Source: Eubacteriales bacterium
Lineage (GTDB): Bacteria; Bacillota; Clostridia; Oscillospirales; CAG-272
NCBI GenBank assembly: GCA_045646945.1
Contig: JAZRLS010000062.1
Coordinates: forward strand, 26,618-90,617
Length of the DNA: 64,000 nt
Direction of reading: 5' to 3'
This document shows positions 1 to 64,000 of the stretch, piece after piece. Numbering within the stretch: position 1 is the first letter of the stretch; each line of letters begins with the position of its first letter. The notes under the pieces are model-generated. The model was not told where the DNA came from, made no database searches, and saw only the letters and a list, made by a program, of their open reading frames with translations. A program made the translations under genes and the position numbers.

Positions 1-1
1 C

Positions 2-2005
2 AACATTCCTCCCCACAACCTCGGAGAGGTGATTGACGCAACCATTTACCGTATGGACAATCCCGAATGTACTGTGCCCGAGCTGATGGAATACGTCAAG
101 GGTCCCGATTTCCCGACCTATGCGACCATCTATGGTGTCAACGGCATCATTCAGGCATATACAACGGGTAAGGGACATATCAAGGTTCGTGCAAAGGCGG
201 AGATCGAAGAGGATAAGCACCGCATTATTATCACCGAAATCCCTTATCAGGTCAACAAGAGTGTTCTCTGCGAATCGATTGCCGCACTGGCAAGAGAAAA
301 GCGCGTAGAGGGCATTACCGATATGCGCGACGAGTCGGGCAGAGACGGTATGCGTATTGTTATTGAATACCGCAGAGATGCCAATGGTCAGGTGATTTTG
401 AATCAGCTGTATAAATATTCTCAGCTTGAGGACACCTGCGCGATCAATATGCTCGCACTCGTGAACAATGAGCCGAAGATTCTTTCGCTTCCGCAGATTC
501 TCGACGTGTATATCGACCACCAGAAGTCGGTCATCTACCGCCGTGTCCAGTACGAGTTAGAAAAGGCAAAAGCAAGAGCGCATATCTTTGAGGGCTATCA
601 CATCGCACTCGATAATATTGACCGTATCGTTGAAATTATGAAAACCTCGAAGTCGATTCCCGAAGCAAAGGAACGCTTGATGGCAGAATTCTTTACCGTA
701 ACCTTTAAGGACGGCTACGAGAACGAGCTGGGGAATATTCGTCAGCTCTCCGAGGCGCAGGCGCAGGCAATCGTCGAAATGACGCTTGGTAAGCTGACGG
801 GTCTGGAGCGTGATAAAATTGAGGACGAGCTCGCAAGACTGCACGCGCTGATCATCGAGCTGGAAGGTATTCTTGCCGACGAGACAAAGATCATGCAAAT
901 CATTAAGGATGAAATGAACGAGATCAAGCGCAAGTACGGTGACGCAAGAAGAACCGAGATCGTTGCGGCAACCGACGACATCGAGCTTGAGGATCTCATT
1001 GAAAAGCATCACTGTGTCATTACCGTAACCAATGCGGGCTATATCAAGCGTTTGCCCGCCGACACCTATTCCGCACAACACAGAGGCGGTAAGGGTATTA
1101 TTGGTATGAACACGAAGGAAAACGATTTCGTGGAAAAGGTGATGGCAGTACACAGTCATTCCTATCTGATGATGTTTACAAACAAGGGTAAGGTACACAC
1201 GCGTAAGGCATATCAGATCCCCGAAGCATCGAGAACCGCCAAGGGTACGAACATCGTCAATATCATTGAAATGCTTCCCGAGGAGAAGATCACCGCGATG
1301 ATCAGCGTCGAGGGCTTCAACGAGGGTGAATTCCTGACGATGGTCACTAAGAAGGGTGTCATCAAGCGTACGCTTCTTTCCGCGTATGAGTACCAGCGCA
1401 AGGGCGGTAAGATCGCTCTGAGCCTTGACGAGGACGATGAGCTCGTTTTCGTGATGCACACGCACGGTGAGTGCGATATCGTGCTTGCAACCAAGTACGG
1501 AAGTGCGGTCCGTTACACCGAAGCCAACGTTCGTCCGATGGGAAGAACGGCACGCGGTGTCCGCGGTATCAAGCTTCGCGGTGACGACTACGTCACGGGC
1601 GTTGCCATTGTGGAAGAGGGCAAGAATCTCGTAACCATCACCGAAAACGGATTTGGTAAGCGTACCGACTTTGAGGACTTCCGCGAAATGAAGACGCGCG
1701 GCGGCTACGGTGTTACCTGCCACAAGCTGACCGAAAAGACGGGTCTGCTTTGCGGTATCCGTACGGTTTCCGATGAGGACGATCTGATGATGATCACCGA
1801 CAGCGGTACGATCATTCGTACGCCCGCTTCGGACATTCCTACCTATTCGAGAACGGCAGGCGGTGTCATTGTGATGCGCCTTGGTGAAGGACAGACGCTC
1901 ATCAACTTTACGGCAGTTGCCCATGAAGAAGACGAAGACGATGCGGTGGAAGTCACCGAAGAGACGGTCGTGGCAACGGAAGCAACCGAAGTCACCCAAG
2001 AATAA
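2..2005 (+). CDS. gyrA: DNA gyrase subunit A, C-terminal ~660 aa (5' end outside window)
   Basis: Frame open from base 2 (NIPPHNLGEVIDA...). GyrA-typical segment QAQAIVEMTLGKLTGLE. Repeated C-terminal beta-pinwheel blades, acidic tail. Stop at 2003-2005. Confidence 0.95.
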   Translation, partial: NIPPHNLGEVIDATIYRMDNPECTVPELMEYVKGPDFPTYATIYGVNGIIQAYTTGKGHIKVRAKAEIEEDKHRIIITEIPYQVNKSVLCESIAALAREKRVEGITDMRDESGRDGMRIVIEYRRDANGQVILNQLYKYSQLEDTCAINMLALVNNEPKILSLPQILDVYIDHQKSVIYRRVQYELEKAKARAHIFEGYHIALDNIDRIVEIMKTSKSIPEAKERLMAEFFTVTFKDGYENELGNIRQLSEAQAQAIVEMTLGKLTGLERDKIEDELARLHALIIELEGILADETKIMQIIKDEMNEIKRKYGDARRTEIVAATDDIELEDLIEKHHCVITVTNAGYIKRLPADTYSAQHRGGKGIIGMNTKENDFVEKVMAVHSHSYLMMFTNKGKVHTRKAYQIPEASRTAKGTNIVNIIEMLPEEKITAMISVEGFNEGEFLTMVTKKGVIKRTLLSAYEYQRKGGKIALSLDEDDELVFVMHTHGECDIVLATKYGSAVRYTEANVRPMGRTARGVRGIKLRGDDYVTGVAIVEEGKNLVTITENGFGKRTDFEDFREMKTRGGYGVTCHKLTEKTGLLCGIRTVSDEDDLMMITDSGTIIRTPASDIPTYSRTAGGVIVMRLGEGQTLINFTAVAHEEDEDDAVEVTEETVVATEATEVTQE

Positions 2006-2066
2006 TCAAGAACGGGGGAAATCTCAGCGAAGAATTCCCCCGTCATTTCGAAACAATGAGGTTGTT

Positions 2067-2933
2067 ATGAAAAAAATCATTTGTTTACTTCTTTGCCTTG
2101 TGACCATACTCCCTGTTACAACATCCTGCTCCAAAGCCCCAGAATATTCCGAGATTGAGGATCGCCTTAAGGAATTGATTGACGCGTCGTATGAGATCAA
2201 CGAGATCTTTTTCGGCGAGGGACTTCCCACCTATGAGCGCGTATACGATCCAACGTCGACGATGAAGGTCTTGACAAAGACCGACCCCGAAGATCCTGCG
2301 AAGGAGCTGCGTATCTATTATTACGAAATCAGTGATCCGAGCCTCGGACGCGTGATCGCGTTCCGCTCCTCCTACCTTTCGCCTTATGAGTACGTGCAGG
2401 TGCTTTCCGAAAAAGATGATACGCGCATGCCTTACTATGAGGAGAACGGTGTCTATTGCTATTTGCTGACCGAATACACTCCGCCGAGCTACGAGCTGTT
2501 TTACGATGCGAATGACCCCTACGACTACGATTACGTTCGTGCCGATGCGGGATATCTGACGATCGAACAGATCAAGGAATCCGCCGCGTTGGTTTATTCG
2601 GCGGAGTATCTCGAATCGATCTATGAAATGCTTTTTGTCGGGGCGGCAGGTGTAACCGAAAATTCCGAAATTCTTTCGGCAAGATATATGGAATACACTG
2701 ATTCGGAGACGGGTGAGGTTTGGTTAATGAAGTCCAATACCTTTGAGCCGCTTGTGAAAGAAAAACGTCTGTACGATTTTTCCACGGCAAAGATTGTTCG
2801 TCCGAAAAACGGAAAGTATATCACGGTCGAGATTGAATCTTATCTCGAAGGTACACCTGAGGACCGACTGACCATCAAACTCGGACTTCGTTTGCAGAAC
2901 GATGAATGGATGCTCGACAGCGCGACTTATTAA
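2067..2933 (+). CDS. Putative lipoprotein, unknown function
   Basis: ATG 2067 gives a lipobox signal, MKKIICLLLCLVTILPVTTSC. The longer ORF start at 1881 overlaps gyrA and is Arg/Lys-rich. Confidence 0.6.
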   Translation: MKKIICLLLCLVTILPVTTSCSKAPEYSEIEDRLKELIDASYEINEIFFGEGLPTYERVYDPTSTMKVLTKTDPEDPAKELRIYYYEISDPSLGRVIAFRSSYLSPYEYVQVLSEKDDTRMPYYEENGVYCYLLTEYTPPSYELFYDANDPYDYDYVRADAGYLTIEQIKESAALVYSAEYLESIYEMLFVGAAGVTENSEILSARYMEYTDSETGEVWLMKSNTFEPLVKEKRLYDFSTAKIVRPKNGKYITVEIESYLEGTPEDRLTIKLGLRLQNDEWMLDSATY

Positions 2934-2947
2934 TTCAATAAAAATCA

Positions 2948-2970
2948 AGACCGCAGAGAATCTGCGGTCT
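2948..2970. terminator. Bidirectional rho-independent terminator between convergent genes
   Basis: AGACCGCAGA-gaa-TCTGCGGTCT, perfect 10-bp stem, A-run before and T-run after. Confidence 0.6.
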
Positions 2971-2975
2971 TTTTG

Positions 2976-5270
2976 TTAATATTTCGCGGTGGGGTCGATG
3001 GGCTGGAGGTTCATCATTTTTTGCGCGTCGGTAATGAACTTATTGACACGGTTCATCTTGACACAGAAGCCGCCCACACCGTTGATGGTGATATACGCTT
3101 TATGCGCCGAAATGCGGTAGAAGCTGTAGACGTTTGTATCGATCGTGCCGTCCACGTCCTTGGTGGTGATGGTCAACGAAACGATCCAGTTGTCGGGATT
3201 GCCGATCAGTGCCTCTTCTTCTGCCTTGGTCAACGGATAATCATCGATGATCGACGCGTATTGCATCGTTGCATAGAAATCGAAGAAAATATGCGTTCCG
3301 TAACGTTCAATCTTTTCTTCCTGACCGTTATGATACTTGACGTAAACATAATTCGGTCCGACCTCGACGATCTTGTCGCTGCAGGTGATATAATTTCCTT
3401 CGGTCAGACAAAGTGCCTGACGGTTCGCGACGTTATATTCATAATAGCCAACCCCCGATGCCAGCTTTCGCTCGTTGCCTTTTTCGTCGTAAGCGAGAAT
3501 CTCGGTCGGAGTGATCAACCAGGTTACGCCGTCGACGTCTCGAAGCGTCAGCATACCGAGTGTTTCTAGACTCTTGTCCGTCGAGTCGCTTGCCGTAACG
3601 CTCATATGGTTGGCGTTCGTGCCGCCACTCATATCCGAGAACGAGTTGTCGGCATCGAAGAAGGCATCATAGGAGGGAGACTCCAGCTTGATCGAATCGA
3701 TAAAGGCAATGTCAAACTGAATATAGGTGTCGGTGATCCAATCGTAAGGATCCCATTCCAGAAAATTCAGTGAATGGCGGGAAATTTCAAGGACGGTGTC
3801 GTAAGAGAACAGATATTCCAACGTACCGTTGTCCGTGAGTTGGTTGACGATGGTGTAGGTGAAATAATTGCCATTCTCGGGGTTTTTTGCGATGAAAATG
3901 ATCTCGTGAATCGTTCCCTCCGCTTGTCCGTTGCTGTCTTTGATGGTATGCTTGAAGGAAATTTTGTAAGGCGCATGGTAGACGGTAGTTTCTTTTCCGT
4001 CTTCCTCCACCGTTTTCACCGAAAATCCGTATTTGGTCAGATCCTCGGGAGAGGGATTCAGCTTGTGAACCTTCACGTAGTCGGGATCGTAAATATTTCT
4101 CAGACAGGCTTCCATTCCCAGACTATTTGGCATATATCCCTTCATATCAAGATTAAACGCAAAGGGAAAGTTTGCTTGCAGGGTGTTTTCACGGTCTAAA
4201 AGGTCAAGATAGGAGAAGGAAATGATGTTTTCATAACGGTCCTCGTCCTCGGGGGAAGCACCATCCTTCAATCGCTCGATGGTGAAATCCTGCACGTCGA
4301 AATAATTGTTGGATTGCTTCGGATAGGAAAGCGTCGGATCGACGTAATCCTCGATGGCGGCAAGCATCGTCAGACCCATATCGGTATCGACCACGTAAAC
4401 CGTGTCGCGCTTGATTTCGCTCTCTCCGCTTACGTCGACGTATTGCACGTAATAACCGCTACCGTCGACCAGCATATCACCTACAAGCATCTTGTGGCGA
4501 TTTCCGTGAACGTCGGTGAGCAGATAATACGCGGGCTCATAGGTATACGCGTTGCCCTCTTCGTCGTATCTTGTGCAGGGCGCAAGACCGTATTCTTTGA
4601 AATCACAGTTACACGCCTCGGTATGCGTACAGAGATTGCCGTGTTCGTCCCGCTTGATCGCAGGCGTCGGATTTCCGTTTTCATCGAGGGGGCCCGTAAC
4701 CTTTTGCGAGGTCATCGTGTATCCTGCCGAAACGTACATTCGCGCGAAAAGCTCCTGATCGTACAAGGTCATCGGCGCGCCTTGGATAATAAAACTTCCA
4801 TCGGCGTCGATTTTTCCCGTTTCGTCGTTATAACGGCAGAAGGTAAAGCTTCCTTTGTCGTTGTGCACCTCAATGGAAAGAATATCTTCTTTGGAAATAC
4901 TCGGGAAGATCAGCACCTTCGTATTGACCGCGTATTCTTCGCTGTATTCGGTGTCCACGAGTGCCACGATTTGGTACTCGCCCGTTTCTTCATCGACGTC
5001 AATCAGCGTTCCGAGATAGGTCACGTAGTATCCGAACTGCTCCTCGGTCGGCATTAGGTTTTTATTCTCATCGTACAGTGCGTAAATACCGTCGGTTTTT
5101 CGGATATAGTAAACCGTACCGTCCTTATCGGGCACTTCGGTGACGTCGGCATATTTCAGAACGAAGATCATCGCAACGGTCAGAAGCAGAAGCGCGACAG
5201 CCGAAATGACGATGGCGCATACACGTCGCTTCATCAGCGAGCTTTGCTTTTTTTCTGCGGTATGCTTCAT
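2976..5270 (-). CDS. Large N-terminally anchored extracytoplasmic protein (DUF4340-like by operon context)
   Basis: 764 aa with a single N-terminal TM (VCAIVISAVALLLLTVAMIFVL). ATG overlaps the stop of the upstream GldG-like gene (ATGA). Last gene of the ABC/GldG operon. Confidence 0.45.
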   Translation of the reverse strand: MKHTAEKKQSSLMKRRVCAIVISAVALLLLTVAMIFVLKYADVTEVPDKDGTVYYIRKTDGIYALYDENKNLMPTEEQFGYYVTYLGTLIDVDEETGEYQIVALVDTEYSEEYAVNTKVLIFPSISKEDILSIEVHNDKGSFTFCRYNDETGKIDADGSFIIQGAPMTLYDQELFARMYVSAGYTMTSQKVTGPLDENGNPTPAIKRDEHGNLCTHTEACNCDFKEYGLAPCTRYDEEGNAYTYEPAYYLLTDVHGNRHKMLVGDMLVDGSGYYVQYVDVSGESEIKRDTVYVVDTDMGLTMLAAIEDYVDPTLSYPKQSNNYFDVQDFTIERLKDGASPEDEDRYENIISFSYLDLLDRENTLQANFPFAFNLDMKGYMPNSLGMEACLRNIYDPDYVKVHKLNPSPEDLTKYGFSVKTVEEDGKETTVYHAPYKISFKHTIKDSNGQAEGTIHEIIFIAKNPENGNYFTYTIVNQLTDNGTLEYLFSYDTVLEISRHSLNFLEWDPYDWITDTYIQFDIAFIDSIKLESPSYDAFFDADNSFSDMSGGTNANHMSVTASDSTDKSLETLGMLTLRDVDGVTWLITPTEILAYDEKGNERKLASGVGYYEYNVANRQALCLTEGNYITCSDKIVEVGPNYVYVKYHNGQEEKIERYGTHIFFDFYATMQYASIIDDYPLTKAEEEALIGNPDNWIVSLTITTKDVDGTIDTNVYSFYRISAHKAYITINGVGGFCVKMNRVNKFITDAQKMMNLQPIDPTAKY

Positions 5271-6985
5271 CGATGCTTTCTCCTTACCAATACGAAGATA
5301 CCGCTACCGATTGCCAAAACGGCGGGAATGACCGTAAGCACGACGGTATACTGCGTTGCTTCTGCCGTAGTGACGGTATCGATCGAGGTATCGCCAAAGG
5401 GCTTTGGGGAGAGACCTACGGGCACGGGCTCGCTTCCGACGGTTCGCAGAGCGTACTCCAAAAAGGCATTGTTGCCATAGGCGGACGACTGCAAAAGATT
5501 TTCGGAAACAAATTCGGTCGATCCGCAGGCAATGACGTAAGAGGATTGGTCAAGAACGCTGTAGTCGCCTTGCTCGGTCGTACTGCGATCCTCCTTGGAG
5601 ATGGTCATCAGCTTGAGCGGATTTTGTGCCGTGGCTTTTTTTACTTCCTTGTTATTTGCCATCGCAATGGCATTTTCTCCTGTGACGAAGACGTCGTAAA
5701 TCGTACGGTAGCTTCCGTCTGCCGCGGAGAGCGCGCAATCGTACTCGTTGGAGGAATCATTTTCATCCACCAGATGTGTGGGGGTGAACTGACTCGAATA
5801 AGAGATCGACATAGCATTGGGGAAGACGATCTTCGGGGGGACGTTGGCACTGTGCAGATTTTTGGTGACCGCACCGCCAAAGCCCGTCGTGTAGTAGTCG
5901 GCAAAGAAGGTGTAACCGCCGTCATAATTCAGGCTTTGCGTGGGGTCTTTGATCATATGCGGGTGATATTTTCCATCCTCGCTGACGTGGCGGTCGTAGG
6001 AGATGCCCCATTCCTCGAGATAAGATTCGAAATTGACCAGCGGCTCGACGTTGTCGGGAGATAGAAAGACCATCAGCGAGTTGGTGCCGTCAAGGAATTT
6101 TTCCAGACGCTCGATTTCATCGACCTCGTTTACACCGTCACGCACCATAAAGTCATCCTTTGGTCCGTACACGACGATGAGGCGGCAATCTTCGGGAATC
6201 GGGTTGTAATCGGGATCGTATACGTCCGAACCCTCCTCCGAGGTTGCGGAAAGGTCGAGAAAATGGATCTTATAGCCTGCCGTGATCAGTGTCTGAACCA
6301 GCGGCATATTCGCAGAAACCGCTTCTCCGTGGTTGGTTGTCAGACACGCAACGGGGGCTTCGGCGCGGGTGACTGCCAGAATGAGAGAAGCAAAGGTTTT
6401 CTCGCCGTTATATGCCCAAGGCGACTCCTCTGCGGAATCGCTCAGGTAGAAGTGCGAGAGCGAGCGGACGCGGAATTCCGAGCCGCACTCGACGATGATA
6501 CTGGTGCGGTTGACAGCACCATATTGCTTGACAGCGGTCGGATGCCAGACGATATTGACGTTCTTCACCTCAATATGATCGGGAAATTCTGCTTGTAACT
6601 GCAGTGCGGTGTCATAGACGTAGCGCTGAAGATCGTTGTCATACATCCAAGCATCGGGATCGTCACAGAAAGTGATCGTGAGCATAAAATCCTCGTCCTT
6701 GAAGTTCGGATCTTCGGTGCGCTTTTCAGCTCGGATCTCGTCGATCTTTTCAATGGGAGAGGTACTGTTCGGGACTTCGGGATCGCCGTCACGAATCAGA
6801 TTGATGCAATCGTCCGAGAGCGTAAAGAGCAGCTCGGGCGTGAGGTCGGTATACCAAAGGAATTTTCCTGCGAGAGCCGAGAAAATCACGTTGACAATGA
6901 TTACACCCGCGATGATCAGTGCGGTGAGAGCCGCCGTGACGCCGCCGTAGCGAAGCTTTCGGCTGTTTTGAGGGTTCAATTTCAT
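5267..6985 (-). CDS. GldG-like auxiliary component of an ABC-2 type transport system
   Basis: N- and C-terminal TM helices flank a large extracytoplasmic domain. Sits directly after the ABC-2 permease. Start taken at ATG 6985 (MKLNPQNSRKL, RBS AAGGGGGA). Confidence 0.55.
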   Translation of the reverse strand: MKLNPQNSRKLRYGGVTAALTALIIAGVIIVNVIFSALAGKFLWYTDLTPELLFTLSDDCINLIRDGDPEVPNSTSPIEKIDEIRAEKRTEDPNFKDEDFMLTITFCDDPDAWMYDNDLQRYVYDTALQLQAEFPDHIEVKNVNIVWHPTAVKQYGAVNRTSIIVECGSEFRVRSLSHFYLSDSAEESPWAYNGEKTFASLILAVTRAEAPVACLTTNHGEAVSANMPLVQTLITAGYKIHFLDLSATSEEGSDVYDPDYNPIPEDCRLIVVYGPKDDFMVRDGVNEVDEIERLEKFLDGTNSLMVFLSPDNVEPLVNFESYLEEWGISYDRHVSEDGKYHPHMIKDPTQSLNYDGGYTFFADYYTTGFGGAVTKNLHSANVPPKIVFPNAMSISYSSQFTPTHLVDENDSSNEYDCALSAADGSYRTIYDVFVTGENAIAMANNKEVKKATAQNPLKLMTISKEDRSTTEQGDYSVLDQSSYVIACGSTEFVSENLLQSSAYGNNAFLEYALRTVGSEPVPVGLSPKPFGDTSIDTVTTAEATQYTVVLTVIPAVLAIGSGIFVLVRRKHR

Positions 6986-7004
6986 CTTGCTTGTTCCCCC
7001 TTTC

Positions 7005-7751
7005 TCAGCCCCAACGGCGCTTGTCGTAAACACGCACCGTCAAAAGCAGAAATATGCCCGAAATGGACAGATAGTAAAGAATTGCCGAATAATCGAGAAT
7101 TCCCGTGGTAAAATTCAAGAATCGACTAGCAATGCTGAGCCAATCGATTGCAAAACGAATGGCGTATACGTGAATGAATTCATTGACAATTCCCAAAATC
7201 AACATCACCAGAATGATGGCGACCGTAATGACAGCGGCGGCAAGCTGGTTTTCGGTCAGCGAAGATACGAAGAGACCGATCGAAATAAACGCAAGCCCGA
7301 TGAGGATTACGCCGATCACGCAAGAGATAATTTCAGGTGTCGACGGACCGATGCGGAACACCTGAGCGTCCTGCGAAAGTCGCTCGGTGTTGGCGTAGAC
7401 GTAGAGCGGGAAAAGATTGATGCAGGAAACAAGTACCGTTCCCACAAAGAGCGTTGCCGCGGCAAAGAATTTACCGAGGACCATTCCCCAGATCGAGACG
7501 GGGGCGGTCATCAGCAGCTGCTCGGTACGCAGCTTCTTCTCTTCCGCAAAGAGTTTCATTGTTAAAAGCGGAATAAGAATGATAAAGGAAAAGAGCAACA
7601 TCGTAAAATACGTGCCGGTATCATAGGTTTTTGAGATCAGCGTAGTATAACAACACATTAGCGAGGCGGCAGCAAGAAAGACACCAACGTAAACGTAGCC
7701 GATGGCGTTGATAAAATAGGATCTCAGTTCTTTTTTATAGATCGCAAACAT
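7005..7751 (-). CDS. ABC-2 family transporter permease
   Basis: 248 aa polytopic membrane protein, 20 nt downstream of the ATPase gene. Confidence 0.7.
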   Translation of the reverse strand: MFAIYKKELRSYFINAIGYVYVGVFLAAASLMCCYTTLISKTYDTGTYFTMLLFSFIILIPLLTMKLFAEEKKLRTEQLLMTAPVSIWGMVLGKFFAAATLFVGTVLVSCINLFPLYVYANTERLSQDAQVFRIGPSTPEIISCVIGVILIGLAFISIGLFVSSLTENQLAAAVITVAIILVMLILGIVNEFIHVYAIRFAIDWLSIASRFLNFTTGILDYSAILYYLSISGIFLLLTVRVYDKRRWG

Positions 7752-7771
7752 AGACTTCCTTCCTTCCGCAC

Positions 7772-8851
7772 TTAATTCTTCTTGTCATCGTCCGAGCCGA
7801 ACAGTGCCGAAAATCCGTCGGAGTTTTGTGCCGTGGCCTTTTCGAGAATGCTCGAGGCGATGTCTTGTTCTGCTTTCGTGCGCCCCTTGGGCGAACGGCG
7901 TTCGTATTTTTTCTTATTTGAGGACTGGTCAACAATCGCAATAAAGATATCTTCCAGGCTCATTCCCATGGCTTCCATTCCAATCAGCGGCCAGTTTTTC
8001 TCTGCGAGCGTATAGAAGAGGTTTTTACGGATATCTACGCCGACTTCGCTTTCGATGGTGTAGGTGTAGGCATCTCCGTCGCGTTGCGAGAGCACCTCGA
8101 CCGAAACGATTCCTGACTTTGCGCGGAGTGCCGCGAGAACCTCTTTTTGAGGACCGCAGATCTTGACCTGAAAGCGTCTGGTATTCTCGACGGCTCTCGT
8201 AATATTTTCGGTAAGCTCGTCCGCAACGATTTTTCCCTTATTGATAATTACAATACGGTCGCAAACGGCTTGCACCTCCTGCAAAATATGCGTAGAGAGA
8301 ATGACTGTGTGATCTTTGCCGAGATTGCGGAGCAGATTGCGAACCTCGATAATCTGCTTGGGGTCAAGTCCAACCGTCGGCTCGTCGAAAATGATGACCT
8401 CGGGACTTCCAATGAGGGCTTGCGCGATGCCGACTCTCTGACGGTAACCCTTGGAGAGATTTTTGATGACGCGATGGTAGACGTCGCGGATCTTTACCAC
8501 GTCGCAGATCTCTTCGAGATGCTTGGTTCGATTGAGCTTGCAGCCCTTGAGGTTATAGTTGAAGATGAGATATTCTTCGACCGTCATATCCATATACAGC
8601 GGAGGTTGTTCGGGGAGATAACCGATGTGCTTTTTGGCTTCCATCGGATTGTCGAGCACGTCAAAGCCCGCGATCGACACCGAGCCCGAGGTCGCCGACA
8701 AATATCCTGTCAGAATATTCATCGTGGTACTTTTTCCCGCGCCGTTCGGTCCGAGAAGACCGACAATCTCTCCCTTTTTTACTTCAAAGCTGATGTCGTC
8801 TACGGCACAGTTGGTTCCGTAGTTTTTCACCAGATGTTCAATTTTTATCAT
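7772..8851 (-). CDS. ABC transporter ATP-binding protein with charged C-terminal extension
   Basis: Walker A GPNGAGKST, signature LSKGYRQR, Walker B IIFDEPTVGLD. Confidence 0.9.
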   Translation of the reverse strand: MIKIEHLVKNYGTNCAVDDISFEVKKGEIVGLLGPNGAGKSTTMNILTGYLSATSGSVSIAGFDVLDNPMEAKKHIGYLPEQPPLYMDMTVEEYLIFNYNLKGCKLNRTKHLEEICDVVKIRDVYHRVIKNLSKGYRQRVGIAQALIGSPEVIIFDEPTVGLDPKQIIEVRNLLRNLGKDHTVILSTHILQEVQAVCDRIVIINKGKIVADELTENITRAVENTRRFQVKICGPQKEVLAALRAKSGIVSVEVLSQRDGDAYTYTIESEVGVDIRKNLFYTLAEKNWPLIGMEAMGMSLEDIFIAIVDQSSNKKKYERRSPKGRTKAEQDIASSILEKATAQNSDGFSALFGSDDDKKN

Positions 8852-8990
8852 CGTCGGAGATTCCTTTCCGTAAAGATTCTGATACAGAATACATTATACC
8901 ATAAATATATAAACATTCTGTGAACGAGGGGGCATTTCATAGGAAAATCATGTGTTTTTTCGGTGATATTTTAGTGTTTTTCACAAAAAA

Positions 8991-9018
8991 AGATACCGCA
9001 GAAATTTCTGCGGTATCT
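8991..9018 (-). terminator. Rho-independent terminator after the ispH-S1 gene
   Basis: AGATACCGCAGAAA/TTTCTGCGGTATCT stem followed by a T-run on the minus strand. Confidence 0.6.
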
Positions 9019-9029
9019 TGTGTTTTTGC

Positions 9030-11039
9030 TTATTCAGCAACTTCCTCAGCTACGTCCTCAGGCATAGCCTCAGCTTCTGCCTGTGCCTCGTCGAGGAGTG
9101 CTCGGATCGAAAGGCTGATCTTCTGATTTTCCTCATCGATTGCGATGATCTTTGCATCAACAACCTGACCAAGCTCGAGAACGTCGGCGGGCTTGCCGAT
9201 CTTCTGCTGAGCGATCTGGGAAATGTGAATCAGACCGTCAACACCGTCCATGATCTCGGCAAATGCACCGAAGGGCATCATGTTGACAATCTTGACTGCG
9301 GCAACGTCACCGACCGCATACTTTGCAGTGAAGAGATACCAAGGATTGGTATCGTCGGTCTTGTAGCCGAGAGAAATACGCTTTTTTTCAGCGTCGAAGC
9401 TCTTGACGAAGACGGTGATCTCCTGACCAACCGCCAGGACGTCAGCGGGGCTCTTGATGGGACGCCACGACAGCTCGGTCTTATGTACCATACCGTCAAT
9501 TCCGCCTAGATCAACGAATGCGCCGTAAGAGGTCATGCTCTTAACGGTACCCGTGTAGGTCTTGCCTTCCTCGATTTCTGCCCAGAAAGCAGCTTCCATT
9601 GCACGTCTCTGGTCGCGGAGTACGGCACGGATCGAACCAACGGCACGGTTGCCCTTGATTTCGATAATCTTGAGAGAAACCTCGTTGCCCTTGATCGCGT
9701 TCAGATCGCCGTCCTTCGGAACACCGGTCTGAGAAGCGGGAACGAAGATCTTGTTTGCGCCGACCAGAACCTGGACGCCGCCCTTGATGACCTCAACGAC
9801 CTTACCCGAAAGAACTTCGCCGTTCTCGCAAGCATCTGCGATCTTCTGCCAGTTCTTTGCCGAGTCCACTGCCTTTTTCGACAGCTCTGCAATTCCTTCG
9901 ATGTCGCTGACTCTGCCAACGCGTGCTTCAATCTGATCGCCCTTCTTGTAAAGGTCGGTCAGCTTCACAGAAGGATCGTCGGTGATCTGCTCGGCTTTGA
10001 TAATGCCGGTTACGGGGGCGCCAATGTCAAGCTGAAGCTCAGCATCGGTGACTGCGGTAACGGTACCTGTTACGATTTCTCCTGTATTTAAAGTTTTGAA
10101 CGACGAGTTGAGCAGTTCTTCAAAGTTTTCTTTCATTTCGCTCATGGTTTTATATACCTCCTGAATGACTCCCGACGGGGTCGATGCCCCGGCGGTAATA
10201 CCCACTTTCGTGTGGGCGGACGTTATTAAATCAAGCTCCGCAAGTTCGTCCGGCCGTTCAATCCAGACAGTCTTGGGGCAGATTTTCTTACAAATGCCGA
10301 AAAGCTTTGCCGTATTGGAGCTGTCCTTGCCTCCAATGACAATCATCAGATCGCTTCTCGCCGACAGTGCGGCGGCTTCGGTCTGCCTTTTTTCGGTAAC
10401 ACTACATATTGTATCAAAAATTAATCGATTTGTATATAGTTTTTTTAAAATTTCTTGACTTTTTTTCCATTCGGACAGATTTTGTGTGGTTTGTGCCGTT
10501 AAAATCGGCGTTTTTTCGCGAAATTTCTCAAAAATTCCCTTTTCTACCGCTTTCTCAAAGGCATCTGCCGTTTCGAAGGTGAGCGTATCGTAATCGAAAT
10601 AGCTGAGAATTCCGACAACCTCGGGATGGGAAGCATAGCCGGAAAGGATAAAAAGATTTTCGGGAGCCGAGTGCTCACTTGCGATTTTATGAATCTTTTT
10701 GACGAACGGACAGGTACAATCCTCATAGAAAAAGTGAGGATATTGCTCCGAAAGTTCTAAGAGCAGTTGCTCATCCTTTCGCGGAATTCCGTGGGCGCGA
10801 ACGAACACGCGAATGGGGGCGGTTTCGGTGGCAGAGGCGGCAAGAGTCGGCACTTCTGCAATCGAGGTAATTCCCACACCCTGCTCCGCAAGCCAGCCGT
10901 TATATACGTCATTATGAATCAGCGGTCCGAGGGTATAAAGACGCTCTCCGCTGGTCTGGAGAATCGCTTCTTCCAATCGGTCGGTCGCCCGCTTGACCCC
11001 GAAGCAAAAGCCCGCTTCCTTGGCAATCTCGACGATCAT
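9030..11039 (-). CDS. ispH: 4-hydroxy-3-methylbut-2-enyl diphosphate reductase fused to ribosomal protein S1 domains
   Basis: N-terminal IspH/LytB motifs (AGFCFGVKRA, LIHNDVYN) followed by four S1 OB-fold repeats. ATG 11039 has RBS GGAGGG and overlaps the plsC stop as ATGA. Confidence 0.85.
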   Translation of the reverse strand: MIVEIAKEAGFCFGVKRATDRLEEAILQTSGERLYTLGPLIHNDVYNGWLAEQGVGITSIAEVPTLAASATETAPIRVFVRAHGIPRKDEQLLLELSEQYPHFFYEDCTCPFVKKIHKIASEHSAPENLFILSGYASHPEVVGILSYFDYDTLTFETADAFEKAVEKGIFEKFREKTPILTAQTTQNLSEWKKSQEILKKLYTNRLIFDTICSVTEKRQTEAAALSARSDLMIVIGGKDSSNTAKLFGICKKICPKTVWIERPDELAELDLITSAHTKVGITAGASTPSGVIQEVYKTMSEMKENFEELLNSSFKTLNTGEIVTGTVTAVTDAELQLDIGAPVTGIIKAEQITDDPSVKLTDLYKKGDQIEARVGRVSDIEGIAELSKKAVDSAKNWQKIADACENGEVLSGKVVEVIKGGVQVLVGANKIFVPASQTGVPKDGDLNAIKGNEVSLKIIEIKGNRAVGSIRAVLRDQRRAMEAAFWAEIEEGKTYTGTVKSMTSYGAFVDLGGIDGMVHKTELSWRPIKSPADVLAVGQEITVFVKSFDAEKKRISLGYKTDDTNPWYLFTAKYAVGDVAAVKIVNMMPFGAFAEIMDGVDGLIHISQIAQQKIGKPADVLELGQVVDAKIIAIDEENQKISLSIRALLDEAQAEAEAMPEDVAEEVAE

Positions 11040-11704
11040 ACCGAGCCCTCCTTGGAAAATTCCTCTCCGAGGGTGCAAACACGGTCAAAGATCAGTCCCG
11101 TGATTCTTGCGTACTCGCCCGTCGCTTCGGGATCGTAACCAAAGGATTCGAAGGGAATTTCCTCTCCGATGATGACCTGCGTTTTGCGGAAAAGCTTATG
11201 CGTATTGTTCTTTTTGTGAATGTAAACGGGAACGACGTTGGCTTCGGCTCTGGTACAAATCAGTGCCGCGCCGTTTTTGGTCGTCGTTTCTCTGGGATTT
11301 TCACCGGGATAACGGTGTCCCTGCGGGAAAATGCCCATGCACTTCCCTTCCTTGACTAAGTTGACCGCCGTTTTAATGGCACCGACGTCGTTGCCGCCGC
11401 GATCAATCGGAAAGGCGCCGAGGACGCGGATCAGACCCGAGAGCAAAGGGACCTTAAAAAGCTCCTTCTTTGCCATAAAGCAGACCTGATGCTTGCGGAA
11501 GGCATAGCAGAGTACGACAGCATCGGTCGCCGAAATATGGTTAGCACAGACGATAAAACCACCGTGATCGGGTTCGTTTTCCCGCCCCGTAACGCGGATG
11601 CGGAACAAAAAACCAACGAGACCCGCAAAAATTGCATAACAAATTCGGTAAAAGGTACTGCCCGTTTTTTGGGGCTTGGTTTTCTTCTCTTTTTTCTCTT
11701 TCAA
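11036..11704 (-). CDS. plsC: 1-acyl-sn-glycerol-3-phosphate acyltransferase
   Basis: HX4D acyltransferase motif (NHISATD), IFPQGHR block, N-terminal TM. Confidence 0.8.
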   Translation of the reverse strand: MKEKKEKKTKPQKTGSTFYRICYAIFAGLVGFLFRIRVTGRENEPDHGGFIVCANHISATDAVVLCYAFRKHQVCFMAKKELFKVPLLSGLIRVLGAFPIDRGGNDVGAIKTAVNLVKEGKCMGIFPQGHRYPGENPRETTTKNGAALICTRAEANVVPVYIHKKNNTHKLFRKTQVIIGEEIPFESFGYDPEATGEYARITGLIFDRVCTLGEEFSKEGSV

Positions 11705-11725
11705 AGTGAAGCTCCTTTATTTAGG

Positions 11726-12406
11726 TTATTTTTCTTCAAAAAAGTTGGTTTTTTCGCGAACAAGGGCAATCACTGCTTCGACGCTCTCCTCTAAATTCAT
11801 TCCCGAATTATCGAGAAGAATCGCATCGGCTGCCGCCTGTGCGGGTGCGATTTCGCGCGTGCTATCCTGCGTATCGCGCTCGTTCATCTCACGGAGAACG
11901 TCCTCAAAACGAACGTCCTGCCCTTTCGCAATTAGCTCGTCATAGCGACGTTTAGCACGGCACTCGGCAGACGCTGTCAGATAGATCTTGCAATCGGCGT
12001 TTGGAAGAATGACCGTTCCGATATCTCTGCCGTCCATAATAACGCTGTTCTTTCGCGCAATTTCCTTTTGTGTTTCGAGGAGAAACGCGCGGACCGCGGG
12101 AATTGCCGAAACGGCAGACGCGTACATCGACATCTCGGGCGTGCGGATCTTATCACCAAGATCTTCTCCGTTCAGAAATACGTGCTGTGCACCGTTCACG
12201 TAGGCAACTTCAATCGAGATTTCGGGAAGGATCGCACCCACTGCTTCCTTGTCACGGGGATCGATTTCCTTCATGCGAACGTAATAGCCGATGGTGCGGT
12301 AGAGTGCGCCCGTATCGACGTAAACGATACCGAGTTTGGCGGCAACCGCTTTGGAAATGGTACTTTTTCCCGCGCCTCCGGGACCGTCAATGGCAATTTG
12401 GATCAT
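11726..12406 (-). CDS. cmk: Cytidylate kinase
   Basis: P-loop IAIDGPGGAGKST. Length and overall pattern are typical of Cmk. Confidence 0.9.
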   Translation of the reverse strand: MIQIAIDGPGGAGKSTISKAVAAKLGIVYVDTGALYRTIGYYVRMKEIDPRDKEAVGAILPEISIEVAYVNGAQHVFLNGEDLGDKIRTPEMSMYASAVSAIPAVRAFLLETQKEIARKNSVIMDGRDIGTVILPNADCKIYLTASAECRAKRRYDELIAKGQDVRFEDVLREMNERDTQDSTREIAPAQAAADAILLDNSGMNLEESVEAVIALVREKTNFFEEK

Positions 12407-12427
12407 TTTTATTACCTCGTTTTTTCT

Positions 12428-13675
12428 TTATTCATCCTTGGTAGCGGCAGAGTTTCCTGCCAGAGCACCCGTAGCAAAGGCGATTTGCAGGTTATATCCG
12501 CCCGTATAAGCATCTACGTCAAGAACCTCGCCTGCGAAATAAAGCCCGCGGCAGAGCTTGGATTCCATCGTTTTGGGGTTGATCTCGCGAATCGATACGC
12601 CGCCTTTGGTGACGATTGCTTCGTTGATCGGTCGGAAGCCGTCGAGCGAAATACGAAGTCCGTGTAGGAGATCTCGTAAAGCTTTGCGCTCTTCCTTGGT
12701 GACCGAGTTGACCTTTTTATGCGGAGGAATTCCCGAACGGCGAAGAATGATGGGAATCATTTTCGCGGGGAGAAGATCTCCGAGGGCGTTCTGAAAATCT
12801 TTGTTCTGATATTTCTGAAAGTCGGAAAGAATTCGCGCGTCCAAGGTTTTTTCATCGAGCGCGGGCTTTAAATTGATGCTCGCCTCGTATTTTCCCACTG
12901 TCATATCGGGGAGGTGTGCCGATGCCGAAAGGATCATGGGTCCTGTGACACCGAAGTGTGTGAACATCATTTCCCCAAAGTCCTCATAGACAAGCTTTCC
13001 CGATTTTTTGTCGTAAATACTCAGCGCGACGTTTTTGAGTGAAAGACCCTGCATCTCGGCGCAGATATGATCACGGCTGACGATCGGGACCAGCGAAGGG
13101 AGCAACGGAGTCACCGTATGTCCGACCGCTTTCGCAAAGCGATAGCCGTCGCCGTCCGAACCCGTGCGGGGATAGGACGCGCCGCCCGTACAAACGATGA
13201 CGCGGTCTGCTTGGAGCAATCCCTCGGCAAGCGTTACACCGACGACGTTTCCGTCTTCGACAGCAAGCCCTTCGACTGTTTTATAGCACGTATTGACCCC
13301 CATCAAACGGCACTGTTCGACCAGCGCACGGACAATATCCTCTGCCTTATCCGAGGTCGGAAAGACTCGGCGTCCACGTTCAACCTTGAGGGGAACGCCT
13401 GCGTTTTCAAAGAAACGCATCGTATCCTCGGTCGAGAAAAAGCTGAGCGCACCGTATAAGAAGCGAGGATTGGTGGGAACGTTTTGCAAAAATTCCTGCA
13501 AGGTGCAGTCGTTGGTGACGTTACAGCGTCCCTTGCCCGTGATACGAAGCTTTTTGCCGCAGGAATTCATTTTTTCGAGCAGTGTGACTTCGGCACCTGC
13601 CTCAGCAGCGTGGATCGCCGCCATCATTCCTGCCGCACCGCCGCCGATGATGGCAATTCTGATTTGTTCATTCAT
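12428..13675 (-). CDS. NAD(P)/FAD-dependent oxidoreductase, HI0933/BaiN-like flavoprotein
   Basis: N-terminal dinucleotide fold IAIIGGGAAGMMAAIHAAEAG, GKGRCNVTN block, C-terminal GGYNLQ motif. Confidence 0.8.
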   Translation of the reverse strand: MNEQIRIAIIGGGAAGMMAAIHAAEAGAEVTLLEKMNSCGKKLRITGKGRCNVTNDCTLQEFLQNVPTNPRFLYGALSFFSTEDTMRFFENAGVPLKVERGRRVFPTSDKAEDIVRALVEQCRLMGVNTCYKTVEGLAVEDGNVVGVTLAEGLLQADRVIVCTGGASYPRTGSDGDGYRFAKAVGHTVTPLLPSLVPIVSRDHICAEMQGLSLKNVALSIYDKKSGKLVYEDFGEMMFTHFGVTGPMILSASAHLPDMTVGKYEASINLKPALDEKTLDARILSDFQKYQNKDFQNALGDLLPAKMIPIILRRSGIPPHKKVNSVTKEERKALRDLLHGLRISLDGFRPINEAIVTKGGVSIREINPKTMESKLCRGLYFAGEVLDVDAYTGGYNLQIAFATGALAGNSAATKDE

Positions 13676-13679
13676 CGCG

Positions 13680-14543
13680 TTACCCTTGGGTTTTATCGTA
13701 CACGTCGTACTCGTCCCAAATTTCCTCCAGCTGGCGCAGGCGGATTTTCAGATCGTCCTGCTTTTTGCGGGAGACGGCAACGATGATCGCATTGATGATG
13801 CTCAGAGGAGCAACGAGCGAATCGGCAAAGGATGCCATGTCACTTCGTGCGGTGAGCACTTGGTTGGCGTTTGGCGCAATGGGAGAAGCGGGACTGTCGG
13901 TGATGGCAATAACGTCCGCGCCTGCATTGTGCGCGAAATTGACGGCGTGAATGATGCGCTTGGAATAGCGTGGAAAACTAATGGCGATCATCACGTCCTC
14001 GGGCTTGATATTCATAATCTGCTCGAACATTTCACTGCCCGAGGTGGTTTGTACGAATTTGACGTTGTCGAAAATCATTCGGAGTCCGTGTGCCAAAAAT
14101 CCCGCCAGCGAGGAAGAGGCACGAACACCCAGAATATAAATGTCGCGCGCGGCAACGATGTGTTCTACCGCGTCCTCAAAGGCACCGCGGTCAATATCCT
14201 CGAGCGTGTGCTTGATTTTGTCGGCATCGCCAAGCAGGACCTTGGAGAGGACGTCACCGTCTCCGATGAGGTTATTGGTGACCTCGATTCGTTGAAAAGA
14301 AGTCAGCTTGGTGCGGACAATTTCCTGCAGCGCGTGCTGAAATTCGGGGTAGCCCGAAAAACCGAGCTCAATCGCAAAGCGTACGACGGTCGATTCCGAA
14401 ACGTGCACGATATTGCCAAGCTTGGAGGCGGTCATATATGCCGCTTTGTCGTAATGTTCGAGAATATACGCTGAAATCAGCTTCTGTCCCTTGGAAAAGG
14501 AGGGCATTCTCGCTTCGATTTCAGCCAAAAGATTTCGTTTCAT
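13680..14543 (-). CDS. MurR/RpiR family transcriptional regulator
   Basis: N-terminal HTH (ASKLGNIVHVSESTVVRFA) plus a SIS sugar-phosphate-binding domain. Confidence 0.85.
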   Translation of the reverse strand: MKRNLLAEIEARMPSFSKGQKLISAYILEHYDKAAYMTASKLGNIVHVSESTVVRFAIELGFSGYPEFQHALQEIVRTKLTSFQRIEVTNNLIGDGDVLSKVLLGDADKIKHTLEDIDRGAFEDAVEHIVAARDIYILGVRASSSLAGFLAHGLRMIFDNVKFVQTTSGSEMFEQIMNIKPEDVMIAISFPRYSKRIIHAVNFAHNAGADVIAITDSPASPIAPNANQVLTARSDMASFADSLVAPLSIINAIIVAVSRKKQDDLKIRLRQLEEIWDEYDVYDKTQG

Positions 14544-14554
14544 AAAAATTCTCC

Positions 14555-14887
14555 CTATCGTTCATCTTGGGGCGCGGTCAGGCGGATCAGGAGCTTGTGA
14601 TCGTCGGGAACGTCTCCCTTGAGCGCCGCCTTGTTGCGGCGAATCTCTCCGCACTTTTCACAGCGGTGAATGACCACAAATCCTTTTTTGGGATCGGGCT
14701 CAGTGCGAATGGGACGAAGTGCTCCGCGGCAGGGATTGGCTCTGTCTCCCGGATTGACGTCTACGTGGAGCGACCAAAGGCAGTACGGGCAGTGGTTTCT
14801 GGAGGTATAGCCAAGGGGCGGGACCTCGCGTCCGCAATGCGCACAAACAAAGGAATCGTCGTTTTTCGTGAATCGTTTTTGTTCCAT
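14555..14887 (-). CDS. RNHCP domain protein
   Basis: CAHCG...RNHCPYCLWSLHVD...CEKCG zinc-ribbon pattern. Start taken at ATG 14887 (MEQKRF, RBS AAGAGG). Confidence 0.6.
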   Translation of the reverse strand: MEQKRFTKNDDSFVCAHCGREVPPLGYTSRNHCPYCLWSLHVDVNPGDRANPCRGALRPIRTEPDPKKGFVVIHRCEKCGEIRRNKAALKGDVPDDHKLLIRLTAPQDER

Positions 14888-14897
14888 CGATTGCCTC

Positions 14898-15644
14898 TTA
14901 CTGTTCCTTGTATTTGCGGAGCGCGCGCTTGTCGGCACCCGAGAGCTTCACAGTTTGCGTTTTTGCGAGGTGATCGTACAGACAAAGTGTTCCGTACGCT
15001 GTCTCGTCATAGTCAATTTCCTCGACGTAGTAGACGTCGGTGTAAACGGCAAGCAATTCTCCTTTGGCCAAAAGCTCCTCGAGTGATACGCCGATTTCGT
15101 CCAGATCAAAGATCAGTCGACGGTAATTGTAGACGTTTTTGGTTTCCGAGGTCACAGAGGCGGCGTGAACACGCGTCAGCTTCACCGACGCAGGGTCGTT
15201 GCCGAGATTGTCGTCGGTATTTTCAGGGGTGAGATCGGTAGCAAGAAGAAGCGTAACGTCAAAAACGTCACTATCTCTGGCGGGGACTTCGGAAAGTCCC
15301 TTGTCCTCTGCCAAGTGTTCGAGGGTTGAATTATTGTAGCGGAAGGTAATCTGAATTTGATTTGCCGCGGGGATAAAAACACTGTCGGTTACGGCGAAAT
15401 AGCCGTAGTTATGCTTGGCGCGTGTAATCATATCGAGATTCTGCTTGAACATCGAAAGTTCGCCGCCCACTTCTTCGTATGCCGCAACTACTTTATCGTT
15501 TGGGGTTACTCCCTCCATCGATTTCGGATTTCCCGAGGAGAAAATTCTCCAGAAAAGGAAGAAGATGACCGAAAAGATGAGCAAGAAAAATAAAATTTTA
15601 ATAATTCTTCCAAACATACGGAAGCCTCTGGAAGCTCTTGACAT
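14898..15644 (-). CDS. Hypothetical N-terminally anchored protein
   Basis: ATG 15644 with RBS AAAGGAG. TM IIKILFFLLIFSVIFFLFW. Confidence 0.4.
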   Translation of the reverse strand: MSRASRGFRMFGRIIKILFFLLIFSVIFFLFWRIFSSGNPKSMEGVTPNDKVVAAYEEVGGELSMFKQNLDMITRAKHNYGYFAVTDSVFIPAANQIQITFRYNNSTLEHLAEDKGLSEVPARDSDVFDVTLLLATDLTPENTDDNLGNDPASVKLTRVHAASVTSETKNVYNYRRLIFDLDEIGVSLEELLAKGELLAVYTDVYYVEEIDYDETAYGTLCLYDHLAKTQTVKLSGADKRALRKYKEQ

Positions 15645-15814
15645 TTTGACTCCTTTTCGATATAATGAATATAGTTTGTAAGTCAATGGTCCTACGTTGA
15701 TTTTTATTTTATACCTATCTTATTTATTATATCATATTTTACTTGCAAATTCAAGTGTTTTTGCAAGTTGTACTCTCAAAAGTTTCAAATTCTGTCTGAG
15801 GAAAGGAAAATACA

Positions 15815-16339
15815 ATGATGCAATACGAATGGATTGCCCAAAAAACCAATAAAACCGCCAGAAATCTCGTGACCGTTTTGCTGGTCGGTGCATGTGCTTT
15901 GATGTTTATTCCGACGGTCATTCCTACCCTTCCCTTTCGTTGGGTGGTTCAGCTGATCGCGCTTTGCCTGATGACGGCGGGCATTTTTATGACGACCCGA
16001 TACTTGACAAAGATGTTTATTTATCGCATTGTCAGCGACGGAGAAGGGCTCGACCTGACGGTGACCGAGGCATCCTCGAATGGAAAGCGTCAGATTACGG
16101 TATGCCGTGTCGGTCTTTCGGGGATTCGCCGACAGGTAATTCTTTCTTCGGCAGAGGAAGAAAAAAAGGAGCGTGTGTTGCTCAAAAATGGCAACGTAAA
16201 GCGGTTTGACTACCGCCCCGACCTTTGCCCTCAAAAAAGCCTTCTTGTGATTGTGGAAGAGGGCGGCGAAGAGCTTGCGTTATTCCTTGCCTACGAAGAA
16301 AAACTCACATCTTGGCTTGTGCCTACCGAGGAAGAATAA
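15815..16339 (+). CDS. Hypothetical membrane protein
   Basis: Two N-terminal TM helices. ORF is followed by a terminator. Confidence 0.4.
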   Translation: MMQYEWIAQKTNKTARNLVTVLLVGACALMFIPTVIPTLPFRWVVQLIALCLMTAGIFMTTRYLTKMFIYRIVSDGEGLDLTVTEASSNGKRQITVCRVGLSGIRRQVILSSAEEEKKERVLLKNGNVKRFDYRPDLCPQKSLLVIVEEGGEELALFLAYEEKLTSWLVPTEEE

Positions 16340-16344
16340 AGAAA

Positions 16345-16374
16345 AACGTAGCTGTGATGCGTCACAGCTACGTT
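16345..16374 (+). terminator. Rho-independent terminator
   Basis: AACGTAGCTGTGA/TCACAGCTACGTT stem plus T-run. Confidence 0.6.
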
Positions 16375-16390
16375 TTTTGTAATACAAAAA

Positions 16391-16419
16391 GGCGCACCTG
16401 CTTTATCGCAAGGTGCGCC
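16391..16419 (-). terminator. Rho-independent terminator
   Basis: GGCGCACCT/AGGTGCGCC stem, T-run on the minus strand. Confidence 0.55.
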
Positions 16420-16434
16420 AAGGAATCTTGTTTC

Positions 16435-17484
16435 TTATTCTACCGTTTTCGTGTGGCGGTTGATTTCAACGTCGTTCTGATCGTACTCAATATATTCACA
16501 AAGAATGCTCTGAATTAATCCGTCCTCTCGATAGGTATAAGTGAAAATACACTCTTGATTCTCCGACGAATCCTTCCGATGGCGAATATACTTGATCATT
16601 CTACCGTCTTCGTCATATTCGAAGCTTTCCATCTGCTGTAAATCGTCGTGATATTTTTCACTCAAAAGAATCTGATTATCCGAATTATAGGTCATATTGC
16701 TGACGGTGTTTTCCATTTCACTGCTGATGCAACAGCCGTCATCGTCATAGGCATACGAAATCGTGATGTCGCTGTCGGAAATCTCGGAAATCGCGCCGTC
16801 CTCGTTCAGTATCACATCGTAACGATAGCGTTCTTCTTCTTCATAATGCCCGATCGCACAGACGCCGCCCTCAATTTCTTCATAGGTCAAGAACCATACC
16901 GAATCCCGACCCTCTCGGAGAAGAATTCCGTCTTCATCGTATTCCATAACCAAGGCCGTCGACGGAAAAATATATTCCTCTTTGATCAGTACGTTCTGCT
17001 CATTCAAGGTGATACGCACCGACAACTGCTTTTCATTTTCCTCAAAACTTCCCGTGGCAACCTTGTTTCCCTCTTCATACGAAAGCTCGACAAAATATCC
17101 ATAGCTGACCCAAACGCCCGCGAGAAGACCGTTCTCGTCATAGCGGTAGACTCTGTCCAACTTGTTCGTTTCGTAACACATCGGAGCCATCGTCGAAAGA
17201 TCCAACGCCGTCACCGAAAGAAGCTGATTTTTTTCGTTATATTCAAATTTACAAAGTCTGAGCCATTGCGGATCGCTTAATCCGTAGCGAACAGAAATGG
17301 TTTCCTTTTCGTCCTTGTCCTCCGGAGGCACTTCTCCCTCGTTTTTGTCCTCTGCTTCGGGTTCACTTGTTTCCGAAGGCACCTCAGGTTCCGTGTCGGG
17401 AGACGCACAGGAAGCAAGCGTACCGCAAAGCATCACCAACGCCACTAACAAGGCACCGATGCGAACGAATTTTCTGTTTTTCAT
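16435..17484 (-). CDS. Lipoprotein with YD/RHS-like repeats
   Basis: Lipobox LASCASPD, acidic linker, repeated YxYDEDG-type motifs (YRYDENGLL, MEYDEDGIL, YAYDDDGCC, FEYDEDGRM, YTYREDGLI). Confidence 0.5.
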   Translation of the reverse strand: MKNRKFVRIGALLVALVMLCGTLASCASPDTEPEVPSETSEPEAEDKNEGEVPPEDKDEKETISVRYGLSDPQWLRLCKFEYNEKNQLLSVTALDLSTMAPMCYETNKLDRVYRYDENGLLAGVWVSYGYFVELSYEEGNKVATGSFEENEKQLSVRITLNEQNVLIKEEYIFPSTALVMEYDEDGILLREGRDSVWFLTYEEIEGGVCAIGHYEEEERYRYDVILNEDGAISEISDSDITISYAYDDDGCCISSEMENTVSNMTYNSDNQILLSEKYHDDLQQMESFEYDEDGRMIKYIRHRKDSSENQECIFTYTYREDGLIQSILCEYIEYDQNDVEINRHTKTVE

Positions 17485-17582
17485 CGATCGTTCTCCTTTT
17501 CTTTGTGCTCATACACTTATTGTAGCAAACAACGTGTCGTTTGTCAAGGTTTATTTTGTCGGTCGGATTCTCACCAAAATTT

Positions 17583-19226
17583 TCAAAAATCAATTGTTTG
17601 CGTACCGTCTTTGGCAATGTAATGCTCGGTCACGCCCAGCGCCGCCATCCATTCTCTGGTGCGGACGGTGGACCAAGGCCCTGTGTCAAATCCGCCGCCG
17701 TTGTCATTGTTCCAAAGAGAAACGTTGGTCGGCCAAAGGCATCGTTTTACCTTAATATAATCGTAAAATGCCTTACTCGCGCCGCCTTGACCGTGGTGCG
17801 CCATCTGCACGTAGTCGACCGTCAGATCTGCATACGAACAATTCGCCATGATCTCCTCTGCCGCATACGGGCCGATATCTCCCAAAATCAAAAAGCTTGC
17901 GCGCTCGTTCTCCACGCGGTACACCGAGGACGCCTCATTGGTAAAATCTCCCTTCGTCAGACTCGGGTTATATACACGAAGCACCTTGACCTGAACACCG
18001 TCAAAGGTAAACGTTTCGTTGGTTGCCGTAACGTGCAAACGGCCCTCGAAGCGCTGATCAAACAAATTCAGGACGTTCTTCCACATATTGGTCTCATTGC
18101 CGCCGCGTCCGTACTGCGCCATCGCCTCCAGCGTCGGCACGTTGTAATACACCTTGCCAATCTCTATTTCGGAATGTTGAGTAACCACAAAATAAAAGGC
18201 GCTGATATGGTCCGAATGTGGATGCGTAAAGAACCACGCATCGACTCTCGAATCGGCTTTGGTATTCAAAAGCTCCGCAAGCTGATGTCCGTCCGCCTCT
18301 GTTCTTCCGCCGTCAAATACGATCGTCTTGTGCTTGGTCAGCACCACCGCGCCAAACATATTGACGTCCGAGGTTGTTCCCATCAGATAGAATTGAGCCA
18401 TCGTATCCGTGTCCTTGGTTCGAAGCATCAATTCATCCGAATACACCTCAAGCGTAGGATCGTATGCCTGATAAAGATAGGTCTGATTTCCGTCCAGCCG
18501 AACACGGACACGCATCAGATATCCCAAATTGTTCGCCAGTTTGGAGATCGACGCGCCGTACTCCTTCCATTCTCCGTCCGCCAAAGAGATGCGAAGCATC
18601 GGCTTCGTAGGGCGATCCTTGGTCGTCCAACGAATTTCATAAAGGTCGGTGCGAAAGCTGGTGAGTTGCGTCACAAAGGAGCGCGGAAGATTGTCGGGAT
18701 CGGGCTCCTTCGGCGGTACTCCCAAGGGATCACCGTGGAAAAACGTCTCATTTCCCGCCTTGCCACAGCCGCGGCAAGATTTGTAATAGATTGCCGCAGA
18801 TGCCTCCGTTGCCGCACTCTTCAAATACTGAGGAGCAACGACCTCATTGTCAAACATACAAACGCCAATTTCTTCCGCAAAAAAGCTCTCGTCCGACGCC
18901 TCTCCGCAGACCGCGCAAGAGTAGTAATACTCCGCACCGCTCTGACAAGTCGCATCAAATTTCAAATATTGCACATCTGTGCTCTCACACAGATAGTGCT
19001 CAGAGAGTGCTGCCTCCGACGTAAAATATTCCTCACCGACCGCGCCACATTCACAGCTGTAATAATAGGTCGCCCTCTCAAGGCAGGTCGCCGACGAGCG
19101 CAAAAAGCACTCCTCTTCCACTGCCAAGCAAAAATCACACTCGTGAGAGGTTTCGCAAGCGGTAAGCAACAAAGATATCGCGAAGATTAATACCAAAACC
19201 AAGGCTGTACAACGTTTTAACATCAT
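17583..19226 (-). CDS. Lipoprotein with Cys-rich N-terminal repeats and an MBL-fold hydrolase domain
   Basis: Lipobox LLLTACE. Three YYYSCxxCG repeats. Metallo-beta-lactamase motif THPHSDH. Confidence 0.65.
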   Translation of the reverse strand: MMLKRCTALVLVLIFAISLLLTACETSHECDFCLAVEEECFLRSSATCLERATYYYSCECGAVGEEYFTSEAALSEHYLCESTDVQYLKFDATCQSGAEYYYSCAVCGEASDESFFAEEIGVCMFDNEVVAPQYLKSAATEASAAIYYKSCRGCGKAGNETFFHGDPLGVPPKEPDPDNLPRSFVTQLTSFRTDLYEIRWTTKDRPTKPMLRISLADGEWKEYGASISKLANNLGYLMRVRVRLDGNQTYLYQAYDPTLEVYSDELMLRTKDTDTMAQFYLMGTTSDVNMFGAVVLTKHKTIVFDGGRTEADGHQLAELLNTKADSRVDAWFFTHPHSDHISAFYFVVTQHSEIEIGKVYYNVPTLEAMAQYGRGGNETNMWKNVLNLFDQRFEGRLHVTATNETFTFDGVQVKVLRVYNPSLTKGDFTNEASSVYRVENERASFLILGDIGPYAAEEIMANCSYADLTVDYVQMAHHGQGGASKAFYDYIKVKRCLWPTNVSLWNNDNGGGFDTGPWSTVRTREWMAALGVTEHYIAKDGTQTIDF

Positions 19227-19265
19227 AAAATTCTCCTTTGGCTGAAATTTGTATCAAACGCACGA

Positions 19266-20129
19266 TTACTGTTTTTCCGCCACCAAGCCCGTCAAGCGTT
19301 CTACGGTTGCAAGCTCGTAGCACGGGAAATAAATTCCGTACCGTTGACCTTCCCGTTCGATCTCCAAAATATAATACGGTTTAAAAAACACACATCCCGC
19401 ATTGTTTACAGTCATTTTATACGGCTTGAAGCTTCCTTTTCGAGGATCCTCTTCTTTGTTCCACGAGGGAACAGAAATTCGCTTATTCACCGTCGTAATG
19501 GCTTTGATATCGGATTTTGCGAAAGAATACACGTTTTCCACGTCAGCAAAACGTATTTCCTCTTCGGTCGCATACATTTTGAGTTCCACGTTGAAATACG
19601 GCGTGGGTTGCAGTCCGACCCATTGCGGAATGATCTTTCCGTTTTTTATTTTATATCGAAATCCCAACGTATCCACGTCTACGGTGTCTTCAGGAACTCC
19701 CAATTCCTTGTGAATTGAAGCGATATCGGTAAGAATTTCACTCACCTGCTCGTCGGCATTCTCTTCCTTGAGTACCCTTTTCTCTTTGATTTTAGAGGAA
19801 AATTGCAAAATTGCCCAAAGAATTCCGCCAAGAAAGCCGGTAAGCACCAACAGCGGGGCGTTGCGCAAAGCGGTACCAAACCCCGCCTTGATACAAGAAG
19901 AAGCTATGATCAAAAAATATAGCCCGCTTAAATATTTCAGAATTTGAAGCCACCACGGATGCTCGCTTTTTTCAATCGTTTCCTCCAGCAGTTCGGTTTT
20001 ATTTTCATATTCTTCTGATTTTTTCTGCGACACGGTACGAGTAATGAATTCTCTCCCGTTGAAATTCTCATTCTTTTTGTCAAATGTCGTATCGACACAA
20101 AAAATCGGTTTCATTTCTTGTCCTTGCAT
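19266..20129 (-). CDS. Hypothetical membrane protein
   Basis: Two central TM helices (LSGLYFLIIASSCI, LVLTGFLGGILWAILQF). Confidence 0.4.
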   Translation of the reverse strand: MQGQEMKPIFCVDTTFDKKNENFNGREFITRTVSQKKSEEYENKTELLEETIEKSEHPWWLQILKYLSGLYFLIIASSCIKAGFGTALRNAPLLVLTGFLGGILWAILQFSSKIKEKRVLKEENADEQVSEILTDIASIHKELGVPEDTVDVDTLGFRYKIKNGKIIPQWVGLQPTPYFNVELKMYATEEEIRFADVENVYSFAKSDIKAITTVNKRISVPSWNKEEDPRKGSFKPYKMTVNNAGCVFFKPYYILEIEREGQRYGIYFPCYELATVERLTGLVAEKQ

Positions 20130-20221
20130 CGTCTTAAAAGCTCCTTTTCTTAGATAATAAAATTATATCATAAAAAAAGAAAAACCGCAAGTTCTTTTTA
20201 TTTGGGCGTGCGATTTTGAAA

Positions 20222-20256
20222 AAGGAAGAGACAGACCAATCGTCTGTCTCTTCCTT
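20222..20256 (-). terminator. Rho-independent terminator
   Basis: 15-bp stem AAGGAAGAGACAGAC/GTCTGTCTCTTCCTT with a T-run on the minus strand. Confidence 0.65.
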
Positions 20257-20288
20257 GGTTTATCCCCGACATCGTTATGTAAGCAATG

Positions 20289-20774
20289 TTAGAAAGCCAT
20301 CGTCAGTATCAGCGCAATTGCCAAAATATACGCAACAACAATCGTAATAATAAAGGTCGCGATTCCAATCGCAAGCTTCGAGACGAGGGTTTTTGATTTT
20401 TTCATAAAAAGCAGGGAGAGCACCAAACCAAGACCACCCAACGCACCGCCAATCGCTCCGCCAACCACAGGGAAAATAGAGCAAAGCGCCACATTGTTTC
20501 CCCAAACTAACAAAAAAACAAACGGAAGAATCGCAAGAACAAATTCATACCATTTGGTCTTGGGCGATACTTCAATGGTCTCGCCTTCCATCAAGAGACT
20601 AACGCCCGTCAACTCGCTTCCCTTGATCACGGCTTGTTTTCCATCGATCAAAAACACCTTTTTGGAAACCTTTTGTGCAGGAACTCCGTTAACCGTTAAG
20701 GTTTTTTTGCCGCTCCAAGCACTTTCGTTGTAAACAATTTCTCCATAAACAGGATGTTGAAGAGTTTCTTTCAT
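20289..20774 (-). CDS. Hypothetical membrane protein
   Basis: Soluble N-terminal ~70 aa followed by 3 TM helices. Confidence 0.4.
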   Translation of the reverse strand: MKETLQHPVYGEIVYNESAWSGKKTLTVNGVPAQKVSKKVFLIDGKQAVIKGSELTGVSLLMEGETIEVSPKTKWYEFVLAILPFVFLLVWGNNVALCSIFPVVGGAIGGALGGLGLVLSLLFMKKSKTLVSKLAIGIATFIITIVVAYILAIALILTMAF

Positions 20775-20914
20775 AGTTTTTCCTCTTTTCGTAATGAATA
20801 ATCTAATTATGAAATTGCAATTTTTTAGGCATTGTCAATCGTACCTTAACACATCAATAATCTATTGGATTATAGTATTTGGATTCTATGTAGAGCCCAT
20901 ATTCTTCTTGCTTT

Positions 20915-21352
20915 TTATCTGCCCTTGATAAATCCTGCACGATATTTGAAATTCTCATACGGATTTGTCATAATAGACATCCGTTCCTGATCAAAACGAA
21001 GATCAGGATTGATGTATTCCTTTTTCATTTCAATACAAAACAGGTTGTCAAAACCAGTTTCGGGATCGTATCCTCTTTTATGTACAATTAAATCTACAAC
21101 AATTTTTTTGCCGTACAAAAGCTTTGAAGCATTATTCTTTCCGTCATATCCTCTATTATACTCAACATCAACAACGTAATCTTCAAATGGAGAACCAACA
21201 AGAGCTCTTTCTAAGTATGAGGCAAACTTGGAACAAATACACCGCTCGCTTAAATCATTCTCAATCAAATATTGTTCCGAACGGTTAAAGCTTGTAATAG
21301 CTGTGTTGAGCACACGCAATATGTTTTCTTGTGTCCGTGTTAATTTTGGCAT
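20915..21352 (-). CDS. Hypothetical protein with a possible PD-(D/E)xK nuclease-like motif
   Basis: AT-rich gene. Start taken at ATG 21352 (MPKLTRTQ), because the longer ORF runs through the tRNA remnant and terminator. Motif string E(R)...DVEYNR...VDLIVHKRG...CIEMKK. Confidence 0.35.
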   Translation of the reverse strand: MPKLTRTQENILRVLNTAITSFNRSEQYLIENDLSERCICSKFASYLERALVGSPFEDYVVDVEYNRGYDGKNNASKLLYGKKIVVDLIVHKRGYDPETGFDNLFCIEMKKEYINPDLRFDQERMSIMTNPYENFKYRAGFIKGR

Positions 21353-21373
21353 AATGTACTTCTTATACGAAAC

Positions 21374-21401
21374 AAGTCCACAACAGTGATGTTGTGGACT
21401 T
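21374..21401 (-). terminator. Hairpin following the distal tRNA-3' repeat (probable original tRNA-Ser terminator)
   Basis: AAGTCCACAAC/GTTGTGGACTT 11-bp stem, immediately downstream (minus strand) of the 23-bp repeat. Confidence 0.5.
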
Positions 21402-21404
21402 GAA

Positions 21405-21427
21405 TGGCGGAGAAGGAGAGATTTGAA
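21405..21427. repeat. Island-distal att direct repeat (copy of the tRNA-Ser 3' end)
   Basis: TGGCGGAGAAGGAGAGATTTGAA, identical to 39001-39023. Confidence 0.85.
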
Positions 21428-21543
21428 TTTGAAGTGGATCAATTTTATGTGTTTCAAATCGTCTCATTTGTGTCCGTAAATTAAGCAATCAACATTTACG
21501 GATACTTATTTGTTCCATTTGTTTCATAAAGTGAAAACATGTT

Positions 21544-21564
21544 AAGGGTAAAAATAAGGGTCAA
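21544..21564. repeat. Paired AAGGGT(A/C)AA repeats, candidate integrase arm-type sites (left end)
   Basis: AAGGGTAAA at 21544 and AAGGGTCAA at 21556, 12-bp period. The same motif pair occurs at 38903/38915. Confidence 0.4.
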
Positions 21565-21599
21565 AATTTTTCATAAGACAGATGTTTTTATAATATACC

Positions 21600-21628
21600 T
21601 TGATAAATTGCATCAAATGATGTATAAT
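21600..21628 (+). promoter_or_regulatory. Sigma-A type promoter for the ApeA-like gene
   Basis: TTGATA-17 nt-TATAAT. Confidence 0.5.
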
Positions 21629-21667
21629 TAATCTAAACACTTACTTTATGATTGAGAGGTGAAAAAC

Positions 21668-23089
21668 GTGGAAAAGCCTGAGAGACTAATAGGATATGTG
21701 GAATATGAAAGCACAAACTTTCCTTTTGAATTTCACGAGGATTCTTTTACTATTACTCTTTTCCCTCCAACACTTGAAATCTGGGAAGAAGCTACATCCA
21801 TAAATAATATTTTTTCCAGAATAAACAGTAATAACAAAGAGCATAAATGGATAGGCTCTAAAGAGTTAACTGGAATCACCGCTAAAGGTCGAAAAATCGT
21901 ATTTGGAATTCAAGATCTGCGATCTAATTATAACGGATTTCATAGCTATCCTGTAAACTGGTATTTTTATTGTTCTCAAGAATTAGATTTAGATGCCATC
22001 GATGGATTTAAACTTGTTGGTAGAGAAATAGAGTATTTCTTTCCGCCCAATCAAGTGTTAAATCAAAGTATAAACTTTGACAAGGAAACAGGAGTTGTCA
22101 AAGAAATATCAGTAAATTCAACCGAGGAAATTACAGAAAGCTGCGGTAAGTATCGTATTATTCCTCATGTCGATGCCTCAATTGAAGTTTCGGCATATGG
22201 CATAGCTAACATCAATAATGATTTACCTCCACTCACCTCTAAAAGTATTATGACGACTACGTTTTCTGCTCCTGTTTCGCTACATACATTACTCGAGGCA
22301 TTTCATTACTCTGTCTGTTTCTTGCAGTATATTACATACAGAAAAAACATAGACCTTGATTCAATAGAGGTTTTCAAATTAGATGAAAAAGGGCTTCGAA
22401 ATTATTTGGGCATATTAGTCTTTGAAAAAAGCAATAGTACGGAAGCTCATCCAAAAGCTAATGAGCGAATTATCGATTTTTCGCTATTGAAACATCGAAC
22501 GGCAAAGCTGTATACTCTGATTAAAAATAGAAAACTGGCGTTTCAACATTTATGTGATTCAATTGACGATCGTCGCCACTATCCTCCGAGTAGAATTATT
22601 ATGATTCTTTCGTCCTTTGAAAGAGAATTTAGAAACATTTATGGACAAAACAGCGAACGCTCTGAGATATATCTAAACGTGCAGAATGACATTGTGTCTT
22701 TAATTGATAACTATATTGTCCAAAAACACGGCAAAGCGAGAAACTATGCTAAGCAATTCAAAAAATATGTAGAAAACAGAGATAGTAGTTTTGAATCTAA
22801 TTTAAAAAAGGCGTTATTAGATTGCAAGGATGTTATGCTTCCGTTTATTCGAAGAAAATATGTCAACAATTATGAAGAAGCAGTTGATGGTATTAGTGAA
22901 AGAATGGGAACTGTACGAAACGGGATTGCCCACAGCCGCTTAGATTTCAAAATCGATGCTATACACTTAAGTGATCTCAGAATTGTTCAGGAGCTTCTGT
23001 ATGTCATTAGATTAAAGAACATGCACCTTTCAACGAAAGAAATACAGAAGGCAATCAATAAATTATTTGGTGAAAACTTTGCAATATAA
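21668..23089 (+). CDS. ApeA-like protein with C-terminal HEPN domain
   Basis: C-terminal RNxxxH motif (GTVRNGIAHSRLDF) in a helical domain. ~300-aa beta-rich N-terminal domain. GTG 21668 is preferred (RBS GAGAGG) over 21659. Confidence 0.45.
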   Translation: MEKPERLIGYVEYESTNFPFEFHEDSFTITLFPPTLEIWEEATSINNIFSRINSNNKEHKWIGSKELTGITAKGRKIVFGIQDLRSNYNGFHSYPVNWYFYCSQELDLDAIDGFKLVGREIEYFFPPNQVLNQSINFDKETGVVKEISVNSTEEITESCGKYRIIPHVDASIEVSAYGIANINNDLPPLTSKSIMTTTFSAPVSLHTLLEAFHYSVCFLQYITYRKNIDLDSIEVFKLDEKGLRNYLGILVFEKSNSTEAHPKANERIIDFSLLKHRTAKLYTLIKNRKLAFQHLCDSIDDRRHYPPSRIIMILSSFEREFRNIYGQNSERSEIYLNVQNDIVSLIDNYIVQKHGKARNYAKQFKKYVENRDSSFESNLKKALLDCKDVMLPFIRRKYVNNYEEAVDGISERMGTVRNGIAHSRLDFKIDAIHLSDLRIVQELLYVIRLKNMHLSTKEIQKAINKLFGENFAI

Positions 23090-23092
23090 AAG

Positions 23093-23119
23093 GAACAGGT
23101 CGGTAATTCCGACCTGTTC
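23093..23119. terminator. Bidirectional terminator between convergent genes
   Basis: GAACAGGTCGG-taatt-CCGACCTGTTC, perfect 11-bp stem. Confidence 0.65.
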
Positions 23120-23127
23120 TAATTGTT

Positions 23128-24300
23128 TTATATGATCTTCTTAATGTATTCTTCCATCCTCCTTGCACTATCATCCTTCATCTTATCTGTAACATGTCCA
23201 TATACGTCCAACGTAAATGCGGCTGAATGGTGACCGAGATTTTCTTGGACAGTTTTTACATCATCACCGTTCTGAATAGAAGTAACGGCAAAGCTATGTC
23301 GCAAATCGTGAAACCGCTCCTCCGGCATACCTATTTGTGCAACGATGCGTTTGAAATGCTTTCGAATAGTTGTATGGGTCAAATGCCCTCCAGTTGCATT
23401 TTCAAACACGAGATTGGGAATATCCTCATTCCATAAATCATGCGCTGCCAAACGTTCCAATTCTTGTTCTACTTTACGCTTGCGTAGTAAATCCATTACG
23501 GTAGGAGCAACGTGAATTAAGCGAGTTTTATCATTTTTCAAAGAAGTCAGATAATACTTTCCTCCCGCAACCTTTTCGCGCTGTAGCTGATGCTTTACCA
23601 TAATTGTGTTATTATTAAAATCTACACAATCCCAAGTCAATCCTAATATTTCCCCCTGTCGCAAACCCGTAAACAGATCGATCAAGAATACAGCTTCATA
23701 CTTCGTACCCGAAGCTACATTTAAAAATTCTGCTATTTTTCCATCATCCAACGGTTTAATGTCTGGACGAGTAATTCGAGGCAAGGTGCAGTGATCTGCG
23801 GGATTAGATCGAATATATCCAACAATCACCGCTTGCAGCAAAGCCCGATGTAACACCCCATGAATATTCTTAACTGTTTTAGCTGCTAATGCTTTTTTGC
23901 CCTTTTCTTCACGGCTAAGCCCATTGATAAACCTTTGAACCATAGGAGGTGTTAAATCGGTGAGCTTAACCGCTCCAAGGGCGGGAATGATATGTAATCG
24001 TACACGGTCTTCATATGCTTTCTGCGTAAATGGTTTTACATTACCTGTATATTCTTCAAGCCATATTTGAAGCCATGCTCCAAGCGTTAATTTTAACGGT
24101 TTTGTATAAGAGCCGTTGTCAATTTCAACGGTGATTTGATTTAGCTTTTGACGTACTTCCTTCTGTGTCTTTCCGTAGACACTACGTTGTATTTGTTTTC
24201 CTGTGCCCGGATTAAAACCGGCACTATAACGACCTTCCCAACGACCGTCGGGACGTTGTCTAATGCTACCCGACCCATTTGCTGCATGACGTTTTGCCAT
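23128..24300 (-). CDS. int: Tyrosine-type site-specific integrase
   Basis: Arm-binding-type N-terminus (GSIRQRPDGRWEGRY). Catalytic motifs GLRQGE, HDLRHSFA, LGHHSAAFTLDVYGH. Confidence 0.9.
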   Translation of the reverse strand: MAKRHAANGSGSIRQRPDGRWEGRYSAGFNPGTGKQIQRSVYGKTQKEVRQKLNQITVEIDNGSYTKPLKLTLGAWLQIWLEEYTGNVKPFTQKAYEDRVRLHIIPALGAVKLTDLTPPMVQRFINGLSREEKGKKALAAKTVKNIHGVLHRALLQAVIVGYIRSNPADHCTLPRITRPDIKPLDDGKIAEFLNVASGTKYEAVFLIDLFTGLRQGEILGLTWDCVDFNNNTIMVKHQLQREKVAGGKYYLTSLKNDKTRLIHVAPTVMDLLRKRKVEQELERLAAHDLWNEDIPNLVFENATGGHLTHTTIRKHFKRIVAQIGMPEERFHDLRHSFAVTSIQNGDDVKTVQENLGHHSAAFTLDVYGHVTDKMKDDSARRMEEYIKKII

Positions 24301-24463
24301 ACGGTTTCCTCCTTTTTGTAAGTTGTTTTATTTTGAAAGGCAATAGATTCCTTTGAGATATATCACGAATAGAATATATCGGCTTGGTTTCAAAGAAATC
24401 TATTACCTGTTTTATTCAATATATCTTTGAAGAGCAAATAATAGAATAGCTCTTAAACCGAGG

Positions 24464-24688
24464 TTAATTTATCTCGGTATTATTTTCGATCCATTCAATG
24501 AACCGATCTCTGGGTATATATATTCTGCCCTCAATTGAAATTGTGGGAACTCCTTCTCTGTGAACTAATCTATAAAAAGCAGATCGAGATATGCCGATCG
24601 CCGCTATGTCCTTTACACTCAGCAATGCTGGGAGCGGTAAAGGGGTTACCATGATATTGAGTGAATTTGTTGTTATTGTATTATCCAT
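24464..24688 (-). CDS. xis: Excisionase-family HTH DNA-binding protein
   Basis: LSVKDIAAIGISRSAFYRLVHREGVPTISIEGRIYIPRDRFIEWI matches the excisionase/MerR-type winged HTH pattern. Lies directly upstream of int. Confidence 0.6.
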   Translation of the reverse strand: MDNTITTNSLNIMVTPLPLPALLSVKDIAAIGISRSAFYRLVHREGVPTISIEGRIYIPRDRFIEWIENNTEIN

Positions 24689-24815
24689 TTGTAGCCTCCG
24701 AAAGGGTTATTTTGAACTTTACAATAATGTCATTGCCTACATGGCTAATAATTGCTTATTAACGGTAAGGAATACACTTGATTATTGCAATGTAGCTTGG
24801 TTTACTTTAAATTAA

Positions 24816-26510
24816 TTAGATATTTAATAACTCTCTATATTTGTTAGAAATCCGTATACCCTTATAGGCTTCTTTGGGATTTCCTTTGGAAATCTTATTT
24901 CCTCGCTCATCAATGCGAACACGGGAGCGCTCAATACCTTTTAGGGTTAAAAACTTTGTTATATCTCCTTTCTTTTTATCCTCGATTTCATTCATAGCGC
25001 AAAAGCTGCTGAAAGCTACTCTTACATTTTTTGATGACTCATAACAATCCTCATTGCATTTCAAGCATTGTTCAAAGAATACTTCTTCGGGACAATATAA
25101 GACCTTTCCCTTCGTGTTGGCATCTGAGGATACTTTACATGTAGGGAATTTCCGTCCTTCAGAGATATATTCTGTTAATCCATCCATAGCCCATGTGAAG
25201 ATTCCATCCCTCTCGTTCCAAAGTTTATCGACGAGCTGGGGATCTTTGTCTTTTTCTGGAGTGGACGGGTTTAAAAACGGGATGTAAATCAATCTGCTAA
25301 AAATAGCATTTACATCTTCTTGCGACAGATCTGACGGAAGAAGCAGTTTGTGGTTCGTGCAAAAAATCATTTTTACGCCGCCTGAAATGGTTTTAGGATC
25401 ACTATGACGCGACGACGCAACCACTGTATCATTGCTTGATACCAAATTTTTGAAGTGCCCGGGATCTCCAAGCGGTGTATTTGAAACATCCGTTGCAATA
25501 TTTAACCACGCATTGTCCAATTGCACCACATAACTTGGTTTTGACATGTTTGAAAAATCATTATGCTTTACCAAACCGTCGGGGAAGAAAAGCTCTATAA
25601 TTAAACATAAGATAGTCTTTCCCGTATCGGTATCACCCAAGAAAACGAATGCTTTTTTGGCATCCTTGTAAAAGCTGAAAATGTAACCGAGCATTACTTG
25701 GATTAATTTTTTAAGTTTCTTATTTCCTTGGGTAATGTTGTCCACAAACGCATGGAACATTTCGCAAGATGCATCAGGATTGTAACATGCTTGAATACAA
25801 CAATTAAATCTATAATCGGGAGAGTGCTTTAATAATATATTATTTTTTGCATCAAATACCCCATTCAAGCAATTTACCAAAGCACCGTTTTTATAAAATG
25901 GTTCATCTGTATACAATCTTGCATCTGTAAATAGTAGCTTATATGCTTCGTGATAGTCTGAAGTTTTGATTCTTAATTTAGCATCGGAAGAAAGCCCCAT
26001 ATCACAAAGCACCGAAAATTGTTGTTCTGTAAGCTGTTCATATGAACCACTTAGATCGTTGTAATTGTATAGACAATCTTTTACAATGACAAGCGATTGG
26101 CTATTAATTTTCAATTCTGCCAGCAAATTCGGACGGCGTTCGGGTTCTTCTTTCACGGTCTTTTCAAACTTTTCTCTCGCGGCGCGAGCTTTCTTTCTTT
26201 TCTTTTTATCGATCTTCTTTTTCTCTTTATCCCTTGAATGCTTCGATACATATGTACTATATGCGGGCTTTGCTAACGGGGAATAAGAATTAATATCATT
26301 AAGCGCCCGAAGAATATCGGATCGCTCCTGCTCGGAAAACGATCTTCCAAGAATAAGGCGGTGATTATCAATTACAATAATACCGTCTATTACCTTTGCA
26401 CCTCTACAGTACAAATCTTTTATTTTGTCTTGCACTTTCGGTGCATAAGGATTGAGGATATTATTTATGTCATTATTATAAAACAAATCAGAATTAGATA
26501 TGGAAATCAT
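24816..26510 (-). CDS. P4/D5-family primase-helicase-like protein (SF3 helicase)
   Basis: Walker A FLGDTDTGKT and D5_N-like region upstream. ATG 26510 with RBS GGGGGAAA. No primase catalytic domain recognised by eye. Confidence 0.65.
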   Translation of the reverse strand: MISISNSDLFYNNDINNILNPYAPKVQDKIKDLYCRGAKVIDGIIVIDNHRLILGRSFSEQERSDILRALNDINSYSPLAKPAYSTYVSKHSRDKEKKKIDKKKRKKARAAREKFEKTVKEEPERRPNLLAELKINSQSLVIVKDCLYNYNDLSGSYEQLTEQQFSVLCDMGLSSDAKLRIKTSDYHEAYKLLFTDARLYTDEPFYKNGALVNCLNGVFDAKNNILLKHSPDYRFNCCIQACYNPDASCEMFHAFVDNITQGNKKLKKLIQVMLGYIFSFYKDAKKAFVFLGDTDTGKTILCLIIELFFPDGLVKHNDFSNMSKPSYVVQLDNAWLNIATDVSNTPLGDPGHFKNLVSSNDTVVASSRHSDPKTISGGVKMIFCTNHKLLLPSDLSQEDVNAIFSRLIYIPFLNPSTPEKDKDPQLVDKLWNERDGIFTWAMDGLTEYISEGRKFPTCKVSSDANTKGKVLYCPEEVFFEQCLKCNEDCYESSKNVRVAFSSFCAMNEIEDKKKGDITKFLTLKGIERSRVRIDERGNKISKGNPKEAYKGIRISNKYRELLNI

Positions 26511-26727
26511 ATTGTTTCCCCCAAACAAAAAATCTCGTACCCATTACCGCTAAGGATAATTCGTACGAGAGGAATTCCGTATTTATTATTATGAACCGCG
26601 GCAATGGCTTTTATAGATTAAAATAATTAATATAATAAATTATAAATTACTGATTGATTCTCTAATTTAATATTTGTGAATTAGAAAATAATCATTTTAA
26701 TCAACAAAACCACTGGAGCGTGGGATT

Positions 26728-26756
26728 GTTTATTGATAAATATTAAATCAATAAAC
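26728..26756. repeat. Perfect 10-bp inverted repeat in AT-rich non-coding region
   Basis: GTTTATTGAT-9 nt-ATCAATAAAC. Confidence 0.6.
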
Positions 26757-26958
26757 GCAGGTGCGTTTGTTAGCCGTTCGGCTACCTCTATCCTCCTTTA
26801 AATTGGATTTTATAAAGAAAATCATAAAATGAATTTTCCTTGTGCTTCTAACATGTATTAGTGAAATAATTGTTTGTCTCGAATTGAAATATAACAACTA
26901 TTTTCTTAGCACAGTTTTATTATACCATATTTTTCCCAAAAAATCAATCCCTTTTAGA

Positions 26959-27003
26959 TCTTTTTTTGAACTAAAATTGTAGTGTCTTTTTTTGAGCTAA
27001 AAT
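26959..27003. repeat. Two 19-bp direct repeats (iteron- or recombinase-site-like)
   Basis: TCTTTTTTTGAACTAAAAT and TCTTTTTTTGAGCTAAAAT, 26-bp period, 1 mismatch. Confidence 0.6.
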
Positions 27004-27171
27004 CGCACCAATTCCACTAATTAGATTATTTCATTAAAATAGATTAGTTATTAATCGTGTTTATATAATTCATTGTGTCAAAATAAAACCAAATTGGATA
27101 TTTAAGTTGTTAAATCATTATTTTTATGCACGACAGTTGAAAAGCAGACACAAATGACACATAAATAATAC

Positions 27172-27780
27172 CTAATTTTGAATTTGTAAATTAGTTAATT
27201 TATAAAATACCGTCTTTTTCATTCCCAAGCGTGTCATAGCTTCTTTGGCGGTGATTGTTCCGTTTTTCCATTCCGCATAGACTTCATCCCAATTGGCGGG
27301 CTTTTCGATACGTGGGCGACCGAGGTGTTTGCCCTGTGTCTTAGCAGCCTCGATGCCTTCTTGCTGTCGTTGACGGATGGTAAGGCGTTCCTGCTCGGCA
27401 ATCGTGCCGAGGACTTCTATCAGAATATTATTTACCATATCGAACACCCATTCTTGCCCCTTGGGGAGATCCATCATGGTTGTCGGCAGATCGATGACCT
27501 TTAGGTGGATATTGTGCTCCTTGAAATATTGCAGCTCGTTGTGGATATCTGTTTTATTACGGCTCAGACGGTCAAGGGATTTAATAATAAGCGTATCACC
27601 GCTACGGAGCATTGTGTTTTTCAATGCTTGATAGCCGCTACGTCCCAAGCTCTTGCCGCTCTCCTTATCCGTGATAATATCCCTCTCGTCTGCGCCGAGC
27701 TTACGGAAAGCTTCAAGCTGACGGTCAAGGTGCTGCTCTTTGCTTGAAACACGAGCATAATAGAAAACTTTATTTTGCAT
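27172..27780 (-). CDS. Small serine recombinase (resolvase/invertase family)
   Basis: YYARVSSKEQHLDRQ catalytic Ser, IKSLDRLSRN, C-terminal HTH. ATG 27780 with RBS GGAGG. Confidence 0.85.
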   Translation of the reverse strand: MQNKVFYYARVSSKEQHLDRQLEAFRKLGADERDIITDKESGKSLGRSGYQALKNTMLRSGDTLIIKSLDRLSRNKTDIHNELQYFKEHNIHLKVIDLPTTMMDLPKGQEWVFDMVNNILIEVLGTIAEQERLTIRQRQQEGIEAAKTQGKHLGRPRIEKPANWDEVYAEWKNGTITAKEAMTRLGMKKTVFYKLTNLQIQN

Positions 27781-27803
27781 ATAACCTCCAAAAAAAGAAA
27801 ACA

Positions 27804-27831
27804 CCCGTAACGGCTCTGTGACCGTTACGGG
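27804..27831 (-). terminator. Rho-independent terminator after the FrhB-like gene
   Basis: CCCGTAACGG/CCGTTACGGG 10-bp stem followed by TGTTTTCTTTTTTT on the minus strand. Confidence 0.7.
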
Positions 27832-27914
27832 CTGAATTGTCCCATCAACCACTAGCAGTGCTGGTGGCACCAAAAAACTTTAGCTATGCGTAGAAAAAAC
27901 ACCTCCTTGTTCGT

Positions 27915-28913
27915 TCATTTTTTGTTCTTCTTTTGTTTTTTAATGATTGTCTTTAAACTTTTTGGAATAACTTTTTTTATAATCTTTTTAACCCTGCCCT
28001 TTAAACCTATAAAGCGATTTACAGCGGAAATGAGGTTATGTTTTGACAACAAATCAGCAAATACGTCGCGTTTGTCATTTGGCTTTTTTGACATAATTAC
28101 CATCTTGTTTTTTTCTACTGCTTTTTCAAAAGTTGTATGAAATAGTTTTATTCTAGGGGTGGAGTTTATAAAGGCATCTCCCTTTTCTGTTTCCGCAAAA
28201 ATAGATGAAACACCATATTTATTCCAATATACATCACTACAGGTTGCTCCCCAAAAATCACCAATCATAATATCGCCTTGTCTGTTATTCCCTTTAAATT
28301 GGCAATTATAACACGATGGTTTTCCCAAAATGGAAAAAGCATATCCATATTCAGTTTCATAAAAAGGTTTTTGATATATTTTTCCGTTATCAAATTTTGC
28401 ATATAGATACGAAGGTTGCCATGCATCTAATTTGTGTCTTACCGAAAAGTCTATTACTTTGCTTTTGTACTTTTTTTCCAAATATGCTATGTAGTCAAAA
28501 TGAACTTTGGCATATGTTGGGCCATGACATATCAGTTCACAGGTTATAAGATTCTCTGGCTTTGCACCTATGAATGTGTATAATGCTGCGATAATGCAAG
28601 GCAAACCAAAAAACAATACTACTTTCCCTGTATCAACTAAATTTTTCACATCAGCGTAGATGCCTGTTTTATCACAATCGATATATTTAGATCCTTTCAG
28701 TTTGTATAAGTCCGATATATCGTCGATAATAATGTATTCTGCTTTGTAAAAATCCTTGCTGTACGCAACTCCGACAACATAGCCGTCTTGCGACAAAACA
28801 AATTCACTTAATGCGGTAGCTATACCACCAGAAGCACTTTGTAGCAATTTGGCATCATTATCCAAATACCCTCCGTATACAGCAACATCGTGTTTGTTGT
28901 ATTCTTCATACAT
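27915..28913 (-). CDS. Coenzyme F420 hydrogenase/dehydrogenase beta-subunit (FrhB/FdhB)-like protein
   Basis: SASGGIATAL N-domain motif, Cys cluster (CELICHGP, CYNCQFKG), Lys-rich tail. RBS AAGGAGG 8 nt before ATG 28913. Confidence 0.55.
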   Translation of the reverse strand: MYEEYNKHDVAVYGGYLDNDAKLLQSASGGIATALSEFVLSQDGYVVGVAYSKDFYKAEYIIIDDISDLYKLKGSKYIDCDKTGIYADVKNLVDTGKVVLFFGLPCIIAALYTFIGAKPENLITCELICHGPTYAKVHFDYIAYLEKKYKSKVIDFSVRHKLDAWQPSYLYAKFDNGKIYQKPFYETEYGYAFSILGKPSCYNCQFKGNNRQGDIMIGDFWGATCSDVYWNKYGVSSIFAETEKGDAFINSTPRIKLFHTTFEKAVEKNKMVIMSKKPNDKRDVFADLLSKHNLISAVNRFIGLKGRVKKIIKKVIPKSLKTIIKKQKKNKK

Positions 28914-28933
28914 TTTTGTAGCCTCCTTTTTTG

Positions 28934-29093
28934 CACTAAAAGTATAGTTATGGCTGATTTTTCCGCCATAGGAATTTTTACGGTTATCATTATATCACAT
29001 TCGCCGCCATTTGTCAATATTTCACGAATAGAATTGTGAAATATTGGCGCTTTTTCATATGAAAACAGTTTTGCTATAACTATACTTTTAGTG
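28934..29093. repeat. 21-bp inverted repeats flanking a 118-bp promoter-containing segment (candidate inverton)
   Basis: CACTAAAAGTATAGTTATGGC (28934-28954) versus the reverse complement of GCTATAACTATACTTTTAGTG (29073-29093): 20 of 21 match. Confidence 0.6.
28989..29017 (-). promoter_or_regulatory. Consensus sigma-A promoter facing the FrhB-like gene, overlapped by an 11-bp palindrome
   Basis: Minus strand TTGACA-17 nt-TATAAT. The -35 overlaps the inverted repeat CAATATTTCAC (29015-29025) / GTGAAATATTG (29036-29046). Confidence 0.6.
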
Positions 29094-29684
29094 AAAATCC
29101 AAGGTTTTTCCTTTCTTGTAGAACGCCCACAGTGGCATTCCGCAAGCCTCGGCTGCCTCTTTTGCGGGCAGTTTTTTATTTTTCCAGAGCAGATAATACT
29201 TCTCATAGTCGGGCGGTATGTGGAAGGGCGGTCTGCCGAAGCGCACACCTCGTTTCTTTGCCGCCGCAATCCCCGATGCCTGACGCTCTCTGATATTGAT
29301 GCGCTCGTTCTCGGCAACGAAGGATAAAAGCTGTAAAACCAAATCCGAAATAAACGTACCGAGCAGATCCTTGCTCTTGGTGGTATCAAGAAGCGGCATA
29401 TCAAGCACAATAATATCCGCTTTTTTCTTTTGCGTGATCTTCTTCCATTCCTCTTGAATCTCGTGGTAGTTGCGCCCGAGACGGTCAATGCTCTTGATAA
29501 TGAGAATGTCGCCCTCGTGTAAGCTGCGGTACATCCTGATATACTGCGGTCGGCAGAAGTCCTTTCCGCTTTGCTTGTCTATGTAGATGTTCGATAGCTC
29601 AATGCCGTAGGCAGTCAGCTCGTCAAGCTGTCGGTCTTCCTTTTGTGTAACGGACGATACTCTTGCATATCCTATTTTGATGAT
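29088..29684 (-). CDS. Small serine recombinase; catalytic N-terminus in frame but without ATG/GTG/TTG start
   Basis: In-frame upstream of the tracked ORF: IIKIGYARVSSVTQKEDRQ (catalytic Ser). Also IKSIDRLGRN and a C-terminal HTH. RBS AGGAGG lies 5-8 nt before the ATC codons at 29684/29681. Confidence 0.6.
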   Translation of the reverse strand: MIKIGYARVSSVTQKEDRQLDELTAYGIELSNIYIDKQSGKDFCRPQYIRMYRSLHEGDILIIKSIDRLGRNYHEIQEEWKKITQKKKADIIVLDMPLLDTTKSKDLLGTFISDLVLQLLSFVAENERINIRERQASGIAAAKKRGVRFGRPPFHIPPDYEKYYLLWKNKKLPAKEAAEACGMPLWAFYKKGKTLDFH

Positions 29685-29740
29685 GAATCCCTCCTTTCCG
29701 GCGGCGAAATGCGATATAAGATATTATATCATAAAGGGAT

Positions 29741-29836
29741 TTAACAAGTGTTTGCTTTGTGCGTCTTTTTGTAGCTGAGATAGATATCCACAAGCACCTC
29801 TATCACGGCTAAAATAATCAGCTTCAGATATTTCAT
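29741..29836 (-). CDS. 31-aa hydrophobic peptide ORF (below the ORF-track cutoff)
   Basis: MKYLKLIILAVIEVLVDIYLSYKKTHKANTC. RBS AAAGGAG 4 nt before the ATG. Lies 13 nt after the amidotransferase stop. Confidence 0.25.
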   Translation of the reverse strand: MKYLKLIILAVIEVLVDIYLSYKKTHKANTC

Positions 29837-29849
29837 AATACTCCTTTCG

Positions 29850-30794
29850 TTAGTAGCTGTAACAGCCGTAAATATAGTCCTCGATTTCATCGGGGGAGAA
29901 CCCCTCGGCTACGAGCGCATCGATCTCCGAGGACTCATACCCCTCCATCAGAGCGGCTTGTTTGAGCATAGACATGTAATCGTCCTTACTGCTCTGACTT
30001 TGCGTGGGGGTGGTAAAGCCCCATCCGTAATCGTACCAACGGCACAAGCCGTATGCCGCATATTCGTCATAGTCAAACTCGGAATAGGATAGCTCTCCCC
30101 GTGGCGTAATCTTCAAGATTTGTCCCTCTTCGAGAGGGATTTCCTCATAATGTCCGAGCTTCAAGGTGTCAAATAGCTTGGTGTTGATGACCGATTTCCA
30201 CAAGATTTCCTCGGTGCTTGCGTACACGAACAGCTTTTCCTTTGGGAAATGCAGAACGGCAATGGGATTATCACCCTTAATCAAATAAATATTACTCTGA
30301 TCGTCAAGCAGGGCAAACGAAAAGCTCCCCGACACGGTTTCAGCCATAAAGCGCAGGCTGTTCTCGTCGAGGAGCTTCTGTTGTTCAATCAGTTGCACGG
30401 CAATGTAGCTATCGGTTTCGATCTTGCTCTTGGGTAGGCGGTACTGCTTTTGCAGCTCGTCCATGTTGTATAGAACACCGTTATGAGTAAGGGCAAATTT
30501 TGTGCCTCCGGCTTTGCCGTAAAAGGGATGATTGTTGTAATTCTTCTTAGCAAGACCGTGGGTGGCGTGTCGGGTGTGTCCGATGATTGCCGATACTTCC
30601 TTGGGCGGCTTGAACGTGACCGCATATGCCGCCTTGGGAGTTTTGTCGATCACAATGCGGTTCTTATAGTGATAGGCAATTCCGCAAGCATCTGTGCCTC
30701 GTACCGAAGATTCGCTTGCAAGCTCGTTGAGAAGTGCCGCCAAGTCTATCTTTGATTCTTCCGCATAGGATGAAAATCCGAAGATTCCGCACAT
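29850..30794 (-). CDS. Stand-alone class-II (Ntn-type) glutamine amidotransferase
   Basis: N-terminal nucleophile MCGIFGF. HTRHATHG, NNHPF and HNGVLYN blocks. No fused synthase domain. Confidence 0.8.
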   Translation of the reverse strand: MCGIFGFSSYAEESKIDLAALLNELASESSVRGTDACGIAYHYKNRIVIDKTPKAAYAVTFKPPKEVSAIIGHTRHATHGLAKKNYNNHPFYGKAGGTKFALTHNGVLYNMDELQKQYRLPKSKIETDSYIAVQLIEQQKLLDENSLRFMAETVSGSFSFALLDDQSNIYLIKGDNPIAVLHFPKEKLFVYASTEEILWKSVINTKLFDTLKLGHYEEIPLEEGQILKITPRGELSYSEFDYDEYAAYGLCRWYDYGWGFTTPTQSQSSKDDYMSMLKQAALMEGYESSEIDALVAEGFSPDEIEDYIYGCYSY

Positions 30795-30795
30795 C

Positions 30796-31887
30796 TTATA
30801 TTTCCTCGCTTTCCTCTGTGATTTCGTTGATGTATAGCCGCTTGGATTTGAGATACTTGATAAGCTCGTCCTTGCCCTTGATATCGCCTACAAATTCGCT
30901 CCAAGACAGCCCTTCGATCTCAGTGTCACTTCTGTCCTTACAAACGTGGCAAAGCTCGTCCACAAGCTGTAAGGTGGCAAGGAAGGTGTTGTAATTGAGC
31001 GTTCCACGGAACAGACGAAACTCCACCGTAGCGTAATTGCAGAGGTTGACCGCAACGTATCTTCCGTAGCTTTTGTCCTTGGCATTCTTGTAGGTGTTGG
31101 CGGTGTTCTCAGAAATCCCGTAACGGCTTGCCCAACGATTGATGTTATCCACCGTTCTGCGGGAGAATTTCAAAAGCTCGTTCCAATGGTTCTCCACAAA
31201 GAAGACGATACGGGCAATGACTGACTCCTGTGCTTCTTCACTCTCACCGAATGCCGAGCGGTTGACGTGGCAGTGCAGACCGCAAGTATCGGTGTCATGG
31301 GAGCGGTATTCCATCTTGATCGCCTTTCGAAATACCTCTTGCCAATTCATACGCTCGGTATGATAATCAAGCGTCATAGGATGCGACACAAGCTCAAAGC
31401 CGTCTTCAAGGCTTCCGTCATGTTTGCAGTACAGATGCTCGTCATCACGGTTGGCTATGTACATAAGCGTATCAGCATTGTCACTGCATTCACCGCCATC
31501 GTCGATTTCAAGCTCCACGCCGATAAACAAATCGCCCTCTCCGTAGAAGATCGGAGAGGGCTTGTAATTGTAGCTTTCAATACTGCTGTCATTCAGACGG
31601 TCATAGCAAGAGGAACAGTAGTCACGGTCGGAATCCTCGTCGTAGCAGGCATCATCCTCGCAAATCAACCGACCGCAGTCCGAGCAGTGAATGAAGTTGT
31701 ATTCGTAACAGTGGTTGCAGAGGGTGTAATTGTCCTCGTGGATGGCATCACTGCGCCATATGCGCTCTCCGCAGTGTTGGCAGAGAACGGTCTTTTCTTC
31801 AAGGCAATCCTCGCACATGGTGGTTTCGTTCATGTAGTGGGTGTTTTCATCGTCGAGCGGTTTCCCGCAAAATTCGCATTTCGTCAT
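30796..31887 (-). CDS. Multi-zinc-ribbon N-terminus fused to an Amidoligase_2-type (glutamine-synthetase-like) domain
   Basis: Five CxxC pairs in the first ~95 aa. Then GVELEIDDGG, KHDGSLEDGFELVSHP, CGLHCHVNR and VEFRLFRGTLN. Its stop abuts the GATase start. Confidence 0.6.
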   Translation of the reverse strand: MTKCEFCGKPLDDENTHYMNETTMCEDCLEEKTVLCQHCGERIWRSDAIHEDNYTLCNHCYEYNFIHCSDCGRLICEDDACYDEDSDRDYCSSCYDRLNDSSIESYNYKPSPIFYGEGDLFIGVELEIDDGGECSDNADTLMYIANRDDEHLYCKHDGSLEDGFELVSHPMTLDYHTERMNWQEVFRKAIKMEYRSHDTDTCGLHCHVNRSAFGESEEAQESVIARIVFFVENHWNELLKFSRRTVDNINRWASRYGISENTANTYKNAKDKSYGRYVAVNLCNYATVEFRLFRGTLNYNTFLATLQLVDELCHVCKDRSDTEIEGLSWSEFVGDIKGKDELIKYLKSKRLYINEITEESEEI

Positions 31888-31904
31888 GGTGTTTCTCCTT
31901 TGTG

Positions 31905-32075
31905 TTAATTTTCAGATGTGCTTTCGGCACAGGCTTTGATAGTCTTCTTAACAAAAAACACCGCCCGATATAGAGCGGTGATCAGAAGCGTGGCAACAGC
32001 GGCAATGACGGCAAGCACCGCATGGACCGCTTTCTTGACGGCAGGGTGATTCTTGATTTTCTTGACGCTTTTCAT
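31905..32075 (-). CDS. 56-aa small membrane protein ORF (below the ORF-track cutoff)
   Basis: MKSVKKIKNHPAVKKAVHAVLAVIAAVATLLITALYRAVFFVKK..., one TM, same strand as its neighbours. Confidence 0.3.
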   Translation of the reverse strand: MKSVKKIKNHPAVKKAVHAVLAVIAAVATLLITALYRAVFFVKKTIKACAESTSEN

Positions 32076-32117
32076 GGTAGTTTCTCCTTTGTTTTGTATT
32101 TGATTTTTGTGTTGTTT

Positions 32118-32402
32118 TTAATACTCCTCGCAGAAGAGCATGGTTGCATGGGTTTCGTCATTGATAACGTAGATCTTCGCCGTGATCGACACATCCGACA
32201 GTAATAGATATTCCTTGCGGTAGTCCGGGCATTCCTGCGTGTGTACGATCCTCAGTTTGCCGCCCTCTGTGGATAGCTGAAATACCTGTAAGTAGTCGGG
32301 TGAAAAAGGCAGTGCGTCAATGCACTGCCATAAAAATAATTGAACGGCGAGCGGTATCTCTCGACTTACCGCCGCCGTTGCGTAACGTTGTGGTGGGAAC
32401 AT
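32118..32402 (-). CDS. Small conserved-looking hypothetical protein
   Basis: 94 aa with RBS AGGAGG before the ATG. First gene of the GC-richer minus-strand module. Family not recognised with confidence. Confidence 0.4.
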   Translation of the reverse strand: MFPPQRYATAAVSREIPLAVQLFLWQCIDALPFSPDYLQVFQLSTEGGKLRIVHTQECPDYRKEYLLLSDVSITAKIYVINDETHATMLFCEEY

Positions 32403-32490
32403 GTGTACCTCCTATGATTGTGATTTCATAGGTATGGTGTATAATTTAGAAATCTTGATATTTGATTTTTTAGATCATGGTACACTTGGC

Positions 32491-32519
32491 TTGAATTGCT
32501 ATCACATTTATGTTATAAT
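32491..32519 (+). promoter_or_regulatory. Sigma-A promoter for the NACHT gene
   Basis: TTGAAT-17 nt-TATAAT with a TGT extended -10. Confidence 0.55.
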
Positions 32520-32554
32520 AAAGTACAACAAGTATCAATAGAGGAGTTAAAACG

Positions 32555-34834
32555 ATGATTAAAGATTATTTTTTTAATTGGTGTCTTGATTTTATAAAAG
32601 ACAGACTAAAAGACAAAGTTAAATTAGGGAAAGTAAAATCTAATTTAAGCAAATATATTGACGACTGTTTAAAAGATAATGAATTATGTACAGTGGAAGA
32701 AGAATTTGATTTTCAGGGATTGTGTGATTACTTAAAAGATAGCTGTTTAGATGAAGTTAAGAAGTATATATGTTCTAATGGCGAAAGACGAAAAAGAATA
32801 AGAGAAGATATTGTTGCAAAAGCAATTGAGTATTCAAATGCGAAAATGAAAGTATCTGTCCAAAGAGTTGAAAAAATAACAAATAACGCTATTGATATTA
32901 TCTATGATTTTTATAGAAGTGAAAGTAATAATGATTTACTGTTGTTAATTGGAGAAACTCAGGAATTGATTTGTGAAACGTATGAAGCATTAAGAGATCA
33001 AAACGAAAAACTTGCAGAAGACGTTAAAGCGATCGTTAAGGATGAATCTAAAATAAGAAAAATAGAAGAATTTGATACGATTTCCACCTATATCAACACC
33101 TTCATTAAACAACAGAAAGAAAATGTTAAGAATCAAACCATATTTCCGTGGTTTAATGATTCTCCCAAGTATCGAGAAGTCTTTCCAAAATTGTTTGTTT
33201 TTCCAACATTCAAGGAAGGAAACAATAATGTCACATTAGAGAATTTAACATCTAAATCGGGAGAGAACATCGCAATTCTTGGTGATGCTGGAGCAGGAAA
33301 ATCAACTTTGTTAAGATATATATTTGCCTTTACCGAAATACCTCAATGCTCTTGTCTATATATAACAGCTAAGGATACAAAAAAGGAAAATGGTATATTA
33401 GATGTAATCTCTCTATATTCTCAAAAAAATAACAATTGTCGATATTTGATATTTATTGATGGTGTAGACGAAGCTTACCACAACGATTATTCTGGATTTG
33501 AGTTTTTAATAACAAAAATAAAAACAATTACAAATTGCAAATTTTGGCTTGGTTGTAGAACTGATTACTATAAAAAGTATTATGGAGAAAATATATGCTT
33601 TGTTAACCACAATTACGAAATTAATCCTTGGTCACCAGAGCAAACAGAAAAATTTATTCACGAATACGCGATTATTAGGAAAAATCCAGAAATAAATAAA
33701 TTTGTTGATAAATTAACCGACGGAAACGAATCGGTGGAAAAATTAAAGTCAAATCCATTTCAACTTTCTTTAATTGTTTTTTTAGCCGATATAAAAGAAG
33801 ATAAGCCAGTAATATGTATGTATGATCTGTACGAAAGGTTTATGCAAAAATGGTTTGATAGAGAGCAGAAAAGAGGGACTTGCTCTGATGAAAATAAAAT
33901 TATACTAAATAAATTACGTGAAGCTGCTAAAGCAATATATAATAATAGTACAATTCTAATTGATGATACTATTAAGAAGAATACTGCGGCTAGCGACCTA
34001 TTAGTTATTAATGAAATTGACATATACAATGAAAGATATGCATCTGCCTTCTATCATCGCAGCTTAGCCTCATTTTTGTTGGCACAGCAAACCATTGAAA
34101 TGTTATTTGGCAATGATGTTGAGCAAGTCATAAATGTTTTGTCTTATAAATTGAAAGATGATGTAACGAATTTTGTGGGAGATAAATTTTCCACCTTATC
34201 TCAAGCAGAAAAAGCTAGAATAAAAAACAATTTACATCACTTCTATAAATCGATTCCGGATGATGAAGAAAATTTAAGCGTTAGAGAACAGATTATATAT
34301 TACATAACAAGGCTTGATATTGATGTTTCAGATTTTCTTGTTGAAGTTATTAATAGTAATCCTCAACACCCTATTATGAGATTAACATTGGCATATGGAT
34401 GTGCACTTTCTGAAAATATGATAGCAAGGGATTTTGCTTTGTCATATGCAAAATCAATATCCAATGAAACAATTGATGCAATAACGAATAGAGCTTGGAC
34501 TGTTGTATATTTTGATGATATCAATAGGGATCCCTATACATATAGAGACAATGAAAAATGCCAATGGAAAAATGCAAGAATGGCGAGGATAAAAAGGTTT
34601 ACAAAAGAAGAACCAAGAGTCAAAGATTACAGATTTAGACTGTTTGACATTCCTTTGTTTTATAGTTTTTTAAACGATCGTGGGTGGAAAGACATATCTG
34701 ATGAGGAATATCGCATATTGGCAAACATCGACTTCCCATTAAATATTTTCAATTATGAAGAAATATGTTTTTTAAATGAACAAAAGGCAAAATTGTTATT
34801 TGAATATGAGAAGCATTTAAATAATAATCAATAA
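32555..34834 (+). CDS. NACHT-type STAND P-loop NTPase
   Basis: Walker A ILGDAGAGKST, Walker B YLIFIDGVDEA, NPFQLSLIV, FYHRSLASFLLA (NACHT winged-helix-type motif). ~240-aa helical N-domain and ~250-aa C-domain unassigned. Confidence 0.75.
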   Translation: MIKDYFFNWCLDFIKDRLKDKVKLGKVKSNLSKYIDDCLKDNELCTVEEEFDFQGLCDYLKDSCLDEVKKYICSNGERRKRIREDIVAKAIEYSNAKMKVSVQRVEKITNNAIDIIYDFYRSESNNDLLLLIGETQELICETYEALRDQNEKLAEDVKAIVKDESKIRKIEEFDTISTYINTFIKQQKENVKNQTIFPWFNDSPKYREVFPKLFVFPTFKEGNNNVTLENLTSKSGENIAILGDAGAGKSTLLRYIFAFTEIPQCSCLYITAKDTKKENGILDVISLYSQKNNNCRYLIFIDGVDEAYHNDYSGFEFLITKIKTITNCKFWLGCRTDYYKKYYGENICFVNHNYEINPWSPEQTEKFIHEYAIIRKNPEINKFVDKLTDGNESVEKLKSNPFQLSLIVFLADIKEDKPVICMYDLYERFMQKWFDREQKRGTCSDENKIILNKLREAAKAIYNNSTILIDDTIKKNTAASDLLVINEIDIYNERYASAFYHRSLASFLLAQQTIEMLFGNDVEQVINVLSYKLKDDVTNFVGDKFSTLSQAEKARIKNNLHHFYKSIPDDEENLSVREQIIYYITRLDIDVSDFLVEVINSNPQHPIMRLTLAYGCALSENMIARDFALSYAKSISNETIDAITNRAWTVVYFDDINRDPYTYRDNEKCQWKNARMARIKRFTKEEPRVKDYRFRLFDIPLFYSFLNDRGWKDISDEEYRILANIDFPLNIFNYEEICFLNEQKAKLLFEYEKHLNNNQ

Positions 34835-34883
34835 TAACTGGGTTTCATATAACACATTTCCGTCATCTTCGTAAACATCAAAG

Positions 34884-34920
34884 CCCTTGAAGCACTATGC
34901 TCTCAAGGGTTTTCGCTTTT
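34884..34920 (+). terminator. Rho-independent terminator after the NACHT gene
   Basis: CCCTTGA/TCAAGGG stem followed by TTTTCGCTTTT. Confidence 0.55.
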
Positions 34921-34975
34921 ATCACATCCAAGACATATAAACTCATTTAACATATCCTAAATTCGATATCTCTTG

Positions 34976-35004
34976 TTGAAAAATATCGGATAAAGTGATA
35001 TAAT
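34976..35004 (+). promoter_or_regulatory. Sigma-A promoter for the HNH-HEPN operon
   Basis: TTGAAA-17 nt-TATAAT with a TGA extended -10. Confidence 0.55.
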
Positions 35005-35030
35005 TATTGTATGGAAGGAGGCTGATTTGT

Positions 35031-36155
35031 TTGAACAAGTGTATTTATACCGGTAAAGAAACGCCCGAAGCATCTTTCGATTCCGCAGAACACATTTTCC
35101 CTAAGTGTATAGGAGGGCAAAATTGTTTGCCGCGAGGGTATGTTTCGGATGAAACTAATAATATTTTTTCAAGATATGAGCTGCAATTTGCACGTGAAAA
35201 TCCTGTCGTTTTGATTAACAGGATGTTTTATCCTAAAGTCGGACGGAAGAAACACAAGAACCGTGAAAAAGTTGCAGTATTTAAGCATGATGATAATGTC
35301 ATATTAGGCTATATCAACGAAGCAAAACCGATATGTCTTAACCAAATTTCTTTCTTTGAATTGAGTGACGAAACATTAGACGCCGCTTTGACGTGTAAAA
35401 TTACGCTTTCCTCTACCACTGAGGGAAACAACAAAGAGAGATATGAGGCGTTCCTTGAAGTATTGAAACAATACAATGGGTGTCCTTCACCCATAAAAAG
35501 CGATATCATCCCCGACAACACCATTCTTTTAGGATATAAGGATAAATGTTGGTATTTAGGGATATCTAAAAATCAAAATCCAGAACTGATTAAAACAATG
35601 GTTTTCAAAGCTGTACAAAAGCTTATTGCAAATTTAGAAAAGTTTAATGAGCAGTACAAGGAGAGCGAATTAACATCCAACCAAGTAACAGCGAGCTTTG
35701 AGATAATGTTTAATTTTGAAGATGTTTTTAGGGTTTATGCTAAAATTGCCTTCAATGCACTTGCAAGCCTAAAAGGTCAAGAATATGTTTTAAAATCCGA
35801 ATTCGATGATATTCGAAAAGCTATATTAGAGGGCGAAGATATCTTGTCCTATGTGACTATTGCTGATGGCAAAAATGTGCAAAAAGAAATCACAGATAAG
35901 CTCAGCCATAGAGTTAGTATCGGGGATAGGTGTCATTCGGTTGTCTTTTGTACCTTTGATAAATGCTTGTACGGTTTTGTTTCACTGTATGGAGCGGATC
36001 ATCCGATTGCCGTAAAATTGGGAATGATATCTACTAATGTAGTTGATATGTATTTGTGTGATTGGCAGAACAAGAAGGATTATAAGCTTATTGACTATGT
36101 GACAAGTGTATGCGCCTTTAATCATGAGGATGTAATAGATACATCTGATATGTGA
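35031..36155 (+). CDS. HNH-type nuclease-like N-terminus with large unassigned C-terminal domain
   Basis: CIYTG...SAEHIFPKCIGG...VSDETNN resembles HNH_5-type motifs (EHIxPxxxGG ... N) with degenerate Zn cysteines. TTG 35031 is preferred (RBS GGAAGGAGG 9 nt upstream); the track start 35007 overlaps the RBS. Confidence 0.55.
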   Translation: MNKCIYTGKETPEASFDSAEHIFPKCIGGQNCLPRGYVSDETNNIFSRYELQFARENPVVLINRMFYPKVGRKKHKNREKVAVFKHDDNVILGYINEAKPICLNQISFFELSDETLDAALTCKITLSSTTEGNNKERYEAFLEVLKQYNGCPSPIKSDIIPDNTILLGYKDKCWYLGISKNQNPELIKTMVFKAVQKLIANLEKFNEQYKESELTSNQVTASFEIMFNFEDVFRVYAKIAFNALASLKGQEYVLKSEFDDIRKAILEGEDILSYVTIADGKNVQKEITDKLSHRVSIGDRCHSVVFCTFDKCLYGFVSLYGADHPIAVKLGMISTNVVDMYLCDWQNKKDYKLIDYVTSVCAFNHEDVIDTSDM

Positions 36156-36207
36156 TTTTTTATGCTGTTAATATTTTTTGCACTATATAAGTAACAAGGA
36201 GGTCAGT

Positions 36208-37299
36208 ATGAGCCAAGCAATAAAAGATAGATTTAGTGACGAGCTGAAAACTGTAAACGACTACACAACTTATATTGAGAATAACTTTTATAGCCGTTCC
36301 AGAAGTGTTGTTCGAACAGTAGGCTATGAAGATTTCAATTCTTTAAATGACTATGTGCTTTATGCCAATACCCAAGCTGAAAAAGATAGAAACAGGCAAA
36401 TTATTGATAGTTTGAAAATTATCGTTGATTCTAAGATTTCTGACAAAAGAAATAAGCTTATGCAAATGGAAGAGATTGAATTGCCGAGCATAAGTGAGAA
36501 TATATTGCAAAATGATTTAGCTGAAAGTTTAATTGGATATATTGAATCAACGGTTTATGATTGCATGGAAAACGAGAATAACAAACCATATCATGAGCTT
36601 ATAACAGAAATTACCCCTGTTGTTTTAAAAGCAGAAGTTGATGAGCAAGATCAAATGTGTGAAGAACAGTATTACGATATGTTAACAGAGGATGATTATG
36701 CTAGCATTCTAAACTATGTCAGATGCAAACTATATAATGAAGCTATCACAGACTTGGAAAACGAATTGGAAGATCTTGAAGAACTGAAAACACTATACAA
36801 TATTTTTGATGAAAAGAATCCAATAAATATTTACAGGCAAGCATTTATACTTTCTATGACGGCGTTTGATGCTACTATATTTGATTTGTTTGCCGAGATA
36901 TTTAATCAAGATTTCTTTGGTGTAGCAAGGATTGTGAATTATGAAAAGAAATTTACTTTAAAAGATATTACGCAGTGCCAAAGCTTTGATGATTTTGCAT
37001 CACAAACGGTTGATTCTATGATTTCAGGGAAATACGCATCTGATATTGTTGAAATATTACACCAATATAAGCCTCAGCTTTTTTTAGTGAATGGACAAGA
37101 TTCATATGAGAGCATTTTAGAAATGATACAAAGAAGGAATGTACATGTCCATAAAAAAGGTATCGTAGATGAAAAATACTTCTCAAAAGGCAACGGAAGG
37201 CAATTAGGCTTGAATAATGGTGATTACGCCTCTATTGACTATTTATATTATCTCAATTCGTACGAAACGCTGAACAATTTTATTGCGAATTTTCAATGA
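36208..37299 (+). CDS. Protein with C-terminal HEPN-like domain
   Basis: ATG 36208 with RBS AAGGAGG. Acidic coiled-coil-like N-half. C-terminal RNxxxH motif (IQRRNVHVHKKG). Confidence 0.5.
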   Translation: MSQAIKDRFSDELKTVNDYTTYIENNFYSRSRSVVRTVGYEDFNSLNDYVLYANTQAEKDRNRQIIDSLKIIVDSKISDKRNKLMQMEEIELPSISENILQNDLAESLIGYIESTVYDCMENENNKPYHELITEITPVVLKAEVDEQDQMCEEQYYDMLTEDDYASILNYVRCKLYNEAITDLENELEDLEELKTLYNIFDEKNPINIYRQAFILSMTAFDATIFDLFAEIFNQDFFGVARIVNYEKKFTLKDITQCQSFDDFASQTVDSMISGKYASDIVEILHQYKPQLFLVNGQDSYESILEMIQRRNVHVHKKGIVDEKYFSKGNGRQLGLNNGDYASIDYLYYLNSYETLNNFIANFQ

Positions 37300-37304
37300 A
37301 ATGC

Positions 37305-37333
37305 GCCCGGGATTCAAATCAAGAATTCCGGGC
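37305..37333. terminator. Hairpin terminator between convergent genes
   Basis: GCCCGGGATTC/GAATTCCGGGC 11-bp stem (one G-T pair) followed by ATTTTTA. Confidence 0.55.
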
Positions 37334-37342
37334 ATTTTTATA

Positions 37343-37528
37343 TCATCTATTAGTAATATTCTTATCAATATACTCATCCAGTGCTTTGCGCGAGATTTTC
37401 CATTTGTGTCCGACACGGAAGCCTTTCAACTCTCCTGTGTTCAGCAGAGTATAAATAGCATTTCTGCCAATATTCAAATATCGCATAACATCTTCGGGTG
37501 ATAAGATTTCATTTTCAGTATTCATCAT
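37343..37528 (-). CDS. Excisionase-family HTH DNA-binding protein
   Basis: LSPEDVMRYLNIGRNAIYTLLNTGELKGFRVGHKWKISRKALDEYI is the classic excisionase-family DNA-binding pattern. Confidence 0.65.
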   Translation of the reverse strand: MMNTENEILSPEDVMRYLNIGRNAIYTLLNTGELKGFRVGHKWKISRKALDEYIDKNITNR

Positions 37529-37548
37529 ATATAAGTCTCCATTCTGTT

Positions 37549-38616
37549 TTATTTAGAAAATTCTTTGTAAAGTTCAATCAGTGATGGGATATAACCGCAA
37601 TCAAATTTCTTCAAATCTTCTTTGGTTACCGTGATTGGATTTACATCAATATCATTTAGCAATAGCAGCATTTCATTGATTTTCTTTTTGCTATGGTATT
37701 TGTTGAAATTCTCAATAGCTTTGGAAACACTTCTAACAGTGTTTGCGTGTTCAACAAAATCCCAAAGCAACTTCTTAGTTTTCTTACCATATTCGCTTTT
37801 TGCAATTCGTTCCTCTGAATCTTTCAAGGTTCGTATAGTGGCATTAGATGCGATTTGTGGCAGATAGTAATTGAAAAGCTCACTACCAATTTTATTTGCT
37901 CGATTAAAGAACGCAGATAGGGAATCCAATTTATACTTCTTTTTGAGTTCCTTGATTTTTTCTTTTTTACAACGGATCTCAATACGGACAATGTTTTTTG
38001 CTTCCTCCAAATTCTCATTAGAGTATGTATTTTCTTTTTCCTTCATCATTTGAGCATATTTGTTGTAGATAGATATTTCCACATTGTCAAAGCTTTTCTT
38101 AGAATGCACGGTCATATCGTCCTTTGTTGGCTTAACCCTTTTTGAAAATATATCATACATTTCAAATCGCTTCATGTTTCTTGGAGCTTTGCCTCTGCGC
38201 ATAGTATTGATATATGCCTTTACTTGTGATTGGTTGTCCAATACGGCATTGACACAGAAATCCAATCGACTTAATTTGCATTTGTTTACCTTGGGAAGAG
38301 CTTCGCTTTTCGCTTTCAACAAGGCGTTAACCTTATCAAACAAATCCGAATAATTTCGGGTATTAAAAAGCCGAACATAGTTATCATTGTTCATAACTCG
38401 TTCGGCAGAAATAATATATTGTACTTGATAGGTATGATAATTCTTTTTGTTTATGAGGAACGTTCTAATTAAAATTCCTTTATTGGATAATCCGAAGTAT
38501 AGCATACCATTATCTTCGGCTTTCCAACAGCTCTTATCCTTCCTCAGATCTTCTTGTATAACTTTGCTTTTCTTCTTAGGTAGTTCGTACGTTACTTCAA
38601 AGGTATGTATATACAT
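37549..38616 (-). CDS. Replication-initiator-like protein (Rep_trans / phage CRI-like)
   Basis: LSRLDFCVNA, ISIYNKYAQ and VRIEIRCKKEK blocks resemble rolling-circle Rep_trans motifs. Assignment by eye only. Confidence 0.4.
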   Translation of the reverse strand: MYIHTFEVTYELPKKKSKVIQEDLRKDKSCWKAEDNGMLYFGLSNKGILIRTFLINKKNYHTYQVQYIISAERVMNNDNYVRLFNTRNYSDLFDKVNALLKAKSEALPKVNKCKLSRLDFCVNAVLDNQSQVKAYINTMRRGKAPRNMKRFEMYDIFSKRVKPTKDDMTVHSKKSFDNVEISIYNKYAQMMKEKENTYSNENLEEAKNIVRIEIRCKKEKIKELKKKYKLDSLSAFFNRANKIGSELFNYYLPQIASNATIRTLKDSEERIAKSEYGKKTKKLLWDFVEHANTVRSVSKAIENFNKYHSKKKINEMLLLLNDIDVNPITVTKEDLKKFDCGYIPSLIELYKEFSK

Positions 38617-38902
38617 AATATCATTCTCCTATATTATTTACTATATTTACTATACGCATTTTCAGATTCATCACTCTGTATTATTTTGAATCCATAAGGT
38701 TTATCTTTATATCTTATTTTTCTTTTGGTTCTCCACAGAGTATTTCTTTCCCCTGCTTATATAGCTTATATAAGGTGGTATCATCCGAAAGGGGATTAAA
38801 ATGCATAGGTTAATATTATGTTATACAAATTTTAAATTTAATTTGGGTACAAAAGGGTATTATTGTTGTCTGTTTTGCTTTTTCAAACCATTATAAGTCT
38901 GC

Positions 38903-38923
38903 AAGGGTCAACGTAAGGGTCAA
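38903..38923. repeat. Paired AAGGGTCAA repeats, candidate integrase arm-type sites (right end)
   Basis: AAGGGTCAA at 38903 and 38915, 12-bp period, same orientation as the left-end pair. Confidence 0.4.
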
Positions 38924-38969
38924 ATCCATATCCGCGTACAACAAAAAGTGAGAAAAAAAGAGAAAAAGC

Positions 38970-38991
38970 CCTGAAATCTTGCGATTTCAGG
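38970..38991 (-). terminator. Island-supplied terminator for tRNA-Ser
   Basis: CCTGAAATC/GATTTCAGG stem followed by a long T-run on the minus strand, just after the tRNA 3' end. Confidence 0.6.
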
Positions 38992-39000
38992 ACTTTTCTT

Positions 39001-39023
39001 TGGCGGAGAAGGAGAGATTTGAA
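39001..39023. repeat. att direct repeat within the tRNA-Ser 3' end
   Basis: Identical 23-mer to 21405-21427. Confidence 0.85.
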
Positions 39024-39093
39024 CTCTCGCGCCGGTATTCCCGGCCTACACCCTTAGCAGGGGCGCCTCTTCGGCCAACTTGAGTACTTCTCC
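39001..39093 (-). tRNA. tRNA-Ser (anticodon GCU) with long variable arm and encoded CCA
   Basis: Reverse complement GGAGAAGTACTCAAGTTGGCCGAAGAGGCGCCCCTGCTAAGGGTG...GGTTCAAATCTCTCCTTCTCCGCCA. Anticodon loop is CTGCTAA. Confidence 0.9.
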
Positions 39094-39161
39094 GTATATA
39101 CCCTTGCAAGTCGCCGTTTTTCAAACTTGCCTAATTATTATACCCCATTTTTTCCCGTTTG

Positions 39162-39725
39162 TCAATATCTTTTTGATTCTTTTTTCTCTTCTTTCGGATC
39201 TTTTTCGGTCTTCTTCCGAAATACGAGGAGTTTGCTGACAAAATAGTTCGCCACAATGACCACAATCGACGAAATCAGCTTTGCCCAAATTCTTGTCGAA
39301 AGCTCAAACTCCCGTCCGACGATCTCAAATACGGGCGCGTGATAATGAAGCAGATCGTCGAGGAGCGCAATAATGCCAAGGTTGACTGCTACCTCCAAAA
39401 AATAGGTCAGCACGCGAGAGGAGCAAAAAATGCCAAACTGTCGCACCGCCGCGCGAAGACCGTGCTCCGCCTCACGGAACACCCACTTTTTATTCGTGGT
39501 AAAGGTCACGACGATTCCGACGACCCACTGTGCCGTGCTTCCGAGCACGTCGAGAAACGCCGTGGGGTCTCCCTTTTTATCGTGAAACACGAGCACGCCG
39601 AAGCGAAGCGTCAGATACCACGCAAGCAAAGAGCAAATTGTCGTAACTCCGCCAAACAAAAGATATAAAATCAACTGCTTTTTGCGAACGACAAGTCGTT
39701 TGACACCTTCCAAAGTCCGGCTCAC
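39162..39725 (-). CDS. GtrA family membrane protein
   Basis: ~4 TM helices, GtrA-like pattern (LLFGGVTTICSL...KWVF), Lys/Glu-rich tail. Confidence 0.65.
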   Translation of the reverse strand: MSRTLEGVKRLVVRKKQLILYLLFGGVTTICSLLAWYLTLRFGVLVFHDKKGDPTAFLDVLGSTAQWVVGIVVTFTTNKKWVFREAEHGLRAAVRQFGIFCSSRVLTYFLEVAVNLGIIALLDDLLHYHAPVFEIVGREFELSTRIWAKLISSIVVIVANYFVSKLLVFRKKTEKDPKEEKKESKRY

Positions 39726-39755
39726 GTGGCACCTCCTGTTTTTTATCTCAAAGCG

Positions 39756-40976
39756 TTACCGCTTTTCTTTGATCTTCTCGGCGTACTGTCTTGACGCCTC
39801 TTCCATTTTATTTTCTCCGAATCGGTAATACTGCTTCTCCCGAAGATCCTCGGGCAGATATTGCTGCTTGACGTAATGATTCGGAAAGTCGTGCGGATAG
39901 CGATAGCCTTTGAAGAGCGGGCTTTGCAGATGCGAGGGCACGATGCGTCCTCTTCCTTGCTCGACATCTGCCATTGCTTCATTGATCGCCATATACGCCG
40001 AGTTGGACTTTGGTGAAGTTGCAAGCAAGATCGCGGCATTTGCGAGTGGAATTCTAGCCTCGGGCATTCCGAGCTCCTTTGCCGACTCACAGCAGGCTCT
40101 CGTCACCACCGCCGCCATCGGATAAGCAAGACCGACGTCCTCGCTGGCAATCACCTGCAATCTGCGGCAAACCGAAATCAGCTCGCCAAGCGACAAAAGT
40201 TTTGCCACGTAAAACGCAGCCGCGTCAGGGTCCGATCCTCGAATCGACTTTTGCAGACAGGAAAGCAAATCAAAATGCGTGTCATCGTCAAAATTTCCAA
40301 CTCTGACGTTAAATCCGTCGACGATTTCTCTGGTAATCTCGTCCTCTGCCGCAAAGAAGGAATTCTCCAGCAGAACGATCGCGTGGCGAACGTCGCCCGA
40401 GGTTGAGCGCGCGATATAATCGAGCACCTCGTCCTCTGCCTTCTTCTCGGTTTTTTCTTCCTCATTGAGAAAATTCACCGCCCGACGGAGCGCCACAACG
40501 CAATCGGTGGGCGCAACGGGCTTGAATTCAAAGAGAGAGGAACGCGAGATAATCGCGTTGTAGATATAAAAATGCGGATTTTCTGTTGTCGAGGTAATCA
40601 GCGTCACACGTCCGTCCTCGATATACTCGAGAAGTGCCTGTTGCTGTTTTTTATTGAAATACTGAATCTCGTCGATGTACAGAAGAATCCCCCCTGTACA
40701 AAAGACGTTGTTCGTGCTGGCGAGAATATCTTTTACGTCTGAAAGACTTGCCGTTGTCGCGTTCAGGCGATGAAACACCATGCCTGACTCGCGCGCAATA
40801 ATCTCGGCGGCGGTCGTTTTTCCTGTTCCCGGCGGTCCGTAAAAGATCATATTCGTTACGCGTCCCGAAGAAATCATTTTGCGGACGACGCCATTCTTAC
40901 CAAACAGATGCGCTTGTCCGACAATCTCATCAAAGTTTTTCGGGCGAAGTGCCTCGGCGGTTCTGATGTTAGTCAT
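39756..40976 (-). CDS. rarA: Replication-associated recombination protein A (AAA+ ATPase)
   Basis: Walker A FYGPPGTGKTT, Walker B LLYIDEIQYFNK, MgsA-type C-terminal domain (SLRGSDPDAA). Confidence 0.9.
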   Translation of the reverse strand: MTNIRTAEALRPKNFDEIVGQAHLFGKNGVVRKMISSGRVTNMIFYGPPGTGKTTAAEIIARESGMVFHRLNATTASLSDVKDILASTNNVFCTGGILLYIDEIQYFNKKQQQALLEYIEDGRVTLITSTTENPHFYIYNAIISRSSLFEFKPVAPTDCVVALRRAVNFLNEEEKTEKKAEDEVLDYIARSTSGDVRHAIVLLENSFFAAEDEITREIVDGFNVRVGNFDDDTHFDLLSCLQKSIRGSDPDAAAFYVAKLLSLGELISVCRRLQVIASEDVGLAYPMAAVVTRACCESAKELGMPEARIPLANAAILLATSPKSNSAYMAINEAMADVEQGRGRIVPSHLQSPLFKGYRYPHDFPNHYVKQQYLPEDLREKQYYRFGENKMEEASRQYAEKIKEKR

Positions 40977-40998
40977 AACTAACTCCTTGTAATTAATC

Positions 40999-41646
40999 TT
41001 ATACGATTTTATCGTTGGTCGGTGTCGCCGCGGTCTTCATCGTTCCGACAAAGCTATCAATCATTTTCATAATCCACGGAAGCGCGATCAGTAAAACGAT
41101 CAAAAAGATGAGCAAAAGCACAAGCCAAAAGATCAACGCGCCGATCGACGTTCCTTTTTGATCAAATTTTACACTTGCCATATTTCGGCATTCCTCGGGA
41201 ATGTAAAAGTGATGCGTTTTGGGGTCCACGCGAAATTCCTTCATCTTCTTTCGCTTTTTCAACGAAGGATCGTTTTTTCTTGCCTCCTCGTATGCGGCGA
41301 TCTCCTCTTCGCTTGCCAAGAGAAATTCTTCTTCCTCACGACAACGAACAACGCGGCGAAGAGAAACGTTGCCGCGCACAGCGCGGTGCAAAAAGAAGCT
41401 CTTTGTAAAGCCAAGCTCCTCTAAACTTTTTGCCGTCTCCGCTGACAATACCTCGTCGACAAGAAGCTTTCGCACCATTTCTCCGAGGACGCGCTTGGTA
41501 AACACCGTTATCACGAACGCAATGGCAATTCCGACAAACATACCGATGACAATCCACGGAAGAAGAGAAAGCATCGAATCCGACGAGAGGTTTTCGTACG
41601 TTCCTTCGGTCAGAAAAGCATCGCGAAACGAAGTCCAAATATTCAT
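40999..41646 (-). CDS. Hypothetical membrane protein
   Basis: TM helices near both termini, charged central region. Confidence 0.4.
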   Translation of the reverse strand: MNIWTSFRDAFLTEGTYENLSSDSMLSLLPWIVIGMFVGIAIAFVITVFTKRVLGEMVRKLLVDEVLSAETAKSLEELGFTKSFFLHRAVRGNVSLRRVVRCREEEEFLLASEEEIAAYEEARKNDPSLKKRKKMKEFRVDPKTHHFYIPEECRNMASVKFDQKGTSIGALIFWLVLLLIFLIVLLIALPWIMKMIDSFVGTMKTAATPTNDKIV

Positions 41647-41726
41647 AAAATTCTCCCTTATGTCTTCCGAAAAGACGGTTGATTAGTAAAAACTAACCGA
41701 CCGTCTTTCCAGCAAAGATTTTCGAC

Positions 41727-43007
41727 TTACTTCTTAATGATATCGCAGCCGACGTACTTGCGAAGTACCTCAGGAACGACAACCGATCCGTCAGCAAGCT
41801 GATTCTGTTCGACGAGAGCAGGCAGAATACGGCTGGTTGCAAGGCCCGAACCATTGAGCGTATGCACAAATTCGGTCTTGCCGTTTTCACGACGAACGCG
41901 CATCATGCCGCGGCGAGCCTGATAATCACGCGCGTTGGATACCGAAGATACCTCCTTGTATCCATTCATCGAAGGAATGTTGATTTCGATATCATAGGTT
42001 CTTGCCATCGATGCCGAGCAGTCTTCTGCGGCAAGCTTCACGGTACGGAAATGGAAGCCAAGGCCCTTGACGAGGTTCTCTGCATTGGTAACGAGCTCCT
42101 CGAACGCCTCATCACTCTTTTCGGGCAGAGTGTACTGAACCATCTCCACCTTGTTGAACTGGTGACCTCTCACCATTCCGCGCTCGTCTGCGCGGTAGCT
42201 TCCTGCTTCACGGCGGAAGCAAGGCGTGTAGCTGATATACTTGCGGGGCAGATCTGCCTCGGTCAGAATTTCGTCGCGATGCAAGGAAACAAGCGCGGTT
42301 TCCGCTGTGGGAAGCATAAAGCGGCGACGTTCATCTTCTGCCGTTTCGAGCCAATATACGTCATCGGCAAACTTGGGGAACTGACCTGCCGTCAGGCCGC
42401 ACTCGTAGCCGAGCATATGGGGAACGAGAACCAGCTCATAACCGTTGCCGAGATGTGTATCGACAAAGTAATTGAGAAGTGCCCACTCGAGTCTTGCACC
42501 CATACCGCGATAGATCCAGAAGCCGGCACCCGAAAGCTTGGTACCTCTCTCGTAATCAATGAGACCGAGGTTCGTGCAAAGATCGACATGGTTCTTCGGT
42601 TCGAAGTCAAAGCTCTTGGGCTCGCCAAAGAAACGGAGCGGCTCGTTGTTTTCTTTGCCACCGGGAAGGAGATCCTCGTCAGGGAGGTTAGGCAAGCCTA
42701 ACATCAGTGAGGTAAGTTGCGTTTCAACTTCCTTGAGTTTCTCATCAATCTGCTTCGTCTTTGCTGAGAGCTCTTTCATTTCCGCAAAGATTGCCGAAAC
42801 GTCCTTGCCTTCTTTCTTGTATACGGGAATCATTTTGTTGACCTTATTCTGCTCTGCCTTGATCGATTCAGTTTCTGCGATCAAGTTTCTTCTCTCACCA
42901 TCGAGTGCGATAATCTGTGCGATTTCTTCCTTGGCTTCCTTACCCTTCTTCGCCAAGCGGGCGATCACTTCATCGGGTTGTTCCTTGATATATTTAATGT
43001 CCAACAT
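41727..43007 (-). CDS. serS: Seryl-tRNA synthetase
   Basis: N-terminal coiled-coil arm. Class-II motifs including PCFRREAGS and GSGLATSR. Confidence 0.95.
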   Translation of the reverse strand: MLDIKYIKEQPDEVIARLAKKGKEAKEEIAQIIALDGERRNLIAETESIKAEQNKVNKMIPVYKKEGKDVSAIFAEMKELSAKTKQIDEKLKEVETQLTSLMLGLPNLPDEDLLPGGKENNEPLRFFGEPKSFDFEPKNHVDLCTNLGLIDYERGTKLSGAGFWIYRGMGARLEWALLNYFVDTHLGNGYELVLVPHMLGYECGLTAGQFPKFADDVYWLETAEDERRRFMLPTAETALVSLHRDEILTEADLPRKYISYTPCFRREAGSYRADERGMVRGHQFNKVEMVQYTLPEKSDEAFEELVTNAENLVKGLGFHFRTVKLAAEDCSASMARTYDIEINIPSMNGYKEVSSVSNARDYQARRGMMRVRRENGKTEFVHTLNGSGLATSRILPALVEQNQLADGSVVVPEVLRKYVGCDIIKK

Positions 43008-43084
43008 TTCTTTTTACCTCTTTTTATTCGTTTTAATTTGTTTTTTAGTTAGTTTAGCCTAACTGCATTTTTTCTGATCTGCGC

Positions 43085-43981
43085 TTAGACTGTTTCGTTA
43101 AAGATATTTTCCCCGCAGAGCGAACGAAGAAGTGCTTCCAGATCCTCGTCGTTATCGTACGTCAGCTCCACAACCTTTTTGCGCGAAGATCTCGAGATGC
43201 GAACCTTTCTGCCAAGCGTTGCTGTCGCACGGTGTTCCAGTTCTTTCATCTGCACCTTGACCTGCGGATGGATCGGCTCGGTTTCGAGTGCTACGGGAGC
43301 GGCGTTCATTCGCTTGACGAGTGCCTCCACCTCGCGAACCGACATCTCACGAATGATGATGCGATTGGCAATGTCAATCATATCTTCGGGATTCTCAAGC
43401 GCAAGCAAAGCTTTTGCGTGACCTGCCGAAATCTGCCCATCGCGAAGGAGCACAAGCACTTCGTCAGGAAGATCGAGCAAACGAAGCATATTGGCAATGG
43501 CGGGGCGGCTTTTGCCGACCTGCTTTGCGACCTGTTCCTGTGTCAAACCAAAGCGATCAATCAGCGCACCGTAGCCCATCGCTTCTTCCACGGGGTTCAA
43601 ATCCTCACGCTGTACGTTTTCAATCAGCGCAACCTGCGCCGCCTTTAGCTCATCACCGTCAAAAACAACCGCAGGAATCTCACTCAGACCTGCCATTTTC
43701 GCGGCGCGCCAACGGCGTTCACCGGCAATAATTTCATATGTTCCTTCAAAATTGGCGTTTTCTCGAACGATAATCGGTTGCAATACGCCATATGCCGCAA
43801 TCGAATCGGCAAGCGTCTGCAAGGCCTCTCTCTCAAAGGTCTTTCTCGGCTGATCGTGTCTGGGCTCGATGTCGGAAATCCTCAGGGTTTCGCCCGTGCC
43901 CGACTTTGCATCCAGAACGTTGTCGCCCATAATGTCATAGAAGGTTCTTCCAAGGCCTCTGCCTTCTGTTTTTTTTGTCAT
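43085..43981 (-). CDS. parB: Chromosome partitioning protein ParB/Spo0J
   Basis: GRGLGR N-terminal peptide, ParB box (VLQPIIVRE, IIAGERRWRAA), HTH region. Confidence 0.9.
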   Translation of the reverse strand: MTKKTEGRGLGRTFYDIMGDNVLDAKSGTGETLRISDIEPRHDQPRKTFEREALQTLADSIAAYGVLQPIIVRENANFEGTYEIIAGERRWRAAKMAGLSEIPAVVFDGDELKAAQVALIENVQREDLNPVEEAMGYGALIDRFGLTQEQVAKQVGKSRPAIANMLRLLDLPDEVLVLLRDGQISAGHAKALLALENPEDMIDIANRIIIREMSVREVEALVKRMNAAPVALETEPIHPQVKVQMKELEHRATATLGRKVRISRSSRKKVVELTYDNDEDLEALLRSLCGENIFNETV

Positions 43982-44008
43982 AATCTTTTCCTAACCTTTT
44001 CGGTATTT

Positions 44009-44221
44009 TTATTTTTTAAAATTTGCCTTAATGCTTCGCTTAGGTTTTTCTTCATAAAGGCACTTCGGCTCATAGCCAAGAGGGGGAATTTCCACCTCAG
44101 CTGTTCCCGCAGAGGTCGATCCACCTCGAAGTACAACGCTCGACTTGGTTTGAATTTCCAAAGAATTGTCATCCAACAAATCTCCAAAGCCTCGTCCAAG
44201 ACCCGACGGTTTTTTTGCCAT
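44009..44221 (-). CDS. 70-aa ORF carrying a ParB-N-terminus-like peptide
   Basis: MAKKPSGLGRGFGDLLDD. RBS GGAGGG 6 nt before the ATG. Wedged between parA and parB. Confidence 0.35.
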   Translation of the reverse strand: MAKKPSGLGRGFGDLLDDNSLEIQTKSSVVLRGGSTSAGTAEVEIPPLGYEPKCLYEEKPKRSIKANFKK

Positions 44222-44238
44222 AGCGTACCCTCCAGCAC

Positions 44239-45000
44239 TCAGATTCTGGTCGAAAGCTCTTTGGCTACGTCCAGATACTCCTTTGCACCCTTGGAGTTTT
44301 TGTCGTGATAATAGGCGGGTTTTCCAAAGCCGGGTGCCTCGGTCAGCTTTACGTTGCGCGAGATCTTCGTTTCAAACAGCTTGTCCGCATAATGCTTCTC
44401 AAGCTCCGAAATCACCTGCATCGAAAGTAACAAACGACCGTTATACATCGTAATCAGAATGCCGCTGACTGTCAGATCGGCGTTATACAGCTTTTTGATT
44501 CGGTTGATCGTAATCATCAACTGCGAAAGTCCTTCCAGAGCATAAAATTCGCACTGCATCGGAACAATGACTCCGTCGCTTGCGGCAAACGCGTTAATTG
44601 TCAGCATTCCCAGCGAAGGAGGGCAGTCGATCAAAATATAATCATACTCATCCTTTACCTCGGCAAGCGCTGTTTTCATTCGATACTCACTCTCATCAAA
44701 GTCAAAAAGGTCAAATTCCGCGCCTGCCAACGAAGTGTTGGTAGGAACCACCGAAAGATTTTGATACGGAGTCTCCAAAATAATCTCTTTTGCCGTTTTT
44801 TCTCCCGTCAAAAGCTCTTTGGTCGATAATTTGAGCCCTTTTTTCTGCACACCGACACCGCTGGTCGTGTTTCCCTGAGGGTCAAGGTCAATAATCAACA
44901 CCTTATATCCCAACAAACCAAGCGACGCCGCAATATTCACGCACGAGGTTGTCTTGCCGACACCGCCTTTTTGGTTTGCAAACGAAATGATTTTTCCCAT
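44239..45000 (-). CDS. parA: ParA/Soj partition ATPase
   Basis: Deviant Walker A NQKGGVGKTT. Start taken at ATG 45000 (MGKIISFANQ). Confidence 0.9.
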   Translation of the reverse strand: MGKIISFANQKGGVGKTTSCVNIAASLGLLGYKVLIIDLDPQGNTTSGVGVQKKGLKLSTKELLTGEKTAKEIILETPYQNLSVVPTNTSLAGAEFDLFDFDESEYRMKTALAEVKDEYDYILIDCPPSLGMLTINAFAASDGVIVPMQCEFYALEGLSQLMITINRIKKLYNADLTVSGILITMYNGRLLLSMQVISELEKHYADKLFETKISRNVKLTEAPGFGKPAYYHDKNSKGAKEYLDVAKELSTRI

Positions 45001-45137
45001 AAATTCGATCCTTTCTGTTTTTGTCCCACTTTCGTCCAACAAAAATTTCTAATCTTATTAAAAGTATACCACAAAACCTCTCGATTTGCAAGAGTTTCTT
45101 CTATATTTTCTATATTCTTCTGCAAAAAATCACAAAA

Positions 45138-45160
45138 ACGGCAGAGGACGACTCTGCCGT
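45138..45160 (-). terminator. Rho-independent terminator after the noc-like gene
   Basis: ACGGCAGAG/CTCTGCCGT stem followed by a T-run on the minus strand. Confidence 0.6.
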
Positions 45161-45161
45161 T

Positions 45162-45177
45162 TGTTTCACGTGAAACA
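45162..45177. promoter_or_regulatory. parS site
   Basis: TGTTTCACGTGAAACA, a perfect palindromic match to the Firmicute parS consensus TGTTNCACGTGAAACA. Confidence 0.85.
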
Positions 45178-45184
45178 TTGCTTT

Positions 45185-46048
45185 CTATCTCGAAAGCCGT
45201 ATGAGGATTTCAACCTCTTTTCCTTGGTTGTTCACCGCCACCGAAGCCATTTTTCCATTTTTATTCCAACGGTCCACCCGATGACGAATCACTCTTACTG
45301 TCTCCGCGAGCTCTTTTTCTTCTCGAAACTCATCCAAGAGCACCCCGACTTCTGTTTTGGACTTAGCTTTCGAAGAGATATCTTGCTTTCCTGCGAGCAT
45401 CCCCTCAATATAATCTTCTGATTCCTGCACGTTTAGCTTTTTCTCTGAAATATAGCGGATTGTCTCTAAGCGCTTTTTTGTGTTTTCTACTCGAAGCGTC
45501 GCTCGCGCATGTCTCTCGGTTAGTCCTGTTTCCAAAATCAATCGCTGTTCCTCGTAAGAAAGTCGTAGGAGTCGAAGCTTGTTTGCCACCGCAGATTGGC
45601 TCAAGGACATTCTTCTGGCCACTTCTTCTTGCGTTAAGTGGTGATTTTCGATCAATTTTCGAAACCCGTACGCCTGTTCGAACATATTCAGGTCTTCGCG
45701 CAACAAATTTTCGATAATTGCCAGTTCCGCCGAGGTTTGCTCTGTAACATCCATAATAATGCAGGGAACGGTCAAATACCCTAGCATTTTTGCCGCACGA
45801 AGTCGTCGTTCACCTGCAATCAATTCATAGCGATAAATATCCTCGGGATCCGATGGCCGCACACTCAGCGGTTGGAGAATGCCGTAACGACGAATGGAAT
45901 CTGCCAAGCGAATAATCGCATTTTGCTCAAAATCTGCTCTCGGTTGCGATCGATTTGGACGGATATCGTCGGTTTTGATCTGCACTACCTGCACCCCCAT
46001 GCCCTCTTCACTTGCTTTTGCTTTTTTTAGGTACTTTAGCTCGGTCAT
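45185..46048 (-). CDS. ParB/Noc-family protein (nucleoid-occlusion-like paralogue)
   Basis: ParB box (ILQPLSVRP, LIAGERRLRAA), HTH. Position between rsmG and parA is as for noc. Confidence 0.8.
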   Translation of the reverse strand: MTELKYLKKAKASEEGMGVQVVQIKTDDIRPNRSQPRADFEQNAIIRLADSIRRYGILQPLSVRPSDPEDIYRYELIAGERRLRAAKMLGYLTVPCIIMDVTEQTSAELAIIENLLREDLNMFEQAYGFRKLIENHHLTQEEVARRMSLSQSAVANKLRLLRLSYEEQRLILETGLTERHARATLRVENTKKRLETIRYISEKKLNVQESEDYIEGMLAGKQDISSKAKSKTEVGVLLDEFREEKELAETVRVIRHRVDRWNKNGKMASVAVNNQGKEVEILIRLSR

Positions 46049-46065
46049 TTTCTTTCTCCTTTCTT

Positions 46066-46081
46066 TGTTCCACGTGAAACA
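46066..46081. promoter_or_regulatory. parS site
   Basis: TGTTCCACGTGAAACA, separated by 17 nt from the noc-like start codon. Confidence 0.8.
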
Positions 46082-46219
46082 TCACCCTTATTATAACAAG
46101 TGGGAAATAAAAAACCGCTCGAAATCGGTTTGTCTGATTGCGTCGGGAGAAGTAAGGGAAATAGAAAAACCGACCAAACAACAATGTTTCGGTCGGTTTT
46201 TGAACAAAAGGGGATAAAA

Positions 46220-46948
46220 TTATAGGGGATTTTTGGAGATTTTAGAGAAATGTCTTGGATACTTTTGGGGTGTATTTTTGATTTTTTGAATCAAAACAAG
46301 CGTTCTTTGTTCCGAAGTTTTGCCATCTGACGTCAAATGATTTACTGTCGTTTGCTTAATCTCAGCTCCGCAAAGAGCGATGCACGAATTAGCGGCCGCA
46401 ATTTCTCCCTCTGCTTGTTGCGATTTCATAGCCAACATCACCCCACCAACACGAACAAACCCCAAACAAAGTTCGGAAAGCATCGGAAGTGCCGCTACTG
46501 CGCGGGCGGTTGCTACGTCAAAGCGTTCGCGATATTCGTTTTTTTGCGCATATTCTTCCGCACGCCCTGCTATTGCTGTTACCCCCGAAAGAGAAAGCAT
46601 TTTTACCGTTTCTTCTACATAGCGAATCCTTTTTGCCGTTCCGTCGAGCGCGGTGATCTGAAGATCGGGACGAAAAATCGCAAGCGGAAGCGTCGGAAAA
46701 CCTGCGCCACACCCCACGTCAATCACGCGGGCGTTTGGCGGAATTTCTTTTGAAATTGCCACGGAATCCACATAATGCCGCAAAATAATGGTTTTTTCGT
46801 CGGTAATTGCTGTCAAATTCATCGTTTGGTTGACTTCGAGCATGCGAACCGTAAGATCATATAACAAATTTGCTTGCTTTTCTGTGCACTCTAAAGAATT
46901 CAAAGCAAACATTCTTTGGGATTCCGTAACAAAACGTGTGCGCTCCAT
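46220..46948 (-). CDS. rsmG: 16S rRNA (guanine527-N7)-methyltransferase
   Basis: SAM-binding DVGCGAGFP. Size and position downstream of mnmG fit RsmG. Confidence 0.9.
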   Translation of the reverse strand: MERTRFVTESQRMFALNSLECTEKQANLLYDLTVRMLEVNQTMNLTAITDEKTIILRHYVDSVAISKEIPPNARVIDVGCGAGFPTLPLAIFRPDLQITALDGTAKRIRYVEETVKMLSLSGVTAIAGRAEEYAQKNEYRERFDVATARAVAALPMLSELCLGFVRVGGVMLAMKSQQAEGEIAAANSCIALCGAEIKQTTVNHLTSDGKTSEQRTLVLIQKIKNTPQKYPRHFSKISKNPL

Positions 46949-46965
46949 ATTCCATCCTTTCTGCT

Positions 46966-46981
46966 TGTTTCACGTGAAACA
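46966..46981. promoter_or_regulatory. parS site
   Basis: TGTTTCACGTGAAACA, separated by 17 nt from the rsmG start codon and abutting the mnmG stop. Confidence 0.85.
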
Positions 46982-48844
46982 TTATCTTAATCCGAGATAA
47001 ATCAATAATACCGAAATATCTGCAGGATTGACACCGCTGATACGCGACGCTTGTCCGACTGTGGCGGGACGAACTTTAGAAAGCTTTTGCGCCGCCTCCA
47101 ACCGCAATCCGCGAATCGCGGAATAGTCCAAATCCTCGGGCAAACGACGAGATTCCAGCCGTTCGTGCCTCTGCACCTCACTGATCTGCCGCTTGATATA
47201 TCCCTCGTATTTGACCGCGACCTCCACTGTGAGCATCACGCGGCAGGGCAATGTCGGACGTTTTTCGTCAATTTCTGCCAACATTTCATAGGTAAGATCA
47301 GGCCTGCGAAGAAGATCTGCCAAAGAAACCCCGCTTCCTACGGGAGAAAAACCGTATTTCTCCAAAAATGGGTTGCATTTTTCGGGAGAATGGTGCGTAC
47401 TCCTCAATCGAGCGATTTCTTCCTGTACCAGCGTCTGTTTTTCCAAAAATGCCGCATAGCGTTCTTCGGAAATCAACCCCGCTTCATATCCTTTCGGCGT
47501 CAGTCTGGCATCTGCGTTGTCCTGACGAAGCAACAATCGATATTCCGATCGCGACGTCATCATACGGTATGGCTCATTTGTTCCCTTGGTGACAAGATCG
47601 TCGATCAGAGTTCCAATATAACTCTCACTTCTCGCCAAAATCAGAGGATCCTTGCCGCGAAGCTTCAAAGAGGCGTTCAATCCCGCAATCAAACCCTGCG
47701 CCGCCGCCTCTTCATAACCTGAAGTTCCGTTAAATTGGCCTGCGCCATAGAGTCCCTCCACCGATTTGCACTCTAAGGTCGCAAAAAGTTGGGTGGGATC
47801 AATACAATCGTACTCAATGGCATAGGCATAGCGCATAATTTCGGCATTTTCAAAGCCTTTCAGCGAATGAAGCATGTCCCGCTGTACGTCGACTGGCAAA
47901 GAGGTCGAAAATCCTTGAATATACATTTCCTGCGTATCTGCGCCCACCGGCTCTACAAAAAGTTGATGACGCTCTTTATCGGCAAATCGAACCAGCTTAT
48001 CCTCAATCGAAGGACAATAACGCGGTCCGGTGCCGTGAATTTGCCCTGAATACATCGCAGAACGAGTAATATTGTCGCGAATCACGCGGTGCGTCTGGGC
48101 ATTGGTGTAAACAACGTGACACGGAATCTGCTCAAGACCGTCAAAAAAGCTTTCATCGGTCAATACCGAATATGGTATAATCTTTTCTTCACCATCCTGA
48201 CGCTCTAATTCCGAAAAATCAATCGAACGGCGATTGACACGCGCAGGCGTACCAGTCTTAAAGCGCATCAGCTTGAGCCCCAAATGCTCCAAAGAAGCAG
48301 AAAGTCCCCGCGCTGCCAAAAATCCGTCAGGACCGCTCTCGTAATTGACGTCTCCGATAAAAATACGGCTGTCAAGATAGGTGCCCGTGCAAAGAATCGC
48401 GCACTCACAGGACCATACCTCTCCAAGATGCGTCGTTACCGAGCACACCTTGCCGTTTTCCACGCCGATGTCCACAATTTCCGCTTGTATCAAACGAAGA
48501 TTGGGCGTATTTTCGAGAACTTCTTTCATTAATTTATGATAAAGCTTGCGGTCAGCTTGAATTCGCTTGGAATGTACCGCCGCGCCCTTGCCTAGGTTGA
48601 GCGTTCTCGACTGAAGCGTCACAAGATCCGCCACACGTCCCATCTCGCCGCCCAGCGCATCGATCTCAAACACAAGATGCCCCTTGCCCGTACCTCCGAT
48701 GGAGGGATTGCAGGGCATGTTGGCAATTGATTCGAGTGACATCGTAAAAAGAACGGTATCTTGTCCCGTTCTAGCGGCAGCAAGTGCCGCTTCAATTCCC
48801 GCGTGTCCCGCACCAACCACCGCAATTTTGGTAACTTCCGACAT
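46982..48844 (-). CDS. mnmG: tRNA uridine 5-carboxymethylaminomethyl modification enzyme
   Basis: FAD fold VVGAGHAGIEAALAAAR and GidA family blocks throughout. Start taken at ATG 48844 (MSEVTK). Confidence 0.95.
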   Translation of the reverse strand: MSEVTKIAVVGAGHAGIEAALAAARTGQDTVLFTMSLESIANMPCNPSIGGTGKGHLVFEIDALGGEMGRVADLVTLQSRTLNLGKGAAVHSKRIQADRKLYHKLMKEVLENTPNLRLIQAEIVDIGVENGKVCSVTTHLGEVWSCECAILCTGTYLDSRIFIGDVNYESGPDGFLAARGLSASLEHLGLKLMRFKTGTPARVNRRSIDFSELERQDGEEKIIPYSVLTDESFFDGLEQIPCHVVYTNAQTHRVIRDNITRSAMYSGQIHGTGPRYCPSIEDKLVRFADKERHQLFVEPVGADTQEMYIQGFSTSLPVDVQRDMLHSLKGFENAEIMRYAYAIEYDCIDPTQLFATLECKSVEGLYGAGQFNGTSGYEEAAAQGLIAGLNASLKLRGKDPLILARSESYIGTLIDDLVTKGTNEPYRMMTSRSEYRLLLRQDNADARLTPKGYEAGLISEERYAAFLEKQTLVQEEIARLRSTHHSPEKCNPFLEKYGFSPVGSGVSLADLLRRPDLTYEMLAEIDEKRPTLPCRVMLTVEVAVKYEGYIKRQISEVQRHERLESRRLPEDLDYSAIRGLRLEAAQKLSKVRPATVGQASRISGVNPADISVLLIYLGLR

Positions 48845-48986
48845 AAAATTCGCCTTTCCCATCAAAAATCAAGCAAAATTATGAACAAATAGTGAACATT
48901 TGCTCTATTTTGCATATAAAATTCAACATTACTATTATAGCAAAAAAAAGATCATTTTGCAAGACCTAATTCAAAAAGCGCAAAAA

Positions 48987-49009
48987 AGAACCGCAGTATC
49001 TGCGGTTCT
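48987..49009 (-). terminator. Rho-independent terminator after the liv operon
   Basis: AGAACCGCAG-tat-CTGCGGTTCT stem with flanking A/T runs. Confidence 0.65.
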
Positions 49010-49016
49010 TTTTTGT

Positions 49017-49733
49017 TTATTCTCCAAGATACGCTTTTTTGATACGGTCGTCGTTGATCAGCTCAGCAGCGTTGCCTTCCATCGTAACCGAACCCGTCTC
49101 AAGAACGTAAACGCGGTCAGAGATTGTCAGTGCTTTTTTTGCATTCTGTTCCACAAGAAGTACCGTCTTTCCCGCCTCACGGAAGGATTCGATGATTTCG
49201 AACACCTCGGAAACAAGCAGGGGAGAGAGCCCCATCGAGGGCTCGTCCATAACAATCAACTCGGGATTCGAAAGCAGTGCGCGTCCCATCGCAAGCATCT
49301 GTTGCTCACCGCCCGAAAGCGTGCCCGCAAGCTGTTTGCGGCGCTCCTCCAAACGGGGAAACTGCTTGAATACGAGTGCCATATTCTGCTCAATCTCATC
49401 CTTGTCCCTACGGGAATAGGAACCGAGCAGTAGATTGTCGTAAACCGACAGACCTTGGAAGATACGGCGTCCTTCGGGAACGTGAACCATTCCCATCGAA
49501 ACAATTTTATGCGCGGGAATATGTGTCAGATCGGTTCCTTTATAAGAAATCGAGCCTTGCTTTGCGCGAATTAATCCCGTAATGGTATGCAGCGTGGTAG
49601 TTTTACCCGCACCGTTCGCACCGATCAGAGAAACGATCTCACCGCGCTTGACCTCAAAGGAGATGCCCTTCAAGGCTTGGATCATACCGTAATATACGTG
49701 TAGATTTTCTACCTTTAACAACGTTTCAGACAT
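49017..49733 (-). CDS. livF: Branched-chain amino acid ABC transporter ATP-binding protein
   Basis: GANGAGKTT, LSGGEQQMLAMGRAL. ATG 49733 with RBS AAAGGAGAG. Confidence 0.85.
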   Translation of the reverse strand: MSETLLKVENLHVYYGMIQALKGISFEVKRGEIVSLIGANGAGKTTTLHTITGLIRAKQGSISYKGTDLTHIPAHKIVSMGMVHVPEGRRIFQGLSVYDNLLLGSYSRRDKDEIEQNMALVFKQFPRLEERRKQLAGTLSGGEQQMLAMGRALLSNPELIVMDEPSMGLSPLLVSEVFEIIESFREAGKTVLLVEQNAKKALTISDRVYVLETGSVTMEGNAAELINDDRIKKAYLGE

Positions 49734-49746
49734 ATGCTCTCCTTTC

Positions 49747-50556
49747 TTATTCGCCGAGGTATGCCTTGACGACCGCAGGATCGGAAAGCACCGTGGCGGT
49801 GTCACCCTTAGCAAGCTCTGTACCAAAGCTCAATACCGTCAGCTTTTCACAAATACCACTCACCAAGCGCATATCGTGTTCAATGAGCAGAATGGTCATA
49901 CCAAACTTTTCGCGAACGAAAGAGATGTCATCCATGAGCTCCTGCGTTTCATTCGGGTTCATACCCGCCGCAGGCTCATCCAAAAGCAAAAGCTTCGGAT
50001 TCGTTGCCATCGCACGTGCAATTTCAAGTCTTCTCTGCTTACCGTAGGGAAGGTTTGCGGCAAGGTAATCCTTGTATTCATCAAGCTTAAACAGCTTCAG
50101 GAGCTCAAGGGCGCGCTCATAATATTCCTTTTCACTCTTTCTGTGACGGGGCAAACGAAGCACCGACTCCACAAGAGAGCAGGGGATCTGGTTGGCAAGA
50201 CCAACCATAACGTTTTCAATAACAGTCAGATTGTTGAACAAACGAATATTCTGGAAGGTACGCGCAATTCCCGCACGGTTGACATCAGCAGGCGCTTTGC
50301 CCGTCAGATCCTTTCCGCAAAGATAAACGCGTCCCGAGGTCGGCTTGTAAACGCCGGTCAAGAGATTAAATACCGTTGTTTTACCTGCACCGTTTGGTCC
50401 GATTAATCCGTAAAGCTCGCCTTCCTTGATCTCAAGGTTGACGTCATCTACCGCCTTCAAACCGCCGAACTGAATGCAAAGATGGTCGGTTTTCAGAACG
50501 ATTTGACGACCGTCTTCTGCGATAAACTTCTGATTGGAGGTACTCGTCTTTGCCAT
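49747..50556 (-). CDS. livG: Branched-chain amino acid ABC transporter ATP-binding protein
   Basis: GPNGAGKTT, LPYGKQRRLEIARAM, LivG-type insertion. ATG 50556 preferred (RBS GGAGGAGG). Confidence 0.85.
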   Translation of the reverse strand: MAKTSTSNQKFIAEDGRQIVLKTDHLCIQFGGLKAVDDVNLEIKEGELYGLIGPNGAGKTTVFNLLTGVYKPTSGRVYLCGKDLTGKAPADVNRAGIARTFQNIRLFNNLTVIENVMVGLANQIPCSLVESVLRLPRHRKSEKEYYERALELLKLFKLDEYKDYLAANLPYGKQRRLEIARAMATNPKLLLLDEPAAGMNPNETQELMDDISFVREKFGMTILLIEHDMRLVSGICEKLTVLSFGTELAKGDTATVLSDPAVVKAYLGE

Positions 50557-50558
50557 CG

Positions 50559-51608
50559 TCAAGCCTCCTCCTTTCCTTGCTCCACCGCGGGAGCGTTCTT
50601 TTTCTTTTTGCCCTGTAATTTCGTCCAGAGAACTCTGAAATTATACTTTTCGCGGAAGGTCTTGAGTCCGGGAGCATTGGTGTAAATCACAATGACAATC
50701 AGAACCAGCGCATAAATCAGATTCTGCAATACCGCCATCGGACCTGTCAGGGTTGTCTGAAGCTTTACGTTCAGGAAGGTTACCAGCGTTGCGGCAATCA
50801 ACGATCCGTTGATGTTACCCATACCGCCGAGAACGACCATAACGAGAATCTCGATCGAGTAGTTGTAGTCAAATACGTCATACTGAATGGTGTTACTGCT
50901 GTAGCTGAGCAAAACGCCCGCCACGCCCGCAAAGAAGGAGGAAGCAATAAAGACAAGAAGCTTGTACTTTGTCACGTCGATACCGGAAGAACGGGCAGCA
51001 ATTTCATTATCGCGAATCGAAAGAATCGCACGACCGTGCTTGCTTCGAATTAAGTTCTGTGTGAAAACCAAGCAGAGAAGCACCATCAGAAGCGCAACGA
51101 TAAAGAAGGTTTTTCTATCAAAGCGAGGCGTAGTCAAACCGGTAGCACCGCCGAACCACGACACGGGCATTTTCATAATAACAATACGAACAATCTCACC
51201 GAACGCAAGCGTTACGATTGCCAGATAGTCGCCTCTCAGACGAAGCGCGGGAAGTCCGACGAGGAAGCCGAACAGAGCCGCAACAAGACCGCCTACCAAC
51301 AGAGAAATCAAAAGAGCAGGGATACTGCTGTCCGATCCGCCAAAGGCAGGGACAAGTAACGTCGAAACCTTACCTCCTACGTACGCGCCGATACACATAA
51401 AGCCTGCGTGTCCCAGAGAAAGCTCTCCGAGGAAACCGACGACCATACCGAGAGATACCGCCAATAGTGCGGCAATCGCAATCTTTTCCAAAAGAAATTG
51501 ATTCGACATCGTCAGTGAGCCTGTGAAGGTCATGATCGTAAAGATCAGCGTTAAAGCAATGACAATCAGGCAACTGAGATTTTTTTTCAAAAAGGAGAAT
51601 TTCTTCAT
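50559..51608 (-). CDS. livM: Branched-chain amino acid ABC transporter permease
   Basis: Polytopic permease in LivM position. Lys-rich C-terminal tail. Confidence 0.8.
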   Translation of the reverse strand: MKKFSFLKKNLSCLIVIALTLIFTIMTFTGSLTMSNQFLLEKIAIAALLAVSLGMVVGFLGELSLGHAGFMCIGAYVGGKVSTLLVPAFGGSDSSIPALLISLLVGGLVAALFGFLVGLPALRLRGDYLAIVTLAFGEIVRIVIMKMPVSWFGGATGLTTPRFDRKTFFIVALLMVLLCLVFTQNLIRSKHGRAILSIRDNEIAARSSGIDVTKYKLLVFIASSFFAGVAGVLLSYSSNTIQYDVFDYNYSIEILVMVVLGGMGNINGSLIAATLVTFLNVKLQTTLTGPMAVLQNLIYALVLIVIVIYTNAPGLKTFREKYNFRVLWTKLQGKKKKNAPAVEQGKEEA

Positions 51609-51610
51609 TA

Positions 51611-52483
51611 TTATACTTTCTCCCTTCTTGCTTTCCCCAAAAGTCCCGCAGGCTTCACAAGCAGGATGAGGATCAGCACACCAAATTCAATAGCAATCGC
51701 ATATGCGCCAAGGCCGACACTGTTACAAACCGATTCAATAATACCCAGCAAAAATCCGCCGAGCATCGCACCGGGAAGAGAGCCGATACCGCCAATGACA
51801 GCGGCAGTAAACGCCATAATACCCGGCATCGAGCCAAAGGTAGGAACGATGGTGTAACCTTTTGCCATCATTAAGTAACACGCAACAGCGGCGAGTGCCG
51901 AGCCAATCGCAAAGGTGATAGCAATAATCTTATTGACGTTGATTCCCATCAGGACGGCCGCGCCCTTATCCTCCGATACGGCAACCATTGCTCGTCCGGT
52001 TCTGGAATACTTGACAAAAAGCGTCAAACCAAGCATTACCACAATTGTCACTGCCAAAGTCAGAAGAGTACTGTAATCCACCGTCAGAGAACCAAGCTTC
52101 AAAAAGCCGGAAATCTTCAATGCTGTCAGCATTTTGGGGTTAGTTTGGAAAATAATTTGCGCGATACTTTGCAAGAGATAGCTGACGCCAATCGCAGTAA
52201 TCAGCACGGCCAACGGCGATGCGCCGCGCAAGGGTTTATAGGCAAATCGCTCGACACAAATTCCGAGAATCACCGAGAAGAGGACGGCGACCGCCAAAGC
52301 GAGTATGGGTTGATTCAAAAAGAGCAGGGTTACGTACATTGCGTATCCACTCATCATAATGATATCGCCATGGGCAAAATTCAGCATTTTGGCAATTCCG
52401 TACACCATCGTATAGCCGAGTGCGATAATTGCATAAATGCCGCCCGAGCTCAACCCGTTAATAAATCCAGAAATGAATTCCAT
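51611..52483 (-). CDS. livH: Branched-chain amino acid ABC transporter permease
   Basis: Polytopic permease in LivH position (YAIIALGYTMVYG). Confidence 0.8.
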   Translation of the reverse strand: MEFISGFINGLSSGGIYAIIALGYTMVYGIAKMLNFAHGDIIMMSGYAMYVTLLFLNQPILALAVAVLFSVILGICVERFAYKPLRGASPLAVLITAIGVSYLLQSIAQIIFQTNPKMLTALKISGFLKLGSLTVDYSTLLTLAVTIVVMLGLTLFVKYSRTGRAMVAVSEDKGAAVLMGINVNKIIAITFAIGSALAAVACYLMMAKGYTIVPTFGSMPGIMAFTAAVIGGIGSLPGAMLGGFLLGIIESVCNSVGLGAYAIAIEFGVLILILLVKPAGLLGKARREKV

Positions 52484-52572
52484 ACGATATCCTTTACGTT
52501 AGAACAAGTTTGCCGGCGAGGAGTGCCCGCCGGCAAACAGAATTTTCATCAAAGTCCCAGTTCCGGGGAAAC

Positions 52573-53754
52573 TTAAGCGTTATGCTCCTTGATTACGTAA
52601 GCAATAGCCTTCTTCTCAACGAAGCCGTCCTTATCCCAAGAAATGTTGTCACCGGTAGCACCCGAGAAGTCAAAGCCTTCCTCGAACTGCTTGGTGAGAA
52701 TCTCGCAAAGATCAGCAGCAGCGATCTTGGAATCGATCTCAGCACCGCCGTCGATTGCGTTGTTGATGGCAGCTGCCAGAGCATAGATGCAGTCGTAAGC
52801 CGATGCACCGAACTGGTTCAGAGGACCGTCGGGATATGCTTCGGTGTACTTCTTGATATAGTCAGCAGCCTTGCCCTCGGTTGCCTTCGAGTTGAAGTGA
52901 GAGAGCATAGTAACCTTCTGGGGGATCTTAGTGATATCGAAGCCCTCAACCGAGGTATCGATACCATCAAAGCCGTCGCAGCCGTAGTAAACAGCGTCGT
53001 CAGCGATCTTACCGTTTGCTGCAGTCATGAAAGCAGCAGCGGGCGTGTAGTAGATGGGCATAAAGATGAAGTCGCAATCCTGAAGCGCAGTTACCTGAGT
53101 ATCAAAGTTTACGGTCTCATCTGCGCCGGTGAAGGTAGCAACCGTGGGAGTATCGATGCTCTCGTCCAAAGAAGCCTTGAACTGGTTGTAGATACCCTCA
53201 GAGTAGGGGTCGCCGGTCTTGTAGAGAATACCGAGCTTACCGAGCTTGCCGTCCTTTGCGAGTCCGTTTACGTACTCAGCGGCAACCTTACCCTGGTTGT
53301 CATCAGCGAAGCACATCTGGTATGCGTGGTCGCCTTCCTCAACAACCTTGTTTGCGGAAGCGGAGGGCGTCAGGAAGAATACGTCGTTGTCGTTGGACAG
53401 CTTAACGAATTCCAAGCAGGGGTTCGACGTAACACAGCCGAGAGCAACCTGCATGCCTGCCTCATCCATTGCTGCGTAGTTGGTAGCAACCTTGGTGGGG
53501 TCGTGAGCATCGTCCATTGCGACGAGCTTGAACTGCAGATCATTCTTCAGAAGGCCTGCTTCATTGATTTCATTTACTGCCATCTTTGCAGAGTTTTCTA
53601 CTGCCTGACCGTAGGTTGCAGCAGCACCGGTGGTGGGACCGGACAAGCCGATCACGATCACATTGTCATCTTTGTTGCCACAGCCTACGAAAATACCGCA
53701 AGCCATCGCAAGACAAAGACAGACTGCTAAGAGTCTAAAAATTGTCTTTTTCAT
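52573..53754 (-). CDS. Amino-acid ABC transporter substrate-binding lipoprotein (LivJ/K type)
   Basis: Lipobox IFVGCGNKDD. Type-I periplasmic-binding-fold pattern. Confidence 0.8.
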   Translation of the reverse strand: MKKTIFRLLAVCLCLAMACGIFVGCGNKDDNVIVIGLSGPTTGAAATYGQAVENSAKMAVNEINEAGLLKNDLQFKLVAMDDAHDPTKVATNYAAMDEAGMQVALGCVTSNPCLEFVKLSNDNDVFFLTPSASANKVVEEGDHAYQMCFADDNQGKVAAEYVNGLAKDGKLGKLGILYKTGDPYSEGIYNQFKASLDESIDTPTVATFTGADETVNFDTQVTALQDCDFIFMPIYYTPAAAFMTAANGKIADDAVYYGCDGFDGIDTSVEGFDITKIPQKVTMLSHFNSKATEGKAADYIKKYTEAYPDGPLNQFGASAYDCIYALAAAINNAIDGGAEIDSKIAAADLCEILTKQFEEGFDFSGATGDNISWDKDGFVEKKAIAYVIKEHNA

Positions 53755-54134
53755 GTTTTTTACCTCATATTTGGTTATTTTTTGAAAGAAAGACTTTCAT
53801 ACGAACAATCATACCACACATTTTTTTAATTGTCAAGTAAAATTTGATGATTTTTTGAAATATTTTTAATATATTGTAATAAACTTTCAAAGCGAGGCTT
53901 ATAAAAGGGGGGGATTTAGCAGAAAAAACTGCTTTGTTTTTCTTTATTTTGTGACGAATAGTTAAAATTTATTTTTTTGTTTCGTTTATTCAATTGATAT
54001 TTTTATTAAAATATGTGTTGAATAAAACAAAATTAGATCTCGAGGTGGTAGTGAGTCATCCATCGAGCTGTTCGCTTTTTCACAAAACCTTTCTGCAAAA
54101 AAATGCAAAATCTGATTTTTTTTGAGAAAACCCC

Positions 54135-54163
54135 TTGACTTTATACTAATAAGATGGTAAAAT
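54135..54163 (+). promoter_or_regulatory. Sigma-A promoter for the giant surface-protein gene
   Basis: TTGACT-17 nt-TAAAAT with a TGG extended -10. Confidence 0.45.
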
Positions 54164-54252
54164 GAACTATCATACATTATCTTGGAGTTTTGCACACTTC
54201 GGAGAAATCAATTGATAATTATTACAAACTAAGCAAAGTAGGTGAAACAAGC

Positions 54253-57200
54253 ATGAAAACAACTATTTGGAAGCGAATTCTTCCCTTCTTCATGTCTCTT
54301 GTAATGCTGTTCTCCGTATTTGCAGGTGTCATCCCGGCATCGGCAATGGAAATCTCTTCCCAGCCGATCGCGGACGAAACACCCGACACTACGGGAGAAG
54401 AATTTTATTACAAGATCATTTTTGAAAACGGAGTACTTCGCATTCAACTCAATCCGCAAAAGGTCTATGAAATGTTGCGAGACAGAACCTTCTCTCGTGA
54501 AGAGCTCCTAAAGTTTATTCCCGAAGACGTTCTGACCACCTTGGAAAAAGGCCGTAATATTTCGATCGACGATTTGAAGGCATTGGTCTCCAATTATCTT
54601 TCTCCGTCCGATCTGGATGCGCTCAAGGAGCTGATTCCGATCGAGGTCATTCAAGATTACTTTGACCTTTCGATGCTGCAAGATATCATCACGGTGGACG
54701 AAATCCTTTCGGTCATCTCGATTGACGATCTTTTGAATAACGTAAACGAAGACGCCATTGCCGCGCTCATCACGCCCGAAGTTCTTGAGCTTCTTCTTGC
54801 CAATGAGCAGGCAAAGAACGGCGTACTGACCGACGATTTCGTTGAAGATCTGTTGAACACCGACGGTTTTCTGGATGAAATCCTTAATACCCCCGGTTTG
54901 AAGGCAGAGCTCGTCAAGCTGGTTGATAAAGCCATTGTAGACAAAATTCTGACGGATTATCCGAACGTCAAGGACACCGTGTTGAATGAAATTGATTCGA
55001 CCGAGCTTGCCGCAATCTTCGATTCCGAAGAGGGCTTGGAAGCTTTGAAGAGCTATTTCACGAAGAATAAAGCAGAGGTTTCCGCTTTCCTGACGAACAA
55101 AACCGTCATTAATAAGATCAAAGATATCCAGGCAATTCGCGATGCGATGCTCCAGGAGGACGTCATTGATCAGCTGATTGACGAAAAAGTCATTACCAAG
55201 GATAACGTAAGACAGATCCTGTCCGACGATCAACTCAAATCTTTGATCGACGCTTCGGTCGTAGAAGCTTTGTTGGGTTCGACCGACTTTGTCAACAGCA
55301 TCATCGGCAACGAGACGCTCTTGAAGAAGATCGCAACCGATGCGCTTCTGCAGGAGCTGTTGGACGAGGGAGTTTTCGATGGACGTATCGAGCCCGAGGA
55401 CGTTTTCCCCGCTACGATGGACTGGGCGCTCTTCGCCAATAAGTTCTCGATCTCCGCAGAGGATTTTGCCGATAAGTTCGGTTTGACGACCAATTATATT
55501 TATGAAACCTACGGTACAGACGTTACCGTCAGCGATATTATCAACGGAGAAAATATTACCTCCGCACAAATTCTTGAGAAATATCCGAACGTTACGGTTT
55601 CCGCGTTGATCGAGAACGGCTTCATTGCCGTCAACGATCTCTACGATCCTGACGTCATCCGTTCGGTATTGAACGAAAGCGAAGATGGCCGTCGGATCAT
55701 CGCAGCATCGATCAATCAGAATACGAATCTTTCCTTTAATGATTATTGGGCATACATCGACTTTGCACAGCTGGTTACAGCAATCGGTACGGAAGCAATC
55801 TTCAACGTCGTCAATTCCGACGCTACGATCTACCCCAAGCTGATCGATCTCGTCGCTGATTCCGGTAAGCTCACCACCGTGCTTGACGAAGATCTCTGCC
55901 TGACCATTCTCCAGAACAACGCAAGCGCAATTCTCGATGCGTTCACCGTAGACGAACTGCTCGAATATTTTGACCGAGATGCCATCATCGACGAGATCGT
56001 TACGGCATTCGGCGGATATTACGCCTTTATTGATCAAGGATACGTTTCGGAAGAAACGGTGATCAATGCCATCGGCGGATATGCAACGCTGATCAATTAC
56101 CTTCCGATGGAAACCGTCGTCGACAAGGTCATTGAGATCGTCGGCTACGACGGATTGCTCAAGTTTGTCAACTTCAACGATATCGTTGCTTCGGCAGGCG
56201 GATACGACAAGATTCTCTCGTGGTACTCTCCCGAAGAGCTTCAGGCAATCTTCAATGCCATTGGCACCGACAAGCTGAAAACCATCTTAACCGATTCGGG
56301 CATTCTGAAAAATATTGATGTCAAGCAAATCACCAAGGATATTCTGAATATTATTCGTGAAAAGGGAACCTATAAAGCGTTCCTCAACAATATTCTTGAC
56401 AGCTTCCTTGTGATTCTGAACACCGAGGTTTCGTCGATCCATATCAACGGAACACAAATTTACAGACCCGGTCGCTTTGACTTTGAGGCAATCTTTGTCA
56501 GCATTCTGCAGGCGATCCCCGACGTAGACACCTTCCTTGCTATGAAAGAGGGAGATGCTCTTGCACAATGGATCCTCCGCATGAACGTTCGCGGAAAAGA
56601 ATACTCGCTTGGTATTTCGACCGAATTTATCGGTGATTTCACTCAGCTGCAGGATCTTCTCAGCGAGCACGGCGATAGCTTCCGCTTTGATGTCAGCGAT
56701 GACCTCGATATTGCCATTTCCACGGTTCTTCCCTCGGTAACTGCCGAGATTTATCAGAAAGTTCTTCTTTCGGACCGTGTTCCCACAACGCTCAAGCAAA
56801 AGATTTTGACCGCACCGCAATCGATGCAGATTTCCGATGCTTCGGACTTCCTTCTCAGCTTCTCGGACGACGAACTGCAGAACATCGTAGATGCCGTTTC
56901 CGAAAAGACCGATGCGATTCGCGACAAGATCTATGCAAAGCTGGATGCCGTGCTGGGTCAGAACGCATCGAAGCTCGAGTCGGCAAAGCTGAAGGCAGAT
57001 CAGATGCTCGATGCTTTCCAGAGTGTCAATGCGCTCAAGAAGGCAAGAAATACAGCTCTCGCTCTGCTGAACCGTATTCCCGCATCGCTTGCAAATCAAA
57101 CGATCGCGGATCTCTACGAAGGAAACAGCCGCTTCCATTATAATGAAGAGTTTTCCGTAGATTTCTACGGCCGCGTAGCAGGCTTGGTTGAAAAGCTCGG

Positions 57201-60200
57201 TATTCCCGCAGAAACGGCAGAAAATATGTTGCTTTACTTCGGCAACGAAATGCTGCTTGACGGTTCGTTTGACCTCAAGGTTACCACGACCGGCATCTAT
57301 CAGCTGATCGTTCAGGATGACGACGGCAATATTCACAGATTCTATCTGCCCGCAGGACTGCCTCTGGCAACCCTCAACAAGATTCTTCCTTCTTTGAAGG
57401 TTACCTTTGAAGAGGGTGCGGTAATGCCCGCAAAGGATACAACGATCGCAGACGAAGAACTGTGGTACAGCATCGAGTTCTATCTGGACGACGAGCTCTT
57501 TGCGACGGTGAATTACCTGAAGGGAACCGCGGCACTCAATCCTTCCAGAATCCCCGAAATTCCTGACAAAGCAGGTTATATTACTCCCGAATGGCCCTCC
57601 TTCCAGCTCAATGAGCAGGAAGTGACCCGCGTTTACGCATACTATACTCCCAAGCCTTACAAGATTACGATTTTCTTGCCTGATTTGGGCATCAATTTCG
57701 ACCTTCATTTCGACATTGAGGACCGTGAGCTGACGCTTCCGATTCCCTCGTTGCACGGCTACGTGTTCGACACGTGGTATATCGACGTCAATATGGACGG
57801 TGTCATTAATGAGGGAGACGTTCGTCTAGAACCGATCCCCGAAGCGCAGACCTTCCGTATGCTTCGCGCAACCACGCTTCCCGAAGGCAGATTTGCACTT
57901 CCCGAAGACTATACGCTTCCCGCAGACGGAAATCTGGCACTGATCCCCAAGCTGGACGTTGCACACTATACGATCACCTTCTACGATTGGGATGGCAATC
58001 TGATTCCGACCGAGGAGCTGACCTATACGATCTTCGACTTTGATAAAGCCGCAATCACCGCAATGTTCCCGATCCTTTCGAGAGAACACTATCACCTTGC
58101 TTGGTTTGTCGGCGATACCGCGTGGGAGGACTATGATCTTTCGGTAGGCGGAGACATTCAGATCAAGGCAAAAGCAACGCCTGTTGCCTACAAGATCATC
58201 TTCACCGACGGTGAAAAGGTTCTGGATGACACGCTTACCTATACGGTAGAAAATCAAACGATTCCCGCGATTCAGTTCCCTGATCGCGCAGGATACACGG
58301 GTGCTTGGTACGTTGTCTCTGTCAACGGTACGCCGATGACTCCCGTAATGCTCTCGAGCTACAATCCTGCGAACGGTGGAGATCTGTTGGTTCAGTCGAT
58401 CTATACTCCGATTGAATACACGATCATCTTCCACGGTGAAACCGATATCACCCTCTACTTCAATATCCGCGATCAGAAGCTTTACAACGCCAACAATCAG
58501 ATTGTTGACGCGCCGACAGTTCCTGAAAAAGCAGGTTATACGGGTGAATGGGGTGAATACGATCTCTCGAAGCCCGAGAATCAGGAAGTAAACCCCGAAT
58601 ATACTCCTATCACCTACAAGATCACCTTCCACGGTGAAACCGATATCGTACTCTTCTTTAATATTAAAGATCAGAAGCTGTGCGACGCAGCAGGTCAGGA
58701 AGTTCCTGTTCCCACCGTTCCTACGAAGGACGGTTACACGAGCAAGTGGGGTGCGTATGATCTCACGAAACCCGCAGATCAGGAAGTAAGCCCCGAGTAC
58801 ACTCCTATCACCTATAAGATCACCTTCCACGCTGCTACCGATATCGTACTCTTCTTTAATATTAAAGATCAGAAGCTGTGCGATGCCGCAGGTCAGGAAG
58901 TAAGTGCACCCGCTGTTCCTACGAAGAACGGTTACACGAGTGCGTGGGGTACTTATGATCTCACGAAACCCGAAGATCAAGAGGTATCGCCTGTTTACAA
59001 CGAAATTACCTACACGATTTACTTCATCGTAGGAAACTCGGTACACACCACTCTGCAGTACACCATCACCACGCCTCCCACCTCCTTCCCGAACGTTCCC
59101 GACAGAACGGCAGAGGGTTATGAGAATGGAGCTTGGTACGTGGTAAAGGCCAACGGTGCATCGATCAATGCTACCAAGCCGACCGACTTCTTTGTTGCCG
59201 GCGTTACTTACGGCGACATTGAAATCGAAGCCCGCTACACGCCCATCGAATACACGGCATACTTCCGCGTAGACGGTGAAGTCATTGGAAGCGTGAAGTT
59301 TACCGTTGAGGACACCGAGCTGACGGGAATCCCCGAGATTCCCGCAAAGCGTGGTTACTCGGCAGAGTGGAGTGACTACGAAATCGGTCCTGCGGATCTG
59401 TACATTGACGCAGTATATACGCTGATCAAGTACACCGCAACCTTCCAGAACGAAGACGGCGAAACCATCGCAACGATCAACTTTACGATCAACGATAAGA
59501 CGCTCGCCAATATTCCAAACGTACCCAATAAGGCAGGCTTCCGCGGTGCTTGGTACGTCACCTCGGAAAACGGAACCGAAATCGATCCCGTACTCCTTGA
59601 CGAGTACACGCTGACCGATGCAAATATCACGGTTGAGCCTGTGTACACTGCTCTCGCAGCAGGAGATGAGGACAGCGACGGTACCGCGTCTACTCCGACG
59701 GATGACGACGATACGACCGGCGGCATGAGCTGGCTGTGGTGGATCGTTCTGGTACTTCTTCTGATCGTGATTATTCTGGCAGTTCTCTGGTTCCTCAAGA
59801 AGAAGAACCTGCCTCCCTTCAAGCCTCAGGATACGCCTCCCGCAATTATTGCTGCGGCAGTTCCCGAGGAAGAAGAAGCTGAGGAAGAGGTCGTTGAGGA
59901 AGTCGAAGAAAAGACCGAAGAGATCAACGTTGTCGAAAGCATTGACGTGCAAACGGCAGACGAGACAATGACCGATGATGCCGCAATGGCAGTGGTCGAA
60001 ACGGTAGAAGTTACCGAAAAGGCACTTGGTCAAAGAGCAATCGTCAACCTTCAGGCAATCAACGATGCATTTGAAGACGGAGATACCGTCGATTTGGCAT
60101 CGCTGAAGGCGAAGAAACTGATTCCTGCCAAGGCAGACCGCGTAAAGGTTCTGGCGAGCGGAAAGATGGATAAATCTTTGACGGTCGTTGCAGACGCATT

Positions 60201-60270
60201 CTCGGTACAGGCGATCAAGATGATTACGCTGACCGGCGGTCACGCAATCCAAAAAAAGTATAAAGTATAA
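54253..60270 (+). CDS. 2005-aa cell-surface protein: signal peptide, helical region, Listeria-Bacteroides (Flg_new) repeats, TM anchor, acidic linker, uL15-like C-terminal domain
   Basis: ATG 54253 (MKTTIWKRILPFF...ASA). At least 10 repeats with (A)GYTGxW motifs. TM WLWWIVLVLLLIVIILAVLWFL followed by KKKN. The C-terminal ~75 aa align by eye with the uL15 C-terminal half. Confidence 0.7.
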   Translation: MKTTIWKRILPFFMSLVMLFSVFAGVIPASAMEISSQPIADETPDTTGEEFYYKIIFENGVLRIQLNPQKVYEMLRDRTFSREELLKFIPEDVLTTLEKGRNISIDDLKALVSNYLSPSDLDALKELIPIEVIQDYFDLSMLQDIITVDEILSVISIDDLLNNVNEDAIAALITPEVLELLLANEQAKNGVLTDDFVEDLLNTDGFLDEILNTPGLKAELVKLVDKAIVDKILTDYPNVKDTVLNEIDSTELAAIFDSEEGLEALKSYFTKNKAEVSAFLTNKTVINKIKDIQAIRDAMLQEDVIDQLIDEKVITKDNVRQILSDDQLKSLIDASVVEALLGSTDFVNSIIGNETLLKKIATDALLQELLDEGVFDGRIEPEDVFPATMDWALFANKFSISAEDFADKFGLTTNYIYETYGTDVTVSDIINGENITSAQILEKYPNVTVSALIENGFIAVNDLYDPDVIRSVLNESEDGRRIIAASINQNTNLSFNDYWAYIDFAQLVTAIGTEAIFNVVNSDATIYPKLIDLVADSGKLTTVLDEDLCLTILQNNASAILDAFTVDELLEYFDRDAIIDEIVTAFGGYYAFIDQGYVSEETVINAIGGYATLINYLPMETVVDKVIEIVGYDGLLKFVNFNDIVASAGGYDKILSWYSPEELQAIFNAIGTDKLKTILTDSGILKNIDVKQITKDILNIIREKGTYKAFLNNILDSFLVILNTEVSSIHINGTQIYRPGRFDFEAIFVSILQAIPDVDTFLAMKEGDALAQWILRMNVRGKEYSLGISTEFIGDFTQLQDLLSEHGDSFRFDVSDDLDIAISTVLPSVTAEIYQKVLLSDRVPTTLKQKILTAPQSMQISDASDFLLSFSDDELQNIVDAVSEKTDAIRDKIYAKLDAVLGQNASKLESAKLKADQMLDAFQSVNALKKARNTALALLNRIPASLANQTIADLYEGNSRFHYNEEFSVDFYGRVAGLVEKLGIPAETAENMLLYFGNEMLLDGSFDLKVTTTGIYQLIVQDDDGNIHRFYLPAGLPLATLNKILPSLKVTFEEGAVMPAKDTTIADEELWYSIEFYLDDELFATVNYLKGTAALNPSRIPEIPDKAGYITPEWPSFQLNEQEVTRVYAYYTPKPYKITIFLPDLGINFDLHFDIEDRELTLPIPSLHGYVFDTWYIDVNMDGVINEGDVRLEPIPEAQTFRMLRATTLPEGRFALPEDYTLPADGNLALIPKLDVAHYTITFYDWDGNLIPTEELTYTIFDFDKAAITAMFPILSREHYHLAWFVGDTAWEDYDLSVGGDIQIKAKATPVAYKIIFTDGEKVLDDTLTYTVENQTIPAIQFPDRAGYTGAWYVVSVNGTPMTPVMLSSYNPANGGDLLVQSIYTPIEYTIIFHGETDITLYFNIRDQKLYNANNQIVDAPTVPEKAGYTGEWGEYDLSKPENQEVNPEYTPITYKITFHGETDIVLFFNIKDQKLCDAAGQEVPVPTVPTKDGYTSKWGAYDLTKPADQEVSPEYTPITYKITFHAATDIVLFFNIKDQKLCDAAGQEVSAPAVPTKNGYTSAWGTYDLTKPEDQEVSPVYNEITYTIYFIVGNSVHTTLQYTITTPPTSFPNVPDRTAEGYENGAWYVVKANGASINATKPTDFFVAGVTYGDIEIEARYTPIEYTAYFRVDGEVIGSVKFTVEDTELTGIPEIPAKRGYSAEWSDYEIGPADLYIDAVYTLIKYTATFQNEDGETIATINFTINDKTLANIPNVPNKAGFRGAWYVTSENGTEIDPVLLDEYTLTDANITVEPVYTALAAGDEDSDGTASTPTDDDDTTGGMSWLWWIVLVLLLIVIILAVLWFLKKKNLPPFKPQDTPPAIIAAAVPEEEEAEEEVVEEVEEKTEEINVVESIDVQTADETMTDDAAMAVVETVEVTEKALGQRAIVNLQAINDAFEDGDTVDLASLKAKKLIPAKADRVKVLASGKMDKSLTVVADAFSVQAIKMITLTGGHAIQKKYKV
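58405..58998 (+). repeat. Three tandem 198-bp (66-aa) coding repeats
   Basis: Units start at 58405, 58603 and 58801. Units 2 and 3 are near-identical at the nucleotide level (TPITYKITFH...DQEVSP.Y). Confidence 0.85.
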
Positions 60271-60292
60271 GCTTTAAGAAAAAGCAATAAAA

Positions 60293-60328
60293 AACCCCGA
60301 GTGATTTCTTCGGAAATCACTCGGGGTT
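60293..60328. terminator. Bidirectional terminator between convergent genes
   Basis: AACCCCGAGTGATTTC-ttcg-GAAATCACTCGGGGTT 16-bp stem with flanking A/T runs. Confidence 0.7.
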
Positions 60329-60338
60329 TGATTTTTAA

Positions 60339-61178
60339 TTACCGCTTCAACAGCTTTCCCAACAAAAAAGAGAGCGCAAAACAAATCATATCCACCGTAA
60401 CAATGGTCGGACCGATCGGCGTCGAAAGTGCCAGCGAGAAAAGAATTCCTACAACGGCACAAATCACCGAAAGTATGGCAGAACAAATAATTACTTTTTG
60501 GAAGGAACGGAAGAGAAACATCGCGCAAAGGGCAGGGAATACGATCAAAGCCGAAATGAGGAGAGATCCAACCAGATTCATTGCCAGCACGATGATGATC
60601 GCGGTCATCACTGCTAAAAAAAGATTGTAAAGAGAAGCACGAACGCCGATGGCACGGGCAAATTCTTCGTCAAAGGTTACCGCAAAAATTTTGTGATAGA
60701 GCAACACGAAAAGAGTAATCACCACCGCCGAAAGAATCACGCAGGTCCATACGTCCGAAGGTTTCAGCACCAAAATGGCGAAGGAGCCGAAGAGACTGTC
60801 ACAAACGTCGCCCGCCACATTTGCCGACGCGGAGGGATTGAGCGAGAGAAGCAAATATCCCAAGGCAAGTGACCCTACCGAAACCACGGCAACGGCAGCG
60901 TCGCCCTTGATTTTCATCCCCTGTCCCGTCTTCAAAAGGAGCACAGCACAAAGCACCGTAATCGGCAACACAAGGAACAAATTGTCGGTAAAGCTGAGTG
61001 CCGTTGCAATCGCCGTCGCACCGAATGCTACGTGCGAAAGCCCATCACCGATAAAGGAAAAACGCTTGAGGATCAAAACCACACCAAAGAGCGCGGCGCA
61101 AAGAGACACCAGAACGCCAACAATCAAAAGATACCATACGAAGGGATAGGAAAAATATTCCGAAAAATGAATATTCAT
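60339..61178 (-). CDS. znuB: Metal (Zn/Mn-type) ABC transporter permease
   Basis: Polytopic ABC-3 type permease. ATG 61178 with RBS GGAGGAG. Last gene of the zur operon. Confidence 0.75.
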   Translation of the reverse strand: MNIHFSEYFSYPFVWYLLIVGVLVSLCAALFGVVLILKRFSFIGDGLSHVAFGATAIATALSFTDNLFLVLPITVLCAVLLLKTGQGMKIKGDAAVAVVSVGSLALGYLLLSLNPSASANVAGDVCDSLFGSFAILVLKPSDVWTCVILSAVVITLFVLLYHKIFAVTFDEEFARAIGVRASLYNLFLAVMTAIIIVLAMNLVGSLLISALIVFPALCAMFLFRSFQKVIICSAILSVICAVVGILFSLALSTPIGPTIVTVDMICFALSFLLGKLLKR

Positions 61179-61179
61179 C

Positions 61180-61881
61180 TCAGCACTCCTCCTTTTTCCG
61201 TGGGAAATCGACACTTTGACAGTATTCCTCGACGGTAGGATAAAAGCGCGGGGTATGACTCATGTGCAGAACGCTCGTCGCCAAATCCACAACCGCGGAA
61301 AGATCATGCGTTACCATCACAACACTCATACCGAGCTCGCTGCGAAGACGGCGAACCGTGGCGTACATCTCCTCGGTCGCCTGCGGATCAAGTCCTGCGC
61401 TCGGCTCGTCCAGTACAAGAATTTTTTGTGCGGCGCATAGCGCACGGGCGAGCAGAACGCGTTGTTGCTGTCCGCCTGACAGCGAACGGAACGCTCGACG
61501 CTTTAGCTCTGTGAGTCCCACTTGCGTCAGTGCCCGTTCGGCAGTCTGCTTGCTTGCGCGATCGGCAAAGAAACCAAAGCTCGGTTTCATCACGCACCCC
61601 GAAAGCACCACCTCCCAGACCGAAGCGGGAAAATCTTTTTGTGTATCATTTTGTTGAGGAAGATAGCCTATGTCACTCTGACAAATTCCGTCCGAAAACA
61701 GAATCTCTCCCGACTGTGGCGCTTTTAAATTCAAAAGAGCACGCATCAGAGTGCTCTTGCCCGAGCCGTTATCTCCCACGATACAGAGACAGTTTCCTGC
61801 TTCCAAAGAGAAACTGACGTGCTCGCACACGGTCTGACCGTGATAGCCGAGAGATACGTCCCGACAAACAATTTGAGACAT
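61180..61881 (-). CDS. znuC: Metal ABC transporter ATP-binding protein
   Basis: GDNGSGKST, LSGGQQQRVLLARAL, LVLDEPSAGLD. Start taken at ATG 61881. Confidence 0.85.
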   Translation of the reverse strand: MSQIVCRDVSLGYHGQTVCEHVSFSLEAGNCLCIVGDNGSGKSTLMRALLNLKAPQSGEILFSDGICQSDIGYLPQQNDTQKDFPASVWEVVLSGCVMKPSFGFFADRASKQTAERALTQVGLTELKRRAFRSLSGGQQQRVLLARALCAAQKILVLDEPSAGLDPQATEEMYATVRRLRSELGMSVVMVTHDLSAVVDLATSVLHMSHTPRFYPTVEEYCQSVDFPRKKEEC

Positions 61882-61901
61882 AATAATAGTTCCTTTCCGC
61901 G

Positions 61902-62864
61902 TCAAAGTCCAAAGACTTTACGCAGAGTTTCCAGATTTTTCTTCATCATAGTAAGATAGTCCGCGCCATGCTCGGCGTCTTTTCCTGTCACCGATTGCAT
62001 CGAGTTCAGAGAGAGAATGCTTTGATTTTTCGCAAGAGAAGCGGCGCGAACGCTTTCTGCTAGCTGTCCGTCCGAGCGCTCGGTCACGAGGATCGCGCGA
62101 ACCCCGTGCTCGTCCGCTGCCTTTGCCAGACGAAGGATTGTGTCAGGCGTAGCGTTTGCATCGGTCGAGCACCCCTCAAAAGCGGAAACGTAACGAATAC
62201 TGTAATCCTCGGCAAGATAGACAAAGGGAAAACGGTCGGCACAAAGAAGCATCGGGTGCTCCACCGAATCGACAAGCGCCGAATATTCTCCGTCGAGCAC
62301 GTCGAGGGAGGTCGCATAATTTTCAAAATTCTCCCGATAAGCCTCCGCCCCTTGCTCGTCCAGCTCACAAAGGAGGTCGCAAAGATAGGAAGACGCTGTT
62401 TTTGCATTGATTAAAGAAAGCCAAAGATGCTCGTCCAACGTACCGTGCTCATGACCGTGATGCTCCTCGGTCGCATCCGAGCAAATCTCACGCAAGCGAA
62501 TGTTGGGAAGCTCGGTCATATTTACGTCGATGCGTTTCTCCGAGAAATGCGACTGTAACGCATCCTCAATCCAGGCATCGGAAGGGCCTCCCACGTAAAA
62601 GAAGAGATCGGCGGCGGCAATTTTCAGCATATCCTCTGCCGAGGGCTGATAGCTGTGAAGATCCGAACCGTTGGTTATTAAGAGAGACACCTCAACCGTC
62701 TCGGAGTCACCGACAATATTTCTCACCCAATCGTAAAGAGGAAAAACGGTGCAAAGAACCTCGATTTTGTCGGACGATTTTCGATTACCGCAGCTTCCAA
62801 CGAAAGAAAGCAGGCAAAAAAGTGCCAACAGAAGCGCAAGAGTTCGCGTGCTTCGTTTCATCAT
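61902..62864 (-). CDS. znuA: Metal ABC transporter substrate-binding lipoprotein with His-rich loop
   Basis: Lipobox FVGSCGN. His-rich TEEHHGHEHGTLDEH loop typical of Zn-binding ZnuA/AdcA. ATG 62864 overlaps the zur stop (ATGA). Confidence 0.8.
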   Translation of the reverse strand: MMKRSTRTLALLLALFCLLSFVGSCGNRKSSDKIEVLCTVFPLYDWVRNIVGDSETVEVSLLITNGSDLHSYQPSAEDMLKIAAADLFFYVGGPSDAWIEDALQSHFSEKRIDVNMTELPNIRLREICSDATEEHHGHEHGTLDEHLWLSLINAKTASSYLCDLLCELDEQGAEAYRENFENYATSLDVLDGEYSALVDSVEHPMLLCADRFPFVYLAEDYSIRYVSAFEGCSTDANATPDTILRLAKAADEHGVRAILVTERSDGQLAESVRAASLAKNQSILSLNSMQSVTGKDAEHGADYLTMMKKNLETLRKVFGL

Positions 62865-63295
62865 TTTTCTGCCTCCCGAGTGTCCTTTTTTGCCCGAGAA
62901 CAGTCCGAACACGCCCCAACGAGAACCGTTTCTACCTCGTTGACCGAAAAATCACTCTGCAAGCGAATCACATCCAAAAGCTCGTCCGAGAGCTTTTCGT
63001 TGAGATGAATCAGCTTTCCGCAATCCATACAGCGAAGATGCAAATGCGAGCGGCAATGTTCACAGTCGACGATCTGGTAAAGGAATTGACGGCTGTGTCC
63101 CTTGACAAAGCGTTTCACCGTTCCCTCCTCTACAAGCTTCGTGATCAGGCGGTAGACTGTGCTTTTAGCGGGAATTTTATCTCCGTGCGCCATTTTCAAT
63201 TCGAGGACGATCTCTTCTACCGAAAAGGCATCCTTGTGATGCTTGCGCAAAAAATCGATCAAAATTTTCTTCTGTTCGGTTGCGTACTGTGCCAT
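62861..63295 (-). CDS. zur: Fur-family metalloregulator (Zur-like by context)
   Basis: Winged HTH N-domain. CxxC...CxxC structural Zn site (CEHC, CMDC, CSDC). First gene of the zinc-uptake operon. Confidence 0.75.
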   Translation of the reverse strand: MAQYATEQKKILIDFLRKHHKDAFSVEEIVLELKMAHGDKIPAKSTVYRLITKLVEEGTVKRFVKGHSRQFLYQIVDCEHCRSHLHLRCMDCGKLIHLNEKLSDELLDVIRLQSDFSVNEVETVLVGACSDCSRAKKDTREAEK

Positions 63296-63308
63296 AACCC
63301 CTCCAAAA

Positions 63309-63323
63309 TGAGAATTACTCTCA
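63309..63323. promoter_or_regulatory. Candidate Fur-family (Zur) box, 7-1-7 imperfect palindrome
   Basis: TGAGAAT-T-ACTCTCA, just downstream of the -10 of the zur promoter. Confidence 0.35.
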
Positions 63324-63335
63324 AATTACCTTATT

Positions 63336-63364
63336 ATTATACACGCAGAGAGGGGAATTGTCAA
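63336..63364 (-). promoter_or_regulatory. Consensus sigma-A promoter of the zur-znu operon
   Basis: Minus strand TTGACA-17 nt-TATAAT. Confidence 0.6.
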
Positions 63365-63382
63365 GCATTATTAAAAAAAATA

Positions 63383-63410
63383 AAAACCGCAAGCGTCGCT
63401 TGCGGTTTTT
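63383..63410 (-). terminator. Rho-independent terminator after the SLH gene
   Basis: AAAACCGCAAGCG/CGCTTGCGGTTTT stem with a T-run on the minus strand. Confidence 0.65.
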
Positions 63411-63413
63411 TGG

Positions 63414-64000
63414 TTAAGCTTTTGTCGTACGAATCAGCGCGTGGAGCATCATTGCGGCATCGCCGCGAGTAAGTGAGGACATCGGAGAAATAGCTCCATC
63501 GCTGGTAGGAAGAATGCCCATCGCACTGAGCGAATAGACCGAGGGAGCCGCCCACGCGGGAATCTCGGCGGAATCGTCAAATACGGGAGTAATCGTCGGT
63601 GTTGCGGCATCGATCATATTGCTGAGAATCACCGCCGCCTCGGCACGGCTAATTTCCCGATCGGGGGAAAAGCGAAGCCGACCATCCGACAAAAGCTCGC
63701 CGTGCACGTAGCCAAGCTCCACTGCCGCCCCCACAAAATTCCTCTCTTCCGAGGAAAAATCGGCATCATCGGCAAACACCGTACTCTCGGTCGCCATCAC
63801 CTCGGTAATCCCCAACGATTTCATCGCCATCACAACGAATTCCCCTCTTGTCACGCTCTGCGTCGGTTGAAAATAAAGCTCCGAGCCCATTTTGGTTCCG
63901 CTCATCACGCCCGCCTCGGTCAGCGAAAGCGCGGCGGAATGACAGGGAAGATCGGTCAGATCGGCATAGCTGACCGAGGTCGACGGAGTCAGCACCGAGA
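63414..64000 (-). CDS. S-layer homology (SLH) domain protein, C-terminal part (5' end outside window)
   Basis: Three SLH-type repeats (e.g. FADDADFSSEERNFVGAAVELGYVHG, ISRAEAAVILSNMI, LTRGDAAMMLHALI). Confidence 0.75.
   Translation of the reverse strand, partial: SVLTPSTSVSYADLTDLPCHSAALSLTEAGVMSGTKMGSELYFQPTQSVTRGEFVVMAMKSLGITEVMATESTVFADDADFSSEERNFVGAAVELGYVHGELLSDGRLRFSPDREISRAEAAVILSNMIDAATPTITPVFDDSAEIPAWAAPSVYSLSAMGILPTSDGAISPMSSLTRGDAAMMLHALIRTTKA

What the first reader, a model, noticed from the sequence alone, without database searches (positions are those of the whole stretch)
28934..29093. Candidate invertible promoter (inverton) between a serine recombinase and the FrhB-like gene
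A 21-bp inverted repeat (28934-28954 and 29073-29093, 20 of 21 matching) brackets a 118-bp segment. That segment contains a perfect TTGACA-17-TATAAT promoter on the minus strand (28989-29017). In the sequenced orientation it points at the FrhB-like gene (RBS plus ATG at 28913). The -35 is overlapped by a second, perfect 11-bp palindrome (29015-29025 / 29036-29046), which could act as an operator. The right repeat overlaps the stop codon of a small serine recombinase, and a second serine recombinase lies just downstream of the FrhB-like gene. IR-flanked promoters next to a recombinase are the hallmark of phase-variable switches such as Mpi-type serine invertases in Bacteroides. Flipping would turn the cargo gene off and send transcription antisense into the recombinase gene.
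Basis: partly seen in the sequence, partly recalled or inferred. Interest (0 to 1): 0.65.

Follow-up and report, generated by a model that had tools for sequence, protein, structure and literature searches.

The report
Invertible promoter switch on mobile island
A 118-base DNA segment carrying a strong promoter sits between two inverted repeats next to a small serine recombinase gene, and close relatives carry it in either orientation, so it is very likely a genuine flip-flop switch controlling a highly variable cargo gene slot on a mobile island of gut Clostridia.

Summary
Arms 28930-28954 and 29073-29097 match 23/25 and bracket 118 nt. That segment holds a perfect TTGACA-17-TGnTATAAT promoter on the minus strand, aimed at the FrhB-like gene.

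The inverton reading is strongly supported by comparison. Thirteen contigs share the same recombinase (rec1) but carry the segment flipped. The breakpoints lie inside the 14-bp core AAAAGTATAGTTAT. The inner arm mismatch travels with the segment and the outer flank stays. Two inner alleles are each seen in both orientations.

Relatives at 55-84% protein identity keep the same layout: stop codon in or beside one arm, a promoter, a second arm 125-138 bp away, then variable cargo. Some are ON and some are OFF.

The 11-bp "operator" palindrome is better read as a terminator stem. It ends rec1 transcription only in the flipped (OFF) state.

rec1 is not an Mpi-family protein; its closest solved relative is Sin.

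The switch lies on a ~17.6-kb island integrated at tRNA-Ser. The cargo slot begins exactly at the outer arm and differs between relatives.

Switching within one clone could not be tested, because no raw reads were available.

Verdict: a real switch, and a new variant of a known kind.

The parts
28930..28954 (.). Cargo-side inverted-repeat arm. The conserved core AAAAGTATAGTTAT is 28938-28951. The inner three bases (GGC here) belong to the invertible segment.
29073..29097 (.). rec1-side inverted-repeat arm. The core is 29076-29089, and it overlaps the rec1 TAA stop at 29088-29090. Its outer flank (AGTGAAAATCC) is the same in both orientations.
28955..29072 (.). Invertible 118-nt segment. It is in the ON orientation in this window (promoter towards cargo) and flipped in L001-L013.
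28989..29017 (-). Sigma-70-type promoter TTGACA-17-TGnTATAAT (12/12). The transcription start is inferred at about 28982.
   Evidence: the identical promoter is on the opposite strand relative to rec1 in L001
29012..29059 (+). Hairpin (16 pairs including G-U) followed by CTTTTTCATA. It is terminator-like on the strand that becomes rec1-sense when the segment is flipped. It overlaps the -35.
27915..28913 (-). Cargo gene in this window: a FrhB/FdhB-like protein of 332 aa, with RBS GGAGG at 28922-28926.
   Evidence: a 68%-identical homologue sits behind another recombinase plus inverton in L030
27839..28937 (-). Variable cargo slot. Similarity to relatives stops at the outer end of the IR core on one side and at 27838 on the other.
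29088..29684 (-). rec1, a small serine recombinase of 198 aa if started at ATC 29684 (the ATG-called ORF is 29088-29534). It is the candidate invertase.
29151..29183 (+). Terminator-like hairpin plus T-run inside rec1 on the antisense strand. In the flipped state it would end a transcript of about 140 nt, antisense to the rec1 3' end (inferred).
   Evidence: the hairpin energy is not exceptional
29700..29719 (-). Motif TTATATCGCATTTCGCCGCC in the rec1 5' leader. Its near-copy at 28990-29008 (+) forms the spacer and -10 of the switch promoter.
29723..29731 (-). Putative extended -10 (TGATATAAT) of rec1's own promoter. This rests on sequence inspection only.
27172..27780 (-). rec2, a second small serine recombinase, 38% identical to rec1. 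It is preceded by a terminator-like hairpin at 27803-27832.
21405..39023 (.). Host island of about 17.6 kb. It is bounded by a 23-bp direct repeat (21405-21427 and 39001-39023) at the 3' end of tRNA-Ser(GCT). GC is 33-40% over most of the island (49% in the 30-32 kb bin), against about 45-53% outside.

Best explanation
The 118-nt segment 28955-29072 is a site-specific invertible promoter/terminator cassette (an inverton).

Proposed mechanism: a small serine recombinase recombines the two copies of the core AAAAGTATAGTTAT, which sit 138 bp apart centre to centre, and flips the segment. The most likely enzyme is rec1, whose stop codon lies inside one arm.

ON state, as sequenced here: the consensus promoter fires through the cargo-side arm into the cargo slot, which here holds a FrhB-like gene. 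The hairpin has no T-tail on the rec1-sense strand, so rec1 transcripts can also read through.

OFF state, as seen in most relatives: the same hairpin plus T-run lies directly after the rec1 stop and acts as its terminator. The promoter then points back into rec1. There it would make a short antisense RNA that ends at a terminator-like site inside rec1.

The switch gives phase-variable expression of a cargo slot whose content differs between otherwise near-identical copies of a tRNA-Ser-integrated mobile island of ruminant-gut Clostridia.

Shown: the repeats, the promoter consensus, both orientations in nature with breakpoints inside the core, and conservation of the architecture.

Inferred: which recombinase acts, promoter and terminator activity, the antisense RNA, and switching within a clone.
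For: 1. The IR and promoter are far beyond chance.

2. L001 (a yak-caecum Clostridia MAG), L002-L011 (identical 148-aa rec1) and L012-L013 (98% identical rec1) all carry the segment flipped relative to rec1. The window is the opposite state.

3. The inner arm mismatch (TAT[G/A]GC) moves with the segment, while the rec1 flank AGTGAAAATCC stays. This places the crossover inside the 14-bp core.

4. Metagenome contigs show 'opposite strands' joints exactly at the arms. OFF is seen in X1, X2, X3, X7, X25, X26 and X38. ON is seen in X44, X48, X49 and X50. Both are seen in X45 and X46.

5. Two inner alleles each occur in both orientations. The loop allele GAATAGAATT is ON in the window and OFF in L007, where the inner segment is 97.5% identical. 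The GAAGC[C/T]TTCC allele is OFF in L001, L004, L009 and L010 and ON in contigs from X44, X45, X46, X48 and X49. This implies at least two independent flips.

6. The architecture is conserved while the sequence diverges. L014 (81% aa), L017 (84%), L021-24 (76%), L025 (74%), L026 (71%), L015/16 (77%) and L030 (a more distant Resolvase-domain relative) all share it. Each has a first arm that overlaps the stop codon or starts within about 15 nt after it, and a sigma-70-like promoter (decayed in L017). Each has a second arm whose inner sequence co-varies with the first, followed by different cargo. Some are ON (L015/16, L025, L030) and some are OFF.

7. Arm spacing clusters at 136-138 or 125-129 bp, about 13 or 12 helical turns.

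8. The hairpin is stronger on the strand that is rec1-sense when OFF: -19.4 kcal/mol (z -3.7) against -15.3 (z -2.2). Variation there is U-A to U-G, which is tolerated only on that strand. In L001 the scan calls it a terminator on the rec1-sense strand.
Against: No read-level data show both orientations in one clonal population. The only raw-read runs held nothing, and contigs drop minority variants.

In X45 the ON and OFF contigs differ at 3 of 91 positions, so they are different alleles rather than one element caught switching.

Promoter, terminator and antisense RNA rest on consensus scans only. The antisense hairpin folds no better than shuffles, and no doubly compensatory pairs support the main hairpin.

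Which recombinase acts is not shown, and rec2 is also adjacent. rec1 lacks a canonical start codon, so it could be poorly expressed or non-functional.

A 138-bp loop is tight for serine-recombinase synapsis and would probably need a DNA-bending protein.
Confidence: 0.85

Rival explanations
1. This is a fixed historical inversion rather than an active switch. Rare illegitimate or homologous recombination between the short repeats flipped the segment once or twice in evolution. The orientations are now stable lineage markers.
For: No within-clone heterogeneity was demonstrated. The ON and OFF contigs in X45 are different alleles. Nearly all assembled loci with identical rec1 are in one state.
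Against: Two alleles are each found in both states. More distant lineages are again mixed ON and OFF. The arms stay matched to each other while the interior and flanks diverge. The spacing keeps helical phase. The arm always abuts a serine recombinase gene. A 14-25-bp repeat is a poor substrate for RecA-dependent recombination (established knowledge).
Confidence: 0.08
2. The switch is real but is driven by rec2, or needs both recombinases. In this reading rec1 is a poorly translated or decaying gene.
For: rec1 has no ATG/GTG/TTG start. rec2 has a normal ATG and RBS and flanks the cargo on the other side. An 'empty' metagenome variant puts the IR directly beside the rec2 leader.
Against: The arm overlaps the stop codon of rec1 or its homologue in the window clade, L014, L015/16 and L017, and lies within about 15 nt of it in L021-26. 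Several relatives show no rec2 within the fetched flanks: L015/16, L017, L026 and L030. The rec1 N-terminus, including YARVSS, is conserved at the protein level. The SD plus ATY arrangement is conserved across 77-84%-identical relatives, which argues that rec1 is translated.
Confidence: 0.12
3. The repeats are the termini of a miniature mobile element, or subsites of a res-like resolution site for island multimers, and not an expression switch.
For: Serine resolvases bind dyad-symmetric sites close to their own genes (established knowledge). The closest solved relative of rec1 is the Sin resolvase.
Against: There are only two arm copies in 64 kb. The element is always at the same place relative to rec1. 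The segment is actually found inverted, which a res site or MITE does not predict. A perfect promoter lies inside, facing a gene with a good RBS.
Confidence: 0.03

Closest known systems
Bacteroides fragilis Mpi-controlled invertible promoters (capsular polysaccharide loci)
   Same: Both have a short IR-flanked promoter segment flipped by a small serine recombinase of about 200 aa. Both control surface-related genes in a gut anaerobe.
   Different: rec1 is not an Mpi-family protein: it scores 34.7 bits against the 272-bit cutoff of NF009949. The IR core AAAAGTATAGTTAT is unrelated to the Mpi repeat as I recall it. Here one recombinase is tied to one adjacent switch, with its stop codon inside the arm, rather than one master invertase acting on many dispersed promoters. 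The segment also carries a terminator. The host is a Clostridia mobile island.
Hin/Gin/Cin/Pin DNA invertases (Salmonella fljBA H-segment; phage Mu G segment)
   Same: The enzyme is a small serine recombinase. In Hin an invertible promoter gives ON/OFF expression of downstream genes. The crossover sites have partial internal dyad symmetry, here AAAAGTA|TAGTTAT.
   Different: In those systems the segment is 1-4 kb and, for Hin, contains the recombinase gene and a Fis-bound enhancer (family knowledge). Here the segment is 118 nt and the gene is outside. No enhancer could be identified. Sequence similarity to Gin (E 1.5e-13) is weaker than to Sin (6e-29).
Sin and beta recombinases of Gram-positive plasmids and transposons
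   Same: These are the closest solved relatives by sequence. The host phylum is Firmicutes. Beta recombinase is known to catalyse inversion as well as resolution with the help of an HU-type bending protein (from memory), which would suit a 138-bp loop.
   Different: Their sites lie upstream of the recombinase gene and serve multimer resolution and autoregulation, not promoter inversion. No site I / site II arrangement was recognised here.
Clostridioides difficile RecV switches (cwpV, flgB)
   Same: Both are short invertible elements of about 150-200 bp in a Clostridia member. In both, orientation decides whether a terminator forms or a promoter reads into a surface-protein gene (family knowledge).
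   Different: RecV is a tyrosine recombinase encoded elsewhere in the genome. Here a serine recombinase abuts the switch, and the cassette combines a promoter and a terminator.
Small serine recombinases as markers of anti-phage defence loci (RADS; Andersen et al., PLoS Biol 2026, PMC13552941)
   Same: Both involve a small serine recombinase immediately next to, and possibly co-transcribed with, highly variable accessory genes on mobile DNA of Bacillota. That paper only postulates that inversion might regulate such genes.
   Different: Here an explicit invertible promoter is identified between recombinase and cargo. The cargo seen so far matches no PADLOC defence model and looks mostly surface-associated: LRR_5, SLH and WG repeats.

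Membership tests
Inverton (site-specific invertible promoter switch) | Inverted repeats flank a short DNA segment | tested here: met
   25-nt arms, 92% complementary, 118 nt apart. Two copies against 0 expected by chance.
Inverton (site-specific invertible promoter switch) | The segment carries a promoter whose orientation decides expression of a flanking gene | tested here: inconclusive
   A 12/12 sigma-70 consensus with extended -10 faces a gene with a good RBS. Promoter activity was not measured.
Inverton (site-specific invertible promoter switch) | Both orientations exist, with breakpoints in the repeats | tested here: met
   The window is ON and L001-L013 are OFF. Joints lie at the arms in metagenome contigs. 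The inner mismatch travels with the segment.
Inverton (site-specific invertible promoter switch) | Both orientations coexist within one clonal population (phase variation) | not testable with these tools
   The raw-read runs held no matching reads and no further raw runs were listed. X45 and X46 hold both states, but on different alleles.
Inverton (site-specific invertible promoter switch) | A site-specific recombinase is encoded nearby | tested here: met
   Two PF00239 Resolvase-domain genes are present, and one of them has its stop codon in the arm.
Mpi family master DNA invertase (NF009949) | The protein scores above the family cutoff | tested here: not met
   rec1 scores 34.7 bits and rec2 36.4 bits against a cutoff of 272.
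Hin/Gin/Cin/Pin enhancer-dependent invertases | Closest sequence relatives are the invertases, and the recombinase gene with its enhancer lies inside or at the edge of a kb-sized segment | tested here: not met
   Sin resolvase is the best solved match (6e-29), against Gin at 1.5e-13. The segment is 118 nt and the gene lies outside it. The presence of an enhancer is not testable.
Small serine recombinase (resolvase/invertase, PF00239 plus C-terminal HTH) | Resolvase catalytic domain with the conserved serine motif | tested here: met
   PF00239 matches, at E 2.7e-14 on the truncated ORF. YARVSS is present in the upstream continuation. There is full-length similarity to Sin, Gin and gamma-delta resolvase.
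Miniature inverted-repeat element / IS termini | The same IR-bounded unit is repeated at unrelated sites | tested here: not met
   There are only the two arms in 64 kb. In all relatives the unit is at the same position after the recombinase gene.

The most novel reading that the evidence does not exclude
The recombinase-plus-inverton module may be a portable 'phase-variable expression platform' with integron-like behaviour.

In this reading, the outer IR arm doubles as the entry point where cargo cassettes are exchanged by the serine recombinases, with rec1 on one side and rec2 on the other. The invertible promoter/terminator then switches whatever cassette is present.

This would give a mechanistic reason for the recently reported genome-wide linkage of small serine recombinases with hypervariable accessory or defence genes.

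The evidence does not exclude it. Similarity between relatives stops exactly at the outer end of the 14-bp core. At least eight different cargo sets follow the same arm. An 'empty' variant joins the arm directly to the rec2 leader. A core-like sequence (GGTACACCTTTTAG) marks the far end of the cargo in L001-L006.
Probability: 0.2. Interest if true: 0.85.

Novelty: new variant of a known kind. Interest (0 to 1): 0.62.

Why it matters
Invertible promoters are well known in Bacteroides and enterobacteria, and catalogues exist for gut bacteria. In Clostridia the catalogued switches are mostly linked to tyrosine recombinases (PMC11892184).

This locus defines a compact, self-contained and apparently widespread module in gut Clostridia. 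It consists of a Sin-like small serine recombinase, a promoter-plus-terminator cassette of about 105-125 nt whose arm overlaps or directly follows the recombinase stop codon, and a hypervariable cargo slot on a mobile island.

It offers a concrete, testable mechanism for why small serine recombinases sit beside variable accessory genes, an association reported in 2026 without a mechanism (PMC13552941). It predicts that surface proteins (BspA-type LRR, SLH, WG-repeat) and FrhB-like proteins are phase-variable in ruminant-gut Firmicutes. It also provides a very small recombinase/site pair that could be useful as a genetic switch.

Tried and rejected
- Exact search for the IR pair in genome contigs found 0 hits. 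The arms of relatives differ outside the core.
- Exact 37-mer of the promoter in JGI metagenome contigs found 0 hits.
- Raw-read runs X63 and X64, from the same study as an ON-holding run, held no matching reads.
- A request for runs with library word 'WGS' listed none. A PhaseFinder-style read count was therefore impossible.
- Rfam scan of 26500-30000 found nothing relevant.
- The exact FrhB-like protein is not on record elsewhere, so the same cargo could not be found in the OFF state.
- A PADLOC scan of nine cargo proteins plus the FrhB-like protein found no defence family, apart from one weak LeoBC hit at E 0.002.
- A phage search with the 81-nt module 27835-27915 found no match. A plasmid search with 27100-29800 found only distant recombinase similarity.
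- RNAalifold on the hairpin found no doubly compensatory pairs, only U-A to U-G changes.
- The idea that the palindrome is an operator was considered and ranked below the terminator reading.
- The idea that the shared 20-nt motif is an antisense promoter in the rec1 leader was considered and rejected, because there is no -35 and no TGn.
- The MITE and res-site readings were rejected (see rivals).

Full report
**The observation**

The repeat finder reports arms 28930-28954 and 29073-29097, 25 nt long, 92% complementary, with 118 nt between them. This is the best short-range inverted repeat in the whole window. A 22-nt arm sequence with up to three mismatches occurs only at these two places, against 0 expected in 100 shuffles.

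Inside the segment, on the minus strand, lies TTGACA-17-TATAAT with a TG extended -10 at 29017..28989. It matches 12 of 12 and is the only such site in 27000-30500. It faces GGAGG (28922-28926) and the ATG at 28913 of a 332-aa protein with FrhB_FdhB_N and FrhB_FdhB_C domains.

The perfect 11-bp palindrome 29015-29025 / 29036-29046 is present. The right arm contains the TAA stop (29088-29090) of a Resolvase-domain ORF, which I call rec1. A second Resolvase gene, rec2 (27172-27780), follows the cargo. rec1 and rec2 are 38% identical.

**The recombinase gene**

rec1 is listed as only 148 aa because nothing upstream of the catalytic N-terminus is an ATG, GTG or TTG. The frame nevertheless continues to ...GKEGF-IIKIGYARVSS, with GGAAAGGAGG followed after 5 nt by ATC ATC.

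Sixteen of the eighteen related loci examined show the same arrangement: the SD is followed by ATC/ATT and no canonical start (L015/16 have a TTG 2 nt after the SD). This includes relatives at 81-84% protein identity, whose database entries carry long false N-terminal extensions for this reason. I therefore treat rec1 as an intact gene with a conserved non-canonical start. This is an inference.

Its closest solved relative is Sin / Tn552 Bin3 resolvase (E 6e-29). Gin invertase and gamma-delta resolvase are more distant (about 1e-13). It is far below the NCBIfam cutoff for the Mpi family, at 34.7 bits against 272.

**Evidence that the segment inverts**

- **Assembled relatives.** An exact search with the promoter core found one species-representative genome, a yak-caecum Clostridia MAG (L001). 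Look-up of the exact 148-aa rec1 protein returned ten metagenome contigs (L002-L011). A 98%-identical variant returned two more (L012 and L013).
- **Orientation.** In all thirteen the promoter lies on the strand opposite to rec1, so the segment is flipped relative to the window.
- **Position of the crossover.** The alignment shows that the rec1-side flank (GGATTTTCACT) and the 14-bp core AAAAGTATAGTTAT are unchanged. The single inner mismatch between the arms (TAT-G-GC versus TAT-A-GC) has moved with the segment. The crossover is therefore inside the core.
- **Metagenome contigs.** Logan contigs of gut metagenomes give 'opposite strands' joints exactly at the arms (28934<->29094 and 28952<->29076) in X1, X2, X3, X25, X26, X38 and X7. 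A query made of the ON-specific junction found runs that hold the window's arrangement: X44, X45, X46, X48, X49 and X50. X45 and X46 hold both arrangements, but on alleles that differ at a few positions.
- **Independent flips.** The loop allele GAATAGAATT is ON in the window and OFF in L007, where the inner segment is 97.5% identical. The GAAGC[C/T]TTCC allele is OFF in L001, L004, L009 and L010 and ON in contigs from X44, X45, X46, X48 and X49. At least two independent inversions have therefore occurred among very close relatives.

**Conservation of the architecture**

More distant recombinase homologues carry the same layout with diverged sequence.

| Locus | Protein identity to rec1 | Arm sequence | State | Cargo or note |
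|---|---|---|---|---|
| L014 | 81% | TAAAAGTATAGTTTT | OFF | |
| L017 | 84% | partly decayed | OFF | |
| L021-L024 | 76% | AATGTATAGATTTAGC | OFF | includes an SLH protein; L024 has different cargo right after the arm |
| L025 | 74% | GTATAGGTTTACTC | ON | WG-repeat and LRR_5 proteins |
| L026 | 71% | | OFF | a dynamin-like protein |
| L015/16 | 77% | | ON | faces a STAS / anti-sigma kinase / sigma-factor operon next to recA |

L030 was found independently, through a 68%-identical homologue of the FrhB-like cargo. It has another family member followed by a 14-nt IR (AGTGTACTTTTTGA) 115 nt apart. A promoter there faces the FrhB-like gene.

Within each lineage the two arms match each other in their inner parts while differing between lineages. 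Arm centres are 136-138 bp or 125-129 bp apart, about 13 or 12 helical turns. One homologue with a normal ATG in a chromosomal context (L019) has no switch.

**The palindrome**

The palindrome extends to 16 pairs with G-U. On the window's plus strand it is followed by CTTTTTCATA, and the scan calls it terminator-like there.

That strand is antisense to rec1 in the window. It becomes rec1-sense when the segment is flipped. In L001, which is OFF, the scan calls the same element a terminator on the rec1-sense strand, immediately after the stop codon.

The RNA is more stable on that strand: -19.4 kcal/mol (z -3.7) against -15.3 (z -2.2). Natural variants change U-A to U-G, which is tolerated only on that strand. 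No doubly compensatory change was seen.

I therefore read the cassette as a promoter plus terminator. In OFF it terminates the upstream operon (amidoligase, GATase, rec1) and faces the promoter away from the cargo. In ON it drives the cargo and lets upstream transcription through. An operator role is not excluded.

**A possible antisense RNA**

In OFF the promoter points into rec1. About 85 nt inside rec1, on the antisense strand, is a hairpin plus T-run (29151-29183). It is flagged in the window and in L001. It is present, with different stem sequences, in L014, L015, L017, L021, L025 and L026, and weaker in the switch-less L019.

This would bound an antisense RNA of about 140 nt. The hairpin folds no better than shuffles, and its sequence is constrained by the WKxKK..AKEAA protein motif. 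This step is weakly supported.

**Context**

The switch lies on a low-GC island (33-40% over most of it, against about 45-53% outside). The island is bounded by a 23-bp direct repeat at 21405-21427 and 39001-39023, the latter being the 3' end of tRNA-Ser(GCT).

The island encodes the following:
- a tyrosine integrase
- an HTH_17 excisionase-like protein
- a D5_N primase
- rec2, the cargo and rec1
- a class-II glutamine amidotransferase
- an amidoligase
- DUF960
- a STAND NTPase
- a weak Phage_CRI-like replication protein

Between near-identical copies of this backbone, similarity stops exactly at the outer end of the core on the cargo side. It resumes at 27838, just before the rec2 leader hairpin.

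The slot holds different genes in different copies:
- FrhB-like in the window
- a BspA-type LRR lipoprotein in L001
- 121 + 117 + 114 aa in L002 and L005
- 253 + 138 (weak WG-repeat match) + 391 aa in L003 and L013
- 181 + 134 (WG repeat) + 694 aa (LRR_5) in L004 and L006
- 181 + 134 + 402 aa in L009 and L010
- small zinc-ribbon proteins in L007, L012 and L014

None matches a PADLOC defence model. One metagenome contig joins the arm directly to the rec2 leader, giving an 'empty' slot.

**Comparison with known systems**

Functionally this is an inverton of the Hin and Mpi kind: a small serine recombinase with an invertible promoter. It fails the Mpi membership test and is nearer to Sin and beta-type enzymes.

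It differs from Hin in three ways. The segment is tiny, the recombinase is external, and the cassette also carries a terminator.

A catalogue of invertons in gut isolates links its largest Clostridia-dominated inverton group (group 139) to tyrosine-type recombinases; a text search of that paper for 'serine' found no mention (PMC11892184).

A 2026 paper shows that small serine recombinases mark variable defence loci in Bacillota. It only speculates that inversion might regulate them (PMC13552941).

I found no description of this module, but literature coverage is limited to the held library.

**Verdict**

I put rec1 as the invertase at about 0.7.

Switching within a clone remains to be shown. 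The locus is a new variant of a known kind, of moderate to good interest.

Noticed in passing
window 29679-29695 (minus strand); L001-L018: rec1 and its close relatives have a strong SD (GGAAAGGAGG) followed 5 nt later by ATC ATC, ATT ATA or ATT ATT, and no ATG/GTG. L015/16 have a TTG only 2 nt after the SD. This points to a conserved non-canonical ATY start codon. It explains why gene callers truncate these proteins or over-extend them (P0001, P0002, P0005).
   Followed up: partly
window 28990-29008 (+) and 29700-29719 (-): A 19-20-nt motif TTATATC[A/G]CATT(T)CGCCGCC occurs twice against 0 expected. One copy is in the rec1 5' leader. The other forms the spacer and -10 of the switch promoter on the opposite strand. 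The pair co-varies in relatives (L014 CACACTTGCCG; L021 and L025 ATATCACATT(A)TGCGG; L015 TGTACCATAT.TG). Its relative orientation tracks the ON/OFF state. It may be a shared operator or an RNA-RNA pairing element, but this is unexplained.
   Followed up: partly
window 27847-27908: A module of about 60 nt between the FrhB-like stop and the rec2 leader has 5-10x the depth of its surroundings in four gut metagenomes. Many different sequences adjoin it on both sides. In other contexts it is preceded by a -10-like box and followed by gene starts. It has no Rfam or phage match.
   Followed up: partly
window 21405-21427 and 39001-39023; tRNA-Ser 39001-39093: A 23-bp direct repeat TGGCGGAGAAGGAGAGATTTGAA, one copy being the 3' end of tRNA-Ser(GCT), bounds a low-GC island of about 17.6 kb. 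These are probably the att sites of an integrative, possibly mobilizable, element.
   Followed up: partly
L001 4520-4640; L002-L006 upstream of rec2: In L001-L006 the cargo ends at a conserved module of about 125 nt that starts GTAAAGGTACACCTTTTAGAAC. Its beginning resembles the IR core plus outer flank (CTATACTTTTAG), in direct orientation to the cargo-side arm. The window lacks this module. It could be a degenerate third recombination site.
   Followed up: no
window 27838 joined to 29089 in run X2: One metagenome contig joins the IR arm directly to the rec2 leader with no cargo between. This looks like an 'empty' cargo slot.
   Followed up: no
L015 and L016, 3540-3780: A 77%-identical recombinase next to recA has the same kind of switch in the ON state. 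It faces a 109-aa ORF followed by a STAS anti-anti-sigma factor, an anti-sigma kinase and a sigma factor. This may be a phase-variable sigma-factor module.
   Followed up: no
L030 4826-5000: In a chromosomal context (polC upstream, MatE downstream) in GCA_053456045.1, another small serine recombinase is followed by a 14-nt IR pair 115 nt apart. A promoter there faces a 68%-identical FrhB-like gene. FrhB-like proteins are therefore recurrent cargo of such switches.
   Followed up: partly
L013 1085-1260 versus L003 and L004: The inner segment of L013 is chimeric. Its promoter half is of the common type and its terminator half and cargo are of the L003 type. This indicates recombination within the segment between variants.
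   Followed up: no
window 32555-34834; L004 53-535; L007 392-1282: At the other end of the conserved backbone (beyond DUF960) the island carries different defence-like genes in different copies. These are a STAND NTPase in the window, SocA_Panacea in L004 and AbiTii in L007. This is a second variable hotspot.
   Followed up: no

Follow-up and report, generated by a model that had tools for sequence, protein, structure and literature searches.

A zinc-ribbon amidoligase and a stand-alone class-II glutamine amidotransferase form a conserved two-gene unit of phages and small integrative elements

The window analysed here, a stretch of 64,000 nucleotides from a ruminant-gut Clostridia genome, contains a run of five co-oriented minus-strand open reading frames that extends from position 32402 down to 29741 (Table 1). 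In reading order they encode a DUF960 protein, a small transmembrane protein (TM56), an amidoligase with an array of zinc ribbons, a class-II glutamine amidotransferase (GAT-II) and a hydrophobic micropeptide (pep31). The gaps between them measure 42, 17, 1 and 13 nt, and an AGGAG-type Shine-Dalgarno site lies 5' of every one of the five starts. Upstream, 152 bp separate DUF960 from a divergent STAND/NACHT-like gene that starts at 32555. The original prediction had placed an intergenic region of about 150 bp here; the neighbouring gene is indeed divergent, but its NACHT label derives only from sub-threshold Pfam matches. The five frames, at the coordinates listed, had also been described as one tight module. 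Their common orientation and close spacing hold, but conservation as a unit does not, only the ligase and GAT-II being kept together.

Table 1. Features of the amidoligase locus and the adjoining promoter switch
Feature	Position	Strand	Evidence and remarks
DUF960 protein, 94 aa, first operon gene	32118..32402	-	Pfam PF06124, 87.8 bits, E = 7e-25
TM56, 56-aa single-pass transmembrane protein	31905..32075	-	Shine-Dalgarno site AAAGGAGA 7 nt upstream
Zn-ribbon amidoligase, 363 aa	30796..31887	-	Pfam PF12224, phrog_16683, AlphaFold2 model
Stand-alone class-II (Ntn, Cys1) glutamine amidotransferase, 314 aa, MCGIFGF start	29850..30794	-	Pfam, PDB profile, Foldseek, AlphaFold2
pep31, 31-aa hydrophobic micropeptide	29741..29836	-	Shine-Dalgarno site GAAAGGAG; acidic E13 and D17 inside the helix; basic tail
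Candidate operon promoter TTGATA-17-TAACAT, upstream of DUF960	32510..32538	-	Consensus scan alone, 9/12 matches
Small serine recombinase (DNA invertase type)	29088..29723	-	Pfam Resolvase; phrog_125 DNA invertase, E = 1.9e-47
Invertible promoter segment (inverton)	28930..29097	.	25-nt inverted-repeat arms, 92% complementary, 118 nt apart

Purifying selection between the window and four related loci (L001–L004) supports the coding status of all five frames, with pooled pN/pS values of 0.14 for DUF960, 0.36 for TM56, 0.05 for the amidoligase, 0.08 for GAT-II and 0 for pep31. None of the five proteins matched a PADLOC-DB profile at E values up to 0.01, and searches of plasmid and phage collections at the DNA level returned no match. 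Metatranscriptome contigs span most of the module, and stretches without contig cover in those runs are not informative. Because the libraries may include DNA and only relatives are present in the runs, we do not claim expression.

The amidoligase is built of two parts. Three C4 zinc ribbons in tandem, packed in a LIM-like manner, occupy residues 1–100, and a glutamine-synthetase-like carboxylate-amine ligase domain occupies residues 117–362. The predicted membership of the Amidoligase_2 family was borne out by an HMM search (PF12224; 34.9 bits against a cut-off of 22, E = 1.9e-8), and phrog_16683 matches nearly the full length of the protein (E = 3.9e-92). All four motifs that had been quoted for the enzyme, GVELEIDDGG, DGSLEDGFELVSHP, GLHCHVNR and VEFRLFRG, are present. 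The count of five CxxC pairs was wrong: there are six (C4/C7, C25/C28, C36/C39, C57/C60, C68/C71 and C91/C94), which make up the three ribbons and whose 12 cysteines are invariant in 21 homologues. Also invariant in this set are E125, E127, D129, E133, K155–S159, E165, H205, H207, R210, E289, R291 and R294, among which the acidic, His and Arg residues are predicted metal- and ATP-type positions. In 120 longer homologues, the extra length consists of unannotated extensions and additional zinc-ribbon repeats.

When the PDB was searched by sequence with the ligase profile, the N-terminus had no more than weak LIM-domain matches and the catalytic domain none. The AlphaFold2 model has a mean pLDDT of 82.9. 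Over residues 117–362, VIA-align yields Z scores of 9.5–11.2 to YbdK-type GCS2 enzymes, glutamine synthetase (GS), gamma-glutamylcysteine ligase (GCL) and PafA/Dop, with values of 11.2 for the YbdK-type 1tt4, 10.9 and 10.7 for GS, 10.0 for GCL and 9.5–9.6 for PafA/Dop. Foldseek assigns a probability of 0.99–1.0 to a GS/GCL-type fold. No single nearest neighbour could be named among GS, GCL, YbdK and PafA, all of which are tied within about 1.5 Z units. The window ligase has the catalytic fold in common with GS, GCL and YbdK (GCS2; Z 9.2–11.2), and its invariant acidic, His and Arg residues, which lie on the central sheet, may correspond to theirs. However, sequence identity to these enzymes is only about 10–14%, and the ligase lacks an evident oligomerisation domain while adding a zinc-ribbon N-terminus and an obligate neighbouring GAT-II partner.

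That partner consists of a glutaminase core (residues 1–240), a disordered linker (249–266) and a C-terminal three-helix mini-domain (268–309) with the conserved motif G[FY]xP[ED]EIE[ED][YF][IL]Y. Its assignment to the class-II glutamine amidotransferases was confirmed by HMM search, GATase_6 (49.7 bits), GATase_7 (34.9 bits) and GATase_4 (27.3 bits) each scoring above its cut-off. Against the PDB, the GAT-II profile finds PurF (E = 2e-10) and GlmS (E = 4e-9) ahead of the YafJ/EgtC-type 1te5 (E = 9e-6 only). The AlphaFold2 model (pLDDT 88.6) matches PurF in Foldseek with E = 7e-14, a TM score of 0.60 and an rmsd of 3.5. NCBIfam yielded no specific family. Since the GAT-II scores fall far below the GlmS, PurF and AsnB cut-offs, we do not regard the protein as any of these enzymes. 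Moreover, neither Pfam nor the model attaches an asparagine-synthetase or other synthase domain to the 314 residues; as predicted, GAT-II is a stand-alone protein.

Residues C2, R75, T78, N105–G106 and D128 are invariant in 29 GAT-II homologues. By motif, R75, N105–G106 and D128 presumably correspond to R73, N101–G102 and D127 of PurF. In a distant partner clade (F3), the equivalents R75, N113–G114 and D126 are likewise invariant. All 60 close-clade partners open with 'MC', which also stands at or near the called ORF start in 32/32 F3 partners, in about 28 of them as the first two residues. The glutamine pocket (Cys1, the HxR Arg, the HNG Asn-Gly and the [ST]D[ST] Asp, all invariant) is intact in two very divergent partner families (A2 and F3).

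Ligase and GAT-II travel together. A GAT-II-like gene lies within 700 nt downstream of the ligase in 97 of 105 related loci, in line with the expectation that the two would remain neighbours in other genomes. As had been noted, the GAT-II start adjoins the ligase stop codon in the window, with a 1-nt gap, and the distance is at most 5 nt in 51/62 loci, so that the two genes are predicted to be translationally coupled. The identities of ligase and GAT to their window counterparts co-vary (r = 0.95). No ligase–GAT fusion occurs among the 120 longer homologues, and no third conserved enzyme was found among 140 neighbour-gene representatives from 110 loci. The conserved unit consists of the ligase and GAT-II only.

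In the window, the pair is located in a 17.6-kb island that is integrated in a tRNA-Ser gene and flanked there by 23-bp direct repeats (att repeats). Related loci have integrase, relaxase and primase genes as neighbours. Within the order, the pair occurs in 11 of 201 genomes (about 5% of the sample) and in none of 10 others of the same family. It is found on 412 IMG/VR viral contigs, its family spans more than 5,000 protein clusters, and gp105–gp106 of mycobacteriophage Marvin have the same gene arrangement. The pair is a self-contained two-gene unit of phages and small integrative elements with a patchy distribution. Its predicted residence on phages and mobile elements is confirmed by the viral contigs, the tRNA-Ser island and Marvin. 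The suggested link to neighbouring conflict genes found no support: the AT-rich STAND/HNH/HEPN block is missing from every related locus.

Another reading is DNA base hypermodification, which the occurrence of the pair on many phage contigs would suit. In viral contigs, genes matching the Pfam amidoligase and glutamine amidotransferase families are co-associated with 5-HMUDK and aGPT-Pplase clusters (Lee et al., PMC8989533). The pair might accordingly decorate a modified base of the element's own DNA and so evade restriction, and zinc ribbons could bind DNA. However, the island encodes no dUMP hydroxymethylase, 5-HMUDK, aGPT-Pplase, TET/JBP or PLP/rSAM enzyme, and none of these enzymes is among the commonest 25 families matched by the 140 neighbour representatives. 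GGCT, ATP-grasp and thymidine-hypermodification genes are absent from the same 25 of 76 matched neighbour families. A chromosomal island of 17.6 kb that is replicated by its host also has no evident route to modifying itself alone. We consider base hypermodification the least probable of the readings weighed here, and a very remote one.

The remaining genes of the run are less constant. DUF960 is present in about 26 of 113 related loci at variable positions: in only some of them does it immediately precede the ligase, and others carry it about 3.6 kb downstream. No relative with a solved structure was found for it. A published account of SCC elements counts it with the genes of the ccr complex (PMC10581047). 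The likeness to the staphylococcal SCC ccr complex (PMC10581047) extends beyond DUF960 in the window to DUF1643, a large serine recombinase and a D5_N-type primase-helicase, which surround the pair in related loci. The window island differs: its integrase, at tRNA-Ser, is of the tyrosine type, and a large serine recombinase is missing. DUF960 belongs to the backbone of SCC-like integrative elements and is not a dedicated partner of the enzyme pair.

TM56 has no family match in Pfam, PHROGs, NCBIfam or PADLOC, and its homologues are confined to L001, L002 and L004, loci that are at least 94% identical. Apart from the loci of this identity, pep31 occurs in a single distant one, L038, where its homologue is placed alike (phmmer E = 0.024 among 39,441 frames). 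The amino acid sequence of pep31 is identical in L002–L004, with synonymous changes only at 96–99% nucleotide identity. Judged by their codons, TM56 and pep31 are real genes in the sublineage of the window. The strong ribosome-binding site of pep31, GAAAGGAG, and its position 13 nt past the GAT-II stop are as originally described. TM56 and pep31 had been proposed as substrates or partners of the pair, and it is conceivable that one of them is amidated at a buried Glu or Asp or at its C-terminus to give a membrane-active peptide. Strict purifying selection on pep31, its strong translation signal just behind GAT-II and the two acidic residues kept within the hydrophobic helix in both the window and L038 would fit such a maturation, as would the unrelated small transmembrane frames found before the ligase or after GAT in other sublineages. 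However, these frames are not enriched relative to the surroundings of control genes from the same loci: they precede the ligase in 7/60 groups (12% against 8.4%) and follow GAT in 8/51 (16% against 13%), and a family-wide third component of this kind was rejected. Most loci leave no room for such a frame, the next gene in L008, for example, following GAT after 48 nt. Peptides of separate sublineages also lack detectable homology. No HMM match links pep31 to the upstream peptides of the L017, L026 and L006 types, a kinship that we discarded as likeness of composition only. A zinc-ribbon array would moreover be an odd recognition module for a membrane peptide. Because the small frames are neither family-wide nor enriched over background, TM56 and pep31 are unlikely to be a conserved substrate of the pair, and we rate micropeptide maturation as very improbable. 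DUF960, TM56 and pep31 are accessory and not conserved partners of the enzymes, which narrows the minimal unit to two genes.

Directly downstream lies an adjacent unit that is outside the enzyme pair. The small serine recombinase frame has no ATG, GTG or TTG start, and about half of the close-clade loci have a small serine recombinase no more than 4.5 kb downstream of the pair. The inverton beside it carries the promoter TTGACA-17-TATAAT (12/12 consensus matches), which in the window is oriented ON towards an FrhB-like gene. The segment is flipped in L002–L004 relative to the window, and the flipped joint was found in contigs of three public runs. It is a phase-variable promoter switch controlled by the adjoining invertase.

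What the two enzymes do together can be approached through known amidotransferases. In the MurT/GatD lipid II and AsnB-type enzymes, a stand-alone or fused glutaminase supplies ammonia to an ATP-dependent subunit that activates a carboxylate, and a glutamate or aspartate carboxylate on a larger substrate becomes an amide. The pair proposed here would work alike. The folds differ, MurT being a Mur ligase, GatD a class-I GATase and AsnB an adenylating PP-loop domain, and none is homologous to the window ligase. With somewhat less than even confidence, we propose that the pair is a heteromeric two-subunit glutamine-dependent amidotransferase of a macromolecular target. Ligase and GAT-II would assemble; the Cys1 glutaminase would hydrolyse L-glutamine and dock to the ligase via its C-terminal helical mini-domain. 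The ligase would use ATP to turn a carboxylate, by analogy the gamma-carboxylate of glutamate, into an acyl-phosphate, which the freed ammonia would convert to an amide. The zinc-ribbon array would select the target, which we take to be a protein, nucleic-acid or cell-envelope polymer and not a free metabolite, since the array is modular and variable in copy number. The linker and the conserved three-helix domain, which has no catalytic role, are consistent with such docking. The proposal is favoured by the family and fold assignments, by the intact glutamine pocket of GAT-II and its closeness to the glutaminase domains of the amidotransferases PurF and GlmS, and by the adjacency, start–stop coupling and co-variation of the two genes. 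The invariant ligase residues, the absence of a third conserved enzyme from the neighbour representatives and the mobile distribution of the pair also count for it. It is weakened by the lack of fusions among the 120 longer homologues, fusions being common for obligate amidotransferase pairs, and by a structural search that does not separate GS, GCL, YbdK and PafA/Dop. We also know of no composite amidotransferase with a GS-like synthetase subunit.

Some of the same observations suit a writer and an eraser of gamma-glutamyl groups, a reading that reportedly goes back to Iyer et al. in 2009. The ligase would link glutamate by its gamma-carboxylate, or else a short peptide tag, to an amine of a target protein, a polyamine or a cell-wall or DNA moiety, and GAT-II would remove or transfer it. 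PafA/Dop, PuuA/PuuD and EgtA/EgtC provide precedents. All characterised members of the fold activate the gamma-carboxylate of glutamate (PafA and Dop at Z 9.5–9.6), no fusions were found, and the intact pocket of the GAT-II-like Ntn hydrolase would fit a gamma-glutamyl group with free alpha-amino and alpha-carboxylate. Moreover, other Amidoligase_2 genes adjoin AIG2/GGCT gamma-glutamyl cyclotransferases (Tn6164 Orf22–23; C. clostridioforme prophages); the common denominator of AIG2/GGCT and GAT-II partners is therefore the cleavage of gamma-glutamyl amides, and such pairing speaks for a cycle of gamma-glutamyl tags more than for a supply of ammonia. However, coupling a writer and an eraser 1:1 at translation would amount to a futile, ATP-consuming cycle, and GAT-II is nearer to PurF and GlmS than to YafJ/EgtC-type hydrolases (1te5, E = 9e-6). 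The neighbour census shows no conserved enzyme that would modify an intermediate. A tag gene is missing as well: PafA/Dop belong to the same superfamily and likewise pair a ligase with an amidase or deamidase acting on the glutamine/glutamate gamma-group of a macromolecule, but Dop is a paralogue of PafA and not an Ntn GAT-II, and no Pup-like gene is present. None of the small frames ends in the Pup-like GG[QE], the termini being CEEY in DUF960, TSEN in TM56 and ANTC in pep31. We regard the writer/eraser reading as the leading alternative, though a rather doubtful one.

Lytic phages, prophages and SCC-like or mobilisable islands all carry the pair, so that the modification probably helps incoming DNA to become established or protects it, rather than serving the metabolism of the host. 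A more specific version, in which the pair is an establishment or counter-defence device of phages and SCC-like or mobilisable islands that soon after entry amidates or gamma-glutamylates a specific macromolecule of host or element, seems unlikely to us. A defence sensor, a replication or recombination protein or a cell-envelope receptor would be candidate targets.

Phage and plasmid systems of an amidoligase and a class-II GAT (Gn-AT) are said to have been predicted by Iyer, Abhiman, Burroughs and Aravind (Mol Biosyst 2009), reportedly with phiEco32 and LUZ24-like Pseudomonas phages as examples. The window pair resembles these systems in the adjacency of the same two Pfam families on phages or mobile elements, in the GS-like ligase fold and in the Cys1 Ntn partner. 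Its clade differs in the N-terminal array of three C4 zinc ribbons (phrog_16683) and in that it is found chiefly on SCC-like or mobilisable islands and on prophages of gut Clostridia, and the window copy in sharing its operon with DUF960 and two micropeptide genes. SCCmec, to our knowledge, does not carry a ligase–GAT pair. The searchable literature yielded no experimentally shown substrate, in agreement with the original prediction; a 2026 paper on a Klebsiella "amidoligase" was set aside as a precedent, the enzyme there being an ATP-grasp protein.

The window copy is an ordinary member of a family predicted in 2009 and is nothing fundamentally new. It is a compact, intact operon suited to expression, and the naturally flipping promoter switch that adjoins it is of practical use. 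On gut phages and mobile elements, few enzyme modules that await assignment of their chemistry are as abundant as this pair. Discovery of its substrate would bring to light a new macromolecular modification, either an amidation or a gamma-glutamylation, and probably also a new step in the establishment of incoming DNA; if the pair does act in counter-defence, this would be a new post-translational or polymer modification in genome conflicts.

The five co-oriented minus-strand ORFs at 32402–29741 are present as the original prediction described them, and Pfam agrees with its assignment of an amidoligase and a stand-alone class-II glutamine amidotransferase (GAT-II). Read in order from DUF960 (the 94-aa product of the first gene) through TM56 (a 56-aa single-pass membrane protein), the ligase and GAT-II to pep31 (a 31-aa hydrophobic peptide), the genes are separated by 42, 17, 1 and 13 nt, and an AGGAG-type ribosome-binding site lies upstream of all five starts. 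TM56 and pep31 gave no match in Pfam, PHROGs, NCBIfam or PADLOC. Comparing the window with four related loci (L001–L004, 91–93% nucleotide identity) yielded pN/pS values of 0.14 for DUF960, 0.36 for TM56, 0.05 for the ligase and 0.08 for GAT-II, with synonymous changes only in pep31. Purifying selection thus acts on every ORF, and we therefore regard all five as real genes. The TM56 coding sequence also contains, just 5′ of the ligase, a terminator-like hairpin (8-bp stem with 6 GC pairs, then TTTTTTGTT), which could be an attenuator or a chance occurrence.

Features of the amidoligase operon and its surroundings in the window
Feature	Position	Strand	Remark
DUF960 (94 aa)	32402-32118	minus	Pfam DUF960
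TM56 (56 aa, one hydrophobic helix)	32075-31905	minus	no family match
TM56-internal hairpin	31959-31980	minus	terminator-like
Ligase (363 aa)	31887-30796	minus	Pfam Amidoligase_2
GAT-II (314 aa, starts MCGIFGF)	30794-29850	minus	Pfam GATase_6, GATase_7, GATase_4
pep31 (31 aa, hydrophobic)	29836-29741	minus	no family match
Serine invertase	29723-29088	minus	directly 3′ of operon
Invertible 168-bp element	28930-29097		inverted repeats 28930-28954 and 29073-29097, 25 nt each
FrhB-like gene	27915-28913		behind promoter switch
23-bp direct repeat, left copy	21405-21427
23-bp direct repeat, right copy	39001-39023		3′ end of tRNA-Ser(GCU)

The ligase family comprises more than 5,000 protein clusters at E ≤ 0.001, most of them 365–370 aa long and about 60% identical. 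Our locus set combined 33 loci found in species-representative genomes with 80 of the 412 IMG/VR contigs that matched. Among the 105 loci with sufficient sequence downstream of the ligase, 97 carry a class-II GAT-like gene within 700 nt 3′ of it, which bears out the predicted adjacency of the two genes across genomes. The partner is of the window type in 62 loci and in 35 belongs to F3, a very divergent clade of GAT-II-like proteins that likewise start with MC. In 51 of the 62 loci with a window-type partner, the GAT start lies no more than 5 nt from the ligase stop codon, and the identities of ligase and GAT to their window counterparts correlate strongly across loci (r = 0.95). Mycobacteriophage Marvin shows the same ligase–GAT arrangement in gp105–gp106. 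Some large phage contigs from IMG/VR (L084, L095, L099, L104 and L108) have two ligase paralogues flanking a single GAT-II-like gene. When 140 representatives of neighbouring genes were compared with Pfam, they matched 76 families, the 25 commonest of which are integrases, HTH regulators, DUF3846 and various genes of defence, recombination and lysis; these 25 include no recurring third enzyme beside the pair. The description of the operon as a five-gene module was overstated: only the ligase and GAT-II are conserved together.

The ligase carries six CxxC pairs, one more than originally counted, and none of the twelve cysteines varies among 21 homologues, which indicates three tandem C4 zinc ribbons. 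In the structural model (pLDDT 82.9), this N-terminal array is confidently folded (pLDDT about 90) and weakly similar to LIM domains. The catalytic domain (residues 117–362) matches YbdK-type ligases, glutamine synthetases, glutamate-cysteine ligases and PafA/Dop about equally well (Z 9.5–11.2), and the superfamily's characteristic acidic, His and Arg residues at the metal/ATP site are invariant. Longer homologues carry additional zinc-ribbon repeats and unannotated extensions, and no GAT domain was present in any of the 120 examined. Many of them reach 640–860 aa, with extensions of 100–400 aa of unknown fold, and one (P0131) contains an LPD3 polyvalent-protein domain. The GAT-II model (pLDDT 88.6) has an Ntn core at residues 1–240 that superposes on the glutaminase domains of PurF and GlmS (Foldseek E 7e-14, TM 0.60; profile E 2e-10), followed by a disordered linker and a conserved three-helix C-terminal mini-domain with the motif G[FY]xP[ED]EIE[ED][YF][IL]Y. 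Cys1, the Arg that binds the glutamine alpha-carboxylate, the oxyanion Asn-Gly and the alpha-amino Asp are invariant in both the window GAT family and F3.

The pair may form a two-subunit glutamine-dependent amidotransferase, a tentative reading that we place slightly ahead of the alternative of a gamma-glutamyl writer and eraser. We favour it because the partner is PurF/GlmS-like, translational coupling is near-universal, the C-terminal domain of GAT-II is docking-like and the two-gene unit is self-sufficient. The glutaminase would feed ammonia to an ATP-activated carboxylate, and the zinc ribbons would choose the target that bears it. The writer/eraser function, reportedly proposed in a 2009 comparative-genomics paper, we consider the less probable of the two; it draws on the pairing of other Amidoligase_2 subfamilies with gamma-glutamyl cyclotransferases, on precedents such as PafA/Dop and on the absence of ligase–GAT fusions. 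GGCT, ATP-grasp and thymidine-hypermodification genes are all missing from the 25 commonest of the 76 neighbour families, and DNA hypermodification by the pair appears highly improbable, below either of these two readings.

The small ORFs follow a different pattern from the enzyme pair. TM56 homologues occur in near-identical loci only. The pep31 protein is identical in L002–L004, and a distant homologue (MRYIKIFIIALMDIIVDVYDKRRR) occupies the same position in L038, a locus whose ligase is only 61% identical to that of the window; this homologue ranked first in a phmmer search with pep31 alone as query (E 0.024 among 39,441 small frames). In other sublineages, small hydrophobic ORFs of unrelated sequence lie immediately 5′ of the ligase or 3′ of the GAT. 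In dereplicated counts from the same loci, neither leading small ORFs (7/60 groups vs 8.4% beside control genes) nor trailing ones (8/51 groups vs 13%) were enriched. Given this lack of enrichment, they are best described as lineage-specific accessories, and the proposal that they are substrates or partners went too far. They are unlikely to be a conserved substrate of the enzyme pair, and micropeptide maturation is improbable in comparison with both the amidotransferase and the writer/eraser function.

The operon lies inside a 17.6-kb island whose two boundaries are copies of a perfect 23-bp direct repeat; on either side of the island are chromosomal genes near the replication origin (parAB, gidB, serS). 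The island encodes a tyrosine integrase, a D5_N/DUF5906 primase-helicase, a rolling-circle Rep-like protein and two small serine recombinases, together with an AT-rich block of STAND-like, HNH-like and other genes. At about 49% GC, the amidoligase operon forms a GC-richer patch between AT-rich cargo blocks (33–40% GC). The AT-rich block adjoining the operon is missing from every related locus, and DNA similarity between the window and L001–L004 ends at about 32446. The divergent 'NACHT' gene has thus come to lie beside the operon by insertion and is not a partner, and the supposed link of the pair to neighbouring conflict genes was likewise too strong.

About 26 of 113 loci contain DUF960, often immediately 5′ of the ligase; in one locus group it lies 3.6 kb 3′ of the ligase, beyond DUF1643 and a gene for a large serine recombinase. 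In one sublineage (L039–L044, L049 and L071, IMG/VR contigs), the genes 3′ of the pair encode DUF1643, a 97-aa protein, a large serine recombinase and DUF960, an order that resembles the ccr complex of staphylococcal SCC elements but is found in gut Clostridia. In staphylococcal SCC elements, the ccr gene complex has been described as including DUF960 and DUF1643 as well as a helicase and a primase (PMC10581047). DUF960 is element backbone. Related loci also encode large serine recombinases, MobA/VirD2 relaxases and D5_N primase-helicases. This gene content marks the carriers as SCC-like or mobilisable integrative elements and as prophages, all from gut Clostridia.

Next to the operon lies an invertible promoter. 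The 118 nt between its 25-nt inverted repeats contain a perfect TTGACA-17-TATAAT promoter, which in the window faces the FrhB-like gene (ON). The segment has the opposite orientation in L002–L004, and the junction that the flip creates, which links 28952 to 29076 on opposite strands (18 shared letters), is found in contigs of three public runs. When flipped, the promoter would run in antisense direction into the invertase gene and the amidoligase operon. L007, L008 and L010 have the same inverted repeat and spacer 3′ of their orthologous invertase genes, and the gene behind the switch varies by locus (BspA-type LRR, MORN, WG-repeat or large zinc-ribbon protein). At its 5′ end (29681–29723), the invertase has no ATG, GTG or TTG start ahead of its catalytic Ser region; there is a strong AGGAGG followed by ATC ATC codons, a sequence that suggests a non-canonical (ATC/ATT-type) start. 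Just upstream is an extended −10 element, TGATATAAT.

The full-text literature on the ligase family gave only genome annotations and comparative-genomic prediction, with no biochemical or genetic study, so the claim that no substrate is known for the pair stands within that searchable literature. The original interpretation holds for the two enzymes and for their standing as an unsolved system; its five-gene module, the part it gives to the small ORFs and its conflict-gene link are overstated. The source genome carries one copy of the ligase. Of 201 genomes sampled from its order, 11 have a member of the ligase family, and the 10 others sampled from its taxonomic family yielded none. Relatives of the stretch occur in public animal-gut metagenomes. 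The pair in the window belongs to an already predicted, uncharacterised kind of system, and the patchy occurrence of its ligase family fits horizontal carriage.

Follow-up and report, generated by a model that had tools for sequence, protein, structure and literature searches.

Two adjacent genes in a 64,000-nucleotide stretch of bacterial DNA (the window, meaning the whole stretch that was analysed) are probably two unrelated, independently mobile single-gene cassettes stacked in the cargo hotspot of an integrative element, and each is itself probably a lone gene directed against phages or other mobile genetic elements (MGEs). Gene 1 encodes a protein with an HNH module that has lost most of its zinc ligands, and gene 2 encodes a protein with a HEPN-like C-terminal domain. 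Comparison with related loci reveals that each gene usually occurs without the other, and that similarity between elements ends at the gene borders.

The features of the locus have the appearance of a compact operon. Every signal that the sequence-only reading had listed, namely a promoter, two strong ribosome-binding sites, a hairpin-free 52-nt gap and a terminator, is present:

34976..35004, + strand: sigma-70-type promoter of the gene 1 cassette, TTGAAA-17-TATAAT with an upstream TG (11/12 match)
35015..35021, + strand: gene 1 ribosome-binding site AAGGAGG, 9 nt 5′ of the TTG start, read directly from the sequence
35031..36155, + strand: gene 1 open reading frame (ORF), 374 aa, TTG start, based on the ORF and its homologues
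36156..36207, + strand: intergenic spacer, 52 nt, containing the gene 2 ribosome-binding site and a cassette recombination border
36196..36202, + strand: gene 2 ribosome-binding site AAGGAGG, within the spacer
36208..37299, + strand: gene 2 ORF, 363 aa, ATG start, intact
37305..37333, + strand: intrinsic terminator, 11-bp stem with 7 GC pairs and a T-run, ending the operon

The TTG at 35031 is favoured over an upstream TTG at 35007 because homologues start with MNKCIY. Promoter-like sites between 32.0 and 38.8 kb number 38 against 34.7 expected, a total not above chance, so support for the promoter comes from the quality and position of the site at 34976-35004, which is the top-scoring sigma-70-like match in this interval and has an extended -10 TG. 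In other elements, the block that accompanies gene 1 (from 34849, 34864 or 34880 on) includes this site, which most likely drives expression of both genes here. No terminator-like hairpin was found in the spacer at 36156-36207, and one transcript would start at the gene 1 promoter and end at the terminator downstream of gene 2. A tidy operon structure alone, however, does not make a two-gene system.

Co-occurrence was assessed at 79 loci that carry a gene 1 relative with enough downstream DNA and at 42 loci that carry a gene 2 relative with enough upstream DNA. Both genes are present together at only 5/79 and 5/42 of these, and all five joint loci represent one closely related cassette, found on five contigs with 86.5% nucleotide identity. 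Gene 2 relatives were not found at 72 genome loci with gene 1 relatives, nor gene 1 relatives at the gene 2 loci, of which 7 came from the first pass and 36 from the profile search. P0001, a gene 1 that is 99% identical, resides in the same element backbone, where it is followed by a convergent Peptidase_C14 gene and lacks gene 2. Similarly, a 78% gene 1 relative (P0017) has no gene 2 and a 72% gene 2 relative (P0088) has no gene 1, and an 89% gene 1 relative and gene 2 relatives of 70-72% identity are also alone. Because each gene occurs alone in dozens of other genomes, the two are not a conserved pair. The sequence-only reading had proposed a dedicated two-gene system, a proposal that fails on these data, with co-occurrence confined to one cassette and no pair elsewhere. 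A toxin-antitoxin pair was also rejected, since the genes do not co-occur.

Matches obtained with blastn place the cassette borders. Locus L001 matches positions 34864-36148 of the window, which is the gene 1 block only, and L073 matches 36207-37298, which is the gene 2 block only. L086 matches 34849-36153 and resumes at 37367, and L080 matches both genes (34880-37361). In these alignments, similarity between related elements breaks at the gene borders. The terminator at 37305-37333 lies within the block common to L080 and L081 (to 37361) and is absent from L086, and by this comparison it travels with the gene 2 cassette. The two-gene block at 34880-37361 is also intact in a different element, where it follows TIR_2 and Nuc_deoxyrib_tr genes. 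Since this block has moved jointly between two elements and has a common promoter and terminator, some functional synergy is possible in this lineage.

The earlier description of the surroundings as an integrase-bearing island is upheld, in that the genes reside in a low-GC element with a tyrosine integrase that is bounded by a 23-bp repeat at a tRNA-Ser gene (no strand is assigned to these features):

21405..39023: host integrative element, about 17.6 kb, low GC, bounded by perfect 23-bp direct repeats
21405-21427 and 39001-39023: the 23-bp direct repeat copies, the second inside tRNA-Ser
23128-24300: tyrosine integrase, within the low-GC island
32445..37366: variable cargo hotspot, flanked by the DUF960 gene on one side and the HTH_17/Rep genes on the other
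39001-39093: tRNA-Ser(GCT), integration site of the host element

The host element carries the integrase, a D5_N primase, a resolvase, a GATase and amidoligase pair, DUF960, an excisionase-like HTH_17 protein and Rep. The hotspot at 32445-37366 holds three cassettes here, which are a STAND NTPase, gene 1 and gene 2, and the same backbone in L086 instead carries AbiTii with a 275-aa gene, gene 1 and Peptidase_C14. One backbone can thus bear STAND, HNH and HEPN-like cargo in one case and AbiTii, HNH and caspase-like cargo in another, making this locus a clean natural example of cassette shuffling at the hotspot of a small tRNA-integrated element. The cargo hotspots of such elements should be useful for mining more candidates. 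The 759-aa protein encoded upstream, previously read as a NACHT NTPase, is a STAND-type P-loop NTPase, but it matches Pfam NACHT itself only weakly (E 0.002, confined to the P-loop), and nSTAND5 (E 2.5e-6) falls below threshold. This NTPase was considered as a third component and rejected, as it is equipped with promoters and a hairpin of its own, gives way to other cargo in L086 and is missing from L080.

The sequence-only reading also placed the genes in a defence-type neighbourhood, which agrees with a cargo hotspot on an integrative element where the alternatives are of the Abi, TIR and STAND types. The alternative cargo at the hotspot or beside the cassette comprises AbiTii, Peptidase_C14, TIR_2 with Nuc_deoxyrib_tr, and the STAND NTPase. 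Among genes within two positions of gene 1 relatives and three positions of gene 2 relatives, PADLOC matches include MADS, PDC-S01/S04/S07/S31, AbiLi, AriA and PtuA, as well as HEC-01A, PD-Lambda-5_B and type II methyltransferases. In total, neighbours of the two families match 224 and 295 PADLOC models at 1e-5; these are raw counts and make qualitative evidence, and individual contexts are convincing. One gene 1 relative begins 12 nt after a GajA/GajB-like pair, and relatives also occur in chromosomal defence islands with Gabija-like, WYL/WCX, REase and SNF2 genes. Both families are found on ICEs, plasmids and islands. Neither was found in phage collections, and in plasmid collections gene 1 is on four plasmids and distant gene 2-like domains are on five, all annotated as hypothetical.

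The neighbours of both families are almost all mutually unrelated, and clustering by blastp and phmmer of those within three genes uncovered no general conserved partner. Among distantly related genomes, gene 1 has one recurrent neighbour, a DUF2971-like gene (4 loci), and gene 2 has two, Fic (3 loci) and an HExxH protein that is confined to one clade. Numbers as small as these do not define a system. Upstream partners of gene 2 relatives show no similarity to gene 1.

The protein encoded by gene 1 begins with a zinc-less HNH module, continues with an alpha/beta domain and ends in a conserved C-terminal domain. We identified 84 homologues and 72 genome loci, and the AF2 model has a pLDDT of 90.9 and a pTM of 0.86. 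Two of its parts are defined by sequence conservation:

35031..35228, + strand: HNH-like module, residues 1-66, defined by the invariants of alignment A1 and by HNH_5 relatives
35658..36152, + strand: family-specific C-terminal domain, about residues 210-374, with invariant K238, N242, H302, C343 and D344 (A1)

The module carries the motifs CIYTG, SAEHIFPKCIGG and VSDETNN. Residues E20, H21, D40, N43, S47 and E50 are invariant among the 37 sequences of A1, and the predicted catalytic residues are E20-H21 (nt 35088-35093), D40, N43 (nt 35157-35159), S47 and E50. A CxxC...CxxC zinc knuckle is typical of the HNH_5/Cas9/McrA group, but it is not required for the His-Me superfamily. In gene 1 this knuckle is missing, as C4 alone of the four zinc cysteines is conserved and the others are represented by T/S/x, S39 and T/V42. 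The window clade reads CIYT and VSDETNN where the canonical sequences are CxxC and VCDDCNN, and so by alignment has kept the catalytic E-H...N and lost three of the four zinc cysteines.

The score of gene 1 against Pfam HNH_5 is 19.4 bits (threshold 27.5), and the family consensus gave no better HNH match in Pfam. HNH_5 is nevertheless the sole recurrent Pfam match in the family, being found below threshold in 25/37 members. Remote relatives L068-L071 have the gene 1 architecture, including the C-terminal domain, read CxxC...EH...CxxCNN, and reach HNH_5 scores of 50, 27.8, 46.1 and 41.2 bits against the same threshold of 27.5. Because these relatives share the C-terminal domain and pass HNH_5, the homology of gene 1 holds by transitivity. 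Judged by its sequence relationships, gene 1 is a genuine HNH (His-Me finger) protein, and the earlier assignment to an HNH type with degenerate zinc ligands is supported by canonical relatives of the same architecture.

In His-Me finger nucleases the catalytic His is at the C-terminal end of the first beta-strand and is preceded by D, E or H (PMC5714182). E20-H21 agrees with this arrangement, with residue 21 assigned to a strand by DSSP on the AF2 model. N43 likewise has the expected placement at the start of helix 40-56, 22 residues after E20-H21, with S47 at +4. The residue pattern of the module therefore fits the published His-Me criteria, and the HNH_5-type sequence group to which it is related includes the Cas9 HNH domain and McrA (PMC5714182). 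Given the loss of the zinc site, gene 1 could be a weakened or inactive nuclease.

The approximately 300 residues beyond the HNH module have no detectable family or fold match. A Foldseek search with the whole 374-aa model yielded nothing at E <= 0.001 in PDB or BFVD, and a PDB profile search with A1 gave no relevant match. PCNA/beta-clamp-like Foldseek matches (E about 0.2, TM about 0.1) were dismissed as noise. A 227-aa form from Melainabacteria that lacks profile positions 79-208 still keeps the C-terminal domain. If gene 1 protects against phage, it would show that an HNH nuclease can shed its zinc knuckle and come under the control of some 300 residues without a fold match, in a protein that is modelled with confidence (pLDDT 91) but resembles nothing in PDB or BFVD.

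The gene 2 protein is all-helical, with an acidic, poorly conserved N-terminal half and a conserved C-terminal HEPN-like domain. A total of 43 close homologues were found, and a profile search expanded the family to 474 clusters at 50% identity, from phyla including Bacillota, Planctomycetota, Chloroflexota and Acidobacteriota. The acidic and long-helical character noted earlier for the N-terminal half is evident both from its charge (43 D+E versus 19 K+R in residues 1-200) and from the AF2 model (pLDDT 84.8), where this half is predicted as long helices. Conservation is 0.27 in the N-terminal half versus 0.52 in the C-terminal half, which holds the putative active site:

36805..37296, + strand: HEPN-like C-terminal domain, residues 200-363, from alignments A4 and A6 and AF2 secondary structure
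37120..37152, + strand: putative active-site motif E305-x3-R309-R310-N311-x-H313-x-H315, at the C-terminal end of helix 300-315

Region 208-360 is helical in the AF2 model, with inserts between long helices, and the first long helix carries conserved R210, Q211, F220, D221 and D226. The sequence RRNVHVH corresponds to residues 309-315 (nt 37132-37152). Among 100 members of about 20% identity, E305, R309, R310 and G318 are invariant and N311, H313 and H315 are at least 90% conserved. HEPN domains carry an Rx4-6H motif with a polar N, D or H directly after the Arg, and this motif is located where a core helix of an all-alpha bundle runs into a loop (PMC3710099). R310-N311-x-H313-x-H315 conforms to the motif, and in the AF2 model helix 300-315 is followed by a loop.

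Profile and fold searches did not confirm this assignment. No HEPN Pfam model reached threshold in 126 gene 2 members (26 close and 100 distant), and none was found in Pfam for the family consensus sequences or for four further distant members. HEPN_RiboL-PSP, the sole Pfam family matched by more than one member, appears below threshold in 6/100 distant members (best E 3.5e-4). A Foldseek search of PDB with the complete model returned nothing at E <= 0.001 (best E 0.6), and PDB profile searches with A2, A4 and the C-domain-only A6 gave no HEPN match; the matches obtained with A4 were set aside as coiled-coil artefacts of the N-terminal half. Searching for homologues with the A4 profile brought in hardly any new members, and none with a Pfam annotation. 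The HEPN claim of the earlier reading thus stands in part: the RNxxxH motif at the helix end is invariant, and the C-terminal domain is plausibly HEPN by motif and position. No model in Pfam, NCBIfam or PADLOC covers this family of at least 474 clusters, which would enlarge the HEPN superfamily if the assignment and a role in immunity hold.

That the two genes do not match a named system, as had been suggested, agrees with searches of PADLOC 2.0, NCBIfam 20 and Pfam. PADLOC-DB 2.0, whose scope includes Septu, Gabija, Zorya, Abi families, PD-T4/T7/Lambda, and PDC and HEC candidates, gave no system match for gene 1 (best BrxA, E 0.028) and none for gene 2, with nothing below E 0.01 for 100 family members. 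NCBIfam 20.0 held nothing relevant for either protein, and no description of either family was found in the literature on PF14279, PF18735, RiboL-PSP and HNH+HEPN defence.

Several known systems nevertheless offer useful comparisons. Gene 1 shares a predicted beta-beta-alpha core, E20-H21, N43 and S47 with HNH_5-type nucleases, but differs in the lost zinc knuckle and in the fusion of an N-terminal HNH to about 300 residues. McrA-like type IV enzymes are single-polypeptide HNH restriction enzymes with an extra domain, and they serve as our working analogy. Like them, gene 1 appears to be a solitary HNH protein with an extra domain, without an adjacent methyltransferase and on mobile DNA, although no sequence or fold similarity to known modified-DNA reader domains was found. 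Septu PtuB and Zorya ZorE, which are HNH partners of ATPase-based systems, and Gabija supply nuclease effectors in defence islands, as gene 1 may, but no PADLOC model of these systems matches gene 1 and no conserved ATPase neighbour is present among 91 loci.

For gene 2, MNT nucleotidyltransferases and the HepT HEPN toxins that they control provide one comparison. The idea of an RNxxxH HEPN toxin is held in common with HepT-MntA, and some gene 2 relatives follow a Fic (AMP-transferase) gene. However, gene 2 has no MNT gene and no conserved partner, its protein is about three times larger than HepT, and no sequence match was found. The domain HEPN_RiboL-PSP is carried by PD-T4-2, PD-T4-5, PD-T7-3 and ApeA (PMC10952713). 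With these systems and with AbiD/AbiF, gene 2 has in common an all-helical C-terminal domain in which RNxxxH lies where a helix ends, and it is likewise solitary in defence or MGE contexts. Their PADLOC models, however, do not match the gene 2 family, which also differs in having two invariant Arg residues and two His (RRNxHxH) and in its long acidic helical N-domain.

In the model we favour, the two cassettes would be stacked head-to-tail in the hotspot of a small tRNA-Ser-integrated element, and their adjacency would reflect defence-island stacking with no obligate partnership. Gene 1 would be a His-Me finger nuclease fused to family-specific domains that restrain it or choose its target, and it might recognize foreign or modified DNA, by analogy with type IV restriction, or be activated by infection. 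In gene 2, the invariant RRNxHxH would make up an RNase site that needs no metal and probably spans a dimer, and the variable N-domain may be a sensor or autoinhibitor, as in an abortive-infection RNase. The nuclease and RNase activities, their regulation and a defence phenotype for both genes are predictions from sequence and models. If either gene protects against phage, it would establish a new single-gene family in nuclease-based immunity.

That an HNH DNase and a HEPN RNase form an obligate two-gene defence system, acting together or with one controlling the other, appears very unlikely. The common promoter and terminator, the 52-nt gap without a hairpin and the intact transfer of block 34880-37361 to a different element (86.5% nucleotide identity) are what such a system would produce, but co-occurrence is limited to one cassette (5/79 and 5/42 loci), the 99%-identical gene 1 in the same backbone lacks gene 2, the 78% and 89% gene 1 and 70-72% gene 2 relatives are each alone, and breakpoints fall between the genes. 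The comparative data thus strongly disfavour this model. Equally doubtful is a role for gene 2 as a portable HEPN-like unit whose partner is any enzyme gene just upstream, with the pair in the window as one case of partner swapping. A 246-aa HEMCH protein is encoded upstream on the same strand with a 14-nt gap (L073, L134-137), Fic proteins are encoded upstream with gaps of 15-69 nt (L131, L100, L093), gene 1 is upstream in the window and L080-84, and MNT control of HepT offers a possible analogy. Nonetheless, the upstream gene is on the opposite strand at 8/46 listed gene 2 loci (about 1 in 5 when repeated contigs of one cassette count once), many other gene 2 loci have gaps above 90 nt, the tight-upstream fraction resembles ordinary operon packing, and gene 1 is clearly independent of gene 2. 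A more ambitious combination is improbable to nearly the same degree. By this account the cassettes would now form a cooperative DNase and RNase operon moving as one block, gene 2-type proteins would be a modular class with interchangeable upstream enzymes (zinc-less HNH, HExxH peptidase-like and Fic), and each family would be the founder of a new kind of single-protein immunity, with non-catalytic domains that match no known fold.

Somewhat less remote, though still unlikely, is that neither gene is immune in function and both serve the element, through post-segregational killing or addiction, competitor exclusion, anti-defence or establishment at the element edge. The families are mostly on ICEs, integrative elements and plasmids; however, defence genes are typical MGE cargo, so this location does not discriminate between immunity and element service. 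Neighbours include integrases, recombinases, Tn3, ParB_N, relaxase, RadC, DUF932 and RecT, and TA modules are nearby. Against element service, there is no conserved antitoxin-like partner, known Abi and defence domains (AbiTii, TIR, caspase-like and STAND) replace one another at the hotspot, and relatives occupy the chromosomal defence islands with Gabija-like, WYL/WCX, REase and SNF2 genes. Some contexts suggest general MGE functions rather than defence. P0049, the gene 1 relative with the widest distribution (104 blocks of the collection), invariably sits beside ParB_N where a conjugative element ends, and one gene 2 relative sits among DUF932, RadC and RecT genes.

The promoter, ribosome-binding sites (RBSs), two open reading frames (ORFs), 52-nt spacer and terminator that the sequence-only reading had described at 34976-37333 are all present, as listed here with the landmarks of the surrounding element.

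Features of the two-gene operon and of its host element
Starting at 34976, + strand: sigma-70-like promoter, TTGAAA-17 nt-TG-TATAAT (11/12 match; best in the surrounding 6.8 kb)
9 nt upstream of 35031, + strand: gene 1 RBS, AAGGAGG, preceding the TTG start at 35031
35031-36155, + strand: gene 1 ORF (HNH-type protein), 374 codons
52 nt between genes 1 and 2, + strand: intergenic spacer without a terminator-like hairpin
5 nt upstream of 36208, + strand: gene 2 RBS, AAGGAGG, preceding the ATG start at 36208
36208-37299, + strand: gene 2 ORF (HEPN-like protein), 363 codons
37305-37333, + strand: terminator, 11-bp GC-rich hairpin and T-run
21405-21427 and 39001-39023: perfect 23-bp direct repeat, second copy inside tRNA-Ser(GCT)
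39001-39093, - strand: tRNA-Ser(GCT), containing the repeat copy 39001-39023
23128-24300: tyrosine integrase, ~1.7 kb from the repeat copy away from the tRNA

The start of gene 1 at 35031 is favoured because homologues open with MNKCIY. Neither ORF is truncated relative to its family, all invariant residues are retained in both, and the two genes are probably co-transcribed in the window. They reside in an integrative element of 17.6 kb that is integrated at tRNA-Ser, where the 23-bp repeats look like attL and attR, and GC content is 31-40% across the stretch at ~20-39 kb versus ~49% in the flanks. Besides the integrase, the element carries genes for a D5_N/DUF5906 primase-helicase, a resolvase, a GATase and Amidoligase_2 pair, DUF960 and a 759-aa STAND-like NTPase, with an HTH_17 excisionase-like gene and a Rep-like gene at the tRNA end.

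The lack of conserved pairing is the decisive result of this analysis, and the proposal that genes 1 and 2 constitute a new two-gene defence or abortive-infection system is not supported. In a scan that took a single genome for each GTDB species, with up to 8 kb of flank on each side of the locus, 72 loci with gene 1 relatives were found in phyla that include Bacillota, Bacteroidota, Fusobacteriota, spirochaetes (Treponema) and Melainabacteria, and a gene 2 relative was absent from the flanks of all 72. Likewise, no gene 1 relative was found at the 7 close-profile and 36 broad-profile gene 2 loci, which extend to Planctomycetota, Chloroflexota, Acidobacteriota and actinomycetes. When metagenomic and plasmid loci were added, and those with at least 1.3 kb downstream of gene 1 (79 loci) or upstream of gene 2 (42 loci) were taken as informative, both genes were present in only five loci (L080-L084), which are near-identical copies of one cassette. 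Moreover, the element that encodes a protein 99% identical to gene 1 (P0001, locus L086) shares the backbone of the window's element (GATase and amidoligase genes, followed by HTH_17 and a 355-aa Rep) but has no gene 2 there, and a convergent Peptidase_C14 gene lies downstream of its gene 1. Other close relatives of gene 1 (L001, 89%; P0017, 78%) also occur without gene 2, and close relatives of gene 2 (L073, 70%; P0088, 72%) occur without gene 1.

The blastn similarity between the window and these related loci stops at gene borders.

Segments of the window matched by blastn at related loci
29077-32057, 34849-36153 and 37367-38829: L086
34864-36148: L001
36207-37298: L073
34880-37361: L080 and L081

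From these breakpoints we delimit a gene 1 cassette of promoter and coding sequence, and a gene 2 cassette of RBS, coding sequence and terminator. The two are found apart and have been joined in one shallow lineage, and the joined cassette has also moved to a second element, where it lies behind TIR_2 and Nuc_deoxyrib_tr genes. The STAND NTPase gene upstream of gene 1 is replaced in L086 by AbiTii and a 275-aa gene, and thus represents a third independent cargo cassette. This gene (32555-34834, + strand) has its own promoters at 32418 and 32491 and is followed by a hairpin and T-run at ~34884-34915. The matches of its product to nSTAND_NTPase5, NACHT and NCBIfam antiphage_EruA (29 bits versus a 1000-bit cutoff) are weak and sub-threshold, and no family is assigned to its N-terminal 220 or C-terminal 350 residues.

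All genes within three positions of either family were also clustered by blastp and phmmer, and apart from synteny among close relatives the clusters were almost exclusively singletons, with no conserved partner. For gene 1, the only recurrent neighbour in distantly related genomes is a DUF2971-like gene located one or two genes downstream in four loci from two phyla, Bacillota and Bacteroidota (L126 5105-6013, with an HD-domain gene next; L003; L039; L120 8347-9318). For gene 2, Fic-domain proteins are encoded directly upstream at three loci with gaps of 15-69 nt (L131 5082-7107; L100; L093), an arrangement of Fic AMP-transferase and HEPN-like protein that recalls MNT-HepT toxin-antitoxin control. 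In one clade, a 244-247-aa HEMCH (HExxH zinc-peptidase-like) protein without a Pfam match lies 14 nt upstream of relatives 70-72% identical to gene 2 (L073 7264-9089; L134 4252-6089; also L135-L137), and in L134-L137 this arrangement directly follows a tyrosine integrase gene. The upstream neighbour is on the opposite strand in 8 of the 46 listed gene 2 loci (about 1 in 5 after repeated contigs that carry the same cassette are collapsed into one), as is the downstream neighbour in 32/84 cases for gene 1. Given this orientation and the scarcity of recurrent partners, both families behave as single-gene units.

Gene 1 matches the first half of Pfam HNH_5 at a sub-threshold level (E 1e-3), scoring 19.4 bits where 27.5 are required, and there is a weak match to the HNH region of the NCBIfam Cas9d model. 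Across the family HNH_5 is the sole repeatedly matched Pfam family, with 25 of 37 members matching and any other family found at most twice. Residues E20, H21, D40, N43, S47 and E50 never vary, even in members of only 26% identity. These fit the published His-Me finger pattern, in which an acidic residue and His end strand 1, Asn occupies the first turn of a helix and a polar residue follows at +4 (PMC5714182); the Asn falls in helix 40-56 of the AF2 predicted model. Remote relatives recovered by a family profile search (L068-L071), with three members from Clostridia, Chitinophaga and Acidobacteriaceae, carry the canonical CxxC…EH…CxxCNN and pass the HNH_5 threshold (50, 27.8, 46.1 and 41.2 bits). 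They also align to the C-terminal domain of gene 1, with second-domain i-Evalues of 1.6e-13, 1.4e-6 and 4.5e-5. Because of this recurrent HNH_5 similarity, the pattern of invariants and the canonical remote relatives, the HNH assignment is solid. In L069, VCDDCNNYFSKLE is the aligned counterpart of VSDETNNIFSRYE in the window protein, and therefore the window clade has replaced three of four zinc ligands and kept the catalytic set, as the description of these ligands as degenerate had correctly anticipated.

The AF2 model of gene 1 is confident over the remaining 300 residues (pLDDT 90.9, pTM 0.86), where the HNH module is followed by a middle alpha/beta domain and then by a C-terminal domain with invariant K238, N242, H302, C343 and D344. 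Neither of these two domains has a match in Pfam, PDB sequences, or the PDB or BFVD structure libraries. The middle domain (profile positions 79-208) is missing from a short Gastranaerophilales / Melainabacteria form (L053-L062; 214-232 aa, for example 227 aa), for which chromosomal synteny is conserved and a gene for a 377-389-aa protein lies downstream in six loci.

Gene 2 is likely, if unconfirmed, to encode a HEPN protein. An initial search gave 43 close relatives, none annotated, and a HMMER profile search across 1.84 billion cluster representatives gave 474 clusters, 211 of them at E <= 1e-10. Members are mostly ~370 aa, with conservation in the C-terminal 160-180 residues. An alignment of 100 members that share ~20% identity with the window protein shows no variation at E305, R309, R310 and G318, and conservation of at least 90% at R210, Q211, F220, D221, D226, N311, H313, H315, D321 and Y324; the majority fraction is 0.27 for the N-half versus 0.52 for the C-half. 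The N-half is indeed acidic (43 D+E versus 19 K+R), as the sequence-only reading had noted, and is predicted to form long helices. The classical HEPN motif is represented by R310-N-x-x-x-H315, in which Asn follows Arg as is typical. In the AF2 model (pLDDT 84.8) it lies at the C-terminal end of helix 300-315 with a loop next, which agrees with the helix-end position described by Anantharaman et al. (PMC3710099).

Profile evidence is sparse. HEPN_RiboL-PSP (PF18735) is the only Pfam family that recurs among the 100 members (matched by 6, best E 3.5e-4), and Pfam HEPN models match none of 26 close members, the family consensus sequences or 4 further distant members. PF18735 is carried by PD-T4-2, PD-T4-5, PD-T7-3 and ApeA (PMC10952713), and no PADLOC model, including those for these four, matches the family. 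A PDB profile search, even with the C-domain alone, and Foldseek with the full-length model also gave no match. A distantly related gene 2-like domain, which matches the family consensus at tblastn E 1e-4, forms part of the N-terminal half of a 415-aa hypothetical protein adjoining a type I restriction R subunit on Crinalium plasmid NC_019754.1 (L138 3740-4987), a hint that the domain is also found within other architectures.

Anti-phage defence is our leading guess for the function of both genes. The cargo hotspot between the DUF960 and excisionase genes alternates among STAND NTPase, AbiTii and caspase-like Peptidase_C14, all of them immune cargo of recognised kinds, and the second element adjoins the joined cassette to TIR_2 and Nuc_deoxyrib_tr genes. 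In L129 (2446-7008), a 335-aa gene 1 relative begins 12 nt past a GajA-like/GajB-like pair (a 597-aa AAA_15/AAA_21/OLD-TOPRIM ATPase and a 591-aa UvrD helicase) with a WYL/WCX regulator nearby, and could be the third gene of a Gabija-like operon in that genome. Another gene 1 relative is flanked by two large AAA_21/AAA_13 ATPases, and one gene 2 relative adjoins WYL/WCX, REase-ARP and SNF2 genes. The 142 neighbour proteins of gene 1 relatives match 224 PADLOC models at E <= 1e-5 (including MADS, PDC-S01/S07/S31, AbiLi, AriA, PtuA and HEC-01A) and the 133 of gene 2 relatives match 295 (including MADS, type II methyltransferases, PD-Lambda-5_B and PDC-S04); these are raw counts, and the defence-neighbour evidence is qualitative for both families. 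Some relatives lie in contexts that point instead to maintenance of, or competition among, mobile elements: the commonest gene 1 relative adjoins ParB_N at the edge of an integrative conjugative element, Tn3 and recombinases are found near relatives on plasmids, and RadC, DUF932 and RecT appear in some contexts. On account of these contexts we retain such a role as an unlikely alternative to defence.

As a defence effector, gene 1 would be a Mg-dependent His-Me finger nuclease with H21 as the general base and with E20, N43 and S47/E50 holding the metal. Because it is solitary, with neither methyltransferase nor antitoxin, it must be self-limiting, and so its private domains probably confine its activity to foreign or modified DNA, which would be a type IV-like option, or else hold the nuclease off until infection. 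Gene 2 may be a metal-independent RNase that, like other HEPN enzymes, needs both subunits of a dimer to complete its active site, here RRNxHxH. Its fast-evolving acidic helical N-domain could serve as a sensor or autoinhibitor, in which case activation would give abortive infection. Co-transcription in the window would layer DNA- and RNA-targeting effectors, an arrangement that is opportunistic according to the comparative data.

Pfam, NCBIfam (June 2026) and PADLOC contain no model for either family, neither has a solved relative, their relatives are named only 'hypothetical protein', and our literature search found no description of either. We place both genes, as variants, among well-known kinds: they are candidate HNH and HEPN-type effectors that would act as single proteins and lie on defence islands. 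Uncharacterised nuclease-like genes are numerous on defence islands and no mechanistic surprise has emerged here so far; both genes are well worth testing, and the locus illustrates cassette shuffling neatly.

Several additional observations concern the mobile elements themselves. The most widespread gene 1 relative (P0049, L121-L125; human gut metagenomes) occurs in 104 blocks of the collection and lies between ParB_N and DUF6017 genes at the edge of a conjugative element in 5/5 contigs among those listed. The longest of these contigs (L121) also has Flg_new, DUF3846 and DUF3801 genes, and the element occupies at least two different chromosomal insertion sites. In the window, the pair at 29850-31887 (- strand), encoding a class-II glutamine amidotransferase-like protein (314 aa) and a cysteine-rich Amidoligase_2 protein (363 aa), is conserved element backbone with 92% nucleotide identity to L086. 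The element also encodes an FrhB/FdhB-like protein (27915-28913, - strand) with both the N-terminal and the C-terminal domain of the coenzyme F420 hydrogenase beta subunit, an unusual cargo for such a mobile element.
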